Of a stretch of 64,000 nt of DNA, positions 1 to 64,000 are shown one piece after another; the stretch's first letter is position 1, and every line of letters begins with the position of its first letter. This DNA comes from Candidatus Latescibacterota bacterium. GTDB taxonomy: Bacteria; Latescibacterota; UBA2968; UBA8231. The translations under genes were made by a program, and so were the position numbers. The notes under the pieces are model-generated. The model did no database searches. It was given only the letters and a program-made list of their open reading frames with translations, and was not told the DNA's origin. The DNA lies in assembly GCA_965248265.1 (NCBI GenBank), contig CBDFJF010000001.1, forward strand, positions 448,001 through 512,000, read 5' to 3'.

Positions 1-1
1 C

Positions 2-841
2 CGGCGACAGCTGACGGATGGGCCCGGGCATCATGAAAAAGGGCAATTTCAGCTCTGCCAGAAATGGCAACACCGCGTGATGGAGGATGGAGCCCTCCTG
101 GGTCTGGGTATCGTTGACTCGACAAGTGGGAGGGAAGGAGCAGGCGCCGTAGACGACGTTGTGAAGCTTGCCGTGCCAGTCTGACAGAAAGCGACGGATC
201 TCCGCCACCGAAGTGGCGGATGCCGGATCGTCGTCGACTTCATAACCCCAGGATTTCAATTTGGGGACGGCACGCGGATAGTGCAGGACGAGCTCATCCA
301 GGCGAAAAGCAGAGTAGTATCGATCGTCCCATTCGCCGCTCTCGTAGAACTCGCGCTCATCGTCATTGAACACATCCTGGGTGCCGACGATACGGTTGAC
401 GCCAGCCAGTTGCATGCAGCGCTGCTGGATCGTTTCCGGGTCCGTGTCAGCGTAAAATTCGCGCGCTTCCGTCAAGGTCGACGCATTGGGGTCCAGGCCG
501 AGCTCCCTCATCGCCACACTCACCCCGTGACAACCCTCGTCAAAGCCGTCGGAAGGGGCGTCCACGAACAGCGTCTGCCAGGTAAAATCGCCCTGTTTTT
601 CGAGATCCCAGCTGCCGAACTCCGCAGGGGAGACATGTCCTCCCGCGAAGAGCTTGCGTCTCACGTAATGGTACGTGAGCAGACGGTCCACTCCATGCAG
701 GGACAGTGAGGGACCGGCGAGGGGGCTCAACAGGTGGGTATGCCAGTCATCGACGATCAACCGTTGCGGTCCCGCTTCCTCTTCTACGACGGCAGCAATC
801 TCATCGGCCGTGAGCGGGGCGTCATCTGGTGATGCGCTCAC
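2..841 (-). CDS. Uronate (glucuronate) isomerase, BH0493-like amidohydrolase; 3' end runs off the window
   Basis: Not in the ORF track. Manual translation from GTG at 841 (GAGGA RBS upstream) gives DDWHTHLLSP...DRLLTYHY...LGLDPNA...FRLDEL...LPFFMMPG, matching the HxH/LLTYHY motifs of the Bacillus halodurans BH0493-type uronate isomerase. Confidence 0.8.
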   Translation of the reverse strand, partial: MSASPDDAPLTADEIAAVVEEEAGPQRLIVDDWHTHLLSPLAGPSLSLHGVDRLLTYHYVRRKLFAGGHVSPAEFGSWDLEKQGDFTWQTLFVDAPSDGFDEGCHGVSVAMRELGLDPNASTLTEAREFYADTDPETIQQRCMQLAGVNRIVGTQDVFNDDEREFYESGEWDDRYYSAFRLDELVLHYPRAVPKLKSWGYEVDDDPASATSVAEIRRFLSDWHGKLHNVVYGACSFPPTCRVNDTQTQEGSILHHAVLPFLAELKLPFFMMPGPIRQLSP

Positions 842-853
842 GTCGCAGTATCC

Positions 854-1198
854 TCATTCAACGTCGTCCTCCTCTTCATCATTTTCCAAACCAGGTGGTC
901 CAGGGAGCTTCTCGCCGCGCAAGTGCTGGTACAGCTTCTCGAGATCGTCGTAGACCGATTCCAGCAGGTGTCCGATCGAGGACTGTCTCCCCTGCGCTCG
1001 TGACATGGCCTCGTTGATCTGACTCTTCGTCTTCTGCAAATTTTCGATCTGCTGTTCAAGCCCGCGTTCCTGATTGCGCAGCGACATCAGAGCGGTCCGC
1101 ATGCGGGCAAGCCTCACTTCAGTAGTTTCACGAAGCACCAGGCAGCCGATGAGCAAAGCTATTCCAACGCCGCCGAATATGAGAAGTTGAGGATCCAC
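854..1198 (-). CDS. Hypothetical membrane-anchored coiled-coil protein
   Basis: N-terminal hydrophobic helix, heptad-rich helix and acidic tail; start overlaps the stop of the upstream gene. Confidence 0.7.
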   Translation of the reverse strand: MDPQLLIFGGVGIALLIGCLVLRETTEVRLARMRTALMSLRNQERGLEQQIENLQKTKSQINEAMSRAQGRQSSIGHLLESVYDDLEKLYQHLRGEKLPGPPGLENDEEEDDVE

Positions 1199-1740
1199 TA
1201 CTTGCTTTCAATCTTCTCGCCGGAGCTGAGTCTGGACGCTGTGTGCTGAATGATCTCGATGTCGCGGCGAATGCCACTCATGTAGTCATGGGCGTCTTCG
1301 AGCTCGTGGCGGATAGACTGAACCAACTCCACTGGATGTACTCGGTCGCTGTCGAGATCGACCGTGTATAGTCCGCCGACCTTGCCGATGATGCCGTCCC
1401 CCATCCCCTCCTCCTCCTCCTCCTCCTCCTCTTCCGCGTCAGGCTCTTCAACTCCCTGGGCCTCGTGCGCCTCGGCGTCCAGTTCGGCGGCGGTATTGCC
1501 GGCGTAGCCGCAGCGAACCGTCTGCTCGGCCATCAGCTTTTCCAGCTTGGAGACGCCTTCTTCACTCGATCCGCGTATCTGTTGACCGAGCTCCTGCAGG
1601 TTGTCCTTGTGTTTCTTGATACGCTGGTTCAGGGGATCCTGCACCAGAAACATGCGGTGGGCCCTCGTGCGATAGCTCATCAGAAGCTTCAGCAATATGA
1701 CCACTTCGCATACCAGTACGACCACGATGATCCAGATCAT
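1198..1740 (-). CDS. Hypothetical membrane-anchored coiled-coil protein with poly-Glu tract
   Basis: N-terminal TM (MIWIIVVVLVCEVVILL), coiled-coil-like body, Glu run encoded largely by (GAG)8 at 1408-1431. Confidence 0.7.
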   Translation of the reverse strand: MIWIIVVVLVCEVVILLKLLMSYRTRAHRMFLVQDPLNQRIKKHKDNLQELGQQIRGSSEEGVSKLEKLMAEQTVRCGYAGNTAAELDAEAHEAQGVEEPDAEEEEEEEEEGMGDGIIGKVGGLYTVDLDSDRVHPVELVQSIRHELEDAHDYMSGIRRDIEIIQHTASRLSSGEKIESK

Positions 1741-1936
1741 GATACACTGCCCACGTCAGTATGGAGATCAGAGGTTTCGATCGTGATACGGTTTTTCATG
1801 TTCGGGCCTGGTTGCTGAACCCTCAATTGCGAGAGCCGTTGCAGGGAAAATCTCCGAGTACCATCAAAAATAGCGATTGCAGGTGTAGTCTGCGACTCGG
1901 AATCTGCAGGGCAGAGGGAGGTTGAAGGAACCGTCC

Positions 1937-2737
1937 TCAGCGGACGCAGCCGGGATAGCTCTTTCCCTTGATGGGAAAATACTCGGGTTCCTCACCATCG
2001 CCGCTGTAGTGCGCTCGGGCCGACATGTACGACAAGGCGATGGCGCGACGCCAGGCGGAGGAGCGGTTCGGAGCCGTGTAGTGGGGCAGGAGCGAGTGGA
2101 AGAACACGCCACCGCCTGCCCGCACCGGTGCCATGACCATGTCATCGAAATCGAACTGGCCATCCTCGACGACGAAATCGTCCGTCACCGACACGTGGGG
2201 CAGTGCACCCTTCTTGTGCCATCCGGGGATGACACCGAGGCAGCCATTCTCCTCAGTCGCGTCATCCAGGGCGAACCAACAGGAGCACAGGTCCATCGGC
2301 TCGATGGGCCAGTACGGAGAGTCCTGGTGCATGCCCTTCTGAGAGCCAACCTGCGGCGGCTTCAGCAGTAAGGCGTTCCTGAACATCTTGAGGTCGGAAC
2401 CCAGAATCTGCTCGAGGATGCCGACGATGTTGGGATTCAACCCGAGGGCATGGAACAGGTCATCCCCTTCTACAAGGCCGCTGACCTTGCGAACGCCGTC
2501 GCCGGGATGTGCCACCTCCAGTTCACCGCGTGAGACGCGGGGTTCGGCCTGAAGGGTCACTGCGTCGGAGCGTCGATCTCCGTGGGTGTATTCACGCAGG
2601 CGCACGCCCAGAGCCTCGACATCCTCATCCGGAAGCAGGTTCTCAACCACGAAAAAACCATCGTGGTGGTAGGCGTCAAGTTGATCTTGGGATAAGGTCA
2701 TTGGGGTTAAAGCTGACGAATATTTCTCGGAAAGCAA
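1937..2737 (-). CDS. Phytanoyl-CoA dioxygenase (PhyH) family Fe(II)/2-oxoglutarate dioxygenase
   Basis: LSQDQLDAYHHDGFFVVENLL N-terminus, HQD and distal H (LPHYT), RRA; true start probably ATG at 2701. Confidence 0.9.
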   Translation of the reverse strand: MLSEKYSSALTPMTLSQDQLDAYHHDGFFVVENLLPDEDVEALGVRLREYTHGDRRSDAVTLQAEPRVSRGELEVAHPGDGVRKVSGLVEGDDLFHALGLNPNIVGILEQILGSDLKMFRNALLLKPPQVGSQKGMHQDSPYWPIEPMDLCSCWFALDDATEENGCLGVIPGWHKKGALPHVSVTDDFVVEDGQFDFDDMVMAPVRAGGGVFFHSLLPHYTAPNRSSAWRRAIALSYMSARAHYSGDGEEPEYFPIKGKSYPGCVR

Positions 2738-2915
2738 CCCTGATTCCGCTCGCTCCTAAGGTTGCGATTTCGCGGCATGCCGATTCATGCGCATTGCAAC
2801 CGATGGGCCTACGCACTAACCTGATCCTTGTTCGAACGCAGACAACACGTGTGGGCACGTAGACACATGGTATTCGCACGTAGACTTCCATCCGTCGCCG
2901 GAGTTTTTCGATACG

Positions 2916-3698
2916 ATGTACCAGACAATGCACAAATTTCGTGAGATGCTCGACTCGGGTCGCCTTTGTCTCGGCTCAGGAATCACCCTCTCCGATATCG
3001 CCGTGACCGAGGCCCTGGGTCCGAGTGTGGATTTCTTCTGGATAGACACCGAGCACTCTCCGATCGGTTATGAGGCGCTGGCAGCTCATCTGGTGGCGGC
3101 GCGAGCAACCGGGACGCCGGCGCTGGTGCGCACTCCCAGTTCAGAGAAATCGCTCGTCAAACGAGTCCTCGATGTCGGGGCACCCGGCGTGATAGTCCCT
3201 CAGGTCGAATCGGCCGATGAGGTGCGTCAGTTCGTTCGGGAGTGCCGTTACCCGCCCGAGGGTCGCCGTGGATTCGGACCACGCCGTCCATCAAACTACG
3301 GGCGTGAGGGCGGACGGCAGTTTCTGGACGAGGCGAATCGCGGCGTCTTCGTGGTGGCGCAGATCGAGCGTGTGGCGGCAGTGCAACAGCTGGATGAGAT
3401 CCTGGCGATTCCGGGATTGGACTCGATCGTTCTGGGTGGCCACGACCTGGCTCACGACATGGGCCATGCCGGCGATGAGTCGAATGTTGAAGTGCGTAAG
3501 ACCATCGAAGATGTGGTGACTCGTGGCCGCAAGGCCGGTCTTTACGTTGGCATGGGGATGGATGAAGACCCCGAACAGATTGTGTGGGCGGCGGGTATCG
3601 GAATTCAGTGGGTTCAACCGGGCGGGGATTGCAGCTACATGGTGTCCGGATGCGATGCGTTGTTCACGACCGTTCGCCAGGCGCTGGGCGAGAGGTAA
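2916..3698 (+). CDS. HpcH/HpaI-family aldolase
   Basis: WIDTEHSP, VLDVGAPGVIVPQV, RYPPEGRRGFGP, AQIE motifs. Confidence 0.9.
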   Translation: MYQTMHKFREMLDSGRLCLGSGITLSDIAVTEALGPSVDFFWIDTEHSPIGYEALAAHLVAARATGTPALVRTPSSEKSLVKRVLDVGAPGVIVPQVESADEVRQFVRECRYPPEGRRGFGPRRPSNYGREGGRQFLDEANRGVFVVAQIERVAAVQQLDEILAIPGLDSIVLGGHDLAHDMGHAGDESNVEVRKTIEDVVTRGRKAGLYVGMGMDEDPEQIVWAAGIGIQWVQPGGDCSYMVSGCDALFTTVRQALGER

Positions 3699-3743
3699 GG
3701 GAGGAATTACCTCAGTCGAGTACGGCGCGGATGTGGGCGATCT

Positions 3744-4403
3744 TCACGGCGACATCAGGCGGATCAGGGAGTCTTTCGGATCCAGGTGGGGGATCACCTT
3801 CTCGAGGAAGGTGGCCAGCAGTTGCTCGGGCGATAAATCCGAAGTGTCGATTTCCAGACGGCGATGGATCCAGGACTGCTGCACCTCCTCCCGGAAGCGT
3901 TGGAGGATCTCGTCTACATCGGAAGAGGGCACCAGCGGTTTCGGGTGTGGCGCTCTCTCCATGCGCTGCTGGATGACTTCGGTCCGGGCGTGCAGATGAA
4001 CCAGTATCACATCATCGGGCAACTCTGGTTCGTACTGACGGACTTCGACGCTCATACCCGGGTAATAATAACGCGGTCCGTAAACGGCCTCCTCGATGTG
4101 AAAACCACCAAGCAGGCAGTGCTGGTGCCGGTCTAACACGCGGATGTGGTAGACGATCTGAAAACGCTGGAAGCGTTCCTTAATGGCCGGTAACATCTCC
4201 ATCATGGCCTGCTGCTCCTCAGCGACGAGGTGGTAGGCATCCGGGATCGTGAAGTGGTCGTCGAGGTGGTGGTGGATTCCCCTGCTTTTACCCCACTGAT
4301 CGATCTGGTCGATCAGGGTGCTGACACCGGAATACTCGCAGCCGACGGCGACGATGCGCATGGGCGGGCTCCCGTTGGGTTCGGTTGTGCGCGGATTCGT
4401 CAA
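3744..4403 (-). CDS. Nucleoside monophosphate kinase-like P-loop fold protein (degenerate Walker A)
   Basis: IVAVGCEYSGVSTL, LVHLHARTEVIQQR and IDTSDLSPEQ resemble the thymidylate/NMP kinase fold. Confidence 0.55.
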   Translation of the reverse strand: MTNPRTTEPNGSPPMRIVAVGCEYSGVSTLIDQIDQWGKSRGIHHHLDDHFTIPDAYHLVAEEQQAMMEMLPAIKERFQRFQIVYHIRVLDRHQHCLLGGFHIEEAVYGPRYYYPGMSVEVRQYEPELPDDVILVHLHARTEVIQQRMERAPHPKPLVPSSDVDEILQRFREEVQQSWIHRRLEIDTSDLSPEQLLATFLEKVIPHLDPKDSLIRLMSP

Positions 4404-4483
4404 ACACGGACAGAATCGTAATGCATCTCACACGAGCGAGCCAGCAGGTTCAGCCGGGACTCCGCCATCGTGGGATCGACTGC

Positions 4484-5938
4484 CTATCTGATAGTCGCTT
4501 TGACGGCGCCCCAGCTGGTGGCTCGAATGGCTGTGCCCTGTCCGTCGGCGGCGGCCTCCTCTTGCGAGTCGAGTGCCTGGGTCAACTCGTCCCAGGCCTC
4601 ACTGCTCGAGAGTCCATCGTCATCGACGCGTGAGGCCAGGTTGCTGCGCAGGGCCAGCAATACTCCGCTGTCCGCAGCATCCCTTTCTGACACGTGTTCG
4701 GGGGCGCCGGAATCAGGAGCGCCAAAGGGGATGTCCCAGCCCTGTTCTCCGGCCACCGCTGCCAGTCGTTCCCAGGCCTCTTGCGGGGTCAAATCGCCGT
4801 TTTCTATCAGCACGGCCAGCTCGCGCAACAGTTCCATCATCTCCAGCTCTGCCGGGGTCGGCTTGTACTCCGGAGGCATTGGCCGCGGTTCGGTAGGTGA
4901 AGTATCCGGTCCGGGCAGGATGACGATGGTTCCATCCTCGTCAATCAATCCCAGCTCGTCGGCCGCGTCGTAAAACAGCTGCTTGGCTTCTTCTTCCGTC
5001 AACGTGCCCTCTTGGACCTGGCGGTTGAGATCTTCGCGCAATGCCAACAGCTTCTCCTCGTCCGGGTTTGGCTGCGGCTCAGGATCGATGGGGGTGATCT
5101 CGCTCCCTTCGATGATGCCGAGGGACCTGGCTATGTGTAGCAATTCCTCCTGAAGATCCTTTACCTCAAACTCGTCTGCCGCGTACCACATGCTGAAGTC
5201 CCGTGCCATGTACACGAGTTCGGCCTGATCCATCGACAGGTTCATCTCCGGATTGGGCTGGATCTCAACGTTCTCGCCATTTTCGAGGAACTCGGCGAAG
5301 GCGGTAACCTGCTCCCGCACCTGTTCCGTCGTTAACGCCTCGTTCTGCGCCAGAAATCCCAATATCTCTTCGAAGCGCCGGAGTGACGTTTCGGGATCGA
5401 CCTGCGGCATCGGTCGCGGCTCCTCCGGTTCCACCGGGCGCCCGTCGATGGTCTCAATCAATCCCAATTCGATCATGAAATCGATCAACTGGGCGTCTGC
5501 TTCATCAGCAGATAGCTCACCGGACTGTACCTGCGAATCCAATTCCTCAAGGAAGTCCTCCAGTAACCGTTCGCGCTCGTCGATTTCATCGATGTCGATG
5601 TCGATGACGTCATCGGGTTCACGGCCAAAGCCGAGGCTCTCCGCCAGTTCTTCAAACAGTACCAGCGCCTCATCCCACGTCAACTCGCCGGCTTCGACGC
5701 GTTCGGCCAACTCGGCGCGAAAGGCGATCAGCTCTTCTTCTTCCGGACTCACCTCCTGTCCCGGTTCCGGGGCAGGTTGGAAACCTCCGTCACCGTCCGG
5801 CTCCCGCTCGTCTGTGCCGGTAACCACAGAGGAAGAGCTGCCCGAGCCTTCAGTCGGAGAATCGCCGTCGGCCGCAACCTGCGCCATGGCCAGTCCCGGG
5901 ATCATCAACAATGACAAGATCAAGAGCCGTTTCATCAC
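4484..5938 (-). CDS. Secreted acidic repeat protein with C-terminal SWGAVK motif
   Basis: Signal peptide MMKRLLILSLLMIPGLAMA, GAGGAG RBS, repeated G-x-L-[TS]-x-x-EA helical units, C-terminus ATSWGAVKATIR. Confidence 0.75.
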   Translation of the reverse strand: MMKRLLILSLLMIPGLAMAQVAADGDSPTEGSGSSSSVVTGTDEREPDGDGGFQPAPEPGQEVSPEEEELIAFRAELAERVEAGELTWDEALVLFEELAESLGFGREPDDVIDIDIDEIDERERLLEDFLEELDSQVQSGELSADEADAQLIDFMIELGLIETIDGRPVEPEEPRPMPQVDPETSLRRFEEILGFLAQNEALTTEQVREQVTAFAEFLENGENVEIQPNPEMNLSMDQAELVYMARDFSMWYAADEFEVKDLQEELLHIARSLGIIEGSEITPIDPEPQPNPDEEKLLALREDLNRQVQEGTLTEEEAKQLFYDAADELGLIDEDGTIVILPGPDTSPTEPRPMPPEYKPTPAELEMMELLRELAVLIENGDLTPQEAWERLAAVAGEQGWDIPFGAPDSGAPEHVSERDAADSGVLLALRSNLASRVDDDGLSSSEAWDELTQALDSQEEAAADGQGTAIRATSWGAVKATIR

Positions 5939-6088
5939 TTATCTCCTCAATCTCAAGTAGCCGGTTCGTGCGGTGCGTCGGGGGAAGCAGTCGCAAAGAC
6001 ACCAACCATCCCTTGCACCTGTTCGTTTCTATGGAACACCCATCACGGCTGAAAGTGTCACTTGGAAGGGGCGACTATGCCCGGCGGA

Positions 6089-7363
6089 TTACGACATACA
6101 GGACACGATCGACAGGGTTTTGTCGATGACGAGGCGCTCCACGTCCTTCGTGAACGGAGCCGGGCGCAGGAAGTAGCGGTACGAGCCGTCGACCTCATAG
6201 CCGCCAAGGTCATAGGCGTTTTCGCTGGGTACGTAACCGATGAGGCCATTGCTGTACCCGGCGGTCACGGTGTGTGCCGGCTGCAGCCGGTGCTTGAGGT
6301 GCATGCCGATTTCGGAGAGAATTTCGCCGCCGAGGAAGACAACGCGCAACTCAGGATTCAGTTGCAGAATCTGGATTTCCTGCACACAGGAGGAGGGTAT
6401 GCCGCCGGCCTTGTCCAGCGACAGCATGGCCCGGGCCCACTTGCGAAAGTTGGGGTCAGATCCGGCCTCTGCCTCAGACATCGATTCACGAGAAGGTAAA
6501 TCGGTGTAGGGCAGGTTGTGGTAGTCGCTGGCGAGCTGGAGGTCGCCGGCATCAATCTCCGCGGCTCCGTCACGGCTGGCCAGGACGTCGTCGGCCATTT
6601 CAACGCCGACCGCTTCGAGCTCGGCGAGCGAGGGTCTGCTGAAGTCCTTGCCGGCATCTTTGGTGTACCAGGGCTTGACGTCCCCTCCGCAACCGGCGGC
6701 AAAGAATGCGGGCGCGCCCGTGGCCTGTTCGAGCGCCGTGCACAGGTAACCGGGATAGTCAGGGCCGACCATGTGATCACCCAGGCTGGTGGCGTGGCAG
6801 CCGAATACGGTAAGCGTTCCAAGAAGGCCGCCGTCGCTCGCGGCAAACCACAGGGTGTCCAGGTCCCGGTCGATGGAGCCGTCGGGGTACGGCGCAAATT
6901 CGACACCGCCTCTGCCATCGGGCAGGCGCCGGTTCACGCCAAATTCCGAGCGTCCCCGAGAGCATCGGATGCCACCATCCACCGCATTGGCACATGCCCC
7001 AATCGCTATCTCGACGAGGCGTTTTTCCAAGAATTGGGCATAGTCGGACTCGATTTCACCCGGCAGCCCCCAGGGGTAGAAGTAGGGCCCGCCATGGGTG
7101 TGCGTGGCCGTCAGTACGATCTGGCGCGGCAACAGACCGGTCACCTCGCCGATCCGCAACTTGATCCGGGCAGCCGTGGGCAGGTCGAAACCGATGAGGT
7201 CGGCGGTGATGATCAAACCGGCATCGATCTGACCTTTGAGATAGACGGCCCCAGCCCGCAGGGGGTGATAGACACCTTCCGACTTGTGGTCTCGGTGCCC
7301 GTACCCGGTGAGCCAAACAGATTCGCCGGGCGTTATATCACCGCGTGCGACCCCGACCTTCAT
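6089..7363 (-). CDS. Neutral/alkaline ceramidase-like hydrolase
   Basis: VGVARGDITP, ATHTHGGP, VNRR, CHAT, DYPG, GYSNG...GYVP...GGYE motifs. Confidence 0.8.
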   Translation of the reverse strand: MKVGVARGDITPGESVWLTGYGHRDHKSEGVYHPLRAGAVYLKGQIDAGLIITADLIGFDLPTAARIKLRIGEVTGLLPRQIVLTATHTHGGPYFYPWGLPGEIESDYAQFLEKRLVEIAIGACANAVDGGIRCSRGRSEFGVNRRLPDGRGGVEFAPYPDGSIDRDLDTLWFAASDGGLLGTLTVFGCHATSLGDHMVGPDYPGYLCTALEQATGAPAFFAAGCGGDVKPWYTKDAGKDFSRPSLAELEAVGVEMADDVLASRDGAAEIDAGDLQLASDYHNLPYTDLPSRESMSEAEAGSDPNFRKWARAMLSLDKAGGIPSSCVQEIQILQLNPELRVVFLGGEILSEIGMHLKHRLQPAHTVTAGYSNGLIGYVPSENAYDLGGYEVDGSYRYFLRPAPFTKDVERLVIDKTLSIVSCMS

Positions 7364-8580
7364 AGCTTGTCCGCGTGCTCTCGGGTTTTGGCGATGGCAT
7401 TGGCGATGTCGCGGGTATCACCTTCTTCGCCCAGCAGCAGATTCTGGGTGAGCCAGACGGACTCTTCGGCACAGATGCGCTCGGTTACGGGGTACTCGAA
7501 GCGGCTGTAATCCGGCTTGCCGGAAAAATAGGGTGTCTCGAGGGGGTAGTCGGTGAACGAATTGGTGAAAGCCGCCTCTCGATACAGCGGTCGGTACCCG
7601 GACGCGCACGGTATGCCCTCGGCATTCAGGGCTTCGAGGAAGCGCTCTCTTACAACTCCGCCGAAACCTTCCGAGTCGAAGCGCAAGATGTAGAGATGAT
7701 AGGCGTGCGTCGTCACCCGGTCGTCCGTTCTATACGGCGTGACGCCCTCGATACCGGCAAGCAGGGAGGTGAGCATCTGGGCATTTCGCGTGCGTGTTGC
7801 CATCTGCTCATCCAGGTGCTGCAGCTGGGACAGCAACAAGGCAGCATGGAATTCGGACATACGGTAGTTGCTCCCCAGGCGGGGGTGTTCGTACCAGGCT
7901 CCCGCGCGCGAGCGGCCACAGTTGTGGTACGACCAAGCCCGGTCGGCGAGCTCACGGTCGTTGCTGATGACAGCCCCACCTTCTCCTGCAGTCAGGTTCT
8001 TGCTGGCCTGGAAGCTGAAGGTGCCGAGATCGCCAATAGCCCCGACCTTGCGGCCTTTCCAGGCAGCACCGTGCGCTTGAGCCGCGTCTTCGATGAGGGC
8101 GATATCGCGATCCTTGAGGAGCTCCCCGAGGGCGTCGAGATCGGCCGGTTGGCCGCCGATGTGGACGGCAATGACGGCTCGAGTTCGCTCCGTCAGTGCC
8201 TCCTGAGCGCTCGCGGGGTCGATGTTGTAGGTGTCATTGAGGATGTCGACGAAAATGGGTACGCCACCGACGGCGGCTACCGCGGATGCTGTCGCCACGA
8301 AGGTGTAGGATGGTACGATCACCTCATCGCCGGGGCCGACTCCAACGGCGGACAAAGCTACCTGCAGCGCCGTGGTGCCACTGTTGAGAGAGATGCCGTA
8401 CTCTGCTTCCTGGAAGGCGGCAAAGGTGGCTTCGAACTCGTCGATTCGATCGGCCATGCCCCATCGTCCGGAATGGAGCACTCCGGCAACGGCCCCCTCG
8501 TCGGTTTTACCAAATTGTGGCCAGGAGGGGAAGGGCGTCGTCCTGGTGGGGGATCCACCGTTGACGGCGAGGTCAGTCAT
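7360..8580 (-). CDS. DegT/DnrJ/EryC1/StrS PLP-dependent aminotransferase
   Basis: NSGTTAL, GDEVIVPSYTFVAT, EDAAQAHG, FSFQASKNLTAGEGG. Confidence 0.93.
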   Translation of the reverse strand: MTDLAVNGGSPTRTTPFPSWPQFGKTDEGAVAGVLHSGRWGMADRIDEFEATFAAFQEAEYGISLNSGTTALQVALSAVGVGPGDEVIVPSYTFVATASAVAAVGGVPIFVDILNDTYNIDPASAQEALTERTRAVIAVHIGGQPADLDALGELLKDRDIALIEDAAQAHGAAWKGRKVGAIGDLGTFSFQASKNLTAGEGGAVISNDRELADRAWSYHNCGRSRAGAWYEHPRLGSNYRMSEFHAALLLSQLQHLDEQMATRTRNAQMLTSLLAGIEGVTPYRTDDRVTTHAYHLYILRFDSEGFGGVVRERFLEALNAEGIPCASGYRPLYREAAFTNSFTDYPLETPYFSGKPDYSRFEYPVTERICAEESVWLTQNLLLGEEGDTRDIANAIAKTREHADKL

Positions 8581-8667
8581 CGTGTTTCTCCGGTTATGGT
8601 CGGCGCGAGTTACATCTTCAAGATGTACTCGTGTCCATCAATATAACCGGGTCAACGGAGGGTTCAA

Positions 8668-9873
8668 TCAGGCGGCGAGATCCTCTTCGATAGCGACGTC
8701 TTCGCCAAACATCTCCCGCAGAATTTCCCGCTGCTCTGCGTAGGTGCGCATCTCGTAAGCCTCAGGGCGCAATTCTTCGTGCGTGACGAGATACTCAGTC
8801 CACGTCGGTATCTCTTCGCCTTCATCATCGGTGGCGGCCCCATCACCGGTGGCGGCCTCATCGCTGGATTGACCGAGGATCTCCGCGTCCAGTTCTGCCT
8901 GCAGCTCTACCTCATCGACCGGAGCAACCGCCGGTTGCAGGGTTTCGGCCCATTGGACGCAGAACTCTTCGACTGCCTGGGTAACAGCATTACCGTGAAT
9001 GCTGCGTTCAAAGGTAGAGGCAATTACGTGGGCGGACAGCCGATCGAGATCCGGGGAAGTCTCTTCGAGAATGACTTCAACCAGTTCGTGCAAGATCAGG
9101 GTCTCGAAGATGGTGAACCCTTTCTTGGTGCGGCCCCCTTCCTCACCGTCGCCGGCCTGCCATTCATCCATGTACTCATGCAGACCACCGAGCAGGTGAA
9201 TGGCCCCCTCGCGTTCGTAGGCGACGCTTCGGGACTCGAGCAGCGGATACTGAACACTGTGATCGGCTTTGTCTATCACTCTCGTAAAGATCGACAAACG
9301 TGTCTGGTGCCCCGGGTCCAGGCGTTTGGCCATCGTCCGACCAACTTCGACCGGCCTGTTGATGATGGAATCCAGCAAGCTGTCAGCGCGCGGGCTCCAG
9401 ATCTCCATCAGCCGACGTACCTGCTGGGTGCAGGCTACCTCATCAGCCTCATCAGCCGGGTCCGCGACTACGGCCTGCAGCTTGGTTTTTCGGGCTTCGG
9501 CCGACTCTCCTCGGCGAAAATGGAAGGAACCTGTGTGCTTCAACACGGCGAGGCGATCCACCGGAGTTTCGCAGAATCTAGCCAATGCATTCAGCAGCTG
9601 GTACAGTCTCTTTTCGGGATTTGGCGCCGACCGCATGGCGGCTTGAGGCTGCAGGCCGAGCAGTTGGCTGCGCAGCCGCGTCATCATGTTCACCCATGGA
9701 CCGATCTGCCTTCCCGCTTCCTGATCGTAGGCGCATCGCGGATTGGGATCGGCGGCCTCGAGCTCCTCGAGTGCTGCCGTCTCTGGCATCGCTGTGCCGC
9801 CATACCAGAATCTAGGTGCCGCCAATGCCTTGCTGTCGCGGTTCTGGGAAGTTGATGTGATCGAATCGGCCAT
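8668..9873 (-). CDS. Hypothetical protein (HExxE motif, acidic C-terminus)
   Basis: Long ORF with an RBS-like upstream sequence; LILHELVE motif; no family recognised. Confidence 0.6.
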   Translation of the reverse strand: MADSITSTSQNRDSKALAAPRFWYGGTAMPETAALEELEAADPNPRCAYDQEAGRQIGPWVNMMTRLRSQLLGLQPQAAMRSAPNPEKRLYQLLNALARFCETPVDRLAVLKHTGSFHFRRGESAEARKTKLQAVVADPADEADEVACTQQVRRLMEIWSPRADSLLDSIINRPVEVGRTMAKRLDPGHQTRLSIFTRVIDKADHSVQYPLLESRSVAYEREGAIHLLGGLHEYMDEWQAGDGEEGGRTKKGFTIFETLILHELVEVILEETSPDLDRLSAHVIASTFERSIHGNAVTQAVEEFCVQWAETLQPAVAPVDEVELQAELDAEILGQSSDEAATGDGAATDDEGEEIPTWTEYLVTHEELRPEAYEMRTYAEQREILREMFGEDVAIEEDLAA

Positions 9874-10173
9874 GTCGTATCCCTTTTCGGGGTGGTATCA
9901 TTTTGCGGTGAAAAACACCGCATCCTGTTTCCTTTATCGGCCGATTCAACGAAAAACGAGTGAATTTCATCACAATTGTGCAAATAACCCATTTTCTACT
10001 TAACTAATGTATTCACATATGCTTATGTGATATACCGAAATCGCGCTCTCTGGTGAGTCCTGTTTGGGAAACAGGAGCCGCCTCAAACAAGCGCCCATTG
10101 CCTGACCGGGGGAATTCCGCGTGATTCTCCCCGGGTTTTCTCGAACAGGATGAGCCACACGGCATAGATAGCG

Positions 10174-11634
10174 ATGGCATCAGAGCACCAACCCAACGTG
10201 CTGTTGATAACGGCCGATCATTGGGCAGGACACCTGTTGGGGGTGGAGGGTCATCCTTGCATCCAGACCCCCACCCTGGATGAACTGTCGCGTTCGGGGA
10301 CCCGTTTCACGCGGGCCTACACCGAGTCTCCCGTGTGCGTGGCGGCCCGTCGCAACCTGATGACCGGATGCCCTCAGCGTCACAATGGGGGCCGAGTGTG
10401 GCAGGCGACCGCAGAAATGGCGACCGTGCCGACGCTGGCTCAAACCTTCCGCGATGCAGGGTATCAGGCCTACGGCGTGGGCAAGTTGCATGTCTATCCA
10501 CAGCGGGATCGCATCGGGTTTGATGACGTGATCCTGTCCGAAGAGGGACGCACGCAGTTCGGTGTTGTAGACGATTACGAGATGTACCTGGCCGAGCAGG
10601 GCCACCCCGGTCAGTATTTCACCCACGGGATGAGCAACAACGAGTACGTGACACGACCCTGGCACCTGGCCGAGGAGCATCACGTCACCAACTGGGCGAC
10701 ACGGGAGATGGTGCGGACGATCGTGCGCCGCGACCCTACCCGCCCCGCTTTCTGGTACCTGTCGTTCGTGCATCCGCATCCCCCGCTGGTGCCACTGCAG
10801 GCCTATCTCGACATCTACCGGGAGATGCAGATCGACATGCCTGCTGTCGGAGAGTGGGCGGCGGATGTGGACTCACTGCCGTATGCACTACGCCGCGCCC
10901 GCGCCCATGGCGAGCGTATCAGCGATCACCAGATGCGGGCGGCGAGGCGCGCCTTTTATGCCCTGTGCACGCACATCGACCATCAGCTGCGCGTCGTCAT
11001 CGGCACGCTGCGTGAGCACGGGCTGCTCGACAACACCATCATCCTGTTTTCTGCCGACCATGGAGACATGCTGGGCAAGCACGGGTTGTGGAAGAAGCAA
11101 GTGCACTACGAGGAGTCGGCCCGGGTGCCGATGATCCTGCTCGGACCGGAAGGTGACTCGCGGGTCAGGCATGACCGGGTCGACGATCGCCTGGTCGGAC
11201 TCCAGGACGTGATGCCAACCTTGCTGGATCTGGCTGGCGTCGACATTCCGGACTCCGTCAAGGGACAGTCGATGGTATCTTCTCAGCGTCGGGAGCATCT
11301 GTTCTGCGAGCACTCGGAAGGCGGCTCGGCGACACGGATGGTGCACGACGGCCGGTTCAAGCTGATTTATTATCCCACTGGCAACCGCTTGCAGCTGTTC
11401 GATATGGAGGACGATCCCGAAGAGCTCGTGGATCTTCATTCATCAGAGAAACACCTCTCGGATAGGGAGAGGCTGACATCCCTGTTGGCGGGGGAGCTCT
11501 ACGGCAGCGATCTCACATTCATCCAGGACGGGAAATTGGTCGGTGATGCGGATATGGTTTACGAAGAGGGACCCAATCGCGGCCTGACAACCCAACGCGG
11601 AGGGCACTGGCCGCTACCGCCCGTCACTGATTGA
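10174..11634 (+). CDS. Sulfatase (formylglycine-dependent family)
   Basis: PNVLLITADH, TPTLD, SPVCVAARRNLMTG, GKLH, HPHPP, SADHGD, K...YEESARVP. Confidence 0.92.
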   Translation: MASEHQPNVLLITADHWAGHLLGVEGHPCIQTPTLDELSRSGTRFTRAYTESPVCVAARRNLMTGCPQRHNGGRVWQATAEMATVPTLAQTFRDAGYQAYGVGKLHVYPQRDRIGFDDVILSEEGRTQFGVVDDYEMYLAEQGHPGQYFTHGMSNNEYVTRPWHLAEEHHVTNWATREMVRTIVRRDPTRPAFWYLSFVHPHPPLVPLQAYLDIYREMQIDMPAVGEWAADVDSLPYALRRARAHGERISDHQMRAARRAFYALCTHIDHQLRVVIGTLREHGLLDNTIILFSADHGDMLGKHGLWKKQVHYEESARVPMILLGPEGDSRVRHDRVDDRLVGLQDVMPTLLDLAGVDIPDSVKGQSMVSSQRREHLFCEHSEGGSATRMVHDGRFKLIYYPTGNRLQLFDMEDDPEELVDLHSSEKHLSDRERLTSLLAGELYGSDLTFIQDGKLVGDADMVYEEGPNRGLTTQRGGHWPLPPVTD

Positions 11635-11691
11635 CCAACCGCGTACGCGTCCACCGCCATCAACGAACACGCAGATGAAGGGCCATTTCTA

Positions 11692-12315
11692 GTGAACAAG
11701 GCGTTAACAATCGTGCTGCTGTCGTTTTTCCTTGTCCCGGAAGCGCGGTCCCAGGATACGGCGCTGGAACTGCCGTTGTCCGGTCAATACGTGAGTCTGA
11801 TTTCCGTCACCGGCGGCCCGTGGTTGGCAACGGAGCCGGGGCAGCAGGTGAATTTGATCTTCACAGCTGATGGACTCGTCGACGTCAAGCAGTTCGATTT
11901 TCTCGTTCGCCTGGATCCACCCGAGGCTTTCGACATTACCGGCGCCATCTTCCGCACGGATAATCCGTTTCTGAATCCCTTTCCCGGCGGTGTGGACCTG
12001 CTCTCTGATACGGAAATCAAGATGGGTGCCGCCATCCTCGGTACGAGCGTCGTGAATGGGGAGAGAATCCTCGGTACCCTGTCGATACCGACCAGTGAGA
12101 CGTTCACGAGGTCGCAACCAGCGCGGCTGGTGATACAGTCGTTTTCCGTCGGTCCATCCTCCTTCGATCGCGACACCTACGGCGAAACGGATTTGGAGCT
12201 TAGCATCGTCGTCAGCGATGCGCCCGTCGACCCAACCGTGGTGGATGTCGGTTCCTGGGGATCGGTGAAGGCACTGCAGGACGAGGAGGAGGAAGGAGAG
12301 GCCGATGCTGATTGA
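11692..12315 (+). CDS. Secreted hypothetical protein (cohesin-like beta sandwich?) with SWGSVK motif
   Basis: Signal peptide, beta-rich body, C-terminal PTVVDVGSWGSVKAL. Confidence 0.65.
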   Translation: MNKALTIVLLSFFLVPEARSQDTALELPLSGQYVSLISVTGGPWLATEPGQQVNLIFTADGLVDVKQFDFLVRLDPPEAFDITGAIFRTDNPFLNPFPGGVDLLSDTEIKMGAAILGTSVVNGERILGTLSIPTSETFTRSQPARLVIQSFSVGPSSFDRDTYGETDLELSIVVSDAPVDPTVVDVGSWGSVKALQDEEEEGEADAD

Positions 12316-13414
12316 TCGCCTGGATGTCTACTACGTCGTCATGCCATTGCTCTATCCCTGGCGCACCGCCTACGGCGAGGATGCCGACATTCACTCGGTA
12401 CTGATCAAGGCGACGACCAGGGACGGGGCTGAAGCCTGGTCGGAGAGCACATCCTTTTTCGCCCCGACTTATCTGTCCGAGAGTGCCGGTTCCGTGTTCT
12501 ACCATGTCAGCGAGGTGTTCGGGCCTTACATCGTAGGCAGGGAGTACGAGACGGCAGCTGAGCTCAACACCAGATTGCAGGTCTTCAAGGGCAACAGCTT
12601 CGCCAAGGCGGCCATCGAGATCGCCTGGTGGACGCTGCAGAGTCGGATCACCGCCACCCCGCTGCACCGGCTGCTGGGGGGTCAGACCCGCGACGTGGTC
12701 GCCGGCGCTGATTTTGGCATCCAGGACTCCTTCGACATGCTGGTCGGCAATATCCAGAAGGCCGTCGATGCCGGGTTTCCCCGGATCAAGCTGAAAGCGG
12801 GACCGGGGTGGGATCTCGAGATGCTGAAAGTCGTTACCACGACTTTTCCGGAGACGACCTTCCACATCGATTGCAACTCCGGCTACACCCTGGATGACCT
12901 GCCGTTTTTCAAGGCCATAGACGACATGGGGCTGGCTTTCATCGAGCAACCCCTGCACCACACGGATATTCTCGACCATGCGGAGTTGGCAAAGCAGATT
13001 CAGACGCCGATCTGCCTGGACGAATCGATCATCGATGTCCGTTGCGCCGAACAGGCCATCCACGTCGGTGCATGCCGCTACATCAATATCAAACCTGGAA
13101 GAATAGGCGGACTGTCTAACGCGCTCGCCGTGCATGATCTGGCGCGCGACGCTGGAATTCCGGTGTGGATTGGTGGGATGTTGGAGAGCGCTGTGGGTGG
13201 GTCGATCTGCGTGGAGCTGGCGACCCTGGACAACTTTACCTATCCCGGCGACCTGTTCCCGTCATCCAGATTCTATCAGCAGGATCTGGCAGATCCTGCC
13301 TTGGAACTCAGCCCCGGTTGCGTGTTCAAACCCTTTGCCGGGGAGTTGCCCGTTCCCAATCCTGACAGACTTCAGCAACAGACCCTGCGCCATCAGGTCG
13401 TGACCTCGGACTAG
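12305..13414 (+). CDS. menC: o-Succinylbenzoate synthase / N-acylamino acid racemase (enolase superfamily)
   Basis: RIKLK, DCN, EQP, DES, NIKPGRIGG, GGMLES motifs of the OSBS/NAAAR family. Confidence 0.8.
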   Translation: MLIDRLDVYYVVMPLLYPWRTAYGEDADIHSVLIKATTRDGAEAWSESTSFFAPTYLSESAGSVFYHVSEVFGPYIVGREYETAAELNTRLQVFKGNSFAKAAIEIAWWTLQSRITATPLHRLLGGQTRDVVAGADFGIQDSFDMLVGNIQKAVDAGFPRIKLKAGPGWDLEMLKVVTTTFPETTFHIDCNSGYTLDDLPFFKAIDDMGLAFIEQPLHHTDILDHAELAKQIQTPICLDESIIDVRCAEQAIHVGACRYINIKPGRIGGLSNALAVHDLARDAGIPVWIGGMLESAVGGSICVELATLDNFTYPGDLFPSSRFYQQDLADPALELSPGCVFKPFAGELPVPNPDRLQQQTLRHQVVTSD

Positions 13415-13430
13415 GAGCCCGTGGCCGGGC

Positions 13431-14600
13431 TTATTCCGTATTCGTCATGATGTGGTGGTAGATCTCGACTGCTTCGAGTACCTGCTCACATTCCACCCAT
13501 TCAACGGCACCATGCGCCTGGTCGATACTGCCGGGCCCCAGGACGATGGCCGGGACTCCTGCGTCAGCGAACGGACTGCCATCCGTGCCGTAAGGGACGC
13601 CGGCGATGGTGGCGTCGCCGAGAACGGCCCGGCAGGCAGCGACGGAGCTGTTGACGATGGGCGCATCCTCGGCCGTGCCCATCGCTCCACAGGCAAACAT
13701 CAACGGTCTCTCGATGCGGGCGTCCAACTTGGAGTCCTCGGCACCGGCGGCTGAGATGATCTGCTCGAATGCACCGACGACGCTCTCAGGCGTGTCTCCG
13801 GGCAGGATGCGGCAGTCCACGGCAGCGCGGCAGCTGTCGGGGACGAAGTTGATCTGAGCGCCTCCTTCGACGATGCCGACATTGAATGTGGGGTTGCCCA
13901 GGAGAGGGTCGCTCCTGGACTCGTACTGCGGACCCAGTTCATCCTCGAGGCGGACGATGAGCCGCGCCATCTTGTTGATGGCGTTAACTCCCAGGTACGG
14001 CTTGGAACTGTGCGCCGCCTTGCCGTTGACGATGATATGGAAGCGGATGACGCCTTTGTGGCCGCGGATAACTTCGAGATCCGTGGGTTCGGCGATGACG
14101 GCGGCTTCCGCATTCACCAGCGGAGCCATGTGCCTGGCGCCACGCATCAGGTGCTCTTCATCCACGGCGCCGGCATAGGCGATCGACATGGGCGGCACGG
14201 TGCCAGTCTCAACCAGTCGTTTCATGGCATGAATCATGGCAACGCCGCCAGCCTTGGTGTCGCATGAGCCACGGCCATAGAGCAGGCCATCGCGGATGTG
14301 CGGCTCAAACGGGGGGATGGTCATGACTTCGGCTGATGCCGTATCCATGTGGCATTCGAACAGCAGGATGCGATCAGGATTCTGGCCTTGTAGTGTGGCG
14401 ACAATGTTGTTGCGTCCCGGCAGCGCTTCTGACAACTGGTAGGGAATATTCAAGTCGGTGAAAAATCCGGCCAGGTAGTCGACCATGCCGGCCTCGCCTC
14501 GGTCCTTGCCCCCTGGAAGCGAGGGATTGACGCTGTCGATGGCGACGACCTCTTGCAGGGTTGCGAGAATCTCGTTTTCACTGCGCGTCCAGGTAGCCAT
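13431..14600 (-). CDS. M20 family ArgE/DapE-like deacylase
   Basis: HMDT, GRGSCDTK, DEE, AEPT, AAHSS, GTDG, GPG...AH. Confidence 0.9.
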   Translation of the reverse strand: MATWTRSENEILATLQEVVAIDSVNPSLPGGKDRGEAGMVDYLAGFFTDLNIPYQLSEALPGRNNIVATLQGQNPDRILLFECHMDTASAEVMTIPPFEPHIRDGLLYGRGSCDTKAGGVAMIHAMKRLVETGTVPPMSIAYAGAVDEEHLMRGARHMAPLVNAEAAVIAEPTDLEVIRGHKGVIRFHIIVNGKAAHSSKPYLGVNAINKMARLIVRLEDELGPQYESRSDPLLGNPTFNVGIVEGGAQINFVPDSCRAAVDCRILPGDTPESVVGAFEQIISAAGAEDSKLDARIERPLMFACGAMGTAEDAPIVNSSVAACRAVLGDATIAGVPYGTDGSPFADAGVPAIVLGPGSIDQAHGAVEWVECEQVLEAVEIYHHIMTNTE

Positions 14601-14606
14601 GAGCAA

Positions 14607-15082
14607 TCACAGAATCCTGAGGACTGAGTTGACGAATGTGGCGAACACGTCGATGCCGAAGAATAGCCTGAGGAGCTCGTGGACCGCCAGCGGTGAGGCC
14701 AGCAAGAAAGCCAGTGGCAGGCTGCTGTGCAGGGAAAACTTCTCGCGGTTTGCGTGAAACCAGGCCCACAGGATGATCAGCAGTGACGCCCCGATGATCA
14801 GGCCACCCAGCAGGTTGAGAATCCAGACCAGAGCAACCGGAAGGCCCCAGATCGAACCGATGATGTTGTAGGAAAATGGCAACAAATTCGCCCAGAACAG
14901 GCGGTGGTCACGGAGGCCCCGTAGACGAGAACGCCGACGCTCAGACTGCCTCCGGCCAGAGCAAACAGGTCGAGTGGCTGGCGCATTGCGGCGTGCCACC
15001 ACGTCACCGTGGCGATGTGGAGCCACATAAAGAACAGCGCCAGGAAGAGGGCCCTGGCATGATTCGGGGGAGTGAAGGACAT
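14607..15082 (-). pseudogene. Small multi-pass membrane protein split by a frameshift (or sequencing error) at the C4 run 14917-14920
   Basis: The hydrophobic N-terminal half (frame of 14798..15082) and hydrophobic C-terminal half (frame of 14607..15026) join at ...GVLVYG / GLRDHRLFW... into a continuous ~158-aa membrane protein. Confidence 0.6.
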
Positions 15083-15102
15083 GGGTGTCGGTTTTTGGCG
15101 AG

Positions 15103-15648
15103 TCAGTTGCTCTGAGGCATCTCTTCGAGTGGAATCTCCTTGACCAGTTTCTCTATTTGCCGGGCCTGTAACTCGCCCAAATCAGCCTTCCTGTCCTCCG
15201 CACCATGTCTACTCACAAACGCGCGCATCTCCCGCATCAATCGCATATGCAGACCCGCCAGCAGACTGCCGCTTTCGACATCCCTGGCAATGTGCTGGTC
15301 AAAGAAGCGCTCCGCCGCCTGACGCACGTCGGGGTCGTTGTATATCTGGAGGTGGTCTTGCTGGACGGGAGACAGGGTGAGTGACACCAGCTGTTCGATG
15401 AAGCGCTCGCGAAAACCGGACATGTCGGGCCGGTTGGGCTCATAGGAGATAAGCTCGCCGATGTGGCGGCATCCCAGTGCCGTGTAGATGCGATCGAGCG
15501 TTTTCAGGTCGATGCGCTCGATGTCGCCGTTCACCAACCGATTAATCTGCTGCCGTGGCACACCGATCTTGCGCGCCAACTCGGCCTGACTGGGTGAGCC
15601 GGGCCGCTCAAGAAGGTCCTTCAGTCTGAACTTCATCATAGTGGTCAT
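15103..15648 (-). CDS. XRE/Cro-C1 family HTH transcriptional regulator with C-terminal extension
   Basis: FRLKDLL...SQAELARKIGVPRQQINRLVNGDIERIDLKTLDRIYTALGC...GELISY is a typical HTH_26-like domain. Confidence 0.88.
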   Translation of the reverse strand: MTTMMKFRLKDLLERPGSPSQAELARKIGVPRQQINRLVNGDIERIDLKTLDRIYTALGCRHIGELISYEPNRPDMSGFRERFIEQLVSLTLSPVQQDHLQIYNDPDVRQAAERFFDQHIARDVESGSLLAGLHMRLMREMRAFVSRHGAEDRKADLGELQARQIEKLVKEIPLEEMPQSN

Positions 15649-15690
15649 CCACGTTCCATGTTATTTACCCACCTTCCGTGGCTTTTGCAC

Positions 15691-15719
15691 AACTTACAAC
15701 TCTACAAATATCGAGTCAA
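15691..15719 (-). promoter_or_regulatory. Sigma70-like promoter for the XRE gene
   Basis: Minus strand TTGACT-N17-TAAGTT in an AT-rich intergenic region. Confidence 0.5.
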
Positions 15720-15734
15720 CAGATTTATGCACAT

Positions 15735-15778
15735 ATGTCATCAAAAGAGTTGACATTCGTAAACACATAAATTACCTT
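15735..15778 (+). promoter_or_regulatory. Sigma70-like promoter of the Ubl operon with overlapping palindromic operator
   Basis: TTGACA (15750-15755)-N17-TACCTT; inverted repeat ATGTCA-N10-TGACAT (15735-15756) overlaps the -35. Confidence 0.55.
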
Positions 15779-15849
15779 GAGCGCGAAATTCATCCATCCC
15801 ATGAAACTTTGTGGGTTATTGTTTTACTATTTGACACTAAGGAGCGCTC

Positions 15850-16157
15850 ATGTTTCAGACCAGCTTGCGCTACGGCATTCAAAAGGCGATGGAGTCCGAC
15901 GTAGAGCCGGAGCAGTTGCGCACAACGGTAGGGCAGCAAAGGTAGGGCAGCAAATCGAGTATTTGCTGGACGAGTCAGATGATCCGCAGGTAACCGCACA
16001 GATTCGCCAGGCCCTGCGGGATCCACAGGCCACGATCGAAGTGAAGTCTGGAAGCCAGATTCAGACGGCTACTCCCAACATGCCTCTGCGTGAATTGTTG
16101 CCACCCAACAGCGAGAAGATCGAGATCACGGTTAGCCAGCCACACGCGGGAGGCTGA
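15850..16157 (+). pseudogene. Ubiquitin-like (beta-grasp) protein with C-terminal Gly-Gly, interrupted by a 14-bp tandem duplication
   Basis: TAAGGAG RBS 5 nt before ATG 15850. Removing one GGTAGGGCAGCAAA copy gives a 97-aa ORF, MFQTSLRYGIQKAMESDVEPEQLRTTVGQQIEYLL...PNMPLRELLPPNSEKIEITVSQPHAGG*. It lies upstream of an E1. Confidence 0.8.
15927..15954 (+). repeat. Perfect 14-bp tandem duplication (GGTAGGGCAGCAAA)x2
   Basis: Directly visible; creates an in-frame TAG at 15943-15945. Confidence 0.95.
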
Positions 16158-16164
16158 TTCACCC

Positions 16165-17550
16165 GTGAATGGTGGTCCCACAGTGCGTCGCCTCCACCGT
16201 GAACGGGAGGCTCGGATCGTGCAAGCACGGATCACGCAACCGTACGGGAGACAACGCACTACAAGGCGGCCGCGGGCCCACAACGGGAGGGCCAACACGC
16301 CAGAGATCGAGCCCGGGTATTTGCACCACGGATTGGTGCCGCACCCGGAGCTGGTCGTTCCCGCGGCTGCATCGCCGAAGGCTCCATTCCCGCTCAGCAT
16401 CGTCAGCGTGCTCGGGGCCACGGGCAATTGTGATGGCGTGTTCGTCCTCGACGGTCAACTGGGACGCTTGTCCCAGCACAAGCAGTCCCCGACAGACCTG
16501 TTTGTCGAATACGGCGGCATCAGGCAGTACATCCACTTCCAAGCAAGCGTTGAGGAGCGACTCGGAGAGACCGTACGTGCGCGGCTGCCCAGCATCTGGC
16601 AGTGGTTCAGCCAGGCGGGAGCTCGGCGCTATGCCGAACTGGATGGTTGGAGCACGCCGCTGTCGGCTGTGGCGGTCGATCGGGTTGACGGATTCGTCGC
16701 GGAGCGGCTGATCCCCTTCATTGAGGAGCACGTCGAGGAACAGGGTGCACTGGAGCAACAACCGAGCGCGTTTTCGTTCGAGTCCGTGGTTGATCGAGTG
16801 ATGCCAGGCCTGGCAGGCTCCTTCGCCTTTCTCGCTGGCCGCTGGATGCGTTTGATTCCCTTCTTCGGCAGGCCCAGGCCAGGACAGCCACTGCTTCGGG
16901 TGGGCAACGAATACCTGGTCGGCATACAATCGCAGCCTTCAGCCGTTGCCGTGGCGACCTACGATACCGCGCTGCGAGATGCCGTGTGCGCCGCCTGCGC
17001 GGCGGCGGCACGCGATGGTGATCACAGCGACACCCGCAGCGGAGGCGATCTCTACAGACAGGAGCCCTACGCCGTGATCCGCACGCCGCGCGGCCGCTGT
17101 TTTGTGTGTCAGCGCCTGCCGCCGTACGTGGTGGAGGGAATGGACAAGAAGCTCTACTACTTCGATGGCGCCGAGATCGGCATTCACGTGACAACGACCC
17201 AGGTGCAGAGCGTCATCACCTGCGCCTGTGTCCAGGTGCTGCATTCCTACAAACACATGTTCGTGGGCACACTGGGCACCGGCAACTTTATCTGCATGCC
17301 TCGAGATCATTCCTACTACCAGGCCCTCAACCGGGAACCGCTCGAGCGCGCTCTCATCGAGCATCTGGAGTCGGCGCGTATGACCCTGTGTGCCGGCTAC
17401 CAACCAGTCAACTCATCAGTCCACCGTATCCAGAGCGTGGGACGTCGGACGATCAGTCTGTCCGAAGTCCGCAGGAGAAACCTGCCCGTCTACTGGTATT
17501 ACGAACCACGCCGGAGCGCGCGCTCGAAAGTCATGTCGATGTTCGTGTGA
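16165..17550 (+). CDS. Uncharacterised protein with putative C-terminal E2 (UBC)-like domain
   Basis: Sits between Ubl and E1, with TGATG coupling to E1. YKHMFVGTLGTGNFICMP followed by an amphipathic helix (LERALIEHLESARMTL) resembles the E2 HPN...G-x-IC catalytic region. Start GTG 16165 is inferred. Confidence 0.55.
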   Translation: MNGGPTVRRLHREREARIVQARITQPYGRQRTTRRPRAHNGRANTPEIEPGYLHHGLVPHPELVVPAAASPKAPFPLSIVSVLGATGNCDGVFVLDGQLGRLSQHKQSPTDLFVEYGGIRQYIHFQASVEERLGETVRARLPSIWQWFSQAGARRYAELDGWSTPLSAVAVDRVDGFVAERLIPFIEEHVEEQGALEQQPSAFSFESVVDRVMPGLAGSFAFLAGRWMRLIPFFGRPRPGQPLLRVGNEYLVGIQSQPSAVAVATYDTALRDAVCAACAAAARDGDHSDTRSGGDLYRQEPYAVIRTPRGRCFVCQRLPPYVVEGMDKKLYYFDGAEIGIHVTTTQVQSVITCACVQVLHSYKHMFVGTLGTGNFICMPRDHSYYQALNREPLERALIEHLESARMTLCAGYQPVNSSVHRIQSVGRRTISLSEVRRRNLPVYWYYEPRRSARSKVMSMFV

Positions 17551-18869
17551 TGGAGCGATACGCACGACAAACCGTCATCGAAGGATGGGATCAGAGCCGA
17601 TTATCGGCGGCGACCGTCGCCATCGCGGGGACCGGCCCCACCGCTTTCATGTGTGCTCTGCTCTCCGTGGCCATGGGCTTCGGTAGGGTAGTGCTGATCG
17701 GCAAGGCCAAATCAACCGAGGCCGCCACCAAAGATCTTCCCGCACTGATGCAGTCATCGAATGACCTCTGGGTTGAGTTTCTGGGGCAAGTTAATCCGCA
17801 GGTGCGCATCTACCCGGTAAGTCGAACATGCTCACCGGAGTTGATTCGCCGATTGCCGCAGCTGGATGGCCTCGTGGTTGCCGGGAATGATGCGCGGGCG
17901 CTCGGGGTTGGCTGTCAGGTGGCGAGTGACGGCGCGGTTCCCGTGGTCGCCGGAGGTAGTGCCGGGCCTGTCGGTGTATGGGGTGCACCACAACTCGACG
18001 GCCTTACGAGCAAGTTGTCGAGATATCCCGAATCGCCGTTGACGGCCCAGATCATCGCCGCGTTGCTAGTGGAGGAGATCCGTAAGGATCTGCTACCCCT
18101 GTCGAATGAGGCGGGCCGTTCCTCGACCAGGAGGATTGTCGCCCTCTCGCGGCTGGCTCCAGAGAAGGCCAACGGTCGAGACCGGCTGTTCAGACTGACG
18201 ACGGACCAACTGCACATCGTCGGAGCAGGGGCCCTGGGAACCTGGTTCGGCATTGGCCTGGGCCTGGCCGGAGTGCGGGCTCAACTACATATCTTCGACG
18301 GGGATCACGTCGAGGAGACCAACCTCAATCGCCAGGTCCTGTTCGCCGGCGCCGTGGGAAAGCCTAAAGCGACCGTGCTGGCTGCCCGCCTGCAGGATCT
18401 GTTTCCGACGCTGCGGACCAACGGCTACGGGACCAGAGTCGCCGCCGACACGGAAGAGATGATGGAAGGGTCAGGCGTGGTCGCCGCGTGTCCGGACAAC
18501 TTCCAGGTGCGCGCCTTTCTCGCCAGTATGGCCATGCGCCGCAGGCAGACGCTTCTCAACGGAGGCACCAGCGCCGTCGGCGGATCCTGCACCGCTTACG
18601 TACCCGGGCACACCAGCTGCCTGTCGTGTCTGATGGACATCGAGCGCCTCGCCCTGCAGGAGATGGCGCCAACCGGTTGCGCCCAGCAGGTGGAGTCGTC
18701 AGTGGTTACGAGCAATGCCGCCATCGGCGCGCTGATGGCCTGGAGCTTCAAGGAGATGAGGTGTGGCCGGGTGCATCCGGGAATCTGGGAATACGACGGG
18801 CGGTCGCACGGTGAGCGCATCGGGGTGCACTCGGTGAGGCCGGCGTGCGAGTGTCATATGAAGGATTGA
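17550..18869 (+). CDS. E1-like activating enzyme with tandem ThiF domains (inactive + active adenylation domains, Zn site, catalytic Cys)
   Basis: Domain 1: RYARQ...WDQSRL...VAIAGTG (degenerate). Domain 2: GAGALG, DGDHVEETNLNRQ, GKPKA, DNFQVR, CLSC, PTGCA, C-terminal CECH. Start ATG overlaps the upstream TGA. Confidence 0.88.
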   Translation: MERYARQTVIEGWDQSRLSAATVAIAGTGPTAFMCALLSVAMGFGRVVLIGKAKSTEAATKDLPALMQSSNDLWVEFLGQVNPQVRIYPVSRTCSPELIRRLPQLDGLVVAGNDARALGVGCQVASDGAVPVVAGGSAGPVGVWGAPQLDGLTSKLSRYPESPLTAQIIAALLVEEIRKDLLPLSNEAGRSSTRRIVALSRLAPEKANGRDRLFRLTTDQLHIVGAGALGTWFGIGLGLAGVRAQLHIFDGDHVEETNLNRQVLFAGAVGKPKATVLAARLQDLFPTLRTNGYGTRVAADTEEMMEGSGVVAACPDNFQVRAFLASMAMRRRQTLLNGGTSAVGGSCTAYVPGHTSCLSCLMDIERLALQEMAPTGCAQQVESSVVTSNAAIGALMAWSFKEMRCGRVHPGIWEYDGRSHGERIGVHSVRPACECHMKD

Positions 18870-18892
18870 CGCTGAAGTTCATGACGGGAAAC

Positions 18893-18989
18893 AGGCACCT
18901 ACGTTGCCATCACGTAATTACCTGTTTATCGCAAACAAACATGGTGGCTCCTCGCGGAATCGAACCGCGGACACGGGGATTTTCGGTCC
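18893..18989 (-). repeat. Att-like direct repeat: tRNA-Phe 3' fragment (18942-18989) plus downstream hairpin
   Basis: Near-identical to 20813-20909 (tRNA 3' 48 nt and the AGGCACCTACGTTGC...ACGTAA...CCTGTTT hairpin). Confidence 0.85.
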
Positions 18990-19192
18990 GGTCCCGAAGA
19001 AAACAAGATCAACCTCTAACACGCATTAAGACACTAGTGGACACCTGCTTGATCATGCTGGGGATGATCTAACCGCCCCGTGCTTGGTCCACCCTCCGAA
19101 TCTCCGTACCCTATCGATCAACCCTGAGCCGATATCCATGCGATCTATTCGAACTCCCCCTGTGTCGGGGTGTTCGGGAAGCCTCATGATGC

Positions 19193-20584
19193 ATGACGAG
19201 TGACAAGAACAAGACAAAGGCGCAACTGCTGGTTGAGGTGAAAGAGTTACGTGAGGCGCGCGCAACCAGTGAATCAGCGGAACGCATTCGAGAGGCAGTG
19301 CTGTCGATGCGGCACAGTGATGACTTGATGAACGTAATGGGGTTGATGGTTGTGGAGTTGAGGCAGCTCGGAATAGAAGATATATGTTGCGGCATCAGTT
19401 TTTTCGATGAAGAGAGCGATCTCCGAATCGATTATTACGGTTGGGACAATCCACGCCATTACGGCATTTCCTGGACCTCGTCTGCGGTGAGGGAGATAAC
19501 CGACACGGTAGCGGGTTACAAATTTGAGCGGAAACTATCGGAGAGTCCCTCGAAAACATTTGAAATCTGGCGCCGGGGCAAGGTGCACCACGGCGGAGAG
19601 GGGATGAAATATTGGATTGAACGGACCAGTCGCGAGTTTGTGGAACGGTTCGGGTTCAGCCGTCCTCTACCTTGGTTTGATCGGGAGGATGTGAACGTGA
19701 CATACGTGCCTTTCGAACATGGAATAGTTCACGCTCTTGGCAGTACGTTGTCAGCTTCCGAGGTGGGGTTCGTAAAACACTTCACTACAGCTCTATCCCT
19801 GGGGTACGTCCGCTTTCGCGACTTCCAGTGCCTTGAGGAAAGAGCACGCCAGCTAGAACAGGAACTGGAGACAGCCCGCGATCTGCAGATGGCGCTCATG
19901 CCAACGGATTCTCCGGCTATCGAGGGACTACAGATTGCAGCTCGTTGCATCCCCGCCACACAGGTAGGTGGTGATTTCTTCCAATACTTCCACACTGACG
20001 ATCGCCTCTCCATTTCCATAGCAGACGTGACCGGCCACGCGATGGAAGCCGCCATCCCCGTAGTCATGTTCGAGGGTGTACTGTCCAGCCAAATGCGTAT
20101 CGGACCGGATCTGGAGAGCCTGTTCACTGCCCTCAATGACGTAATGGCCGATAGGCTCACAGGCCGCACCCATGTCTGTTTCTCCATGGCTCAGATCGAT
20201 ATCAACACCAGAGCAGTTCGCTTCGCCAATGCCGGTTGCCCGTATCCCTACCATTACAACGCGATCTCAGAGACCGTCACCGAGCTTGAGGCCAACGCAT
20301 ATCCTTTTGGTGTACGCGCAGGCACGACCTACCAAGCCGTCGAGGCCCAATTGGAACCAGGCGATCGACTCGTGTTCTGCTCTGACGGCATCATGGAGGC
20401 CAGGAACCCTGAGGGTGAGATGTATGGTTTCGACCAGACGGCTGAGACGGTCCGCCAGGGCTGCCAGGACGGTCTGGCCTCGGAGGCGTTGCTGGATCGT
20501 ATTGTCGTCGACGTGCGATCCTTCAGCGGCGAGCAGCCCCAAGAGGACGATCAGACTATCGTAATTATAGGCGTTGAATCTTGA
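19193..20584 (+). CDS. PP2C/SpoIIE (RsbU-like) serine phosphatase with N-terminal GAF-like region
   Basis: ELETARDLQMALMP, VGGDFF, IADVTGH, NAG, SDGIMEA, DDQT. Confidence 0.9.
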   Translation: MTSDKNKTKAQLLVEVKELREARATSESAERIREAVLSMRHSDDLMNVMGLMVVELRQLGIEDICCGISFFDEESDLRIDYYGWDNPRHYGISWTSSAVREITDTVAGYKFERKLSESPSKTFEIWRRGKVHHGGEGMKYWIERTSREFVERFGFSRPLPWFDREDVNVTYVPFEHGIVHALGSTLSASEVGFVKHFTTALSLGYVRFRDFQCLEERARQLEQELETARDLQMALMPTDSPAIEGLQIAARCIPATQVGGDFFQYFHTDDRLSISIADVTGHAMEAAIPVVMFEGVLSSQMRIGPDLESLFTALNDVMADRLTGRTHVCFSMAQIDINTRAVRFANAGCPYPYHYNAISETVTELEANAYPFGVRAGTTYQAVEAQLEPGDRLVFCSDGIMEARNPEGEMYGFDQTAETVRQGCQDGLASEALLDRIVVDVRSFSGEQPQEDDQTIVIIGVES

Positions 20585-20805
20585 CGTTAGGGTGGACCTG
20601 ACCACGAATGAATCGACTGATTAGACAGGCCGTTCTGATGCTCGATCTGTTCTGCGGGTAAGCCATTGCGTCTTCTGCAACAAGGAAGGGCTCAATAACG
20701 CCGCGGAGAGAGCAGGTACCCAAGTCTCACATGACCACGAAAAGAGTGCGATCCAACAGCTTCGGTACCAAGATAGTCGCCACAAGACGCAAAAGACTGC
20801 ATAAC

Positions 20806-20843
20806 AAAAAAAAGGCACCTACGTTGCTATCACGTAAGTGCCT
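20806..20843 (-). terminator. Intrinsic terminator downstream of tRNA-Phe
   Basis: Minus strand AGGCACTTACGT-loop-ACGTAGGTGCC followed by T8. Confidence 0.7.
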
Positions 20844-20861
20844 GTTTACATTAAAGAAATA

Positions 20862-20937
20862 TGGTGGCTCCTCGCAGAATCGAACTGCGGACACGGGGAT
20901 TTTCAGTCCCCTGCTCTACCGACTGAGCTAAAGAGCC
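20862..20937 (-). tRNA. tRNA-Phe (GAA)
   Basis: Reverse complement GGCTCTTTAGCTCAGTCGGTAGAGCAGGGGACTGAAAATCCCCGTGTCCGCAGTTCGATTCTGCGAGGAGCCACCA: 76-nt cloverleaf, GAA anticodon, encoded CCA. Confidence 0.97.
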
Positions 20938-20990
20938 ACCAAGTCCAAAAAAATAGTACCCCCGGCCACATTCACTGTCAAGAGAATGGC

Positions 20991-21563
20991 ATGAGCGTCA
21001 CGCTAATACCGTTCAGCATGCCTGAACCGATGGAGATCCCCGAACACATTGTCGCCTCTCTGCGGGCGATGGCCCCCGATGAGGCCGTGCTCAAGGGCAT
21101 GGAGTTGCTGGCGCAGATCGACGCCGCCGAGCTGTTGGTTTACGACAAGGTCGTCGACGAACGACTGATGCTTGGCTCGGTGTACTCCAAAAATGGCGAT
21201 GGGTCAGAGCTGCAGCAGAAGCTGAAAAGTGAAGCCTGCTACGGTCAGGCGCTCGACGCCGATAGTTCTCTGGCAGGCAGTGCCTTCGCCCAGGGTTCGG
21301 CGCTGCTGGTAATGGGACAAGCCGAGGAAGGAGAAGAAGCCGGACCGTTTCCTCAAACCCTGAAGGAAGCCATCCTGAATGGCGCGTCCAGCGGCGATGT
21401 CGGCTTCAATTATGTATTGACGTTCAAGGGTCAGGATGGACGCGCGCTCGGGGCACTGACGTTGATGCGGCCGCACGGCAGTGGCCCCCTGAACCACGAA
21501 CAGCCGAACATAACGGAAGGGTTACGTCGGCTGCTCGGTGATATACTGCAGGATGGTGCCTGA
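20991..21563 (+). CDS. Hypothetical protein, GAF-like
   Basis: SLAGSAFAQGSALLV...DGRALGALTLMR pattern resembles a GAF domain; start moved downstream of the tRNA. Confidence 0.55.
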   Translation: MSVTLIPFSMPEPMEIPEHIVASLRAMAPDEAVLKGMELLAQIDAAELLVYDKVVDERLMLGSVYSKNGDGSELQQKLKSEACYGQALDADSSLAGSAFAQGSALLVMGQAEEGEEAGPFPQTLKEAILNGASSGDVGFNYVLTFKGQDGRALGALTLMRPHGSGPLNHEQPNITEGLRRLLGDILQDGA

Positions 21564-21570
21564 GACTCTA

Positions 21571-21840
21571 CTAACTGGCCACTGTCTCAATAACACCGTT
21601 TTCAATCAACCAGGTTTCCACTTCTTCGCCACTGACATCCGCGAGCATCTGGTCGTTGACGACGACGCATGGAGACAGAGGCTGTCCGCTCTTCTGAACC
21701 ATTTCGGCATAATTCTCAGGATTGTTGATGATGTCCTTGTCTTCGTATGCCAGATCGTATTTGGAGAAGACTTCGCGGACACCTGCGCTCCAGCCGCAAA
21801 CCGGTTTCAAGAAGGCGGTGATCTTCGGTGCGTCAGCCAT
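21571..21840 (-). CDS. Monothiol glutaredoxin-like protein (CGWS)
   Basis: KPVCGWSAGV, SGQPLSPCVVVND; start ATG 21840. Confidence 0.85.
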   Translation of the reverse strand: MADAPKITAFLKPVCGWSAGVREVFSKYDLAYEDKDIINNPENYAEMVQKSGQPLSPCVVVNDQMLADVSGEEVETWLIENGVIETVAS

Positions 21841-22108
21841 CGGAATTCCCTTTTCGAAAATGGTGGTCTGATGTACTGGCCCGACGTACTGCCATGACGG
21901 GCCATTCATGGTGCTTGGCGCTAATATAGGAAGCCGTATCTATCTGTCAAGCCAACCTGTTACGACGCAAAACGACAATTGACGGAAACGCTCCATCGCC
22001 GTACATTGGGCACGCAATTTTCGCAGTCCCTAGCGACCATATTGTGACCTTTCTCCATGCCTTCCCCGAACCCAATCCAGATACGCGAACCTCAATAGCG
22101 AGTACATC

Positions 22109-23380
22109 ATGGCGGCTGAAGAAGCTCTGTACATAGAGGGGGGCAAACCGCTCAGCGGCGAAACCGAGATCCAGGGCTCGAAAAATGCGGCCCTGCCGAT
22201 GATCGCAGCATCGCTACTGGCCGAGGAGGGCCAAACCGTCCTGCATCGGATACCGCCTGTGAAGGATGTCCTGGTCGCACTGGAAATACTGCGGCAGTTG
22301 GGCGCCAAGGTTGACTACGATGCCACCGAGGGAGTGGCGGTCATCGACGCCGTCGGCGTCGAGCGCACTGACCTGTCTCCAGAACTGTCCGGTCGCCTGC
22401 GGGCATCGCTGCTGTTCGTTGGCGCTCTGTTGAGCCGGTTTCACCGGGTCACTGTCGCCGAGGTTGGTGGCTGTAACATCGGCGAGCGCTCGACGGATTA
22501 TCACTACCGAGGTTTCGCCCGCATGGGGGCCAAAGTCACGGGTACCGGTACGGGCTACGACGTCACAGCGGACACGTTGCGTGGCGCCAACATGTATTGC
22601 GACCTGCCCAGTCACACGGGGACGGAGAATCTCACGATGGCAGCCAGTCTGGCTGAAGGCGAGTCAACGATCGTTAATGCCGGCTCTGACCCAGAGATTT
22701 CCGATCTGGCGCGGTTGCTCAAGAAAATGGGAGCCGACATCGATGGTGTCGGAACGCGCACGGTGCGTATTCGCGGTGTGAAAAAGCTTCGGGGCGCGGA
22801 GCACACGGTCATGTACGATCGCCTGGATGCCGCCACCATGATGATGGCAGGCACGATCACGGCCGGCGATATTCGCTTGAAGGGCGTCAATCGCCATCAT
22901 CTGCAGATCTTCGAAGCCAAGCTGTTGCAGATGGGGGTCCATATCGAGCAGGTTGGAGGCGAATGGATTCATCTTCAGAGCCCGGAGAAACTGCACCCGA
23001 TCAACGTCGTCAGTACTTACTACCCGGGTTTTCCGACTGACCTGCAGCCCAGCATCACCGCACTGGCTTGCCGGGCGGAGGGGGACAGCTACATCCGTGA
23101 GACGGTTTTCGAGGACCGTTTCGGACACGTCAAGATGCTCAGAGCATTCGGGGCGACCCTCTCTCCGGAGAAGGACCAACTCCTGATCGTACCCGGGCCG
23201 CAGCAGTTCAAGGCTGCCCGCGTTCGCGCCAGTGACATACGTGCGGGCGCCACCTGCGTCCTGGCGGGCCTCTCCGCGCAGGGCAAGACCAGCATCTCCA
23301 ACCTGTATCAGCTCGATCGCGGTCTCACGGACCTCGTCGGAAGGTTGACTGAGTTGGGTGCCGACGTAGAGAGAATCTGA
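22109..23380 (+). CDS. murA: UDP-N-acetylglucosamine 1-carboxyvinyltransferase
   Basis: GSKNAALP, LRAS, GGCNIGER, YPGFPTDLQ, ETVFEDRF, DIRAGA, LDRG. Confidence 0.93.
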   Translation: MAAEEALYIEGGKPLSGETEIQGSKNAALPMIAASLLAEEGQTVLHRIPPVKDVLVALEILRQLGAKVDYDATEGVAVIDAVGVERTDLSPELSGRLRASLLFVGALLSRFHRVTVAEVGGCNIGERSTDYHYRGFARMGAKVTGTGTGYDVTADTLRGANMYCDLPSHTGTENLTMAASLAEGESTIVNAGSDPEISDLARLLKKMGADIDGVGTRTVRIRGVKKLRGAEHTVMYDRLDAATMMMAGTITAGDIRLKGVNRHHLQIFEAKLLQMGVHIEQVGGEWIHLQSPEKLHPINVVSTYYPGFPTDLQPSITALACRAEGDSYIRETVFEDRFGHVKMLRAFGATLSPEKDQLLIVPGPQQFKAARVRASDIRAGATCVLAGLSAQGKTSISNLYQLDRGLTDLVGRLTELGADVERI

Positions 23381-23415
23381 GTCCCGGGCGAATCCCCGCC
23401 CCCTCGATCGTCAAC

Positions 23416-23763
23416 ATGACAGCGGCGCCGAGCAAGAGCCTCAGCGATTACCAGCGCGATGTCGATGACTGGGTTCGCACGATCGGTGTCCGCTACTTCT
23501 CCGAACTGACCAACACAGCCATCTTGATGGAAGAGGTCGGCGAAGTTGCCCGCTTGATGGCGCGCCAATTCGGCGACCAGAGTTTCAAACCGGGTCGAGA
23601 GCAGGATGCCGATCTGGGCATGGAAATGGCCGATGTGCTTTTCGTTCTGATCTGTCTGGCGAATCAGACAGGCGTCGACCTGGAGGAGGCCTTCGCACGC
23701 GCCATGGAGAAGAAGACGTCCCGGGATCGCGAGCGCCACGGTTCGAACCCAAAATTGAAATGA
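23416..23763 (+). CDS. MazG-like nucleotide pyrophosphohydrolase (YpjD-like)
   Basis: YFSELTN, EEVGEVAR, EMADVLFVLICLANQTGVDL. Confidence 0.9.
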   Translation: MTAAPSKSLSDYQRDVDDWVRTIGVRYFSELTNTAILMEEVGEVARLMARQFGDQSFKPGREQDADLGMEMADVLFVLICLANQTGVDLEEAFARAMEKKTSRDRERHGSNPKLK

Positions 23764-25142
23764 AATCCTTTTCACGCATGCGATTGAATGCCATCCTCGT
23801 GCTTTCGTTGACTTCTGCCTGCGACCTGATTAATCCAGCCAACAGTCAGGATTACAATCCGAGCCGGCTCCCCGTCGGGGAGTTGACCCTGTCTACGTGG
23901 TTGCCGGCGGGCCTTCCTGAATTTCGCCTCACAGAACAGGACGAGTCCAACCTGGCCAATCTTGGGCTCACCGAAATCGAATGGCTGCAACGAACGGGCA
24001 ACGGTGACAGCACCGCCGAGGAACTGGCGATGGCCTTCTGCGACCGCGCAGGCTTAAGGATGCCAGTATATTACGAGCCTCCTGGTTTTTCGCCGTACGA
24101 CAAATTGCACAACTGGGCGACGAAGCCGGAGGTCGGCCCCGACTTCGAGGAGGCCGTGCGCGAGAGGGTGCTCGGGCTGAAATCGCGTTGGATGGGATCA
24201 GCGGGTTTCGGTGGCTACCTGATCGGTCACGAGGACTACTCAAACCGATTCTACGAGGCGCTGGGGCGAACGGTTTCCGTGCTGCGTTCCGAGGATCCGG
24301 GACGGCCCGCCGTCACGGTCGGTAGTATCGACCACTACTCACAGGTAGATCGATTCCTTGACGCGTTCTTCGATGAAGAAGGGGTTCCCAACATCTTCCA
24401 ACACGAGCACTACGTGTTCAGGGCTTCCACCCCCACCAGCGGTCGTGGTCTGCAACGGAACCTGGACGATCTGGTCGCTGGCTATGGCAGAGTTGCGCGC
24501 CATTTACAAGATAGGCTCGGTCGTTGGCACGCCATCGTGCAGGTTCAGAGCGAAACCCGGGACGGGAACGGGGAACAGGGGCTGTATTACCGCAAACCGA
24601 CGGGCGCTGAGATCGGCGTGCAAGCTGGAATGGCGCTGGCTCGAGGCGCGTCCGGCATCGTCTACTTCCTGTACAGCTCCGGGAACGAAGAGGTCCGCGA
24701 CGGCGACGGCGATCTGCTCCAGCTGCGCAGGTACCAGGGCATCGTCGATACCGATGGAACGGCTACTCCGACCTATTCAGCGGTGCAGCGAATCAACACA
24801 CAGCTGCGCTCGCTGAGTCCTTACCTGGCACCACTTCATTTCCACGGCGGCTACGCCTCTTCCCGTGGCCTGCCCGATGAGGCACCCGTGGTCAGCGCGG
24901 ACGATGACCTGGAGTTGGGGTTCTTCGGTAATCGAGAGATCGAGACGCACGTTCTGGTGGTCAACCGCCGGCCCGAGCAAGCACGAGAGGTGCGCCTGGT
25001 GGTCACAGCCCAGGGCGTACAGGATGCACTGTCGGGTGTTGCGCTCGCGGTCGTTGAAGGAACGGTCACGCTCAATCTTGAGGCAGGCGGGATGCAGTTG
25101 ATCGAGCTAATTCAATCAGTCGGTAGCGAGTCGGGCGGCTAA
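23760..25142 (+). CDS. Lipoprotein, putative glycoside hydrolase-like TIM barrel with C-terminal beta domain
   Basis: Lipobox LTSAC; GYLIGHE; ALARGASGIVYFLY pattern. Confidence 0.55.
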   Translation: MKSFSRMRLNAILVLSLTSACDLINPANSQDYNPSRLPVGELTLSTWLPAGLPEFRLTEQDESNLANLGLTEIEWLQRTGNGDSTAEELAMAFCDRAGLRMPVYYEPPGFSPYDKLHNWATKPEVGPDFEEAVRERVLGLKSRWMGSAGFGGYLIGHEDYSNRFYEALGRTVSVLRSEDPGRPAVTVGSIDHYSQVDRFLDAFFDEEGVPNIFQHEHYVFRASTPTSGRGLQRNLDDLVAGYGRVARHLQDRLGRWHAIVQVQSETRDGNGEQGLYYRKPTGAEIGVQAGMALARGASGIVYFLYSSGNEEVRDGDGDLLQLRRYQGIVDTDGTATPTYSAVQRINTQLRSLSPYLAPLHFHGGYASSRGLPDEAPVVSADDDLELGFFGNREIETHVLVVNRRPEQAREVRLVVTAQGVQDALSGVALAVVEGTVTLNLEAGGMQLIELIQSVGSESGG

Positions 25143-25175
25143 AAGCCGGGCCACTGAAGTCGGTCAACAGAAGAA

Positions 25176-25541
25176 TCAAAAATCGAGGACCTGTTTCAGG
25201 CACAATTCAACAATCCGCATCAGCTGCAATGAGGCCGGCGCCAAGCGTTTGATGGGCTTGCCAGAATCCGCATCATACAAACGCCGATTGTCGATCGCCC
25301 TGATCTGGTCGATCAGAATGTCGGACGGTTTGAGGCCCTTTGTGCGCGCAGGAACCCGAACCCTAAGGGGTTCGGCGTCGTCCACTATGCGAGTTGTGAG
25401 AGGAACCACGATCGTCGAAGGATGTCCCGTGCGGCTCAGGAGATCGCTCTGCAGAACCAGGACAGGACGCGTTTTTCCTGGCTCCGTTCCGCGACGGGGG
25501 CGCAAGTCCGCCAGATAGAACCAACCGCGTTCGATTTGCAT
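25176..25541 (-). CDS. MazF/PemK family toxin (type II toxin-antitoxin)
   Basis: MQIERGWFYLADL...GTEPGKTRPVLVLQ...IVVPLTT...DQIRAID. Confidence 0.9.
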   Translation of the reverse strand: MQIERGWFYLADLRPRRGTEPGKTRPVLVLQSDLLSRTGHPSTIVVPLTTRIVDDAEPLRVRVPARTKGLKPSDILIDQIRAIDNRRLYDADSGKPIKRLAPASLQLMRIVELCLKQVLDF

Positions 25542-25558
25542 CGTCGTAACGCCAGTCG

Positions 25559-25813
25559 TCAACGCCGGGATTCGATTTCCTCGTCGATATCGAACTCGGC
25601 CGCTTCCATCTCCCGGTTGACCTCGAGGTTTTTTCCTCGGCACTTCATGGAGGCATCGAGAAATTTGCTGGCCAGCACCTCCCTCTCGACAATGGTATTG
25701 TACTGCGCGATGGCTTCACGGATGTATGATGTACGCGTCGTAGATCGGCACCCGGCCAGGTAATCGGTCTTCGCCAGCTGTTCTGAGTCGAGCTTGAGGT
25801 TAATCTGAGCCAT
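25559..25813 (-). CDS. Ribbon-helix-helix (CopG-like) antitoxin
   Basis: QINLKLD...TRTSYIREAI, acidic C-terminus, directly upstream of the toxin. Confidence 0.8.
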   Translation of the reverse strand: MAQINLKLDSEQLAKTDYLAGCRSTTRTSYIREAIAQYNTIVEREVLASKFLDASMKCRGKNLEVNREMEAAEFDIDEEIESRR

Positions 25814-25946
25814 ATCGCACCATCATGAACATAAGATATGAACATATATTGTATATATTAAAAGAATACGTAATTTCAATACTTTCGCAAGTTCGGACCA
25901 TTCCTCCCCTGAACAAGCTCCGTACCCGATCGTAAAGGGAGAGATC

Positions 25947-27641
25947 ATGGCGTCATCGACCAAGGCCGCATCCAGGAAGAAGGGCAAGGCCCCTGCCAAG
26001 TCCAAGCGTCCGCGCGGATCCGGAAAGCCGGCCGCCGTCGAGGCAACGGCGGATTCGTCCAAACCACCGAAGCCCAAAACCAGCGGCAACGGCAAGGCCA
26101 CTGCGCAAACCATGGCGCTCAAGCAGCGCGAGATTTCCGTCTCCGAGTTCTTCAGTCGCAACCGTCATCTGCTCGGCTTCGACAATCCGCGGCGCGCCCT
26201 GTTGACCGGGGTCAAGGAAGCGGTCGACAAGAGCCTCGACGCCTGCGAAGAGGCTGGCATCCTGCCGCAGCTCATGGTCGAAATCGAATCAACCGCCGAA
26301 GACCGTTACATCATGCGGGTTCAGGACAACGGACCCGGAATCGTGAAGACGCAGATTCCGAATATCTTCGGTAAGCTGCTATACGGTTCGAAGTTCCATC
26401 GTCTGCGCATGTCACGTGGTCAGCAGGGGATCGGCATCTCGGCCGCCAGCATGTACGGCCAACTCACCACGGGTAAACCGACGCGGATCATTTCCCGCAT
26501 CAGCACCCGCCGGCCGGCACACCAGTACGAGATCGTCATCAACACGACCAAGAACAAACCCGAAGTCATCCGTGATATAGAGATCGAAGGTGATGAGTAC
26601 CGGCGGGGCACGATGGTAGAGATAGAAATGGAGGCGCGCTATCTCAAGGGGCGGCAGTCCGTCGACGAGTACCTCAGGCAGACGGTGTTGACGAATCCCC
26701 ATATGGAGTTGCTCTTCCGGGCTCCTGACGGCACGGAGACAGTCTACGAGCGCTCAACCAGGGACCTGCCGCAGGAGACGATCGAAGTAAAGCCGCATCC
26801 ACATGGAGTTGAGCTGGGTGCACTGATGAAGATGATGCAGGATACGCCATCCCGCACCGTGCAAGCGTTTCTGACCAGCGAATTCTGCAGGGTGTCGACA
26901 AGGGTCGCAAAAGAGTTCTGCGACACGGCACAGATTCGGCCCACGGCTCGCCCCAAGAGCATAGCCCGAGAGGAGACGGACCGCCTCTACAAGGCGATCA
27001 ACAATACGAAACTGATGAAGCCGCCGACCAATTGTATCGTACCGATTGGAGAAGAGCTGGTGTTGAGCAGTCTTCAGCAGAACGTCGAGGCCGAGTTCTT
27101 CACCTCGACGACGAGGCCACCGGCCGTGTACCGTGGCAATCCGTTTCAAATTGAAGTGGCGATGGCCTACGGTGGCGACATCGATCCCGAGGGGACGCTG
27201 ACGCTGATGCGTTTCGCCAACCGCGTCCCTCTACTGTATCAACAGGCCGCGTGTGCGATAACGAAGAGTGTGATTGACGTGGACTGGCGCAAGTACCGGA
27301 TGAGCCAGAGCGGCAACGCGTTGCCGACGGGTCCCCTGGTGGTACTCGTGCACATGGCCTCGGTGTGGGTGCCGTTCACCTCCGAAAGCAAGGAAGCCGT
27401 CGCCCATTATCCGGAGATCATCAAGGAGATTCGCCTGGCACTGCAGGAGTGCGGGCGGAGAGTGGGTGAGCATTTGGGTCGCCAGCGCCGAGCCGAGGAA
27501 GCCGAGCGCAAGCGCGATTACATTCAGAGTTACATCGGCCACATAGCTGACGCTATTCAGGAGATTACCGGCGACAGCGAGCGCAAACGCAACACCGTGG
27601 AAAAGTCGTTGCGTACGATTTTGGAGAGGAGCCGCTCATGA
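25947..27641 (+). CDS. top6B: DNA topoisomerase VI subunit B
   Basis: [50 protein letters not shown]; Lys-rich N-terminal extension. Confidence 0.93.
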
Positions 27642-28723
27642 GCGCGCTGGTGAAGAGGATCGAGAAGGAAGCGAAGAGCATTCGTGACAAGATTCTGAAG
27701 AAGCAGAAGCCGTCGATGAAGTTTCCTCTGCGCAGCCTGAGCAACGTGCGTTTCGATCCCAAGGCCGGGTACTTCGAGATGGGACGCAAGACGAAGGAGC
27801 GTACGCTGGCGGTGGCCAGCGTTAAGACGTTCGCGCAGTCTCTCAAGATGGTGTCTCTGTCGAAGAGATTGATCGAGACCGACGACATAGCAACGAAGAG
27901 AGAGGCCTATTACGTCGCCAAGGGCTGGGATCCAGAGATGCGCTTCAGTGAGCAAGATGAGTCGGATACTGTCCTCGACGACATCGAGGCCTTTCTTCGT
28001 GTCAATCGAGAGCAGTTGGGGTTCGTACCCGAGGAAAAGGGTGGTGAGGTCGCCGGCAATTTGACCGTCATTGACCAGGACAGTGATAGCGGAGACGAGC
28101 TCGAGATCGACTGCACGAAGTTCGGGTCCGGGGCTTACTCGATCCCGATCTCGGTCGAGCACCTGGGTTTTCGCTCAGACGCCAAGTTCGTCCTCGCGAT
28201 CGAGACCGCCGGCATGTTTCAGCGCCTGTGCAAGCATAACTACTGGCGCACGGCCGAGTGCATCCTGGTGTCCATGGGAGGAGTGCCGACGCGGGCGACG
28301 CGCCGGTTCATCCGGCGTCTGTCCGACGAGCTCAAGATTCCGGTTTACGCATTCGTCGACTGCGACCCCTACGGCATCTGCAACATCTACCGCACGCTGA
28401 AGGTGGGCTCAGGCAACGCCGCCCACCTGAACGAGTTTTTCTGTGTGCCCAAAGCCCGTTTTCTCGGAGTGACCCCCGACGATATCGATACCTACAGTCT
28501 GCCGACGCATCCGATGACGGAGGTCGACATCAAGCGGATTGATGACGCCCTCAAGAATGATCCGTTCGTTCAACACTACAAGCGATGGCAGGAGGCATTG
28601 ACGGGGCTCAAGCAGCGAGGGGAGCGTGCGGAACAACAGGCGTTCGCGGTGCATGATCTGAATCATGTGATTAATACTTATTTACCGGAGAAATTGGAGA
28701 GTGCTGGGGCGTTTTTGCCGTAG
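27638..28723 (+). CDS. top6A: DNA topoisomerase VI subunit A (Spo11-like)
   Basis: TKREAYY (catalytic Tyr), QDESD, Toprim IETAG and DCDPYG, AEQQA; ATGA overlap with subunit B. Confidence 0.93.
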
Positions 28724-28725
28724 GA

Positions 28726-28862
28726 GGGAGCGTCGTGTGTGACGACTGCGCTTAACCTCGGCGATCCATCCATGGATCGCCGAGCATCGGCTGTTGCCTC
28801 GCTTCGCAGTCCTGCTACGCGAGGCAACAGAGCGACGCTTCGTCGTCACACACGACGCTCCC
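28726..28862. repeat. REPIN/MITE-like cruciform element
   Basis: Perfect 21-bp terminal inverted repeat GGGAGCGTCGTGTGTGACGAC, enclosing two 12-bp hairpins. Confidence 0.75.
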
Positions 28863-28894
28863 CATCGCAAAAGCTCGGGGGCACTGTACGGGAA

Positions 28895-29030
28895 AGCTGA
28901 ACCAAGCCAAACCAAACCAAAGGCAAACCAACCCAGCCGAATTCCTCCAGCCGACAACCAGACAAGGAACCAAAACGAAGAGCCTGAAACCACACCAAGA
29001 CCCAAAACCAAACCAGAACCAAGACCAACC
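28895..29030 (+). repeat. Low-complexity CCAAA/CCAAGA-rich tract
   Basis: Degenerate repeats such as CCAAACCAAACCAAA and CCAAAACCAAAACCAGAACCAAGACC. Confidence 0.45.
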
Positions 29031-29165
29031 TGAGCGAACTACAGGGTCGAGCTACCCAACCCAAAAGTACACAACACCATGGAGCATCGTGACCAACACA
29101 GGCGCCCCAAAGGCCCCCAACGAGGTTCCATGCCTGATAGTGGTATTTCATGCAGGTAAACTCTG

Positions 29166-29624
29166 ATGGTGACGGCACACACATTCTTGGTGGCTTCGAG
29201 TGTGGTAGTTGTGGTGGTCATGGGTTGCGGATCTTTCGCGGGGGTACCGGAGGCCGAGGAGTTTACAATTTCTTTCGGAACGGGAGGTGGGTTCGTGGGG
29301 TTGTATGAGGGGTGCCGATTGCATTCTTCTGGAGCGGCAGAGCGTTGGAGGAAGGTGGGGGCTGGTGAGGAGCAGGTTCTGTGGAGTGGGGATGTGTCGG
29401 TTGAAACAGCAGCTGGGTGGCGGGATAGATTGGTGGAGGGTGGGGCGTTGCAGGTGGTGGAGCGAGGGACCGGCAACATGACAACGCGGGTGACCTACAC
29501 GCGCGGCGACACTACCTTGGGCTGGTCGTGGCCGGTAACGGCAGGCGAGGATGGGCAGGTGCAACCACTTCGACAATGGCACCAAGAGTTCGCCGAGTTT
29601 TGCAGGAATTTGAGTGAGGAATAG
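29166..29624 (+). CDS. Putative lipoprotein, possibly emfourin-like M4 protease inhibitor
   Basis: Hydrophobic N-terminus with VMGC, ISFGTGGGFVG motif, ends 3 nt before an M4 peptidase gene. Confidence 0.45.
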   Translation: MVTAHTFLVASSVVVVVVMGCGSFAGVPEAEEFTISFGTGGGFVGLYEGCRLHSSGAAERWRKVGAGEEQVLWSGDVSVETAAGWRDRLVEGGALQVVERGTGNMTTRVTYTRGDTTLGWSWPVTAGEDGQVQPLRQWHQEFAEFCRNLSEE

Positions 29625-29627
29625 CTA

Positions 29628-32600
29628 ATGCCGGAATGGTCTCGAACCAGATCCAGCTTGAGTGGTCGTCGACAGAGTCTGACAACGCTTCGCCTGGGTG
29701 GAATAGCATTGATGCTGGTGGTGGGCATGATACCATCTGGCGTTTTCGGGGCCTGGAAAGTCAAGCCGGCCCTGTACGAAGCGAATAGTGGTCAGTCGGT
29801 TTCGCGCCATGAGCTGGTCAGGGCGAGCTCGCTGCTGCGGGAGCAGATCGCAGCGGGTCAAAGACGTGCTTTCATGGCAGGCAAGCAGCTGGCACCTCGG
29901 CCGTCGCAGTTGTCGAGTGTCGTTGGCAACGGCCGTGGCCAGAGCTTGAGGTTGCCCGGAGTGGTGGCCGAGGGTTGGGACATCGTCTGGAACGAGCGGA
30001 ACGGGACACCCGTTTTCATCTCGACTTCCGGTGCCGGCGGGATCGCTGGAAAGGCACTAGGAGATGGGACTCCAGGAGCCGCTCCCGACCATGCCGCACT
30101 GGAATTCATTCATGAGAACAGAAAGCTCTTCCGCCTTGACAACCCACTCGATGAGTTGTCCGTCGCCGCCATCAACACCGATCGATTCGGCAAACAGCAC
30201 ATCAGGTTCCGGCAGCAATACCAGGGTGTGCCAATGTGGAATCAGGAGATCGTCGCACATGTGGCGCCGACCGGGGTTGTGTACGCGATCAACGGTCGTT
30301 ACGTACCGACTCCGCGCGGATTGCCGGCAGTGGATTCGGTGATCACGGCGCCGGAAGCGATCGATGTGGCACGGGGGGAGCTGGGGTCGCGGAGTCGCAT
30401 CAGCGACCTGAGTCCGAAATCAATGGCGTTGTTACAATACGATGGACCCAAGGCCGGTCAGTGTATCTGGGTGCATCCCGACACCGATAAGCCTCACCTG
30501 GTGTGGCATGTAGTCATTCGGCCGAATCTCCGAGATCGCTGGTACTACTTTGTGGATGCCCACACTGGCGAGATTTTGCAGCGCTACAATGCCACCGCAA
30601 CCGAGGGACCGACGACGGCGCAAGCTAGCGATCTTTTCGGGAATACTCAGACGTTGCAGGTATACGAGGTGTCCGACGCGTTCGTCATGATCGACGCATC
30701 CCGGCCGATGTTTCAGGAAGTGCAGCCGAACATCCTCAACAATCCCCTCGGAGTGATCTGGACACTGGATGCGCAAGGTACGGACCTGGGTGCGCGCAAC
30801 GAGGTCTTCCACGTGTTCACCGAAGACAACGTGTGGACGGACGCAACCGCTGTCTCCGCCCACACTAACACGGCGCAGGTGTTCGAGTACTTTCTGAACA
30901 CGCATGGCCGTCTGGGTATCGATGGCGTCGGTGGTACGATGATCTCGATTGTGCATGTGACGGAGGAAGGCGAGCCCATGGAAAACGCCTTCTGGAATGG
31001 CATAGTCATGGCCTACGGTGATGGCGACGTGGTGTTTTCGCCGTTAGCCGGTGCCCGTGATGTCGCCGGACACGAAATGACGCACGGTGTCATCGAGCGC
31101 ACCGTGAACCTGGAGTACGCTTTTCAGTCGGGTGCGTTGAACGAATCGTTCGCGGATGTGTTCGGGGCTATGGTCGACCGTGAAGACTGGCAGATAGGCG
31201 AGGACATCACCAACCCCAGTTTTTTCAGTACCGGTGCACTGCGCGATCTATCCAATCCAAACAACGGCGGTAGTCGCGGCGACAATGGCTGGCAGCCGGC
31301 CCACATGGATGAGTTCGTCGAGCTCGACATCGATACGGATAACGGCGGTGTGCATGTCAACAGTGGCATCCCCAATCGGGCCTGCTTTCTGATCGCGGAC
31401 GCCATCGGTCGCGAGAAGACAGAGCAGATCTACTACCGCATTCTGGACGCGCGCTACCTGAATTCGAGGGCAAACTTCTTCGACATGCGCCTGGCGGCAA
31501 GGCGCGCCGCCGCCGAACTGTTCGGCGATCCCTCCGCCGAGCTCGATGCCGTCGAGTCCGCCTTCGACGCGGTCGGAATCGAGGGTTTCGAGGGGCTGCA
31601 GGCTCCCGAGGACATCGCGCCGCGGGAAGGCGAGCGACGCATAGCCTTCGTCAATTCCGAGGACGGCAACACGCTCTACCTGGCGAGTTCCGAGGCATCC
31701 GGAGAAGACGTGTTGATCAAGCTATCCGATACCGAAGTGTCGACGGTAAGTGGCAACCCGGTCACCGTTTCCGCCGACGGGTCCCTAATCCTGTTTGTCG
31801 ATGCCGATTTTAATCTGCGTCTGGTGCGCTCGGACGGCAGTCGCGAGCTGATCGTCAGTGACACCGGTACCTGGCGGTCGTTGGCGTTGTCTCCGGACGG
31901 GCGCAAACTGGCAACGACGACGGTTTTCGCGGACACGACCATTTTCATCCTCGACCTCGTCGACCCGGATGCCACTCAGTCGATCAAGCTATCCAGTCCG
32001 ACCACACAGGACGAGTTGGAGGCGAATGTGGTCGTCTTCGCCGATGCCATGGGTTGGGATCCCAATGGGGATCTTCTCATCTACGACGCTTACAACGTAA
32101 TTCCGCAGGCAGACGGCGACCCGATTGCGTACTGGGATGTGAACATTCTCAACGTCGCAGAGGAGGTTATTGTGCCACTGTTTCCTCCTCAGGCGGCCGG
32201 TCTACAACTGGGTAATCCATCCTTCGCCAACACCAACGAGTCTTTCATAGTCTTCGATTTCCTTGATGCTGAGAACGATTTCAACCAGATCATCGTGTTC
32301 GATCTGTTTACCGGTGAAGGTACGGTTCTGGAAACTGGTGACGTACTTGGTTTTCCGAGCTTTTCGCCCGATGACACGGAGCTGATCTTCGAACGCCGCG
32401 ACGCCGACACGGACGCCCTGTCATTGGCGCGCATTCCGCTCTCCGAGGGACGACTGGAGACGACCGGAGCGACTGAAACGTTCCGGTTGAACTCCGAGTC
32501 GGCGCGCTGGTTCGTCGTTGAGGTTGAGGACCCGCCGACCGATGTCGACGAGGTTGAGTCTGACGGCTTGCCTGCCAGTCTGGCTCTCGAACAGAACTAT

Positions 32601-32871
32601 CCAAATCCCTTCAAACTCCAGTACCGTGATCCGCTATAGCCTGGTCGACGAGGGCTTCGTGTCGCTGGTGGTCTACGACCTGGTGGGCCGCCGCGTGGCA
32701 ACGGTTGTATCGGGCTACCAGAGCGAGGGCTTTCACACCGTCGGCTGGGACGGTGTGAACCAGCAGGGCCAGCCTGTGGCCAGTGGTGTCTACCTCTACG
32801 AGCTTGCCACGACGACCAGTGACGGCGCCCGGCAGACGAGCGAGGCACGCAAACTGGTGCTGTTGCGTTAG
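29628..32871 (+). CDS. Secreted M4 (thermolysin/bacillolysin) metallopeptidase with FTP/PepSY propeptide, beta-propeller and FlgD-Ig/T9SS-like CTD; frameshift at ~32613
   Basis: NAFWNG, HEMTH, GALNESFAD, DNGGVHVNSG. NYPNPF continues in another frame as NSSTVIRYSL...GFHTVGWDG...VASGVYLY...RKLVLLR. Confidence 0.88.
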
Positions 32872-32888
32872 CACGACGTGTTTCCTTA

Positions 32889-33602
32889 TCACACGGACAG
32901 TGCCACGCGGAAGCCGTAGTCGGTGAAGTGCCGGTCGGGCGGGATGCTGCTGCGTGCAGCGCAACGGGTCACCTTGATGCGGTGGCGCCATGAACCTCCG
33001 CGGGAGGCGCGACGTACGCCATCGGCAGGGCCTGCCGGGTTACGCTCGGGCGAATGGGCATAGTAGTCAGCTGAATACCAGTCTGAACACCATTCGTGAA
33101 CGAGATTGGCCATGTTGTGCAGGCCAAAATCGTTGGCCAGGTCCTGGCCTACGGGGTCTGGTTTCTCGATACCATCTCCCCTGTAGTGCGGATCATCCAT
33201 CCACTCGGGCAGTCCATCTCCCCACGGATAGTCCAATCCTTCCATCCCGCCACGGGAGGCTTTCTCCCGTTCAGCCTCGGTCGGCAGGCGGTATGGACAG
33301 CCGGTTCGGGCATCCATCCAGGCGCAATAATCGGCAGCATCGAACCAGTTGGTGGCGACGACGGGCTGTTCATCCGTCGAGAACCGAGGGTCATTCCAGT
33401 AGGGCGGTGAGGGACGATCGGTTGCGGCAAGGAAGGTGGCGTATTGTTTGCGAGTGACCGGGACGCGTGCTATGGCGAACTCGTCGACGAAGACTCGGTG
33501 CTCTGGCCGTTCATTCCTGCCGCCCGTTTCGCTGCCCATCAGGAACGTCCCGGCGGGAATGACAACGGCGTCTACTTCGATCATGGAGCCACACACAGTC
33601 AC
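32889..33602 (-). CDS. Formylglycine-generating enzyme (SUMF1/FGE-sulfatase) domain protein
   Basis: FLMGS, RLPTEAEREKASRGG, YPWG, NDFGLHNM, EWCSDWY, RGGSW, GFRV. Confidence 0.88.
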   Translation of the reverse strand: MTVCGSMIEVDAVVIPAGTFLMGSETGGRNERPEHRVFVDEFAIARVPVTRKQYATFLAATDRPSPPYWNDPRFSTDEQPVVATNWFDAADYCAWMDARTGCPYRLPTEAEREKASRGGMEGLDYPWGDGLPEWMDDPHYRGDGIEKPDPVGQDLANDFGLHNMANLVHEWCSDWYSADYYAHSPERNPAGPADGVRRASRGGSWRHRIKVTRCAARSSIPPDRHFTDYGFRVALSV

Positions 33603-35452
33603 CAGCGGAAATCAACGTCCGGCATTCGCAAGCTCTGGTTTTCGGCCTTCACTCCGAGCCTGGAAGCGAGGTGGTACAGGGGCCTGAGAGCATCGAGGGC
33701 GCGTGCTGTAGTGGAGACGTGGAACGCCGCCTGCTCACTGTTGTCGGAGCCCTCCTGCATCAGCTCTTCGAGGATCACCTCGATCGGTTCCTTCTCCCGA
33801 GGGAAAACAGTCAGATTGATCGCCGCGTCGTCCTCGAGACCAGCCTCCGAACGTGCCAATCGCAGTGCCACGGTGTACCCACCGAGAGCGTCGATCAATC
33901 CTCTGTCGACGGCATCAGCTCCGCTCCAGATTCGACCTTTGGCCGACTCCAGTACCGAGTCGAGGTCCAGGCCTCGGCCGTGTGCCACCTTGCCAGTGAA
34001 GTCGGCATAGATGTCGTCCATGAGGGCTTCGATCAAGCTCTCCTGCTCGGGCGAGTAGTCGTTCAAGCCCGACCAAATGCCAGCATTGGCACTCGTGCTC
34101 ACGGCATCCCAGGTGACGCCGGTATGCTCGCGCCAGAAAGCGCGGGTCAGCATCTTGCCCGTGACGACGCCGATCGATCCGGTTATCGTGCCCGGATGGG
34201 CGACTATCCGCGCCGCCGGTGCCGCCACGAAGTATCCGCCAGAGGCGGCCACATCACCCATCGACACGATCACCGGAATCCCCATTTCCCGGGCTCTGGA
34301 CACCTCGCGCCAGATCACATCCGACGCGACGTATGAGCCACCAGGAGAATTGACCCGGAACAGGATGGCCACCACGTTTTCGTCTCGGGTCGCCGCGCGC
34401 AGGGATGCGGCCACCGTGGTACTGCCCATCGAACCGGACTGTCCCAAAGGATCGTATTCGCTGCGGCCGCGGTGGATGGTGCCGACCCCGTAGATCAGGG
34501 CGATGGTCGGACCGTCGTCGTGTAAGCGGCCGGCGCGATCCAGGTACTTGTGCACGTAGAGTAGTTCGGCTCCGTTCGAGCGATCGCGTACGAGATCGAA
34601 GACCTGGTCACGGTACAACAGACTGTCGACCAGTCCGTTCGACACGGCGGCGGTGGCTCGAAGTGGACCCGCGTCGACCGTAGCGGACAGGTCCGAGTGC
34701 TCTATCCCACGCCGGGTGGAGATGCCACCGAGCATCTGGTCGAAGTGTGATTCCATGACGGCCGCGAGAGCTTCGCGATGAGCGTCCGTGAATCCCCGCC
34801 TTGTGAAAGAATCGGCCATGTTTTTGTACTGCTCGCGCTGAAAGAGGCGCGGCTCGACTTCGAGCTTGTCGAGGGTGCCGCGCAGGAAGGCGCTTTCGTA
34901 GATGAGGCCGGTCAGTCCGATGCCGCCCGAGGGTTGCAGGTAGATCTCGTCGAACGCGGTCGCCAGATAGTAGGCACCGTTGCCCGGTCCGAATTCACCG
35001 AACGACTCGGCAAAGGCCATGGTGAATTTGCCACTCTCACCAAAGGCCAGCGTGGCATCGCGCAACTCCTGAATCGTGCCCATACCCATGGGTGTGGCAC
35101 CGACCTTGGCGATCAATCCGAGAACACGCGGATCCTGACTGGCGCGCTCGAGCGCTTCGACAACGTCGCGCAGGACGGTCGGCCTCTCCTTGAGCTCCAG
35201 CGCCTGGGCGAAGGGGTCCTGTGGGACATGCTCAACGATGCGTTTTTCCAGGTTCAATTCGAGCACTACGCGCTCGGGCACCGTCTTGATCGCCGCTTCC
35301 TCCATCCCCGCGATCCCCGCCATCATCGTGAAGATGATCAAGCAAAAGAAGGCGAGGGTGATGGCGCCGATACCGACGAGCATGGGCACGACCACCTTCT
35401 TGAAAAACCAGGCAACGCCGCCGAAGATGCGTTCGATCAATGCGTTCATCAT
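33599..35452 (-). CDS. sppA: Signal peptide peptidase SppA (protease IV, 67K type)
   Basis: Tandem S49 domains, RVNSPGGS, SMGDVAASGGY, ITGSIGV, GRIWSG. Confidence 0.92.
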   Translation of the reverse strand: MMNALIERIFGGVAWFFKKVVVPMLVGIGAITLAFFCLIIFTMMAGIAGMEEAAIKTVPERVVLELNLEKRIVEHVPQDPFAQALELKERPTVLRDVVEALERASQDPRVLGLIAKVGATPMGMGTIQELRDATLAFGESGKFTMAFAESFGEFGPGNGAYYLATAFDEIYLQPSGGIGLTGLIYESAFLRGTLDKLEVEPRLFQREQYKNMADSFTRRGFTDAHREALAAVMESHFDQMLGGISTRRGIEHSDLSATVDAGPLRATAAVSNGLVDSLLYRDQVFDLVRDRSNGAELLYVHKYLDRAGRLHDDGPTIALIYGVGTIHRGRSEYDPLGQSGSMGSTTVAASLRAATRDENVVAILFRVNSPGGSYVASDVIWREVSRAREMGIPVIVSMGDVAASGGYFVAAPAARIVAHPGTITGSIGVVTGKMLTRAFWREHTGVTWDAVSTSANAGIWSGLNDYSPEQESLIEALMDDIYADFTGKVAHGRGLDLDSVLESAKGRIWSGADAVDRGLIDALGGYTVALRLARSEAGLEDDAAINLTVFPREKEPIEVILEELMQEGSDNSEQAAFHVSTTARALDALRPLYHLASRLGVKAENQSLRMPDVDFRW

Positions 35453-35496
35453 CTACCCTTTCACTAGGAGCCTGCCCGAGTATCCCATTTGGACTG

Positions 35497-36141
35497 CTAC
35501 AGAGCGTCGAGCCACTGCCGCATTTGTGCCGGATCCTCTCCGAACATCAGTGATCCAGGGACAATGTAGTCAGCGCCGGCAGCCTTGAGCAGCGGCACGG
35601 TGTGCCGGCGAATGCCGGCGTCGGCCTCGATTTCCACGCTCAGACCGCGTTCGGCGACGATCTGGCGGCAACGGGCGATGCGCGCCGGCACTGAAGGATC
35701 CATGCCAACACCCTTGTTCCCGCTGTCCGTGCCCATGATGGTGACCAAGCTGATTTGCTCCCAGTACGGTTCCAACAGATCAAGGGAGTCAGCTACCCGC
35801 AGGGAGATCCCCACTTGCTTCCCGTGCGTGTGAACCCGGTCGATCATGGCGAAGCCGTCCTCGTCGCCGCCCGAATTCAAGTAGAAGATGAAGACATCGC
35901 CCCCCGCATCCACGAACGGATCGACCCACCTGCCCGGATCCTCGGTAATCAGATGGACCTCGAAAGGAAGGTTCGTGTGTGGCCGCATGGCCTTCACCAG
36001 GTCGGGGAAGAACAGAAACTTGTCGATGAAACAGCCGTCGGCGACATCGAGGTGGAAGCGCTCGCTGTAGGGTTCCACCCGTTTGATTTCCGCGGCCAGG
36101 TTGGATAGATCCGCCGACCAAAGGGACGTCGAACATTTCAT
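35497..36141 (-). CDS. Ribulose-phosphate 3-epimerase family protein
   Basis: FHLDVADG, EVHL, IEADAG, GS motifs. Confidence 0.88.
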   Translation of the reverse strand: MKCSTSLWSADLSNLAAEIKRVEPYSERFHLDVADGCFIDKFLFFPDLVKAMRPHTNLPFEVHLITEDPGRWVDPFVDAGGDVFIFYLNSGGDEDGFAMIDRVHTHGKQVGISLRVADSLDLLEPYWEQISLVTIMGTDSGNKGVGMDPSVPARIARCRQIVAERGLSVEIEADAGIRRHTVPLLKAAGADYIVPGSLMFGEDPAQMRQWLDAL

Positions 36142-36174
36142 TGCGAGAGCCTATTCTTTGGTATAAATGGCAGT

Positions 36175-37011
36175 TTAAATCGGATCGCCTAAATGGGATT
36201 GGATGAAGGAGACGCTCTGCGGAGCTTGCTCTTCCGTGAGACCGTGCAGGATGAACGGGACATTGGGATATACTTCGGCGAGCAGATTTAAGTACAGTGG
36301 ATAATTCAGGACGCCTGTGCCGGCGGCCACATTGCCGGCTTCCCCATCGCGCTCCAGGTCCTTGCCATGCGCCAGTACGGTATCGGAACCCAACGATGCA
36401 AAGGCTTGGCGCAGCATTTCATCCATGCGCGGCAGCTCTCCCTCGTGGAAGATATTGGCTCCGTCCATGACGACGTTGAGTCGCGATGACCCAACCTCGT
36501 CGATGATCCGTCGCGCCTTCAGAGCCGAATCGACGACGTTGGAAACTTCCGGTTCGAGGGCCAGGTCAACGCCAAACTCCTCTGCATAACCGGCGGCTTC
36601 CCTCATCGACGCAACGGCTTCGTCCCAAGCCTGCGGTGTGTCGTTGTCCGGATGGTGGCCCCACAGGTATTCGGCATTACGTGTTCCCGTACACAGGGTT
36701 ACAACGGAGGTGCCCAGGTGTTGACAGGACCCGATGATCTGGCGCAACCGTTGGAAACCGCGCCTTCGCTCCGCCATATCCGGATGAATGATGTTGAAGG
36801 TCCCTGAGACGGCGGCGACCGAGACTCCGGATTCAGCAGCGGCCTTGGCCACACGCTCACACAGTTGATCGCCGATGCTGTCGGGCATGCCGGATAAACC
36901 GGCCGTTTCCCAGTTGAACTGGACGCACGTCAAGCCATGAGAGGCAACGGCCTCGAAGGTCTCCTCGAGGCTCTCGCGCGGGAAGGTTTTCGAGAATATA
37001 CCCAGTTCCAC
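36175..37011 (-). CDS. Sugar phosphate isomerase/epimerase (xylose isomerase-like TIM barrel)
   Basis: LALEPE, MDGAN, HGKD, AGTG motifs. Confidence 0.85.
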   Translation of the reverse strand: MELGIFSKTFPRESLEETFEAVASHGLTCVQFNWETAGLSGMPDSIGDQLCERVAKAAAESGVSVAAVSGTFNIIHPDMAERRRGFQRLRQIIGSCQHLGTSVVTLCTGTRNAEYLWGHHPDNDTPQAWDEAVASMREAAGYAEEFGVDLALEPEVSNVVDSALKARRIIDEVGSSRLNVVMDGANIFHEGELPRMDEMLRQAFASLGSDTVLAHGKDLERDGEAGNVAAGTGVLNYPLYLNLLAEVYPNVPFILHGLTEEQAPQSVSFIQSHLGDPI

Positions 37012-37215
37012 CTAGTGTCCCGTCGCAGAAATAGGTTGACAAAATTCGGCCGCCGATGCGACCTGCTCGCAAGGCGCCTGAGCGAGTCGTATCAGTGGGA
37101 TACGGCGAGCGAAGGCGCTCAGGGACGAGGCCGAACTCCAAGAGTTCGGTCCCACGCCGCGAGCGGGGATGGATCGGCGGAAGAATGTCGACATATTTCT
37201 GCGACGGGACACTAG
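37012..37215. mobile_element. MITE (non-autonomous, IS5-like) flanked by CTAG
   Basis: Perfect 22-bp inverted termini CTAGTGTCCCGTCGCAGAAATA with imperfect extension; no transposase; sits exactly between a stop and a start codon. Confidence 0.8.
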
Positions 37216-38087
37216 CGGCCTATCGGTTGATCCCCGACTATCCGTTTCCACTCGTCAGCGCTGTCAGCCATCGACGAGGGATTCGACGCGCTGCGGGCGA
37301 CGAATCCGGGAACACTGTCGCGACCCGTGGGCATGGCCGGATCGCAGTAGCGCAGGTCGAGGCTCCAGCGGATGCCCTGGGTGTTATTGGGTAGTGCGCG
37401 GTGGATGGTTCGCTTCTGTAACAGGACCACACCACCAACGTCGATTTCGCACAGGACCTGCTCACCCGGAGGCAGTTGGTGGTCATGCAGTCCCTTGAAA
37501 TTGCCGGCAGGTCCCAGGCCCTCTTCATGCTCGATGAGGTCCACCAGATGGGAGCCGGCGATGACCTCGAGGGTGCCATTTTCGAGGGTGGCGTCGACCA
37601 TCGGCACCCAGAAATTCACCATGAAGGTTTCTTCGGCTCCCGGTTGCAGGTAACCCTCATCCTGATGCCAGGGGACGACAAACTTGTCCACGGAGGGCAG
37701 TTTGGCTCTGAGGTTGAACTGGGGATGGGCAAGGATCTCCGGTCCGATCATGGATTCGACGATGTCGAGCAACCCAGGCGCGGTGACAATCTGGAACATG
37801 CCCGGGGTCCGAAGTTTGCCGTTGAAGATGCCGTAGTGCTTCTCCGGGTACCCGAGGGCGCGATCGATCAGGGCCAGACGCTGTTCGAAAGGAGCCTCGG
37901 CGAAGGTCTCGGTCAGTTTCCCTTCCGCGAGCGCTGTCTGCGCGAGGCCGTCGATCAGGCCGTCAATTTCATGGATAAGCAGGTCGAAGGTCGAGGGTGG
38001 GATGGCATCTTCGACCAACAGGTATCCCTGGTTTTGGAAGAAATCGACCTGGTCCGCGTCCAATCCGCAGATGAAGTGCTCAGTCAC
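37212..38087 (-). CDS. PhyH family dioxygenase
   Basis: QVDFFQNQGYL, PWHQD, TIHRA, RWSLDLRY; GTG start overlaps the upstream TGA. Confidence 0.9.
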   Translation of the reverse strand: MTEHFICGLDADQVDFFQNQGYLLVEDAIPPSTFDLLIHEIDGLIDGLAQTALAEGKLTETFAEAPFEQRLALIDRALGYPEKHYGIFNGKLRTPGMFQIVTAPGLLDIVESMIGPEILAHPQFNLRAKLPSVDKFVVPWHQDEGYLQPGAEETFMVNFWVPMVDATLENGTLEVIAGSHLVDLIEHEEGLGPAGNFKGLHDHQLPPGEQVLCEIDVGGVVLLQKRTIHRALPNNTQGIRWSLDLRYCDPAMPTGRDSVPGFVARSASNPSSMADSADEWKRIVGDQPIGR

Positions 38088-39040
38088 GGGGACCCTTCGA
38101 TGCGATCGACGAGATCGACGGTGTTGACGACGTCCCGCAGGTCGGTGAGCGGGACATTGCCTTCGCGCACGCACTCGACGAAGTGCCGATGGGCCGTCAG
38201 GGTGCCCTCGTACTCATGTACATCAGCCTCGTCCACACCGTCCACTTCCCAGCCGTTGACGATGGTGACTTCGTTGTCTTCATGTACCTCCAGCCGTCCC
38301 GGGATCCTGGCATAGCAGCCGATCCCGACACCGTGCAACTCGAAACCCAGCACACGGCCGCCGGAAGCGCGATTACCGAAGAGGACGCCGGTCGCGCCAT
38401 TGTCGAAGCGCGTCAGTGCGGTGTAGCAATTGCGACTGTCGCCCCCGAAGCGATCGCGGTAGGCGGTGACCTCGTTGGCCTCACCGCCAGCCACGTAGCG
38501 TAGCAGATCGACGACGTGGGTCACATCATTCCACAAAGTGGTGGAAAACTCCTTGCCGTCCCCGCCCAGTATCTGCTTGTTGAACGTGGCCGTGGCCAGC
38601 GACACCGGGCCTTTGGCTGCGACTCGCCGCATGGCTTCGCGTGTGACGGCGGCAAAGCGGCGCTGATACCCCACCATCGCGTAGACGTCATTGGCGACGG
38701 CGGCATCGCGCAGCTGTCGCGTCTCGTCACTGTTGGCGCCCGGGGGCTTCTCGATGAAGATGTGCTTGCCGGCGTTGAGGCAGTCCAGGGCTGGTTGCAG
38801 CAACCACTTTTCGTTCATGATGCAGTAGACGATGTCGGGATCGACTTCCTCCAGCATCTTGCGGTGGTCGTCGTACACATGTTCGAAAACGTACTCCTGA
38901 GCAACTTGCCTCAGGCGTTCCTCGTCTATCTCACACACGCCGACCATGGCGACGTTGTCGAGCCGGGCGACGTTCGGGTAGTGGGCTGAGCGGGCGCGAC
39001 CGCCGGCGCCGATGAAACAAGCTCTAAGCATGTCACCCAC
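38084..39040 (-). CDS. Gfo/Idh/MocA family oxidoreductase
   Basis: FIGAGG, IFIEKP, VGYQRRF, HVVDLL. Confidence 0.9.
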   Translation of the reverse strand: MGDMLRACFIGAGGRARSAHYPNVARLDNVAMVGVCEIDEERLRQVAQEYVFEHVYDDHRKMLEEVDPDIVYCIMNEKWLLQPALDCLNAGKHIFIEKPPGANSDETRQLRDAAVANDVYAMVGYQRRFAAVTREAMRRVAAKGPVSLATATFNKQILGGDGKEFSTTLWNDVTHVVDLLRYVAGGEANEVTAYRDRFGGDSRNCYTALTRFDNGATGVLFGNRASGGRVLGFELHGVGIGCYARIPGRLEVHEDNEVTIVNGWEVDGVDEADVHEYEGTLTAHRHFVECVREGNVPLTDLRDVVNTVDLVDRIEGSP

Positions 39041-39458
39041 GGTTGGGCGCGTCGTCGACGGCGGGTTTGACGATGGCGCCCACGAGCAGGCCAGCGACAG
39101 CTCCCTCGACAGTGGTGCCGATGAACCAGGTCAGGGCGACATCGTGCGGGAGTGGCTGTACCGCGTAGGTTCCGTATCCCATGGAAAACCCGGTGCCCAG
39201 TCCGAACAGGATGCCGAACATCACCCCCGCGTTGATGCTCTTATCGGTGAAAAAGCGAGAGTAGATGTAGACGAAGACGAAGGTGGTAAACGCCACGACC
39301 GCGTATATCAGCTCCATTTTCATCTCTTCCATAGGTCGCCACATGTTGGCGGTAGCGGCATAGTCGTCGCCCAGAATGAGCTGATGGATGACGAAGTCCA
39401 TCACCGACCAGGCGACGAAGATGGCAACCATTGCCAGGAGCGAACGTTGGGAAATCAT
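39033..39458 (-). CDS. Four-TM membrane protein (DUF1761-like)
   Basis: Four hydrophobic segments; coupled to the downstream gene. Confidence 0.65.
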   Translation of the reverse strand: MISQRSLLAMVAIFVAWSVMDFVIHQLILGDDYAATANMWRPMEEMKMELIYAVVAFTTFVFVYIYSRFFTDKSINAGVMFGILFGLGTGFSMGYGTYAVQPLPHDVALTWFIGTTVEGAVAGLLVGAIVKPAVDDAPNRG

Positions 39459-39511
39459 GCCTTCTCCCTCCTCAAAGGGTGGAATCGATATATGCCAACG
39501 GTGGACTGGCG

Positions 39512-40543
39512 TCAGCTACTCTTCAGACTCTTCGCCTTCGGATGCTCCAGCACCTGCGGATTGAGCAGATTCGCTGGAACCTTGCCTCGCAGCGGATCGA
39601 TCACTTGACCAACGGTCGTCTCGTCCAAACGATTGGCCGAGGCCGTGGTCAACCCGGCATTGTGGTTCGTACAAATCACACGCGGATGGTCTTTGTGGAC
39701 TTCCCGCGTCCCATTTACGGGATCATCGACGACATAGTAGTAGAGGCAGCCTTGGGCCAGGGCCCGTTGCACGGCGTCATCGTTAACGGCCACACCGCGG
39801 GCAGCGTTGACGAGCGAAGCGTGCGGCTGCATGGCCTGCAAATGCTCATCATGAACGACGGTTTCGCCCCCCGCCAGATGCAACGTGATGCAATCGCTGC
39901 GTGCGAACAGATCGATTGGATTGCCGACGGCTTCAGCTCCGAAGCGGTCTGCCAGGTCCTCGATGTCGTCCCGGACGTCATGGATAAGCAGGCGACCCTC
40001 GGTTCCAAGCAACGGCAAGGCCAGCCTGGCTACGGCCTGTCCGATGCGTCCGAAGCCGAAGATGCCCAGGGTAGAGCCCCTGATCTCCCGAGTTCCCATC
40101 AAGGCGAACTCTCCGGCGTGAGCATTGCGATTCAGGGTGTAGACGCGTTTTGATGTGGCCAGCCATTGGGCCACGGCGTACTCGGCTACCGTGTCGATGT
40201 GCTCGGCCGCCGTGGTCACGAGTACTCCTGATTTCGTGGCCTTGTCGAGATTGACGGACTCGAAGCCGACACCGTAACGGGCGATGATTCGCAGGTCAGT
40301 GGCGGTGTCGTAGAATTCGGGATGGATCAGCAGGGAGCTGGCGATCACGCCGATGACGTCGTGGCCCTGGTCGGCAGTCAGCTCGCCGGTGTAATGATCG
40401 ATGTCGGCGAACTCGGCCAGCCGGCCAATCGCCTGTTGACGCTCAGGGCATTCGAAGTCCTGGAGGGACCAGATGGGGGAGAGTAGTATTCTAGCCACTA
40501 GCGGCTGCCGATCTGAAGGTTCAAGTCGAACTGTCTCGTCCAT
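39512..40543 (-). CDS. D-2-hydroxyacid dehydrogenase-like protein (divergent; paralog of 52466..53461)
   Basis: RYGVGF, VAEY, GIFGFGRIG, NAARG, TNHNAG. Confidence 0.8.
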   Translation of the reverse strand: MDETVRLEPSDRQPLVARILLSPIWSLQDFECPERQQAIGRLAEFADIDHYTGELTADQGHDVIGVIASSLLIHPEFYDTATDLRIIARYGVGFESVNLDKATKSGVLVTTAAEHIDTVAEYAVAQWLATSKRVYTLNRNAHAGEFALMGTREIRGSTLGIFGFGRIGQAVARLALPLLGTEGRLLIHDVRDDIEDLADRFGAEAVGNPIDLFARSDCITLHLAGGETVVHDEHLQAMQPHASLVNAARGVAVNDDAVQRALAQGCLYYYVVDDPVNGTREVHKDHPRVICTNHNAGLTTASANRLDETTVGQVIDPLRGKVPANLLNPQVLEHPKAKSLKSS

Positions 40544-40619
40544 ATAAGTGCGACAAAATAGCCTGAGACATAATAGCCTGAAACTATGCAAAACCAAAGC
40601 CGTGTGCGCCGAGTCTCCA

Positions 40620-41066
40620 TCACGGTCGCTGCAGGTAGGCTGTCAGACTCAACTTGCGCGGCTCGTGATGGAGCAGATGAAAACAGACCCCGAGCAGGCA
40701 CAGATTCTTGACGAAATTACTGCGCTGAAGGATGTCCCACATCCACAGGCAACCTTCCGGCAAGGTGGGAGGGTAAGAGAGCAAGGCAGGAGCATGTACA
40801 AGAGCGGTAACGCCGACGACGAAAGCGCCAAGGGCAATCGCCGACCACTTGAGATGCCATCCCAGCAGAATGAAACTGCCCCAGAAGACCAGCCATAGAC
40901 CGCACGCAGCCGAGACGAAGCGCGGCCACGGGACCCATGCCGGCATCAACAATCTGATCAGATCGTCCTTGAACAGGTGCTCCGCTCCGAGGCCGATGAA
41001 GATGACACAGAACAGGATGCGAAACAGGAATTCGGTCAGGTCTTCCCTGGAGATCACTACGGGCAT
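40620..41066 (-). CDS. DoxX family membrane protein
   Basis: FRILFCVIFIGLGAEH, NFVKNLCLLG. Confidence 0.75.
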   Translation of the reverse strand: MPVVISREDLTEFLFRILFCVIFIGLGAEHLFKDDLIRLLMPAWVPWPRFVSAACGLWLVFWGSFILLGWHLKWSAIALGAFVVGVTALVHAPALLSYPPTLPEGCLWMWDILQRSNFVKNLCLLGVCFHLLHHEPRKLSLTAYLQRP

Positions 41067-41067
41067 G

Positions 41068-41931
41068 TTATCGTTTCCCCCATTCGGAAACTCCTGGCAG
41101 GCTGTGGTACAGAATCCAGTGGTAGAGTCGACGCGGCAGCACTCGCCGCAGCATGTCGAACACATAGGCATCCGGCGTGGCGCGCACACGCAAGGGCGGG
41201 TGTCGGCTCGTGACTGTCTTGAGAATCTTCCTGGCCACCTTTTCCGGGGTTGCGATGGTCAGATCCATCATGCGCTCGATGAACGGTGTCATGTGGTGGT
41301 AGTGCATGTAGTAGGGATCTTCGGTATCGCGTTCGGCATGGGACCCAAGGCTGGTGTAATGGACCTTCTGGAACGACGAGGAATGGACGAAACCGGGCTC
41401 GATCAGGCTGACCTTGATGTTCCAGGGTTTGACCTCGTAGTAGAGTGATTCGGTGGCGCCTTCCAGAGCGAATTTGGAGGCGCTGTAGACGGCCATCGTC
41501 GGCATCGCCATCATGCCGCCGACCGATGAGACATTGATGATTCTGCCACTGCGCCGTTGCCGCATGTAGGGCAGGACCAGCCGCGCCAGCTCCATCGGCG
41601 CCCTGAAGTTCACGCTCATCTGCTCTATCCGTTCTTCTTCGGTCACGTGTTCGACGACGGAGCGGTAGGCGACTCCGGCGTTGTTGATGAGCACGTCGAC
41701 GCCCCCGTGCGACCGCGTGATCTGTTCGACCACAGCCTGACGCTGATCGCCGTCGGTCACGTCGAGGGCTATCGGCAGGATGCGCTCGCCGCTCATGCCC
41801 TCAACCTCAAGGCGTGGCAACGAGCTCTCGCGAGCCGCCAACACGAGGACGCTGGCCGTGCGTTCCAGCAGGAGCTTGGATAGGGCGAGCCCCAATCCAG
41901 TAGTGGCGCCGGTTACGAGGATCGTCGACAT
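41068..41931 (-). CDS. Short-chain dehydrogenase/reductase
   Basis: TGATTGLG, NNAG, YSASK, EPG. Confidence 0.93.
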   Translation of the reverse strand: MSTILVTGATTGLGLALSKLLLERTASVLVLAARESSLPRLEVEGMSGERILPIALDVTDGDQRQAVVEQITRSHGGVDVLINNAGVAYRSVVEHVTEEERIEQMSVNFRAPMELARLVLPYMRQRRSGRIINVSSVGGMMAMPTMAVYSASKFALEGATESLYYEVKPWNIKVSLIEPGFVHSSSFQKVHYTSLGSHAERDTEDPYYMHYHHMTPFIERMMDLTIATPEKVARKILKTVTSRHPPLRVRATPDAYVFDMLRRVLPRRLYHWILYHSLPGVSEWGKR

Positions 41932-41957
41932 GAAGACTCAATCGACGGCGTGAGGAA

Positions 41958-42932
41958 TCAGAGGAGAGACTCCGGTCGCTGTCCGCTGAGGAATCTGGCC
42001 ACGTTGTCGGCGGCGAATTCGGCGCGTCCGCGTGAGACCTCCTCCGTGCCGCCGCCGTTGTGAGGGGTGGTCACGACCGTTGGCAGCTGGTAGACGGGCA
42101 AGGTCGGGTCCGGCGGCTCAGAGGCGAACACGTCCAGACCGGCGCCGCCAATTTTTCCCTGTAGAAGGGCATCATAGAGGGCGTTCTCATCGATCAGGGC
42201 TCCCCGGCAGACGTTGATGACACAGGCCGTGGGTTTCAGCATGCCGATCCGGCGGGCGTCAATGATATGATGGGTCTGCTCGTTCAGGTGCAGGTGCACG
42301 GAGAGGAAGTCGCTCTCGGCGACGACGCGGTCGAGCTGTTCCGGAGTGCCCATGAACTCAGGTTGGATCTCATCAATGATCGCCGCATCGATGTGGCGTA
42401 CGTCGATCCCCATGATGCGCATGCCGAAGGATTTGGCCCGCTTGGCCAGTTCAGCGCCGCTGGCGCCAAAGCCGACGATGCCCAGCGTGCGGCCGCCGAG
42501 CTCGTAGGGACACGGCTTGTAGTAGGTGCCGTTCCTGAAATTGTCCGCCGCCTGCCGGTAGCGGCCGGCGAGCATGAGGATGAACATCATCGCGCTCTGC
42601 GAAAGGGCGAATTTGTTGATCTCACTGGGACAGTTGGAAAGGGCGATGCCGTGTGACTTGAACAGGTCCACATCGATGTGGTCGATGCCATTGGTCTGTG
42701 TCTGCACGTATCTGACTCCGGCTGCCGCCGCCGCGCTGACGTGTTCGGGAGGCATGGTCAGGCCCATCTCGACCACGGCTTCGTACCCTTCAAACTGCGG
42801 TTGGGCAGGCTGATCGTGATTGAATAGTGTCATCTCAAAGCGCGACTCCAGCACTTCAACGAGGTCCCGCATCCAGGTGGTCTCGAGGAAGTCGTCGGGC
42901 CCGCAGTAGACGAGGACCTTGCTCTCAGCCAT
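41958..42932 (-). CDS. D-2-hydroxyacid dehydrogenase
   Basis: GIVGFGASG, INVCRG, GAGLDVFASEP, TPHNGG. Confidence 0.9.
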   Translation of the reverse strand: MAESKVLVYCGPDDFLETTWMRDLVEVLESRFEMTLFNHDQPAQPQFEGYEAVVEMGLTMPPEHVSAAAAAGVRYVQTQTNGIDHIDVDLFKSHGIALSNCPSEINKFALSQSAMMFILMLAGRYRQAADNFRNGTYYKPCPYELGGRTLGIVGFGASGAELAKRAKSFGMRIMGIDVRHIDAAIIDEIQPEFMGTPEQLDRVVAESDFLSVHLHLNEQTHHIIDARRIGMLKPTACVINVCRGALIDENALYDALLQGKIGGAGLDVFASEPPDPTLPVYQLPTVVTTPHNGGGTEEVSRGRAEFAADNVARFLSGQRPESLL

Positions 42933-43866
42933 CAGTCACTTCTCCCTTTTCTTGCGTCGGCGGCCGGTCCGCCCACTCGCCGAGCCCGAAATGGCGCTCG
43001 TCCGCGGCCTCGGCCAGGGTCCGGTAGCGCGGGCCCCGGCCCCAGTGAGCTTCGCCTTCGAGCAGGGTCCTCAGCTGCTCGGGAATCTGGCTCCTGAATT
43101 CGCTGCTGAGTGAGCCGTAGTCCCAGTAGGGAAACATGGAAGCGCCGTACCCGGTGATGATGATGACGCGCTCGTTGTCCGACACAATGCGGCCGGTTGC
43201 ATGGATGAGGGTCTCGCTGAATAACAGAGTAGACCCGGCAGGAGCGACGACCTGGTGTATGAGCGTTGGATCGTCATAGGCCAGCTCGATCAACGTCTCA
43301 GACGGCACGTCAACCTTGTGGCTGCCGGCAATGACCACGGTGCCGCCATCGTCCGGACCCAGGTCGGTCAAATTGGTTAGGGTTTTGACGAAATTGCAGT
43401 GGAATAGGCCGGCGTTGGTGTGGGTGCCAAAGGGAATATCGGTGCCGCGATGAAAGCCGTAGCGCCCGTCCGCGCCGTAATCGGGATCGCGGCTGTTGAT
43501 GTGGGCGTTCATCTCGACGATCCGTGCCTCGCCACCCAAAAGCTCCTCGGCCATGGATACCAGCCGCGCGTGGGTCGCGTACGCGGTGATGGTGGGATCG
43601 GCCTCGACGATGTTGGCGATGAATTGATGGTTGGATTTGTTCGTCTCCACGAACGCGCTGCGCACTCGGGGGCCCTCACCTGAGGCGTCTTTCAACTGTA
43701 TGAGTTCGCTTCGCAGCTGGTAGAGGGCTCGGCGCAGGGCTTCGACTTCCTCTGCTGTGAGCGTGTTCTTGACGACGACGTAACCGTAGACGTCGAGGTG
43801 GTAGCGCTGTGCTGCTGTCAGCGCCGGAAAAGGGCGGTCGAATGTGGCTTTTCTGCGCTGGGGCAC
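42925..43866 (-). CDS. PhyH family dioxygenase (HRG instead of HxD)
   Basis: QRYHLDVYGYVVV, GFHRG, GGTVVIAGSH, LIHAT, ER. Confidence 0.82.
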   Translation of the reverse strand: MPQRRKATFDRPFPALTAAQRYHLDVYGYVVVKNTLTAEEVEALRRALYQLRSELIQLKDASGEGPRVRSAFVETNKSNHQFIANIVEADPTITAYATHARLVSMAEELLGGEARIVEMNAHINSRDPDYGADGRYGFHRGTDIPFGTHTNAGLFHCNFVKTLTNLTDLGPDDGGTVVIAGSHKVDVPSETLIELAYDDPTLIHQVVAPAGSTLLFSETLIHATGRIVSDNERVIIITGYGASMFPYWDYGSLSSEFRSQIPEQLRTLLEGEAHWGRGPRYRTLAEAADERHFGLGEWADRPPTQEKGEVTDG

Positions 43867-43878
43867 GGGTAGTCTCCC

Positions 43879-45675
43879 TTACGGCAGTATGGCGATTGCC
43901 CGGCCGGGGCCGCCATGATTGCCGGCGATCTTCGGGTTCAGGAAGATGTAGAAGGAACCAGTGGCGGGCAGTTGCCCGACCCCGGTCAGGAATTCAGTGA
44001 AGATCATGCCCTCGTTGACGGCCATCCAGTGCGTCATCGCCGATTCCCTGGCGTCGACGGAGCCCATGTCCGGGGTGTCGATGGCTACGTGGACGATGCC
44101 CTTATCTGCGAGATAAGCGATGGCCTGGGGCGACGGTGCAGGCCAACCCTCGGATATGCCATCGAGAGGTGCCTTCACGCACATCTCGGCCTGGCCACGG
44201 GTGAAGGAGGCAAAGTGGGTCGAGGTGTGGCCGGTTTCAAAGATGGCGACTTGGCCGGCTGCTAGCCCACCGTGCAGGATCTCGTGGGCTTTGATGTCGT
44301 CGACGGTGATCACCGGAGACGCTGGCCAGTCAGCGGGGTCCGTTGTTCCTACCAGATGGCGGACATCGATGACGCGCGCCGGCCCGACGAAGTAGTGGAT
44401 GGGCACTCGGTCCGAAGTCATGTCCGTCGTTGACAGCTTGCCGTGGGCCGCTTCAAACTCCTGCAGCCAACCTCTTGTGACATCGTCATAGCGGGAAAAG
44501 TCGAAGCCGGGCGGCGGACCATAGTGGGCCGGTGGGTCGACGTGAGTGCCGGTGCGAGAGTCGAGAAAATGGGCGTTGACCCAGTAGGGGCCGAACGGTC
44601 CGGAGAAATCGTTGACTGGATCGACTGCGTGATAGGGAAAGGCGTAGTTGCCCAGACCGCGGCCCGGCCACCACACGGGATGCTGCATCGACAGAATCAC
44701 GGAAAGATCGACGACGCGTTTGGCGCGGACGGCAGCCGTCAGGTGTGCGGCAAGATCGAGATCCGTGATGGCTGCTGCCCGGGTTTCAACCGTTGGTGAA
44801 TTGCGGTGGTTGACTGGCAGACTGATGTAGAGGGAACCGTCCGGTACCTGATCCAGGTTGATGAGGCCTTCCGTGTGTGACGCTCCGTGCTTGAAGTGCC
44901 CGAGGTGGCTCTCCAGGGCAAGCGGATTCTGGAACATGCCGGCTGGGCCCGCTTGAGTGTATCCGGGTGATCCCAGGCCACCCATGCTCGGGCTGTCGAT
45001 GCCCATCAGCCATACGCCCTTGCTTCCGACGTAGTCAGCGGCGTCAAAATCCGGGGCCGGCCATCCCGGCAGTCTCCCGGCCAGCGGGTCGACGATGAGC
45101 CTGCGGTCATCCGGTCGGGGCCGGTCGCGGACATCGTCATAGCCGCTCCAATACAGAGCTGCGTCTCCGGCCCGCAGCGGACGTCGATTCGCTTCCGCCT
45201 GCTTTATCATCTGAACTGAAAACAGGGGACTGGTTCCCTCGGGCGCTTTATCCAGAATATTCCGGCCGTCAATCTTGAAGACTTCGCCCACCCAACCCCA
45301 GGCCGGAACCCGGTCGCAGGTCAGCGAGCCGTAGTAGTGGGCGTTGGGCAGGCCGCTCTCCTGCGGCGGCATCATGTGCGGGGGGCAGTCCGTCTGCGTG
45401 CCCGTGTTTTCGTCCAGCATGATCAGATCGGCAGCCAGCGGGCCGGGGCCATGTTGGAGGTAGGAGACCAGCAGAGGTTGATGGTGGAGCTGGCCGCCCG
45501 GCCAGTTCTGGTAGTGATCCGTCGATACGGTTGGAGAAAGATCCACGACATGTTCCGGGGCGACGGTATCGTATCCGTACGCGCACGGTGCCGAGATGAC
45601 GAGGATGGCAGCCGTAAACAGGGGGTAGGCGGCGGGGAGGTGGCTACAATGCTCTCGGCGCATGAGTGTTCTCAT
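43879..45675 (-). CDS. Secreted tandem cyclase / kynurenine formamidase-like metallohydrolase
   Basis: Two repeats, each with VDLS and a GT[QH]xDxPxH motif; signal-like N-terminus. Confidence 0.75.
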   Translation of the reverse strand: MRTLMRREHCSHLPAAYPLFTAAILVISAPCAYGYDTVAPEHVVDLSPTVSTDHYQNWPGGQLHHQPLLVSYLQHGPGPLAADLIMLDENTGTQTDCPPHMMPPQESGLPNAHYYGSLTCDRVPAWGWVGEVFKIDGRNILDKAPEGTSPLFSVQMIKQAEANRRPLRAGDAALYWSGYDDVRDRPRPDDRRLIVDPLAGRLPGWPAPDFDAADYVGSKGVWLMGIDSPSMGGLGSPGYTQAGPAGMFQNPLALESHLGHFKHGASHTEGLINLDQVPDGSLYISLPVNHRNSPTVETRAAAITDLDLAAHLTAAVRAKRVVDLSVILSMQHPVWWPGRGLGNYAFPYHAVDPVNDFSGPFGPYWVNAHFLDSRTGTHVDPPAHYGPPPGFDFSRYDDVTRGWLQEFEAAHGKLSTTDMTSDRVPIHYFVGPARVIDVRHLVGTTDPADWPASPVITVDDIKAHEILHGGLAAGQVAIFETGHTSTHFASFTRGQAEMCVKAPLDGISEGWPAPSPQAIAYLADKGIVHVAIDTPDMGSVDARESAMTHWMAVNEGMIFTEFLTGVGQLPATGSFYIFLNPKIAGNHGGPGRAIAILP

Positions 45676-45720
45676 CCTCTCAAGGTGGTTTGCGAGTCCA
45701 ATGTAGGAGTACCGACGACT

Positions 45721-48279
45721 TCAGAAAATGGGATATACCATCGGTTCACCCTCTTCCGTCAACACGCATCCTCCCATCACCTCAGCCAGACTGGCGCCGA
45801 ACGGCTTGTTGGTGCGTCCCAGGGAGTAGAGGTAACTCGACCCGACCTGTAGTTCACCCGAATCTTCTGCGGCGGCACGCTCTTTGGCCCGGGCGTGCAT
45901 CTGGCGGCGCTCGTTCTCGCGCAACTCGAACAGGTCGACGTAGCTGCCATCTTCAAAGTCTTCGATCACCAGTAACTTGCTCTCGACATTCACGCGCACG
46001 AACAAATTGGCCAACTCTGGATTTCCTGTCAGCATGTCCAACCCGATGACGGACAGGGCCACGCGCGGGTTGCGGTGGTGCCGCTCTCTGCGAGGCTCGA
46101 AGCGGGCGAACGCAGACAGATCCCTGCGAATCAACTGTTCCAGTTGCCTGATGACATCCGTGCTCTCGTGGACGGGATGCGCGAACGGCCAGACCGCGCG
46201 GAACAGGTAATCCCGTACCGCGTCAACGATTTCGCCAAGGCCGCTGGTTCGCAGGCACTCCTCCGGCAGTGCCCCCGCATCCGGCGCCGGTTCCAGGCCG
46301 TCGAACAGCAAGGGCGTGGAGGTCGTCGCTTCCTTGAGCGTGTCGACATCACTCAGCCGTTCTTCATCTGTGAGTGTCTGCAGGTACTCCGCGCTGCCCG
46401 AAACCAGGACTTCGACCAACCTCTTGATGGCAACCGCTGCAGAAAGGGTTGCGATGTCTTGGTCGGCCTTCTCGCGCGATGTTCCCATCTGAGTGCTGTC
46501 GGCGAGATGCGTGATGTTGCTGAGGATATCCTCGTAGCGCTCGGTAGCGGCTGCCACGCTGAACCCCTGGGGATCCTCGCGGATCATCAGCACGGCGCTG
46601 CGCAGGGCTTCGAGGCGAACGAGGCAGGCCGCCGCGTGATCGAGGACGCGGGGCAACGGGATCAATTGCCGGCTGTCGACCTCAAAAACCCTGCGAGAGG
46701 AGCTCACCGTATTGATGAAGCCGGTGGCTTCCAGTTCGAATCGCAGCACCTTCAGCCGCTTGTCTGGTGGGAGGTTCAGCAGACTCTTCAGGTGCTGGTG
46801 TTGGGCTACGAAACGGATGGAACGATAGGCATCACAAGCCCCGCTATCAGCCGTTGCCAGGGTTTCCGCCAAGTCGGCAGTCTCCTCGATATCGGCCTCG
46901 GGAGAATGGAACAGCGTCCACACTCGCTCGTCACGCCCTTCCAGGGCACCGAGCAGTTGGCCGATGTGGAAGACGATTTCGCCAAGGTCACTCGGTGCCA
47001 CCTGCACCGGTTGGAGAACGTCATAAGGCGAATCTGGCAATGGGGGCAGTCCATCGGATTCTTTTTCAGAGGATTCACCGTCGGTTTTGGTCCCATCGAT
47101 GTACGCCGCACTTGGTTTGGCACGCCGTTCGTCGCTTGACCCCTGCGACCCGGCCGATGGAGACTTCATGCCCCCGCCGGAACCTCCTCGAGGACCCGCG
47201 CTCCCTGCCGTTGAAGGCCTGCCGCCAGACGGCTTACCCAGAAGGGGATTCGCTGATCTGGAAGGGCCCCTCTGACGCGCTCTTGAAGCGTTGCCTCCTC
47301 CTCCTCCGGTTGCCAGTTGCCGCGCCTCCTCAACGGAGGGGATGCGGGCAGCCAGGGGGTCGAACTCGACAATCGCGCGCTCCCTGGCCTCAGGTGACTC
47401 CGCTGTATCCTCATCACCCGACGCCTCCGGATCGTAAATCGCAGACAGAGTCAGTCTGAAGTGATCGAGGAACAGATCGAGTTCGTCCTCCTCGTCATCC
47501 TCCTCGTCCTCTTCACCCTCGTCCCCTTCGTCCCCTTCGTCCTCGTCCCCAAACTCAACGTCGTCGGCCGGCTCCGGCTCTTCGACAAACTCCGAGTCTT
47601 CCGTCGAATCCTCCTCTACCTCCTCTTCGTCATCATCGTCAGCGGAAGTGGTCGATTCCTCCTCGACTTCGGTGTCGACGGAGTGTTCCTGTACTACGGA
47701 ATCAAAGTCACTGAGGGCCTGCAGAAAGTCGACGATCTCCGCGATAGGCTCGGCCTGCGCGACCATCGAGCATAGGGCCTTGCGAGATGCCCGTCCTTCG
47801 CTCAACAGTCGGGCCAATCGGGTGAAGCTGACATTCTCTCCAGGCAGCACCTTCGTCAGCAATGCAGTCGTACACAGCTCGACTATCGTATGACGGACAC
47901 ACTCGCGCGACGAAATCGAAGCCGGCGGTGAGCTGGCGACGTAACGATACAATTGCAGCACAGCGGTCCGGTACTTGCCGCCCGTGATCGACTCATCCTG
48001 GAGTGAACCCAACAGGGCATTGGTGTGCAGGACGGGGGCGAGCTCTTCCTTGAACTCCTCCAGGTCGAGGTCAGGGCGCGTGGCGCGCATCTGCAGGATG
48101 TAGGCGATGTCCGGGATGCTGCGCGACGCCACCATCATCGGAAAGCAAATGACATCCCATATCTCTGCGACTTCCCCGATATCCAGTCCGAGAACGTCAC
48201 ACCATTCCTTCCACTGAGTTACAGGAATGCGACTCTGCGCCTGGATGCGAGTCAATCCTTCGGCGTCCACTGTCGGCAT
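45721..48279 (-). CDS. Large hypothetical protein with D/E-rich and G/S-rich linkers
   Basis: 852-aa open frame with helical domains separated by low-complexity tracts. Confidence 0.65.
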   Translation of the reverse strand: MPTVDAEGLTRIQAQSRIPVTQWKEWCDVLGLDIGEVAEIWDVICFPMMVASRSIPDIAYILQMRATRPDLDLEEFKEELAPVLHTNALLGSLQDESITGGKYRTAVLQLYRYVASSPPASISSRECVRHTIVELCTTALLTKVLPGENVSFTRLARLLSEGRASRKALCSMVAQAEPIAEIVDFLQALSDFDSVVQEHSVDTEVEEESTTSADDDDEEEVEEDSTEDSEFVEEPEPADDVEFGDEDEGDEGDEGEEDEEDDEEDELDLFLDHFRLTLSAIYDPEASGDEDTAESPEARERAIVEFDPLAARIPSVEEARQLATGGGGGNASRARQRGPSRSANPLLGKPSGGRPSTAGSAGPRGGSGGGMKSPSAGSQGSSDERRAKPSAAYIDGTKTDGESSEKESDGLPPLPDSPYDVLQPVQVAPSDLGEIVFHIGQLLGALEGRDERVWTLFHSPEADIEETADLAETLATADSGACDAYRSIRFVAQHQHLKSLLNLPPDKRLKVLRFELEATGFINTVSSSRRVFEVDSRQLIPLPRVLDHAAACLVRLEALRSAVLMIREDPQGFSVAAATERYEDILSNITHLADSTQMGTSREKADQDIATLSAAVAIKRLVEVLVSGSAEYLQTLTDEERLSDVDTLKEATTSTPLLFDGLEPAPDAGALPEECLRTSGLGEIVDAVRDYLFRAVWPFAHPVHESTDVIRQLEQLIRRDLSAFARFEPRRERHHRNPRVALSVIGLDMLTGNPELANLFVRVNVESKLLVIEDFEDGSYVDLFELRENERRQMHARAKERAAAEDSGELQVGSSYLYSLGRTNKPFGASLAEVMGGCVLTEEGEPMVYPIF

Positions 48280-48393
48280 ACTGGTTACGGTCTAGGGAGC
48301 TGGTTGATGGCGGAGAACAGCCGCTGTGAGGGGGAGACGGCAGCTTTCTGCAATAATATGACAGCTCTTCGGCAGCGTAAAACATGAGCCAGG

Positions 48394-49596
48394 TCACGGT
48401 GGCGCTTCAGGACCGACGTCTTCGGGATGACGCATCCGAAAGCTTTGCAACACCCGGTGGAACCCCATGTCGTGCAGTGGGTTGCCCGGCATCGCGAACA
48501 AGTGGGTGGGGCAGGAACAATCCGAGGAGCCGAAGTCGCTGCAGGGTGTCGTTGAGATCGGTTCGAGTGCTCGAGCCAGGTCGCACTCAATACGCGTGGA
48601 CGAGCGAATGGGCAGCGTGATCACCTCGGAGGCTGCAGCGCGCAGGTAATCGACGTGCCAATGACAGCGTTTGCGGAGCCGTCGGTGCCGCGCCAGTCGT
48701 GACGACAGATTAGCCATGGCCGAACCGACGTACAGATAATACCCCTTCGGGAACACCCTTGTTCCGAGCGCGCCAACGTCAAGATGGCGCTGGCGTTGCA
48801 GTCGCATGAGCAGGAGATATCCACCGCGGTCTTCTCCGGCCTCGCGACGCAGGTAAGCCCACGGGATTTTCAGCATTCTGACCGGTTTGGCCAGCGAAAG
48901 GTCCCGGTTCCACTCGATGGCCGCCGGCAGGATTCGTACCCCGCGATCGTGGGCGGCGATCAAGGTCTGACTGAAGGCCAGGTCCGTGTGGAAATCCGGC
49001 ATGAACCAGCGCGCATCCGGGGCGTGCACGACGAAGAGGACGGCCACGTCCATCCCGGACTGTCGCAATGCCATCAGTTCGGTGAGGTGTTTGCGGCCTC
49101 TCTCAGTCACAGCATCCGGAAACATGGCGACCCCGTTGCCGAACAAGGTTGTCGACTTGACCTCCAGCATCAGGTCGACATCGTGGTTGCGCAACAGGAA
49201 ATCGAAACGGCTGCGGCCGACGGTAACCTCGCTCTTGAGCACGCGGGCGTCTTTGAGCGCCGGGATGCCACCGCTGTCGATCAGATGTCTGGCCAGGGCG
49301 TTGGCATGCTGTGTATGCAAGACGATGGGCGCACCATCGCGCTCCACTGCGAGTACCGTATAGCTGGTCCGCCGCATGGCGCGCTGCCCGGACCCCCGGC
49401 GCGGTTGATGTTGAATCGACAGGAGGACGCCGGGCAGCAGCAATTCCCACATCCGCCCCGGATTGGGCATGAAAGCTCGAACGAGCTTTCCGTCATCCTC
49501 TCGTCGGCATCGAACCAGGAACTGGTTGGGACGGTCGACGAAACGGGCGTTGATAATCTCTGCGGCGGCGCAGAGTCTGAAAGCTGGCACGTTCAC
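48394..49596 (-). CDS. sfsA: SfsA nuclease fused to GIY-YIG (DUF123-like) domain
   Basis: RPNQF, MPNPGRM, SRFDFLL, EVKS, FPDAVTERGRKHL; C-terminal GGYLL...YLYVGSA, HWHVDYL, EC, FGSSDCSCPTHL. Confidence 0.85.
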   Translation of the reverse strand: MNVPAFRLCAAAEIINARFVDRPNQFLVRCRREDDGKLVRAFMPNPGRMWELLLPGVLLSIQHQPRRGSGQRAMRRTSYTVLAVERDGAPIVLHTQHANALARHLIDSGGIPALKDARVLKSEVTVGRSRFDFLLRNHDVDLMLEVKSTTLFGNGVAMFPDAVTERGRKHLTELMALRQSGMDVAVLFVVHAPDARWFMPDFHTDLAFSQTLIAAHDRGVRILPAAIEWNRDLSLAKPVRMLKIPWAYLRREAGEDRGGYLLLMRLQRQRHLDVGALGTRVFPKGYYLYVGSAMANLSSRLARHRRLRKRCHWHVDYLRAAASEVITLPIRSSTRIECDLARALEPISTTPCSDFGSSDCSCPTHLFAMPGNPLHDMGFHRVLQSFRMRHPEDVGPEAPP

Positions 49597-49658
49597 GAAT
49601 AAGTATCTAACGTACCCGTCTCTCCCACGCGAATAGCGCACGAAAGGACTGCACGGAA

Positions 49659-50408
49659 ATGGCAAAACCGGAATTCGGATACGACGATACGCCAGCCCTG
49701 CCTGGCTCAAAGTGGCGCGTACATGACGGCCGCCGTCCGCAACCTCGGATCGTGACTCCGGGCAGTCCGGACGGAACGCAACACTTCGGCACGGCCCCGT
49801 CGGATGCCACGGTCCTTTTCGATGGCAGCGATCTGAGCAAATGGAAAAGCACCAAAGAGGGCGATGCCCAGTGGAAAATCAAAGACGGCTACGTCGAAGC
49901 AACGCGGACAGGCGACATCGAGACCCGCGAGCACTTCGGCGATTGTCAGCTCCACGTCGAATGGGCTGCGCCGGCCGAGGTAAAAGGGGAGAGTCAGGGC
50001 CGCGGCAACAGCGGCGTGTTTCTGATGGGGCTGTACGAGATCCAGGTGCTGGATGGCTACGACAATCCTACTTACGCCGACGGCATCACCGGTGCCATCT
50101 ACGGCCAGTTTCCGCCGCTCGTCAACGCCTGCCGTCCGCCGGGGGAGTGGCAAGTGTACGACGTCATCTTCGAGGCTCCCAAGTGGGTCGGCAAACGATT
50201 CCACCAGGCGGCCACACTGACCTTGCTTCACAACGGCGTGCTAGCCCATCACTGTCGACCCGCTCTCGGGCCCACTGACCACAAGGTATCGCCTTCGTAC
50301 CGTGAGACCTGGGAGGAGAGTGGTCCGCTGAGGCTGCAGGATCACGGCGACGACGTGCGCTATCGCAACATCTGGATTCGCCCGCTCACCGGCTACGACG
50401 CCGCCTAG
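49659..50408 (+). CDS. DUF1080 / 3-keto-disaccharide hydrolase family
   Basis: LFDGSDL, LHVEW, GNSGVF, YEIQVLD, GEWQ, LQDHG...RNIWIR. Confidence 0.9.
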   Translation: MAKPEFGYDDTPALPGSKWRVHDGRRPQPRIVTPGSPDGTQHFGTAPSDATVLFDGSDLSKWKSTKEGDAQWKIKDGYVEATRTGDIETREHFGDCQLHVEWAAPAEVKGESQGRGNSGVFLMGLYEIQVLDGYDNPTYADGITGAIYGQFPPLVNACRPPGEWQVYDVIFEAPKWVGKRFHQAATLTLLHNGVLAHHCRPALGPTDHKVSPSYRETWEESGPLRLQDHGDDVRYRNIWIRPLTGYDAA

Positions 50409-50409
50409 C

Positions 50410-50994
50410 TCAAGGTCCAGCCAGGCGCGTCAGTACCTGTTCGACGAAGCGATACGTAATCCCCCACAGCAGTGGCTTCTCTGGACCCAGGGAGAGCGCG
50501 GGAAAGCGCCGCCCTTCGACAGTGAGGTGGGTCCGCCTGTTGATCTCAGACAAGCGTAAGAGCGGTACCCAGAAGCAATCCTCGACCTCCTCACTGAGCC
50601 GGGGTTGATGCCGCGGCGCCGAATAGGCGAAGCCGGAGACAACCAAGGGGCTGATGGTGGTCTGCAGGTCGTCCAGCTGTCCGAGATAGTCGGCTCCTGT
50701 CAGATCCATGCCGATCTCCTCTCGTGTCTCCCGCTGTGCCGTCGCGCGCAGGTCGCGATCACCCTTGTCTTGCTTGCCCCCGGGAAAAGCGATGTGGCCG
50801 GACCACGGATCGTGCGGGTACTCGGCACGCCGGATGAACAGCAGTTGCGGCTCGGGCGGCTGGAATACGACGGCGACGGCGGCCTTGACGTCACTCGACA
50901 AAAGTAGCGGCGGGCGCTGTCGCAGTGCTGCCCGAAGCCTCCCAAGGGGAGGTGTTTCGGCGTCTTTGGCGGAAGGCGGCATTTGCCAAATCAA
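50410..50994 (-). CDS. Nudix hydrolase, CoA pyrophosphatase type
   Basis: WSGHIAFPGG...TAQRETREEIG, LWGIT. Confidence 0.9.
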   Translation of the reverse strand: MIWQMPPSAKDAETPPLGRLRAALRQRPPLLLSSDVKAAVAVVFQPPEPQLLFIRRAEYPHDPWSGHIAFPGGKQDKGDRDLRATAQRETREEIGMDLTGADYLGQLDDLQTTISPLVVSGFAYSAPRHQPRLSEEVEDCFWVPLLRLSEINRRTHLTVEGRRFPALSLGPEKPLLWGITYRFVEQVLTRLAGP

Positions 50995-51096
50995 AGGAGA
51001 TCCTTAGCTTGACGCACGGTACCATGCGGATTCACCCGAAGTGAACGGCAAGGCGCAACCCTGACGCGCCACGCGGTCCCACAACGCCAGGAAATC

Positions 51097-52416
51097 ATGG
51101 CTGAAGAGCCGACCGAGCAAGATTACGCCCTCATTATTCAGCAGCCGGGGAAAGCCGAACAGACCCTGGCCAAGTTTGTCAAGCTGTTACTGAGCTACCA
51201 GTACGGCCTCAACACGGAAATCGTCTCCGACTTCACCAAGGTGCGTTCGGTTCTGCGGCAGGGAGCCGATCGCATGCGTTGTTCCTTCGTCATTCAGAGC
51301 AAGGCCGTCAGTGCCCGCAGCACCGTACCGGTGCTCACCGACAAGGGCAGGATTCCGATCTTCCTGGTTCTGCCCGGGTACGTGGCCAACGAGCAGAAGG
51401 AGGACTGCGAAGAGATGGAGAATGTCTTCATCTCGCCGTGGGAGATGTCGTTCACGACCGGAGCCGGTTCGCTGCAGTCCGTCATCGCCATGGCTCTCAA
51501 GCAAGAAGAGGATGCGTTCGGGGACGGCGAATCCGACGAGTTCGAGGACCGCGTCCGCAAGCGGCTCGACAACCTGGACACGCTGCCGACGTTGCCAGCC
51601 ATTGTTACCCATATCATGCGCCTCATCAACGATCCGAAAACGACCATGGCGGAGTTGGAGGAGCTGCTTTCCTCCGATCCCTCCATCGTTCTCAAGGTCG
51701 TACAGATTGCCAACTCGGCCGTGTTCGCCGGCACCACCACCAACCGGCGCTGGAGCCTCAACGAGGCGATCGTTCGCCTCGGTTTGCGCAAAGTCGGCGC
51801 CATCGCCCAGCAGATTGCCCTTATCAACAGCTTCGTCCGTCCCGACGACAGCGATTTCGAGTTGCAGCGCTTCTGGGAGCACTCCGTGGCTTGCGCCATC
51901 ATGGCTGACAAACTCTGCGAAGGCGGGCATATCACCCTTGCCGACGAGGTGCAATTCAACGACTACTGGATCTGCGCTCTGTTGCACGACAGCGGCAAAC
52001 TGGTACAGGGGTTCTTCTTCTGGGACTGGTTCGAGCGCATCCTGCGCACGATGGAGAGCGAGGAATGCACCTACGCTGAGGCCGAAACCGAACTCATGGG
52101 TGGCATGGTCAGCCACGAGTTCATGGGTGAGCTGCTGCTGCGCAAGGCCAACATGCCCAACTCGCTGGTGCGGGCGATCGGCCTGCATCACGTCACCAGC
52201 GAAACCCCCGGGACCCTGGTCTCCATCATCCACGTCGCCAACGGACTGGTGAAGGAACTCGGTCTGGGGTACGCCGAAAACGAGGCCAGCGAATACACTC
52301 GACATGCCCTCGACTGTCTGAAGATCGGCAGGCCCGACTTGAGCCGGCTCAAGGACGAACTCGGGCCCACGGTACAATCAGAAGTCACGGCACTCGTGAA
52401 GCAATGCATGAGCTGA
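51097..52416 (+). CDS. HDOD domain signal-transduction protein
   Basis: LPTLP, DPSI...IANS, AIVRLG, FWEHS, LLHDSGK, HH. Confidence 0.9.
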   Translation: MAEEPTEQDYALIIQQPGKAEQTLAKFVKLLLSYQYGLNTEIVSDFTKVRSVLRQGADRMRCSFVIQSKAVSARSTVPVLTDKGRIPIFLVLPGYVANEQKEDCEEMENVFISPWEMSFTTGAGSLQSVIAMALKQEEDAFGDGESDEFEDRVRKRLDNLDTLPTLPAIVTHIMRLINDPKTTMAELEELLSSDPSIVLKVVQIANSAVFAGTTTNRRWSLNEAIVRLGLRKVGAIAQQIALINSFVRPDDSDFELQRFWEHSVACAIMADKLCEGGHITLADEVQFNDYWICALLHDSGKLVQGFFFWDWFERILRTMESEECTYAEAETELMGGMVSHEFMGELLLRKANMPNSLVRAIGLHHVTSETPGTLVSIIHVANGLVKELGLGYAENEASEYTRHALDCLKIGRPDLSRLKDELGPTVQSEVTALVKQCMS

Positions 52417-52465
52417 CGTACTTCATCTGGTCCACGATCCTAAGACGAGCCAGCAGAGGAGAAGG

Positions 52466-53461
52466 ATGAGCAAGAAGGTTTTGCTGTCTCCGATCATGGA
52501 GAACCCGGATTACGACTCCTCGGACCGGCGCGCAGCCCTGGCGAAGCTCGGGCAGATCGCCGAACTGGAACCGTACCCGCGTGGCCAGGAAATGAAAACG
52601 GAACAGGCCGAGGGTGTCGTCGGTGTCATCGCCGACTCCTCACCGTTCCATGACAGCTTTTACCGAGACGGCAAGGACCTGCGTTTGGTGACCCGTTGGG
52701 GCGTGGGCTTCGACAAGGTCAACGTCGAGGCGGCCACGGAACTGGGTGTCGTGATCTGCGTAGCCCCCGTGCACATGGACACGGTCGCCGAGTACACGAT
52801 CACGCAATGGCTGGCGACACTCAAGCGCGTCTACACGCTCAATCATCTGTCACATGGTGGCGATTTCTCCATCATCCGCACCTTCGACGCCCAGGCCACG
52901 ACGCTGGGTCTGTACGGGTTCGGCCGTATCGGTCAGCAGACCGCGCTGCGGGCGAAACCGCTGCTGGGGGAGGGTTCTGGGAAGCTGCTCGTCTACGACA
53001 TCCGACCCGACATCAACGAAGTGGCGGCTCAGTTCGGCGCTGAGGCCGTCGATGATCCCATGTGTCTGTTTGAGTGCTGCGACACCGTATCTCTCCACGT
53101 GGCTGGCGATGACCCGATCGTCTCCTACGAACATCTGTGCGCGATGAAGCCGCACGCCTCGTTGATCAACCCATCACGCGGCAATCTCGTCGACGACGAG
53201 GCCGTCAACCGGGCCATCCGCGAAGAAAAGCTCTACTACTACGTCGTCGACGACCCCGTGAACGGCCCCCGCGCCATCCACAAAGACCACCCGCGCATCA
53301 TCTGCACCAATCACAACGGTGGCATTACCCAGGAATCCGTCGTGCGCCTCGACCTGCAGACGATTGACCAGGTGACTGATGCCATCAACGGCCGAGAGCC
53401 CGCCCACATCCTGAACCGCGACGTGCTCAATCACTCGCGGGTACGGGCGTGGCTGAAGTAA
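52466..53461 (+). CDS. D-2-hydroxyacid dehydrogenase-like protein (divergent)
   Basis: RWGVGFD, GLYGFGRIG, NPSRG, TNHNGG. Confidence 0.8.
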   Translation: MSKKVLLSPIMENPDYDSSDRRAALAKLGQIAELEPYPRGQEMKTEQAEGVVGVIADSSPFHDSFYRDGKDLRLVTRWGVGFDKVNVEAATELGVVICVAPVHMDTVAEYTITQWLATLKRVYTLNHLSHGGDFSIIRTFDAQATTLGLYGFGRIGQQTALRAKPLLGEGSGKLLVYDIRPDINEVAAQFGAEAVDDPMCLFECCDTVSLHVAGDDPIVSYEHLCAMKPHASLINPSRGNLVDDEAVNRAIREEKLYYYVVDDPVNGPRAIHKDHPRIICTNHNGGITQESVVRLDLQTIDQVTDAINGREPAHILNRDVLNHSRVRAWLK

Positions 53462-53533
53462 TATCCGGTCTGGAAATTTTTGTAACTCAATAAATTACAA
53501 CTACTAAAGAGAAATATCAGGAGGCGCGAGCAA

Positions 53534-53577
53534 CGTGTCATTCTGTTGTTGACACGGCTGCGCCCGGCATCTATAGT
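53534..53577 (+). promoter_or_regulatory. Sigma70 promoter of dnaE2 with palindrome over the -35
   Basis: TTGACA (53549)-N17-TATAGT (53572); CGTGTCA-N9-TGACACG at 53534-53556. Confidence 0.6.
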
Positions 53578-53647
53578 ATACAAATGAGCACTTATCGAAC
53601 ACTGATTGAGAGTCACTGACCGACCATTCCTCCCCCGAGCCACGCCA

Positions 53648-56600
53648 ATGTCCGGATACGTTCCCCTGCACTGCCATTCATCCTTTTCATTCCATGCGGG
53701 CGTGCCCTCGGTGAGCGAGCTGGTCGCCCGCTGCAAGGAGCTCGGCATGACGGCGGCGGCGCTCACAGACACCGACCGGGTCAGCGGCCTCATCCTGTTC
53801 TACACGGAGTGCCTGCGGCAGGGGGTCAAACCGATTCTCGGAGTCGAACTGACGGACCCCGGTCCCAGCGCCCAGCGGGTTGACGGGGCCGGCGTGACGG
53901 CCAGGCCGCGCGTCTTGGTGCTGGCTCGCAACGCGGACGGCTACGGAGACCTGTGCCAGCTGACGACGCGCCGCCACCTTGAGGCCGCGCGTTTCCGCCT
54001 CTCAGAAGAACTGGCGAGGCCCCTGCCCAACCTCATTCTGATCACGGCCGACCCATCGATGCTGGGAACGCTGGCCGGCGGGGCGAATCGAGAACGGCTA
54101 TTCGGCGAGCTGATTCACCACTGCGAGCGGACACGGCGCCGCAGCGCGCAGCTACAGGTCACGGCGCGCGCGCTTGGAGTGCCGCTGGTAGCTTCCAACG
54201 ACGCTTTTTTTATTCAGCGAGAGGACTGGGAGACTCACCGCATTTTGACGGCCATCGGTCTCAATTCCACCCTGTCCCGCTTGCAGCCAGAGGAGCTGGC
54301 CTCGGAACGGGCTTTTGTGTGCGGGGTCAGCGAGATGAAAAGCGCCTTCGACGCCCAGCCCGAGGCCGTGGCGAACACGCTCCATGTGGCCGGATTGTGC
54401 AACGTCGAACTCGATCTCGGGCACTGGATCATGCCACGCGTTTCCGTGCCGGCCGGGCATTCCCCGGAGTCGTACCTGGCGGCGCTGGCCGCCGATGGAC
54501 TGGAGTCGAACTACGGCTCGTCCGAGGTGGCCACGAAGGCGCGGGCCATGGCCATCCAGCAGATGGAGCTTGAGGTGATAACCAAGCTCGGATACCCATC
54601 CTACTTCCTGATGGTGAAGGAGATTCGCGACTGGGCCAATCATCGCTTCAGCCACCGCTATCGCCGACCGCAGGATTGCACGATTCTGCGCGGCAGCGCG
54701 GCGAACTCGATCACGTTCTACAACATCGGCGTCAGCGACCTGGACCCGATTCGCTACGATCTCTACTTCGAGAGGTTTCTCAACGAGGAGCGCGCGTCGC
54801 CGCCGGATGCCGACCTCGACTTCGGCTGGGACGAGCGCGATCAGGCCCTGGAATTCATGGTCGAGCGCTGGGGAGAGGACCGTGTCGCCGTCACCTGCAC
54901 GACCAACCATTTCCGCGAGCGCGCCGCCTTTCGCGAGACCGCCAAGGTCTTCGGCTACACCGATGAGGATGTGAGCCAGATCCTGGCAAGTTATCGCACC
55001 CGCTCCAAGCGCATCGAGGACGCCCAGATCGACCGTATCTGGGAGCTGGCCGATCAGATTCGCGGCAAGCCCCGATTCCTGGGCCAGCATCCCGGCGGTG
55101 TTCTGGTGACGAACGATCCCATCAGCCGCCACGTCGCATGCGAGTGCTCCGGCGGTGAGAAAAATCGCACCATCACGCAAATCGACATGCACAATGGCAT
55201 AGATGAGCTGGGCTTGATCAAGTTCGACATCCTCGGCAACGGCTCGCTCTCGGTGCTGCGTGACAGCCTCGACCAGCTCGCCGAGCAGGACATCGCCGAC
55301 CCCAACGTCTGGGATCTGGACAAGTGTTACGGCGACGCGGCGGTCAAGGATGTGATCCGAAGGGGCCGCACCAAGGGGATCTTCTACATCGAGAGTCCCG
55401 CTCAGCGGCGCCTCAACCAGAAGTCACTGGCAGAGACCTTCGAGGAGATCACCATTACTTCGAGTCTGGTCCGTCCCGCCGGCTCGCAGTACACGCAACT
55501 GTTCGTCGAGCGTGAACGCAAAAGGAAACAGGGCGTGCGTGACTGGGATTTCGTCCATCCCTCGTTGGAGCCGATTCTGTCGCAGACCCACGACGTGTGC
55601 GCTTTCCAGGAGGACGTGACCAGGATCTGCCATGAAGTTGCCGGGCTCAGTTTCAAGCAGGCCGACAAGATTCGCAAGATGATGAACAGCCACCACGAGG
55701 GCGCTCCGACGGACGAGGTGTGGGCGGATACCGCGCGTGCCTTTCTGGGTGGCTGTATCAGTCACACCGGATTGAATCCGGAGCAGGCCGCCGAGTTGTG
55801 GGAGCGCGTCAGTTCGTTCACCGGTTTCAGCTTCTGCAAGTCCCACAGTGCCACCTACGCGCAGTTGTCCTTTCAATGCACTTATCTCAAGGCGCATTAT
55901 CCGGCACAGTTCCTGGCAGCCGTGATCAGTAATGGTCACGGATTCTACCGGCGCGACGTTTACCTCAACGAGGCCAGGCGCTGGGGGATCACGGTCCTCC
56001 CGCTGGACGTCAACGAATCCGCGGCGCGCTATCGCGGTCGCGGTCGCTACATGCGTCCCGGTCTCATGCACGTGCGCGGCTTGAGGAGCAGCATCCTGAA
56101 CCGCCTCGTCGACGAGCGCGTCGCCAACGGGCCTTTTGCTGGCCTGAGCGATTTCTGTCAGCGTCTGCGACCGCGCAAGGGAGCTGACGGCATTCACCGG
56201 GCCGAGGTCGAGCGACTCATCCTGGTTGGCGCCTTCGATCGGTTCGATTTGACCCAACCGCAGTCTCTCTATCTACTCGACGAACTGATAGGCCACCGTG
56301 ACGACGGCATGGATCTGTTTTCCGCCGCTGGCAGCGGGGCCGTCCCGAGCTACGTCCCCATCGAATCCGTCGACTACAGTCTGGCCGAGCGCTGCCTGCG
56401 TGAACTCGAGCTTCTCGGGTACATGCTGTCGGGAGACATTCTCGAGATCCTTCGACTACACCCCGGGGCGCGTGACACGGTCGCCGCCCGCGACCTCGGA
56501 GACTACGCCGGCAAGGGCAGGGTCAAACTCTTCGGACGCCAGGTCACCGAGCGCATGCACCGCGTGCAGCGCAGCGGGGATCCGATGATGTTCCTGACCA

Positions 56601-56866
56601 TCGAGGATCGCACCGAGAGCGCTGACGTGATTCTATGGCCGGACGTGTTCGAGCGTTTCGCCGACATCGCGGCCGAGCCCGGACCCTTCGAAGTCTGGGG
56701 GCGCGTGACCGAAGACTGGGGCACCTACTGCCTTGAGGCCGACTCCATTCGATGCGTCGATTGGGAGCCAAACCAGATCGACCTCGAGTTGGCCTCGCGC
56801 CACCTGGAGCGGTCATTTTCGGGAAGCGAGTTCGTCTATGCTGATATCGACACGGAAGCAGCCTGA
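53648..56866 (+). CDS. dnaE2: Error-prone DNA polymerase III alpha subunit (DnaE2/ImuC-type)
   Basis: PHP domain LHCHSSFSF, RGSAANS, FERFL, PDADLD, HPGG, KFDILG, FCKSH, OB fold; adjacent to an ImuB-like gene. Confidence 0.85.
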   Translation: MSGYVPLHCHSSFSFHAGVPSVSELVARCKELGMTAAALTDTDRVSGLILFYTECLRQGVKPILGVELTDPGPSAQRVDGAGVTARPRVLVLARNADGYGDLCQLTTRRHLEAARFRLSEELARPLPNLILITADPSMLGTLAGGANRERLFGELIHHCERTRRRSAQLQVTARALGVPLVASNDAFFIQREDWETHRILTAIGLNSTLSRLQPEELASERAFVCGVSEMKSAFDAQPEAVANTLHVAGLCNVELDLGHWIMPRVSVPAGHSPESYLAALAADGLESNYGSSEVATKARAMAIQQMELEVITKLGYPSYFLMVKEIRDWANHRFSHRYRRPQDCTILRGSAANSITFYNIGVSDLDPIRYDLYFERFLNEERASPPDADLDFGWDERDQALEFMVERWGEDRVAVTCTTNHFRERAAFRETAKVFGYTDEDVSQILASYRTRSKRIEDAQIDRIWELADQIRGKPRFLGQHPGGVLVTNDPISRHVACECSGGEKNRTITQIDMHNGIDELGLIKFDILGNGSLSVLRDSLDQLAEQDIADPNVWDLDKCYGDAAVKDVIRRGRTKGIFYIESPAQRRLNQKSLAETFEEITITSSLVRPAGSQYTQLFVERERKRKQGVRDWDFVHPSLEPILSQTHDVCAFQEDVTRICHEVAGLSFKQADKIRKMMNSHHEGAPTDEVWADTARAFLGGCISHTGLNPEQAAELWERVSSFTGFSFCKSHSATYAQLSFQCTYLKAHYPAQFLAAVISNGHGFYRRDVYLNEARRWGITVLPLDVNESAARYRGRGRYMRPGLMHVRGLRSSILNRLVDERVANGPFAGLSDFCQRLRPRKGADGIHRAEVERLILVGAFDRFDLTQPQSLYLLDELIGHRDDGMDLFSAAGSGAVPSYVPIESVDYSLAERCLRELELLGYMLSGDILEILRLHPGARDTVAARDLGDYAGKGRVKLFGRQVTERMHRVQRSGDPMMFLTIEDRTESADVILWPDVFERFADIAAEPGPFEVWGRVTEDWGTYCLEADSIRCVDWEPNQIDLELASRHLERSFSGSEFVYADIDTEAA

Positions 56867-58110
56867 GCCGCTTCATTTGGCGATCGAGGTCGACCAGTTC
56901 GCCGCACAATCCATTGCAGCGCGGCGAGTTGATCTGCGCGGACGGCCCTTCGTCGTGGTACAGCAAGACGCCGACAGTCATTACGCGGCCGTTTATTCCC
57001 GCTCCACCGAGGCCGCCGATTTCGGCATCGAACCGGGGATGCCGCTGTTCGCCGCCCGTCGGCGATGTCCGGAGGCCGCCGTAGTCAACCGCGACCGCAC
57101 GCTCGAGGCGGCGGCCCGGAGGCGGTTGACCCGGGCCCTGAACCAGTGGAGTCCGGGTGTGGTTGTGCGGGACCAGGCGCGCTGCAGCCTGGATTTGTCG
57201 GGAACGCCCGCGCAACGAGTGTGGGGAGGCGCCGACCGAACACCTCTTCGCGTTGGCCAGCCGAGTGCAGTCGGACATCGGATCGCGCGGTGAGCTGCAC
57301 ACACTGGCCGTCGGCATGTCTTCCTCTGCCCTGATTGCCCGCATGCTGGCTCGGCAGGCATTGCCGCATGGCGTTGCCGTGTGCCCACCCGGGTTCGAAC
57401 TGGACGAGCTCGCCAGCAAGCCGGTTGACGTGCTACCGGGATTGTCGGCTGCGGTGAGAGAGAAACTGCGCAAGTACGGGTTGCAGTACGTACACCAGGT
57501 TCAGCGGCTGGAGCGTCGGTCCCTGGTCAAGCGATTGGGTCGGCACGACGGTGGCAAGCTCTACGGCATGGTGCGAGGAGTCAGCGATTCGATGCCGCGC
57601 GAGAATGAGGTCTTCCCCGCGATTACGGCAGAGACGGTTCTGCGCACCGACCTGAACGAAGATTTTCTCTTGGCCCAATGCGTACGCCTGACCGCCGATC
57701 GCATGTGCGACAAACTGCGTAACGCGAAGCTGCTGGCGCGCCGACTCACGTTCAGGTTGTGGCACACCGACAATCGATGCGTTCAGCGGACGACGCAGCT
57801 GGCGCAGGCGACGGCTGATTTCGGCACCATCGAAGCGGCCGCCCGCCGCCTGTTCGCCGACGCCTATGTGCGAAGGGCCGCCATTAAATCAATGAGCTTG
57901 AGCGCCACCCGCCCCAGTCACTCGACCAGGCAGATCGATCTGTTCGAGACGACGCACGATCGAAAGCTACAATCCCTGGGCGCAGCCATCACAGACATCC
58001 GCCACCGCATGGGGTTCGAAGCCGTGCTCAGCGGCGCCTCATCTCACCCCGATCTGCGTGCCGCCCTCCGGCACATGGGAGCTCCTCCGGCGCCAGTGTC
58101 AGATCCCTGA
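56838..58110 (+). CDS. ImuB/DinB-like Y-family polymerase homolog, catalytically degenerate; frameshift near 57225-57245
   Basis: EVDQFAAQ, GRPFVV, GIEPGMPL...RRCP in one frame; AVGMSSS...ARM, LPGL, QIDLF clamp motif in the next frame; lacks the SIDE catalytic motif. Confidence 0.75.
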
Positions 58111-58207
58111 GGCTCCATGTCACGGTCGCGTGTCCCTGGCTTGACCATCCTGTGGGGCGCGTCTACCTTGTGGCTACAACGTTGGTCATCTGCAAGATTA
58201 GACTGCC

Positions 58208-59566
58208 GTGCCTCCCCATTGCCACCCTTTTATCTCTTTCGCATCCGACGCTGCCCGTCGCCCGCAGCAGGCTGGTCCGCACCTGCAAAGTGGTGACCGA
58301 GCTCGCCGCGCCGCGCCGGTCCCAGGTAGACGTTCCTGCAGCAATGGCCCCCGCACGGTCCTCGCAGTAACGCTTGCGCTTGCTGGTTGCGCGGCCGCTC
58401 TGTCGTGCCGGCCGGGCGTTCCCGCTGAGACCGAAGAACTCGCCACGGGTGTCTATCACCACGCTGTCAGTCTCATAGATGGGCCCTGGGCGATCCATGT
58501 AGTTGAGGTCGATTTGCGCCGGGCCTGGGAGGAAGGCGTGCGACTGCGTACCGTGAGGGCGTCGGCGTCCCCGTCGGGCCTTGAGAAAACGAGTGCGATG
58601 GCCCGGGGCGCACTCGCGGCCGTCAACGGCGACTTCTTTCACGACAGCGATCCAGCGCGAACACTGGGTCTGCAGATCAGCGAGGGCGGGTTGGTTGAAA
58701 ACCCCCGTCGGGGATCTGCCTTTGCCATCAGTGATGCCGGGCATCCGACCATCGCTGTCTTCAATCTGCGCGCGGGGTTGATCACCGCCGCCGGCGAATC
58801 GCTGCCCATCGCCGTTTTCAACCGGGACCCCGGTCAGGCTGCACTATCCTACTACAATCGGCATGCACAGGGACGGCGTGACTCCGTTCGCGCCGCCGTT
58901 GGATTTCATCTGCAGAGTCTGCGTACGGCATCCGCGATCAACGACACGGTTGAAGCGCGCGTTCTTCAAGTGCGCCGACAAGCTTGGCCTTTGCGTCTGG
59001 GCGCCGACGAGTGGTTCGTGGCCGCGGGAAGCGAGCACGCCAACATCGAAGCTGTAGCTGCCGGTGATACCGTGGGTCTCTACTGCCTCCTGCCGCCGGT
59101 CGTTGACCATCTGGTGGAAGCGATCGGCGGTGGCCCCAGAATAATCAGAGACGGCGAGGTCTCGGTAGAGCACCAGCAGGAGAATCTCGGCAGCGAATTC
59201 GCGCAACAGCGCCATCCTCGCACTGCCGTGGGCTATTCCCGCGACGGTCACAGCCTCTTTCTGGTGACCGTCGATGGCCACCAACCCGGTTACAGCGTCG
59301 GCATGAGCCTCGAGGAGCTTGCTCAGTTCATGGCGCACACCCTGGCCTCCTTCTCTCGTACGCGCCAGAGCGCTTATCAGGCTTTGAACCTCGATGGCGG
59401 CAAGTCGACGACGATGGTTGTCAAGGAGCAAGTCGTCAACCGGCCATCCTATCCCACGGGGGAGCAGGCCGTTGCCAACGCTCTGACGATCGTGGCGGCG
59501 AAAGCGATCCAATCTCCGCGCGATACCTCGGTGGAAGGGGAGGGTTCGCAAGATGCCGCGCTTTAG
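58208..59566 (+). CDS. Phosphodiester glycosidase (NAGPA) family protein
   Basis: AAVNGDFF, GGGP, RHPRTAVG, VDG, ALNLDGG; start uncertain. Confidence 0.85.
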   Translation: MPPHCHPFISFASDAARRPQQAGPHLQSGDRARRAAPVPGRRSCSNGPRTVLAVTLALAGCAAALSCRPGVPAETEELATGVYHHAVSLIDGPWAIHVVEVDLRRAWEEGVRLRTVRASASPSGLEKTSAMARGALAAVNGDFFHDSDPARTLGLQISEGGLVENPRRGSAFAISDAGHPTIAVFNLRAGLITAAGESLPIAVFNRDPGQAALSYYNRHAQGRRDSVRAAVGFHLQSLRTASAINDTVEARVLQVRRQAWPLRLGADEWFVAAGSEHANIEAVAAGDTVGLYCLLPPVVDHLVEAIGGGPRIIRDGEVSVEHQQENLGSEFAQQRHPRTAVGYSRDGHSLFLVTVDGHQPGYSVGMSLEELAQFMAHTLASFSRTRQSAYQALNLDGGKSTTMVVKEQVVNRPSYPTGEQAVANALTIVAAKAIQSPRDTSVEGEGSQDAAL

Positions 59567-60611
59567 GCACGAGGCACTGCGCGATCTGGGTGCAGCTCTG
59601 TTCGAGGCCGTGGGAACGCCGGCCGTCGATGCTGAGTTGGTGGCCGAGCACATGGTCGAATCGGGCTTGATGGGTCACGACTCTCACAGCGTTCTGCGCT
59701 ATCCACAATACGTGGAAGCCGCTCGTAGCGGTCGCATTAAGTGCGGCGCCTCGATGAATATTCTCAGTGACAACGCGCGGACCGCGCAGGTGAGCGGTAA
59801 CTGGAATTTCGGCGCGGTCACGGCGACCAAGGCGGTCCGGCTGGCGATGGACAAGGTTCGAGGAGGGGCTATCAGCGCGGTTACTGCCAAGGATTGCTGG
59901 CACGTGGGGCGTCTTGGTGGGTTCGCGGCGACGGCCGCTAGGGAAAATCTGGTTGCCCTTCTGATGTGTAACGGTCAAGGTGGCGATCTGTCGGTGGTTC
60001 CGTTCGGGGGCAGGGAGCGCCGTCTGCCCACGAATCCACTGGCTGTGGCCCTGCCAACGGGGCGGGATTGGCCGATCGTCCTCGACATGGCGACGAGTAT
60101 GACGTCAGGCGGCGCCATGCGCGTGTACCGCAATCTTGGACAGCCTGTGCCCGAGGGGTTTGCCGTCGATGCGCAAGGCAATCCGGTCACCGATGTTGAG
60201 CAGTACTATGGCCCCCCAATGGGAGGAATGCTGCCACTTGGTTTCCCCGACGCGGGCCACAAGGGATTCGGACTGAGCCTGCTCGTGGACATGCTTTCCG
60301 GGGCACTGTCGAGAGGGGGGTGTTCGCAGGCTGATCCGTCTGATCCGGGCAACGCCCTTTTAATAACACTCCTCGATATCGAGGCGTTCATTCCCATCGA
60401 CGTATTTTTCGAGGAAGTCCAGCTGTTTATCGATTGGGTGAAGTCGGCTCCACCGGGTGAGGGGTACCAGGAGGTTATGCTTCTCGGAGAAAACGCCCAT
60501 CGGGCCTACCTGGAGCGTTCACGGGACGGTCTCGTCGTCGACGATCAGGCCTGGGAGCAGATCCGCGAGGTCGCTTCTGAGCTTGAGGTGCCGTTGCCGC
60601 AGGCGGTCTAG
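59553..60611 (+). CDS. Ldh_2 (malate/L-lactate dehydrogenase type 2) family oxidoreductase
   Basis: GHDSH, HVGRLG, TNP, LDMATS, GHKGFGL. Confidence 0.9.
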   Translation: MPRFRHEALRDLGAALFEAVGTPAVDAELVAEHMVESGLMGHDSHSVLRYPQYVEAARSGRIKCGASMNILSDNARTAQVSGNWNFGAVTATKAVRLAMDKVRGGAISAVTAKDCWHVGRLGGFAATAARENLVALLMCNGQGGDLSVVPFGGRERRLPTNPLAVALPTGRDWPIVLDMATSMTSGGAMRVYRNLGQPVPEGFAVDAQGNPVTDVEQYYGPPMGGMLPLGFPDAGHKGFGLSLLVDMLSGALSRGGCSQADPSDPGNALLITLLDIEAFIPIDVFFEEVQLFIDWVKSAPPGEGYQEVMLLGENAHRAYLERSRDGLVVDDQAWEQIREVASELEVPLPQAV

Positions 60612-61468
60612 CCGACGGCTCCGTTCAGGTTGTACTCTGCACCCTCTCTGGCCGCCTCGATAATCAGACTTTCACCCTGGTGGGCAGCGACCACCTGATC
60701 GATCCCCGCGTCGTCGCGGTCGGGATGATGGTGAAAGAGCAACACCCGGTCCGCACCCGCCGACCGGCCGATGTCGAGCGCCTCGAGGTCGGATGAGTGA
60801 CCACATCCGGTTCGCGTCTGGGTGGCATCCGTACTGGCATAGTGGGCGTCGTGTATGAGTACATCCACCCCATTCGCCAGCTCCAGACTCACCTGCCGCT
60901 GCGAATCGTCCGTGTACTCCACATCGGGAATGTAGGCCAGCGACACACCACCACACTCCAGGCGATACCCCAGACACTGTACGTCTGGCACATGGTTGAC
61001 CGGTCGAGAGGTCACGTGGGTCGATCCGATATCGAATTCGCCGCCGGTGTTTCCAAGGTCGAAGATGTCCAGTTTGGCCCCTATGCGGTCGTCGAAGAAG
61101 TTCGGTACGGGGCAGAAGGTGGAGTCCATCTGTTCAACCAGAAGTTGGGAAAGGGGTTTGTCCGCGCGTCCGGGTCCGTAGATGGAGAATCGGTTTCCAT
61201 CCACCAGCATGGGCAGGAAGAAGGGGATTCCCTGGATGTGTCCCCAATGAGTATGGCTGACGAGGACATGAGCATGACCACCACCCTGCGAGAAACCCGC
61301 GTCCATCAGATCATCACCCAGCCAGTGGAGTCCGAGTCCTGCATCCAGAATGATGATCTCGCCGTCCGCTGCCCGAACCTCAACACAGGGCGTGTTGCCG
61401 CCGTGGCGGGCATTCGATGCAACGGGAGTGGCGACCGATCCTCTGGTGCCCCAAAGCTTGATACGCAA
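60608..61468 (-). CDS. Metallo-beta-lactamase fold hydrolase (RNase Z/phosphodiesterase-like)
   Basis: WGTRGS, GGNTPC, SHTHWGHIQG, HDAHY, GHS, HHHP; TTG start inferred. Confidence 0.85.
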   Translation of the reverse strand: MRIKLWGTRGSVATPVASNARHGGNTPCVEVRAADGEIIILDAGLGLHWLGDDLMDAGFSQGGGHAHVLVSHTHWGHIQGIPFFLPMLVDGNRFSIYGPGRADKPLSQLLVEQMDSTFCPVPNFFDDRIGAKLDIFDLGNTGGEFDIGSTHVTSRPVNHVPDVQCLGYRLECGGVSLAYIPDVEYTDDSQRQVSLELANGVDVLIHDAHYASTDATQTRTGCGHSSDLEALDIGRSAGADRVLLFHHHPDRDDAGIDQVVAAHQGESLIIEAAREGAEYNLNGAVG

Positions 61469-61479
61469 GGATGTTCCCT

Positions 61480-62355
61480 TCAGAGGGTGATTTCCAGGCC
61501 TTCGCTGGATCCGAGGACTTCCGGCTCGCTCCCCGTCTGAACTCGGCAGCGATCCACTATCGCATCCAACTCGGCATCTTCGCGCCCCGGGCGATGATGA
61601 TACAGGGCAACGCACTTTGCCCCGGTCTCGGTGGCCAGGTGCAAAGCGTCGTCGACGCTGCTATGGCCGAAATCTGGCCGGTACTCGTCTGGCAGGAAGA
61701 ATGTATCGCAAACCAACAGGTCGACTCCGTGACACAGATCACGTGTCCCCTGCAGCAATTGGCGTCGTGCCTCGGCCTCGTCATTCATCTGAGCGGGCAA
61801 TTCCTGGGCGAATAGGGTTTCGCCGTACACGTCGGTGTCACAGACGTAGGCCATCGTGTGACCGTTCGAATCCAGGCGGAAGCCGCCCGTCACGGTGGGG
61901 TGATTCAATTGCCGGCAGGTGACCCGGGTGTCGCCGAGATCGAAGGTGTCGCCGTCGTCGTGCTCGACGAATTCAACGTGGGCAGCTGCCTGGTCGAGAG
62001 AGACGGGAAAGAAGGGAGCGCGCTGCTGATCGGAAAGGATCTGGCGCAATGACTTGGCCTGACGCTTGAGGGCGTGTATGCGAATGCTGGTGGAGGCGTC
62101 GTAGAGTGGCGCGAAGTGGGGGAGACCCTGGATATGATCCCAGTGGGTGTGACTCAGCAGCAGCTCCACCTCCTTGGACTCGGTACGGGCCGCTATTTCC
62201 TTGCCCAACTCACGAATACCCGTTCCAGCATCGATGACGATGGCCGGGTCATCGGCCGTATGAACCTCGACACAGGAGGTGTTGCCGCCGTAGCGCATGT
62301 ACTCGGGCGCAGCCACCGGGAACGATCCTCGCACTCCTCTGAACTTTATTTTCAT
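61480..62355 (-). CDS. Metallo-beta-lactamase fold hydrolase (paralog)
   Basis: GVRGS, GGNTSC, SHTHWDHIQG, HP, GHSS, HHRP. Confidence 0.88.
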   Translation of the reverse strand: MKIKFRGVRGSFPVAAPEYMRYGGNTSCVEVHTADDPAIVIDAGTGIRELGKEIAARTESKEVELLLSHTHWDHIQGLPHFAPLYDASTSIRIHALKRQAKSLRQILSDQQRAPFFPVSLDQAAAHVEFVEHDDGDTFDLGDTRVTCRQLNHPTVTGGFRLDSNGHTMAYVCDTDVYGETLFAQELPAQMNDEAEARRQLLQGTRDLCHGVDLLVCDTFFLPDEYRPDFGHSSVDDALHLATETGAKCVALYHHRPGREDAELDAIVDRCRVQTGSEPEVLGSSEGLEITL

Positions 62356-62617
62356 GCGCCTTTCGTCACTGCCTCCGGGAGGAACCGGAGTGGGAGGGGA
62401 TGGTTGGTGCAAATATCGCAATAAACGGACAAATCGGCCTCATACAGCCTAAAATAATATGAAGGAGCACAGCGATTTACAAGCATTGCCGCAGGCGGCG
62501 AGGTCTTGCGAGTGAGGAACCTGAATGCGCCCTGATCGGTTTTACATTGAGATGCCCTTTTTTTATACTGTAGCTGAACTTACGCACGGTTAGGTACGTA
62601 AAACGAAGGCAAGTCAT

Positions 62618-63376
62618 ATGTCGAAGGACAGGGCAAGAAAAACGCCTGAGAAAGGCAATTCACCGACCGAGCGCCCGACGGGTGCAAGGGAGTACGGTTC
62701 GTCGGTATTGATCGCCGTAGCCCTGGCCCTCCTGATCCGGAGCACGGTCGTTCAGGCGTTTTACATACCCTCTGGTTCCATGGAAGACACGCTGTTCGTC
62801 GGAGACTACCTGCTGGCTAACAAATTCGTCTATGGTGCACCGGTCGAAATCCCATTCAAGAGTGAACCGCTTTTTCGTCTTCCCGCGCTGCGGGATCCCA
62901 GTCCGGGCGACATCGTAATTTTTCGCTCGCTCACTGATCCGGGACGTGATCTGATCAAGCGCTGTGTGGCCGTTGGCGGCCAATCCATCCAGGTCGTCGA
63001 CAAGGTGCTCTACATAGACGGCACGCCCTTTCCCGATCCACCCAAAGCGAAATACGAGGACCCGGTCGTCTTTCCGCCGATGAGTCGTCCGCGTGACAAC
63101 TTCGGTCCCTACGTCGTCCCCGCGGAGCATTTCTTCATGATGGGAGACAACCGAGACAACAGCCACGACAGCCGTTGGTTCGGGCCCGTTCCGCGCCGCC
63201 AGATCAAAGGTAAGGCCATGATCATCTACTGGTCGTCGGATCTGGTGGATGCTCCGGCGTGGATGCGCGCGGCCGGCCTGCCCCAGCTGCTGCAGGATAC
63301 GGCGAGTTTCGTCTGGAACTTCCCGACGCTGCCACTGCGCACCGAATACGGCCGGCTCGGAGACGTAATCCACTGA
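62618..63376 (+). CDS. lepB: Signal peptidase I
   Basis: IPSGSMEDTL, IKRCVA, MGDNRDNSHDSRWFG. Confidence 0.95.
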   Translation: MSKDRARKTPEKGNSPTERPTGAREYGSSVLIAVALALLIRSTVVQAFYIPSGSMEDTLFVGDYLLANKFVYGAPVEIPFKSEPLFRLPALRDPSPGDIVIFRSLTDPGRDLIKRCVAVGGQSIQVVDKVLYIDGTPFPDPPKAKYEDPVVFPPMSRPRDNFGPYVVPAEHFFMMGDNRDNSHDSRWFGPVPRRQIKGKAMIIYWSSDLVDAPAWMRAAGLPQLLQDTASFVWNFPTLPLRTEYGRLGDVIH

Positions 63377-63416
63377 CGGCAACGACGGCCGGTTCGCCGG
63401 CCTGCAGGAGCTTCTT

Positions 63417-64000
63417 GTGACAACGGAAGACTACTTCGAGCGCCCTGAGGATGAAGACCGCGCCTATGACTTGGGTGAGGAACCGGAGTCTCTGGGTCCG
63501 GAGTCTGCCAGTCAGGATGAATTCGACGACGAGCCTCTCCGTCTCATCGACCAGGTCTTGATCCAGCTGCCCGACCGGGATCCGTCCCGGCCGATGCTTT
63601 ACCAGCTTCGCCGTCAGGTGATGGAGCGGGAGATCACCCTGCAGGAGGCCCGGCGCACGTTGGTCGAGCTGGAGGGTGCACTAGAGAAGGTCACGGCGCC
63701 GGCCAACCGCGTCGGCATCTACCTCGGCAGTCCCGACGAGGGCATCGCCACCATCTCGGTCTCCGGTTCCGACTACTACGCCAATGTCGATCCCAGGGTT
63801 GATCGAACTCGACTCAAGGTCGGAGTGCGGGTGCTGATCAACGAGGCCTACACCGTAATCGGTGTCCTCGGACACAACCCTGCAGGCCCTGTGGTCAAGA
63901 TCACGGATCTGCTGGATGGGAGCAGGTTGCGCATTGGTCAGGACCACGGGACCGGGGATCTGATCATGGAGCGCTCGCACGAACTGGCGGACGTCGACCT
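63417..64000 (+). CDS. arc: Proteasome-associated ATPase (ARC/Mpa-type), N-terminal part; runs off the window
   Basis: Not in the ORF track. AGGAG RBS plus GTG 63417; coiled coil LQEARRTLVELEGALEKVTAPANRVGIYL followed by OB domains (LKVGVRVLINEAYTV). Confidence 0.78.
   Translation, partial: MTTEDYFERPEDEDRAYDLGEEPESLGPESASQDEFDDEPLRLIDQVLIQLPDRDPSRPMLYQLRRQVMEREITLQEARRTLVELEGALEKVTAPANRVGIYLGSPDEGIATISVSGSDYYANVDPRVDRTRLKVGVRVLINEAYTVIGVLGHNPAGPVVKITDLLDGSRLRIGQDHGTGDLIMERSHELADVD

Follow-up and report, generated by a model that had tools for sequence, protein, structure and literature searches.

A decayed member of a rare five-gene bacterial module that may encode a peptidase-less ubiquitin-like conjugation cascade

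Bacterial ubiquitin-type tagging systems have so far been studied chiefly as phage defence. In the window analysed here, a stretch of 64,000 nucleotides from a Candidatus Latescibacterota bacterium, neighbouring genes for a ubiquitin-like protein (Ubl), an E2-like protein and an E1 raise the question of whether they form a conjugation cascade and, if so, whether it is of a type already described. Our analysis revealed that the window holds one decayed member of a rare, unnamed five-gene bacterial module, and we put the probability that this module is a peptidase-less, thioester-based ubiquitin-like protein-conjugation cascade, dead in this genome, at about 60%.

Arrangement and distribution of the module

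The five genes, which encode the Ubl, the E2-like protein, the E1, an XRE regulator and a small membrane protein, form a minus-strand pair (14607-15648) and a plus-strand trio (15850-18869), and thus extend past the span of 15103-18869 given in a preliminary description of this DNA. The order of the module recurs in 12 other loci with protein identities of 27-76%, so the arrangement is more than chance. Every one of the 12 loci that cover the Ubl, E2-like and E1 genes keeps them in this order, the XRE gene points away from the Ubl gene in 9 of the 11 loci with upstream DNA, the membrane gene adjoins the XRE gene in seven loci, and the neighbouring genes vary from locus to locus. The family is scarce, with 68 cluster representatives among 1.84 billion, and its distribution in the phylum is patchy (7 of 168 genomes, one of the seven being marginal). 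No JAB peptidase (13 loci), DUF6527 or RING protein was found beside any locus, in agreement with the preliminary description, which had noted that a JAB/DUB or E3 partner was missing.

The Ubl, E1 and E2-like proteins

The Ubl gene (15850-16157, plus strand) is a pseudogene in two frames. A tandem duplication of a 14-bp unit at 15923-15954 on the plus strand (2.3 copies; period 14, score 57 and 94% matches in Tandem Repeats Finder) makes the frame that starts at the ATG at 15850, with AAGGAG upstream, end at a TAG (15943-15945), and the part ending in GG at 16157 sits in a different frame. In an alignment with 97-aa relatives, the first piece covers residues 1-31 and the second residues 32-97. 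The relatives are 96-97 aa long and end in HAGG-stop; the GG-stop ending is found in 26/26 database relatives, 19 of which have 97 aa, and G96 and G97 are each present in all 26 rows of alignment A3, which combines 24 database relatives with two locus translations. Of the small, already mature Ubl proposed earlier, the GG end therefore stands for the relatives, and the maturity of the local product does not, the gene being frameshifted. A closely related intact Ubl, modelled with AF2 (pLDDT 87.8), has a beta-grasp fold, which the preliminary description had required of the small protein. Foldseek placed ubiquitin, NEDD8 and Caldiarchaeum Ub in its top rows with a probability of 0.94-0.98 at an E-value of only about 0.01, and the VIA rows were mostly beta-grasp chains (Z 7.0-5.5), among them SAMP1, MoaD, BubA (6.7) and BilA (6.7), with MoaD and SAMP1 matching as well as ubiquitin. 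Ubiquitin HMMs gave no match to any of the 26 Ubl members at E-values up to 1.

The E1 (439 aa; 17550-18869, plus strand) consists of an inactive adenylation domain (residues 1 to about 195) and an active ThiF-type domain (about 200 to 439), and its start overlaps the stop of the E2-like gene as TGATG, which confirms the coupling of the two genes seen earlier. The C-terminal half matches ThiF (PF00899, 8.6e-37), and the N-terminal half, which opens with an invariant RYxRQ motif, is a divergent duplicate of the C-terminal one (hhalign 99.1%, E 4.7e-19, 166 columns). The active domain carries GAGALG, DxD, NLNRQ, D316, a CxxC...CxC site and Cys377 in the crossover loop. Invariant in 56/56 sequences each are R3, Q7, GAGAL 225-229, D250, D252, LNRQ, D316 and C377; the four-Cys site is slightly more variable (CxxC 47/56, C433 47/56, C435 44/56). 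The E1 with two ThiF domains, a Zn site and a candidate catalytic cysteine that had been described at the outset is thus borne out. The top single-sequence matches in the PDB were UBA7, UBA1 and UBA3 (2e-13 to 1e-11), and the best 60 of 81 profile matches included MoeB (7.8e-30), UBA7 (1.5e-29), ThiF (4.4e-28), MccB (3.9e-26), PaaA (2.3e-15) and also UBA3, which places the active half about equally close to MoeB/ThiF and to eukaryotic E1s. BilD was absent from the 55 sequence matches and from these best 60 profile matches. The E1-E2 models of PADLOC match E1 residues of about 200-360 weakly (best 5e-13), and PADLOC gave no matches beyond this generic ThiF part.

The E2-like protein (461 aa; 16165-17550, plus strand) starts with a GTG at 16165, its GGAGG being located within the end of the Ubl gene. 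From the N-terminus it runs through a conserved basic helix, an Arg-rich linker that is disordered and two repeats of a beta-meander/helix unit to a UBC-like domain at the C-terminus. The His...Cys motif described previously proved to be conserved: His364 and Cys377 are each present in 51/51 relatives as the sole invariant His and Cys, with His364 lying 13 residues ahead of Cys377 and helices following. In the AF2 model (pLDDT 83.8), 48 of the 50 listed VIA rows are E2, UEV or RWD chains, judged by row titles, the best match being Pex4p (Z 7.2, rmsd 4.4, 137 residues), with BubB at 6.1 and Cap2 at 4.7. The middle protein thus matches the UBC fold, at a modest Z of only 5-7.2, a range for which the tool warns that it can reflect a common arrangement. 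The match begins near residue 167-175, which corrects the earlier view that an N-terminal region of about 290 aa precedes the UBC-like part. Foldseek with this model found nothing, no Pfam, NCBIfam, PADLOC or PHROG family matched the protein, and E2 HMMs matched none of the 51 members at E-values up to 1.

These data also bear on the best-surviving alternative, which we consider unlikely, namely a sulfur-carrier or cofactor pathway in which the E1 adenylates a GG-ending beta-grasp protein on the way to a thiocarboxylate, as with ThiS, MoaD, CysO and TtuB, and the E2-like protein is a cysteine-using sulfur-relay or biosynthetic enzyme. The leading MoeB and ThiF profile scores of the active half, its short, Cys-bearing crossover loop of the MoeB kind and the four-Cys site, the equal Z of MoaD, SAMP1 and the ubiquitins against the Ubl model, and a GG end that, like that of sulfur carriers, does not have to be processed, all fit such a pathway. 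However, the NCBIfam scores of the E1 are far under the family cut-offs (ThiF 94.9 vs. 275; MoeB 80 vs. 449), and the conserved partner with a UBC fold and an E2-like His...Cys pair is translationally coupled to it. To our knowledge, a tandem inactive-active architecture does not occur among sulfur-carrier E1s. No rhodanese, cysteine desulfurase, ThiG, ThiH, MoaE or cysteine synthase was present in the ORFs scanned (five genome and two metagenome loci and the window), and no sulfur-pathway partner gene was found beside any locus; the thiamine, Moco or tRNA-thiolation contexts considered in the preliminary description are not those of the homologous operons. An XRE repressor and a patchy distribution are likewise ill-suited to a housekeeping pathway.

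Regulator, membrane protein and surroundings

The XRE/Cro-C1-type regulator (181 aa; 15103-15648, minus strand) is divergent from the operon, as first described, and has its HTH at about residues 8-71 (Pfam HTH_26 5.2e-14, HTH_3 2.7e-8); its C-terminal part of about 110 aa has no family match. Downstream in the same direction lies the gene of a small multi-pass membrane protein (about 157 aa; 14607-15082, minus strand), which is split into an N-terminal part (14918-15082) and a C-terminal part (14607-14906) by a frameshift between 14907 and 14917. This frameshift was seen both in tblastn with an intact relative, where residues 1-55 and 60-155 fall in different frames, and in a three-frame reading aligned to relatives. 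The membrane protein has no Pfam family match; a relative at another locus (L024) has three hydrophobic regions above threshold in a hydropathy scan (41-65, 80-113 and 115-138). It could be a target, sensor or effector.

The control region between the XRE and Ubl genes (15649-15849) contains a conserved TTGACA (15750-15755), a 17-nt spacer and TACCTT (15773-15778), together with the inverted hexamers GTCAAC (15715-15720) and GTTGAC (15749-15754). In a DNA alignment of five loci the TTGAC, TACC and AACA blocks are invariant, and in L024 and L019 the GTCAAC/GTTGAC inverted repeats have arms of 18-20 nt. The site went unflagged in a generic scan for promoters, and it is from this conservation that we infer a promoter with an XRE operator.

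The XRE and membrane proteins could instead be an independent two-gene unit, for instance a stress or toxin-antitoxin-like pair, that happens to adjoin a Ubl operon of three genes. We regard this as distinctly unlikely: Ubl, E2-like protein and E1 do occur without XRE or membrane gene in genome G042 and locus L023, and the XRE protein is far better conserved across loci (63-68% identity) than the E2-like protein (27-47%), but the divergent position of the XRE gene (9 of 11 loci), with a conserved control region shared by the two sides, persists across the divergence of the module, and in G042 the upstream position is taken by an IS3-type transposase.

Around the module the context in the window is housekeeping, with no defence island, and no relatives were found on viral contigs; the surroundings give no support for a role in defence or stress. 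The tRNA-Phe (20862-20937, minus strand) and the repeat reported to follow the operon both exist, the latter as a 110-nt direct repeat (18880-18989 and 20800-20909, 85% identical), but it brackets a SpoIIE/PP2C phosphatase gene (19193-20584) and not the operon.

With both the Ubl and the membrane gene frameshifted, the system is, judging from its sequence, dead in this genome, and since the E2-like protein and the E1 are still intact the loss is probably recent. Contigs from three public runs of one sample, possibly the assembly's own source, match 14500-18970 without differences or gaps, and contigs of the same runs cover 15751-17386, including the 14-bp duplication, without differences. Two of the five module genes are split, whereas among the window's 36 other genes with a Pfam annotation 1 looks split. 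Five of six genome-resolved copies have at least one lesion in a core gene, which may reflect genuine decay or faulty assembly; the lesions of the window are the ones that were checked against other data.

Proposed mechanism and comparison with known systems

The fold of the small protein, the fold of the middle protein, the genomic context and the comparison with Bil and Bub, all of which the preliminary description had named as decisive, did not refute its proposal, so the most fitting interpretation is still a minimal ubiquitination-like system that has not been described before. We infer the chemistry as a whole as follows. The XRE protein would repress the conserved divergent promoter, and the 97-aa Ubl would be made already ending in Gly-Gly. 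The single-chain pseudo-dimeric E1 would adenylate it with its active C-terminal half, the degenerate N-terminal half contributing the RYxRQ arginine, and would take it over on the invariant crossover-loop Cys377. From there the Ubl would pass to the likewise invariant Cys377 in the UBC-like part of the E2-like protein, which lies thirteen residues after His364. Direct choice of the target would probably fall to the large and rapidly evolving N-terminal region of this protein, with no E3 involved. A MccB/PaaA-type (RiPP-like) C-terminal modification, or a His/Cys protein acting as peptidase or transferase, with the 97-aa protein a modified substrate or scaffold that is not conjugated, is highly improbable: the MccB and PaaA matches of the E1, a His/Cys pair that could also suit a cysteine hydrolase and the missing HMM link to E2s are set against the E2-like spacing of His and Cys with its following helices, the E2/UEV/RWD folds among the best VIA rows, a 97-aa protein modelled as a folded beta-grasp and not a short leader-core peptide, and the lack of conserved exporter, immunity or further tailoring genes beside the module.

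Sulfur-carrier E1s of the MoeB/ThiF type are single-domain homodimers without an E2 partner, encoded in cofactor operons. The module resembles these and their carriers MoaD and ThiS in the MoeB-type motifs of the active half, the short Cys-bearing crossover loop, the CxxC...CxC site and the GG end, and differs in the low family scores of its E1. An inactive/active adenylation pseudo-dimer is shared with eukaryotic E1s (NAE1-UBA3, UBA1, UBA7), and a His shortly before the catalytic Cys, then G-x-x-I-C, with canonical E2s; unlike eukaryotic E1s, the module E1 has only 439 aa and no recognisable separate Cys domain or ubiquitin-fold domain. Cap2 of type II CBASS is an E2-E1 fusion that conjugates the CD-NTase and is accompanied by the JAB protein Cap3. 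The ThiF-type adenylation domain is common to both, but there is no CD-NTase, effector or fusion at the module.

Bub (6E/DUF6527) systems, as far as the cited account describes them, use Tyr and Ser oxyesters without catalytic cysteines and combine a DUF6527 serine protease with fused proteins (Ubl-E2, JAB-E1 or E2-E1), type II Bub usually being without a JAB peptidase (PMC11601596). As in Bub, the genes for Ubl, E2 and E1 lie side by side, and BubB (Z 6.1) and BubA (6.7) are among the fold matches; in contrast to that account, both candidate catalytic cysteines of the module (E1 and E2-like) are invariant, and no DUF6527 protease or fused protein was found in it (PMC11601596).

The module also resembles in layout, going by the published descriptions, the bacterial ISG15-like BilABCD systems of types I and II, which have the order Ubl-E2-(DUB)-E1 with three separate proteins (10.1101/2023.09.26.559546; PMC11601596). 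The module shares with them the order Ubl-E2-E1 as separate proteins, a single-chain E1 whose inactive adenylation domain precedes the active one and which has a four-Cys Zn site, presumably Cys-based catalysis, and the absence of an E3, the E2 being thought to choose targets (10.1101/2023.09.26.559546; PMC11601596). Unlike Bil as described there, the module lacks a JAB peptidase (BilC) at all 13 loci, its Ubl has GG as its very last residues and does not have to be processed, the crossover segment of its E1 has about 40 residues instead of a helical CYS domain of about 80 aa, and its 461-aa E2-like protein carries about 290 aa of extra region (the UBC-like match itself starting from about 167-175) and a His upstream of the Cys in place of the CEHH arrangement. 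A match to a described Bil or Bub subtype, raised in the preliminary description, is thus not what we see: because defining features of Bil, Bub and CBASS Cap2 are missing, the most fitting view of the module is that of a new form of bacterial ubiquitination-like system, one without a peptidase.

The five-gene module and the state of its local copy

The region comprises five genes, not four as in the preliminary description. On the minus strand, a gene for an XRE/Cro-C1 HTH regulator (15103-15648, 181 aa; Pfam HTH_26, 5.2e-14) is directly followed downstream by one for a small hydrophobic membrane protein (14607-15082). On the plus strand, a ubiquitin-like protein (Ubl) gene (15850-16157) precedes the genes of an E2-like protein, abbreviated E2L (16165-17550, GTG start, 461 aa), and an E1 (17550-18869, 439 aa), a core trio of ~1000 residues in total. 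An AAGGAG lies eight bases upstream of the Ubl start codon (ATG 15850), the GGAGG ahead of the E2L gene sits within the final codons of the Ubl gene, and the E2L stop overlaps the E1 ATG as TGATG. The genes first described are real and the order of Ubl, E2-like protein and E1 stands, whereas the four-gene extent and the intact Ubl gene do not.

In the intergenic DNA between the XRE and Ubl genes, an alignment of five loci keeps TTGACA (15750-15755) and TACCTT (15773-15778), separated by a 17-nt spacer, as well as GTCAAC/GTTGAC inverted hexamers, and two further loci carry 18-20-nt inverted repeats built on these hexamers. A generic promoter scan left the TTGACA/TACCTT site unflagged, with counts at shuffle level. 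We infer that promoter and XRE operator lie in this region.

The local copy of the module is a pseudogenised remnant. The Ubl frame is 31 codons long and ends in a TAG (15943-15945), and 15923-15954 is a tandem duplication of a 14-bp unit (period 14, 2.3 copies, 94% matches). The part ending in GG lies in a different frame and runs to 16157; aligned with relatives of 97 aa, the two pieces cover residues 1-31 and 32-97. The local Ubl is therefore not already mature, as its GG-stop had led the preliminary description to assume. The membrane-protein gene changes frame between 14907 and 14917, and an intact relative matches it by tblastn as residues 1-55 and 60-155 in differing frames. Contigs of three public runs cover 14500-15778, 15751-17386 and 17361-18970 with zero differing letters or gaps, and both lesions are therefore present in the run data, with the reservation that the three runs derive from one sample, possibly the assembly's own source, and that contigs drop rare variants. 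Two of the five module genes look split, as opposed to one of the 36 other genes with a Pfam hit in the 64-kb window (hypergeometric p ~0.035 by our own arithmetic in a post hoc test). The own genome holds no second Ubl copy. Since the local E2L and E1 have kept all residues that are invariant or nearly so in their families, the inactivation looks recent.

A 110-nt direct repeat (85% identical) at 18880-18989 and 20800-20909, consisting of the 3' ~48 nt of tRNA-Phe and ~60 nt downstream of it, had been described as att-like and following the operon. The pair encloses only 18990-20799, a 1.9-kb segment of lower GC with a SpoIIE/PP2C phosphatase gene (19193-20584; Pfam 6.9e-42) and no integrase, while the operon has a GC content of 0.59-0.65 like its surroundings; a location of the operon in a tRNA-Phe island was thus rejected. 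The arrangement resembles what is left of an insertion, or else a local duplication, at tRNA-Phe. Elsewhere in the window, a Y-family (impB/mucB/samB) polymerase gene is apparently broken into overlapping ORFs, 56733-57293 and 57157-58110, that are read in different frames. It is immediately preceded by a DnaE-type polymerase gene (53606-56866), and the two resemble a frameshifted cassette of error-prone polymerases. Topoisomerase VI, an enzyme uncommon in bacteria, is encoded by neighbouring genes for its subunits B and A (25947-28723; Topo-VIb_trans 1.5e-59, TOP6A Toprim 1.9e-59), and a PemK/MazF-type toxin gene (25176-25643; 1.9e-23) is also present.

Distribution and neighbourhood of related modules

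The E2-like family is rare. A word-indexed search of 5.8 billion clusters yielded 26 proteins at E ≤ 0.001, one of which is the window's own and none of which carries a Pfam domain, and 68 representatives among 1.84 billion were obtained at E ≤ 0.001 (34 at ≤ 1e-30). These 68 relatives span 67-508 aa and, as the longest has 508 aa, no fused forms were seen. At the phylum level, 7 of 168 genomes match, a count that takes in the own genome as well as a marginal match. Scanning genome contigs with the single protein gave no match; an alignment of 51 sequences was too diverse for the pattern search and one of 15 sequences was used instead, which detected four loci. Nine loci, one of them a duplicate, came from the metagenome scan, none of 42 pattern matches in viral contigs was confirmed, and of the small-share marine runs X1-X3, X1 yielded only short, divergent pieces.

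The five module proteins were searched by tblastn on the window and 13 loci. The order Ubl-E2L-E1, with the genes directly adjacent, is present in each of the 12 loci that extend over the whole trio. The XRE gene is divergent in 9 of the 11 loci with upstream DNA and is adjoined by the membrane-protein gene in seven loci. The flanking genes vary: an M20 peptidase and an enolase-type gene at the window locus, and MetE-like, MFS, M16 peptidase, PrsW and bactofilin genes and IS elements at the others. In the scanned flanks (window, five genome and two metagenome loci), no JAB, DUF6527, RING or ThiG/MoaE-type partner was found, in agreement with the preliminary description, which had noted no JAB or other deubiquitinase, no E3 and no thiG, moaE or cysteine synthase partner. 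ThiC lies ~4 kb from the module in one locus only (genome G042).

The tblastn identities across loci are 63-68% for XRE, 37-56% for E1 and 27-47% for E2L, which is the fastest-evolving component of the module. Several copies in other genomes carry lesions: a 1-nt deletion in the Ubl gene (G099), frameshifts in both E2L and E1 (G098) and a frameshift in E2L (G101, locus L009). At L009, an IS630-type element with DDE_3 and HTH_32 ORFs (6696-7835) lies inside the membrane-protein gene, whose halves flank it. At the G042 locus (L012), a ~0.3-kb AT-rich insert (~8762-9024) separates the N- and C-terminal parts of the E2L gene, and the Ubl gene is closely preceded by a pair of IS3-type transposases and part of a phage integrase. 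No lesion is apparent in six metagenome loci, and the loci L024 and L019 are intact relatives of the module. The lesions outside the window are candidates for decay and could also be assembly errors. Together with the fast evolution of E2L, they would suit a conflict system.

Predicted folds and invariant residues

The databases contain 26 Ubl relatives, 97 aa long in 19 cases and 96 aa in five, all of which terminate in GG-stop. G96 and G97 are invariant in the 26 rows of the Ubl alignment (24 database relatives and two locus translations), and a conserved lysine is absent. Modelled with AF2, a close intact relative (pLDDT 87.8) shows a bb-a-a-bb-b layout. Its best Foldseek matches are Caldiarchaeum ubiquitin, ubiquitin, NEDD8 and FAT10, with probabilities of 0.94-0.98 and E-values of only ~0.01, and VIA-align returned mostly beta-grasp chains with Z 7.0-5.5 over 72-84 residues, SAMP1, MoaD, BubA and BilA among them. 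The model agrees with the beta-grasp fold on which the preliminary description depends, and the relatives combine it with a free C-terminal Gly-Gly.

The E2-like protein has no match in Pfam, NCBIfam, PADLOC or PHROGs. None of its 51 aligned family members matched the Pfam E2 families (UQ_con, Prok-E2_A-E) at E up to 1, and their profile gave no match to PDB sequences at E ≤ 10. For the AF2 model (pLDDT 83.8), E2, UEV or RWD chains, as judged from their titles, make up 48 of the 50 VIA rows, with modest Z values of 7.2-4.3 (all below 8). Pex4p scored 7.2 (rmsd 4.4, 137 residues), BubB 6.1 and Cap2 4.7, and the matches span model residues ~167-430. Foldseek, on the other hand, gave no PDB match at E ≤ 0.001 and unrelated top rows, and a second look at its own list with VIA did not exceed Z 3.7. 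The UBC-like alpha/beta fold foreseen for this protein is thus suggested by the VIA comparison of the model but not by Foldseek.

Among the His and Cys residues of E2L, only His364 and Cys377 are invariant, each in 51 of 51 sequences. Their context, Y-x-H-M-F...G-x-x-I-C-M-P-R, makes Cys377 a candidate catalytic residue preceded by a conserved His, and canonical E2s show a comparable HPN...Cys arrangement. Over the 15 residues after E2L Cys377, neither a Glu nor a His is conserved. The N-terminus forms a conserved basic helix (G-P-T-V-R-R-x-H-R-E-R) and residues 28-60 a disordered, Arg-rich linker. Two units of a beta-meander plus helix (~89-149 and ~217-279) look like an internal duplication in the profile comparison (hhalign 70.7%, E 3.8e-5, 61 columns). 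A search of the ESM Atlas with residues 62-290 gave no usable match, and fold hints of this N-terminal region to tandem-RWD kinetochore proteins are weak and not reliable (Z 2-3.5).

The C-terminal half of the E1 is a ThiF domain (Pfam 8.6e-37), and the N-terminal half is a diverged copy of it (hhalign 99.1%, E 4.7e-19) that lacks DxD and NLNRQ and opens with an invariant R-Y-x-R-Q. R3, Q7, GAGAL 225-229, D250, D252, L-N-R-Q 259-262, D316 and Cys377 are invariant in all 56 aligned sequences. In this alignment, E1 Cys377, not to be confused with its namesake in E2L, lies within a crossover segment of ~40 residues (G345 to S384) that also holds a CxxC. The latter (357/360) is kept in 47 of 56 sequences, as is C433, and C435 in 44. 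In sequence, MoeB, ThiF, MccB and eukaryotic E1s are at about the same distance from the active half. In searches of the E1 against the PDB, BilD was absent from the 55 single-sequence matches and from the best 60 of 81 profile matches, and the N-terminal half alone gave chance-level rows only. A distant subgroup of E1 relatives (P0197-P0207, 25-28% identity) keeps the crossover-loop Cys and lacks the CxxC and the C-terminal CxC.

Proposed mechanism and comparison with known systems

Computation provides the gene order, the predicted folds, the invariant residues, the domain duplication of the E1 and neighbours free of peptidase and E3. Because the components, their coupling and the invariant residues fit, we read the module as an E1-to-E2 thioester relay. 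It would attach to a target a Ubl that is made with its GG end already exposed, and the N-terminal region of E2L itself would serve as the receptor; the module contains no dedicated deconjugating enzyme. Each chemical step, like target choice, repression by XRE and any role of the membrane protein, is something we infer. The preliminary interpretation as a peptidase- and E3-free ubiquitination-like system finds partial support, which does not extend to the mature local Ubl. A role in defence or stress would follow only from analogy to Bil, Bub and CBASS. The neighbours in the window and the scanned loci are housekeeping genes, and PADLOC 2.0.0 (2023), absence from which need not speak against defence, has no model for Ubl, E2L or the membrane protein. 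Its E1-E2 models match the ThiF part of the E1 only, and neither E2L nor Ubl.

By its scores, the E1 falls outside the sulfur-carrier adenylyltransferases, with 94.9 bits against the ThiF equivalog TIGR02356 (cut-off 275) and 80.1 against the MoeB equivalog NF006444 (cut-off 449), and the cofactor partners ThiG, ThiH, MoaE and cysteine synthase are absent from the ORFs scanned beside the module. Type II CBASS has an E2-E1 fusion with a CD-NTase and an effector, whereas here the proteins are unfused and the flanks contain no CD-NTase. According to the available text of three papers, Ubl-encoding bacterial operons fall into Bil, always with a JAB peptidase, and Bub, with oxyester chemistry and a DUF6527 protease (PMC11601603; PMC11601596; 10.1101/2023.09.26.559546). 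Bub E1 and E2 lack a catalytic Cys and form Tyr/Ser oxyesters, whereas Cys377 is invariant in both module enzymes (56/56 in E1, 51/51 in E2L); no scanned ORF of the module loci has a Pfam match to the DUF6527 serine protease BubE; and the fused Ubl-E2, JAB-E1 or E2-E1 forms of Bub contrast with separate proteins here.

The module shares with Bil the gene order, the E1 with an inactive followed by an active half and the four-Cys site. However, the JAB/JAMM peptidase BilC is missing from the module and its scanned flanks, the only Prok-JAB of the own genome being on the other contig, and the Ubl of the module needs no processing. Instead of the ~80-aa alpha-helical CYS domain of Bil in the crossover loop, the sequence appears to leave room for ~40 residues only. 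In the available text on Bil type II, the E2 has a CEHH motif, i.e., Cys followed downstream by Glu, His and His (PMC11354881), whereas the only invariant His of E2L lies upstream of Cys377. Judged by the features tested, the module falls outside Bil, Bub, Cap2 and the ThiF/MoeB equivalogs, as the preliminary description had supposed for the Bil and Bub subtypes; its mode of action would be that of a Bil-type cascade which does without a peptidase. The literature consulted covers Bil, Bub and CBASS and does not describe this architecture, although supplementary operon tables might list related operons.

A bolder reading, to which we assign a probability of roughly 0.3, goes further: next to Bil and Bub, the module may form a third class of ubiquitination in bacteria, based on thioesters and free of peptidase and E3. 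Its 439-aa single-chain E1 would be a living intermediate from ThiF/MoeB to eukaryotic enzymes, a eukaryote-type inactive/active pseudo-dimer with a MoeB-type crossover cysteine and neither a Cys nor a ubiquitin-fold domain; the duplicated region of the E2 would act as receptor, the membrane protein as target or effector, and the repeated decay would reflect a costly conflict system. A family that pairs canonical-looking Cys chemistry and a ready GG end with the lack of a peptidase and a compact inactive/active E1 devoid of a Cys domain would broaden the view of bacterial Ubl operons given by Bil and Bub. It would offer a small, tractable system for the origin of eukaryotic E1 architecture and for E3-independent target choice, and would give Latescibacterota, a phylum with few or no known cultured members, a candidate system for conflict or stress that is open to testing.

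Follow-up and report, generated by a model that had tools for sequence, protein, structure and literature searches.

The analysed window, 64,000 nucleotides from a Candidatus Latescibacterota bacterium, carries on its forward strand a short operon composed of a small Gly-Gly-ending protein that is a putative ubiquitin-like protein (Ubl; 15850..16157, frameshifted here, about 97 aa in relatives), an E2-fold protein (16165..17550, 461 aa, GTG start) and, last, an E1 (17550..18869, 439 aa). The E1 starts at an ATG overlapping the stop of the upstream E2-fold ORF (TGATG). A longer version starting at 17106 (587 aa) was rejected, as homologues start at the 17550 methionine and the added stretch would lie over the E2 frame. 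Divergently, on the reverse strand, lie the genes of a Cro/C1-type HTH regulator (15103..15639; Pfam HTH_26, E 5e-14) and, downstream of it, of a hydrophobic, probably membrane protein (14607..15082), frameshifted here near 14907-14960; both are kept with the module in its clade. A promoter scan returned nothing above chance.

Domain organization of the E1

The original prediction had read the E1 as an inactive and an active adenylation domain joined in one chain, and had expected two PF00899 matches from a domain scan. Pfam gives a single ThiF (PF00899) stretch, over residues 209-417, and that expectation failed. The pairing itself was confirmed by profile-profile alignment, in which the N- and C-terminal halves are homologous (hhalign P 99.7%, E 1.6e-26, 166 columns; column-shuffled controls, P 0.06-0.41%, n = 10). 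The N-half profile has E. coli MoeB as its best PDB match (E 1e-23), and in a less diverged homologue (L015) the ThiF/MoeB models find two stretches. The AlphaFold model (pLDDT 93.4, pTM 0.94) superposes over residues 1-439 both on BilD (8tz0; Z 32.8, rmsd 3.0, 371 aligned) and on UBA1 (9mcb; Z 31.7, rmsd 3.5, 416 aligned), the two overlays that had been proposed as a check. As judged from sequence and model, the E1 is a single-chain pseudo-dimer of the type that ThiF and MoeB form as homodimers.

The inactive adenylation domain (IAD; residues 1-190, 17550..18119) retains, as predicted, RYARQ at 3-7 and W13-x-Q15-x-x-L18, and has no P-loop, DxD, NLNRQ or crossover-loop cysteine. Its Arg6 (codon 17565) aligns to MoeB Arg14 and presumably acts in trans. 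The active adenylation domain (AAD; residues 213-439, 18186..18866) carries all the predicted motifs: GAGALG at 225-230 (18222-18239), DGDHVEETNLNRQ at 250-262 (D250 to Q262; 18297-18335), GKPKA at 270-274 with K273, DN at 316-317 with D316, CLSC at 357-360, PTGC ending at Cys377 (18678..18680) and CECH at 433-436. Among 132 distinct homologues, RxxRQ is found in 121 N-halves and 2 C-halves, GxGxxG in 8 and 131, and NLxRQ in 2 and 130, respectively, in agreement with the predicted loss of the nucleotide motifs from the N-terminal copy and with a trans-acting arginine. On these motifs and the model, the ATP site is in the C-terminal copy only and the arginine motif in the N-terminal copy only.

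The Zn ligands of the AAD are C357, C360, C433 and C435. The reading of CECH as ligands thus stands for C433/C435 (CxC), which form the last pair, and falls for His436, which is not conserved (16/132 homologues). Cys377, predicted to form the thioester, is invariant in the 74 homologues of a first set and present in 130/132 of the larger one, the other 2 being incomplete there. All four Zn ligands occur in 77/132 homologues and none in 46/132; all 46 homologues without either Zn pair that are complete at this place keep Cys377. The span from CxxC to the next helix is 28-47 residues in 129/132 homologues and never longer (3 are incomplete). In the model, the crossover loop has one short helix, and the stretch bearing Cys377 is short and UBA5/ThiF-like. 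FCCH, SCCH and UFD domains are absent from the model and its overlays, and no rhodanese domain is present on the E1. Note that ThiF and MoeB carry a loop cysteine too; therefore, Cys377 alone is no proof of a thioester.

Companion proteins and gene context

The E2-fold protein consists of a UBC core split by an insertion, plus extra N-terminal domains. Structure comparison of its model returned E2/UBC-fold entries for all of the top 21 rows (Z 5.7-7.5, rmsd 3.5-4.7), and no match was found in Pfam, NCBIfam, PADLOC or Foldseek. The motif H364-M-F-V...C377 places His364 at codon 17254 and the candidate catalytic Cys377 at codon 17293, its register with known E2s being judged by motif rather than by coordinates. 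The cysteine is present in 108/111 members of the family and the histidine in 90/111.

In the putative Ubl alignment (n = 56), the last Gly of the Gly-Gly is invariant and the first is conserved in at least 90%. A beta-grasp fold is weakly supported by the model (pLDDT 0.59), which matches a ubiquitin cluster of the Atlas at TM 0.50 (74 residues), a value that unrelated folds also give. The nearest named Atlas cluster is ThiS-labelled (score 0.75, 24% of members); searches gave no PDB profile match, NCBIfam match or second Atlas match, and no similarity to a BilA.

The Ubl frame is broken by an exact 14-nt tandem duplication (15927..15954, forward strand), which the original prediction had missed. 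An assembly error is not supported, because contigs of sequencing runs X1 and X3, which may be the source sample, carry the identical duplication. No slippery site of convincing quality came up on inspection for a programmed frameshift, and the gene is single-frame in relatives. A profile search of the genome found no second Ubl and no family-type JAB; one generic Prok-JAB lies unlinked. As the only tag gene in the genome is frameshifted, the copy of the module here is probably inactive. The module is decaying in this strain, and its intact-looking E1 and E2 would probably be left without a tag to move.

Relatives of the E1 occur in DPANN archaea, where diversity is highest, Desulfobacterota and Latescibacterota. 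Clustered at 50% identity with E up to 1e-30, the family has at most 618 clusters; its tree, computed with FastTree, contains 79 rows. A full operon is present, for example, in a cultured Desulfoferrobacter (locus L050), and Woesearchaeota are among the hosts of loci with the ARC-like gene. For gene context, 75/160 loci offered 7 kb or more of upstream sequence and were counted. The E1 is accompanied by the Ubl in 63 of these, by the E2 in 69 and by a JAB peptidase in 67; a ClpX-like unfoldase is present in 32, an ARC/Mpa-like one in 11, and either ATPase in 43. The clade of this window has neither JAB nor unfoldase, and its Gly-Gly end is ready-made. A Gly-Gly Ubl is encoded at 86 loci, of which 65 have both a tail beyond Gly-Gly and a JAB and 10 have neither, this tail-less state coming from one clade; the exceptions are a JAB without tail (5) and a tail without JAB (6, all ending within 2.4 kb of the E1). 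In four incomplete genomes with the ARC-like gene, proteasome-family subunits were found in 4/4 and a Pup ligase in 0/4.

An 89-aa neighbour ending in PPHG (16 loci) was considered as a second tag and dropped, having no Gly-Gly and no family match. Placement of the module within a tRNA-integrated element was likewise rejected: the tRNA-Phe repeat flanks a SpoIIE gene, not the module. For viral carriage of the E1, 71 pattern matches contained 1 weak single-domain match. For plasmids, 205 records match the AAD, all below 60% identity, the best rows listed reaching 23-52% over parts. No longer fused forms of the E1 (855-2440 aa) were found among relatives, which is weak evidence. The E1 family was not found in the literature searched, although supplementary tables of earlier surveys could list members.

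Proposed pathway and alternative readings

Taking sequences and models together, we consider it likely that the module performs E1-E2 conjugation of a ubiquitin-like tag. The AAD would adenylate the small upstream protein at its C-terminal Gly-Gly, using Arg6 from the IAD. E1 Cys377, on its short loop, would then take up the tag as an E1~Ubl thioester, no mobile CYS domain being involved, as in UBA5, and hand it to Cys377 of the E2-fold protein, from which it would be attached to target amines. Because no E3 is seen, the extra domains of the E2-fold protein probably choose the target. In most relatives, the JAB peptidase would remove the tail beyond Gly-Gly, and the co-encoded ClpX-like or ARC/Mpa-like ATPase probably acts on tagged proteins. 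In the clade of this window, JAB and unfoldase would have been lost, leaving a ready-made Gly-Gly end under the HTH regulator.

Two other chemistries can be weighed against this scheme. The Gly-Gly protein could be adenylated toward a thiocarboxylate in a sulfur-carrier or cofactor pathway, with the E2-like protein as persulfide carrier. Both E1 halves do score well against ThiF/MoeB, the small protein has the ThiS-labelled cluster as its nearest named one in the Atlas, and JAB and Clp-related genes are found also in sulfur-carrier operons, according to the accessible part of PMC1779556. However, the best NCBIfam ThiF/MoeB/MoeZ score is 94.9 bits against a cut-off of 275, the E1 lacks a rhodanese domain, and the annotated recurrent neighbours include neither a desulfurase nor ThiG or MoaE. 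In addition, an E2-fold protein with the conserved cysteine is found in 69/75 loci, and the genome carries, apart from the module, a MoeB-like gene and a Prok-JAB. We therefore regard a sulfur pathway as highly improbable; the earlier claim of a conjugation E1 rather than a sulfur-carrier activator gains support from the same scores, the conserved Cys377 of the E1, the missing rhodanese and the Gly-Gly and E2-fold genes upstream. It is also improbable, if slightly less so, that the tag goes directly from the adenylate to the E2 or an acceptor other than lysine, as in a Bub-like chemistry, E1 Cys377 being structural or regulatory. Such a route would fit the lack of a mobile CYS domain for shuttling between sites, and a Bub preprint speaks, in its title, of a diverged mechanism (10.1101/2024.11.21.623953). 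Against it, Cys377 is conserved more than the Zn ligands, and UBA5 and ATG7 use a loop cysteine without a CYS domain, as the available text of PMC12355090 describes.

A different question is the purpose of E1-E2 conjugation, the mechanism being the same. A Bil-like anti-phage role, in which phage proteins are tagged and the ATPases are accessory, is a possibility that we take seriously while finding it doubtful. It would fit the gene order equal to that of BilABCD, the patchy range (7/61 related genomes, 8/168 in the phylum), the frequent breakage of the module, the divergent HTH regulator, the place beyond the tRNA-Phe 3' end here and in locus L087, and the 2-3 E2 paralogues (16-60% identity) of 10 loci. 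However, PADLOC matched at E 1e-15 or better only 6/140 flanking ORFs (sampled from 227 candidates in 48 loci, a count that has no background control), and among these matches are a kinase of generic type, an ankyrin protein and one of Cas12f/TnpB type. The genes that recur nearby serve metabolism or housekeeping (pyruvate kinase, EF-1alpha, FKBP), and the module has no close similarity to BilD, BilB or BilA. That unfoldases are linked to it points to tagging for protein turnover, not phage defence alone. In its fullest form, this would be a ubiquitin-proteasome-like pathway that has its centre in DPANN archaea and reached bacteria by transfer, and that sends tagged proteins to the co-encoded ARC/Mpa-like or ClpX-like unfoldase, a reading that we put forward as speculative and rather unlikely. 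If true, a divergent Ubl would be loaded via a substrate-choosing E2 and, given the proteasome-family subunits found without a Pup ligase, would replace Pup; the E1, an IAD-AAD without CYS or UFD, would be the simplest canonical-type E1 so far, and either a living model of the step that leads from MoeB homodimers to UBA1 or a case in which this architecture arose independently. As its tag gene is broken, the copy described here is a poor test object, and the smallest system for reconstitution is offered by intact three-gene relatives, such as loci L087 and L088.

Comparison with known systems

Other prokaryotic modules that combine E1 and E2 (with or without JAB and Ubl) are Bub (6E/DUF6527), Cap2/CBASS, PRTRC (6D) and the FtsH-ternary tri-ligase. 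They differ from the module here by E2-E1 or JAB-E1 fusions, DUF6527, CD-NTase, RING or EAD1, none of which is seen, and tandem adenylation domains are not described for their E1s in the accessible portions of the literature surveyed. Cap2 models match only the AAD of our E1, which stands alone and whose N-half is a ThiF copy, and PRTRC ThiF (TIGR03736) gives 31 bits against a cut-off of 144.75. Some prokaryotic Ubl modules are tied to AAA+ ATPases and Pup systems, as far as the available text of Kaur 2020 (PMC7159879) goes. ThiF and MoeB share the fold of the E1, but are single-domain homodimers that act in sulfur transfer without an E2. In UBA5 (the UFM1 E1) and ATG7, the catalytic cysteine likewise lies on a bare crossover loop (PMC12355090, in the part available); these are homodimers of one active domain, whereas the E1 here is a fused asymmetric pair.

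With UBA1/UBA6/UBA7, SAE1-UBA2 and NAE1-UBA3 the E1 shares the IAD-AAD pseudo-dimer, 416/439 residues overlaying human UBA1, and its motif census points to the UBA1-type arrangement in which the IAD gives the arginine and the AAD alone binds ATP. Unlike these canonical E1s of ~1000 aa, it has no FCCH, SCCH or UFD at 439 aa, no E3 is seen, and it scores 44 bits against the TIGR01408 cut-off of 750. 'Eukaryote-like', as first proposed, thus holds for the architecture, not for the extra domains (CYS/SCCH, FCCH, UFD), nor does it decide descent from convergence. Indeed, the AAD profile scores UBA1/UBA2 about equal to ThiF/MoeB (yeast Uba1, E 1e-35; UBA2, 7e-33) and MoeB is the top score of the IAD profile; therefore, profile scores do not separate the two. 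In a domain tree of 41 rows (11 outgroup rows, one BilD, no eukaryotic sequences), IAD and AAD rows are separated from the single-domain E1s and from the AAD of BilD at an SH-aLRT of 82 only and with long branches, a split that is not decisive.

The closest parallel is BilD (8tz0, 8tyz; Types I and II), likewise a single-chain IAD-AAD without UFD, whose arginine (Arg9) comes from the IAD (bioRxiv 10.1101/2023.09.26.559546) and whose Zn is held by a loop CxxC and a C-terminal CxC as well. BilABCD has the order Ubl-E2-JAB-E1, as do most relatives of the E1, and a JAB that trims the tail after Gly, as is proposed for theirs; the locus here lacks this four-gene order and has no JAB, which is present in 67/75 of the relatives' loci. 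In sequence the two are distant: identity in the structural overlay is 15-16%, the PADLOC BilD profile PDLC03847 (one BilD model) gives no match at the E1 gene at E up to 10, Pfam PF14459 is found in 0/74 E1 homologues at E 0.05, and neither half-profile detects a Type I BilD (L185, one sequence; best E 0.48), which aligns at P 50%. The ~80-aa helical CYS domain in the crossover loop of Type II BilD is absent here. BilB is ~160 aa with a conserved His after the catalytic Cys, whereas the E2s here are 370-680 aa with the His before the Cys (HPF/HMF...C), and the E2-fold family does not align with a BilB. Unlike BilABCD, relatives co-encode unfoldases, and they are found in DPANN archaea, Desulfobacterota and Latescibacterota. 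In the literature surveyed, BilD is the sole prokaryotic E1 with the eukaryotic IAD-AAD layout, which is cited as an argument that canonical ubiquitination arose in bacterial immunity. The present family is a second large prokaryotic IAD-AAD family, without CYS domain and far from BilD in sequence, and lets one test directly whether E1-to-E2 transfer needs a CYS domain and whether this layout has more than one origin.

Two adenylation copies in a single E1 chain

The E1 ORF (17550-18869, + strand) translates into 439 aa, in which every motif named in the original prediction lies where it had been placed, including Cys377 (codon 18678). Pfam detects one ThiF stretch (residues 209-417, E 2.6e-37), so that the two ThiF hits that had been anticipated are, taken literally, not obtained. 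The N-terminal adenylation copy is borne out by other comparisons. Profiles of the N- and C-halves, derived from 132 distinct E1 homologues, align with each other at P 99.7% (E 1.6e-26) versus 0.06-0.41% for shuffled controls (n=10), the N-half profile matches E. coli MoeB (E 1e-23), and a less diverged homologue (locus L015) displays two ThiF/MoeB stretches. The predicted model (pLDDT 93.4) overlays end to end on BilD, the E1 of the bacterial Ubl-E2-JAB-E1 (Bil) operon (Z 32.8, rmsd 3.0, 371 residues), and on UBA1 (Z 31.7, rmsd 3.5, 416 residues), the two superpositions that had been proposed, while single-domain E1s reach Z ≤24.9 over ~210 residues. The two-domain E1 is real, and we infer, as the original prediction did, a thioester-forming conjugation enzyme.

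Judged from the aligned homologues, the motif sets of the inactive (IAD, N-half) and active (AAD, C-half) adenylation domains complement each other: N-halves carry RxxRQ in 121/132, GxGxxG in 8/132 and NLxRQ in 2/132, and C-halves the ATP motifs in 130-131/132 and RxxRQ in 2/132. Arg6, kept in 129/132 homologues, is in register with the functional MoeB Arg14 in the profile alignment. BilD also draws an arginine from its own IAD (10.1101/2023.09.26.559546). The predicted conservation of the PTGC cysteine holds, with Cys377 present in 130 homologues and the remaining 2 truncated. The Zn ligands are gained or lost as a set (all four in 77/132, none in 46/132) and Cys377 is retained in both groups, which argues for a separate function of this residue. 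The loop bearing it spans 28-47 residues in 129/132 homologues and is longer in none; at the same position BilD has a ~80-residue CYS domain (10.1101/2023.09.26.559546), and UBA5 and ATG7 carry their Cys on a bare loop (PMC12355090).

A decaying operon and its surroundings

Upstream of the E1 lie a small Gly-Gly-ending gene (Ubl, the putative tag; 15850-16157, +) and an E2-fold gene of 461 aa (16165-17550, +) with a stop codon that shares bases with the start codon of the E1. The E2-fold protein has zero matches in Pfam, NCBIfam, PADLOC or Foldseek; in a wide structural search with its model, the top 21 rows are E2/UBC-fold entries (Z 5.7-7.5, residues ~165-430), a modest match, yet one in agreement with the H-x-F...C motif, the Cys of which is kept in 108/111 family members. 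The Gly-Gly of the small protein is conserved among relatives, and its putative ubiquitin-like fold is weakly supported by a TM of 0.50 to a ubiquitin cluster, obtained from a poor model; three further fold or family searches (PDB profile, NCBIfam, Atlas) gave no match. All of the chemistry being inferred, the E1 would most likely work as follows: the AAD adenylates the Gly-Gly end, aided by the IAD arginine, the tag is held as a thioester on Cys377 and handed on to the E2 Cys, and conjugation follows, with targets chosen by the extra domains of the E2-fold protein.

An exact 14-nt tandem duplication (15927-15954) disrupts the Ubl gene, and of the Cro/C1-type HTH gene and hydrophobic-protein gene divergent to the operon, the latter is likewise frameshifted. 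Contigs of sequencing runs X1 and X3, which may be the source sample, span both sites with zero differences, so the frameshifts are not final-assembly errors, and this operon copy is decaying. The source genome (92% complete) contains, by profile, neither a second Ubl nor a family-type JAB peptidase; it has one generic Prok-JAB, unlinked to the operon. Several close relatives are broken in differing genes, possibly by long-read error in some, and loci L087, L088 and L002 look intact. The broken ones (L169, L170, L171 and L177, from genomes G008, G021, G011 and G098; proteins P0046, P0135, P0004 and P0113) display a Ubl frameshift, E2 and E1 frameshifts, a membrane-gene insertion, and an E2 split near transposase-like ORFs. 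A strain from another study (runs X5/X6), ~91% identical over 14400-19200, carries a single additional base at 14907 and a further two at 15940 (listed for X6), besides short deletions within E2; we reckon that this disturbs its Ubl and E2 frames as well.

Downstream of the E1, a tRNA-Phe 3' half with its following sequence is repeated (110 nt, 85% identical; 18880-18989 and 20800-20937) on both sides of a SpoIIE-type phosphatase gene (19193-20584), an arrangement resembling a small integrated piece; a repeat of the same tRNA-Phe kind follows the E1 of L087. Further on, two short neighbouring genes (25176-25845, -) resemble by eye a MazF/PemK-type toxin-antitoxin pair, and 25947-27641 (+) may encode a DNA topoisomerase VI subunit B, here in a bacterium.

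Family content, hosts and purpose

We fetched 160 loci, some of them duplicates: the 80 top-ranked out of 473 in genomes, and as many out of 355 in metagenomes. Of those in which 7 kb or more precedes the E1 (n=75), 63 have a Ubl, 69 an E2, 67 a JAB and 43 an unfoldase (ClpX-like 32, ARC/Mpa-like 11), most commonly in the order Ubl-E2-(helical protein, ClpX-like)-JAB-E1. The strict JAMM pattern occurs in 104/116 JAB ORFs and a variant in most of the others. Where the Ubl has a Gly-Gly (n=86), a tail beyond it accompanies a JAB in 65 loci, both are absent in 10, a JAB occurs without tail in 5 and a tail without a JAB seen in 6; the 10 form a single clade, that of the window, and count as one event. 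Diverged E2 paralogues, 2-3 per locus, occur at L008, L013, L030, L096, L103, L111, L119 and 3 more, most with the Cys intact. Beside the E1 in 16 Desulfobacterota-type loci (L039:9302-9571 and 15 others) lies a helical protein of 89 aa, with a PPHG/VPH or similar terminus and zero family matches, possibly a substrate or adaptor.

By record label, the 80 genome loci include Thermodesulfobacteriota (22), Woesearchaeota (18), Nanobdellota (6), Methanobacteriota-labelled (5) and Latescibacterota (3) hosts. A profile search with E up to 1e-30 gives 618 clusters; strong single-domain hits may be among them, which makes this figure an upper bound on family size. In an unrooted FastTree the bulk of E1 diversity is archaeal and the clade of the window joins Acetothermia-type rows. 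With midpoint rooting, Desulfobacterota-type E1s nest within Woesearchaeota/Aenigmarchaeota rows (support 99-100); E1 transfer from archaea to bacteria is hinted at.

The unfoldases in 43/75 loci, together with proteasome genes lacking a Pup ligase, suggest protein turnover as a possible purpose. An ARC/Mpa-like ATPase lies upstream of the Ubl at L008:1492-3000 and 13 other loci, mostly DPANN; it scores 400.8 bits against TIGR03689, below the cut-off of 504.75, and no conserved HbYX-type end was seen in 12 checked. Each of the four ARC-bearing genomes examined, which are incomplete, carries proteasome-family genes; a Pup ligase was found in none. The local clade's module is without unfoldase. 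Defence is also suggested by the Bil-like gene order, the decay of operon copies and the patchy distribution of the gene (7/61 relatives, 8/168 genomes of the phylum), but just 6/140 sampled flanking ORFs match PADLOC, in a sample without background control. That the family forms a DPANN-centred route for tagging and unfolding proteins, served by a minimal E1 of canonical type, is rather unlikely, and action of the E1 in sulfur transfer, instead of conjugation, is very improbable.

Comparison with Bil and other E1s

Against the AAD profile, Uba1 (E 1e-35, two stretches summed), UBA2 (7e-33), ThiF (3e-31) and MoeB (2e-30) come out alike, with BilD outside the best 60 matches. A small domain tree with long branches (41 rows, 11 outgroup rows, one BilD) separates the IADs and AADs of the family from single-domain E1s and the BilD AAD with an SH-aLRT of only 82. 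The window E1 is not a canonical eukaryotic E1, which has FCCH, SCCH and UFD domains, whereas it has none of the three. It also lacks the CYS domain of BilD; its gene goes undetected by the PADLOC model for BilD, and PF14459 matched 0/74 homologues. Neither E1 half-profile detects the BilD of a complete Type I BilABCD operon (L185, genome G213), which aligns with the family at P 50%, and no similarity was found between its BilB and the family E2 or its BilA and the family Ubl. The module would work like Bil, yet lies outside it. We compared it with the literature on prokaryotic Ubl systems (Chambers et al, 10.1101/2023.09.26.559546; Gong et al, 10.1101/2024.11.21.623966; PMC7159879; and PMC1779556, which gives operon classes 6a-6e). 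Full-text searches, over a collection with few subscription papers, listed no description of this E1 family.
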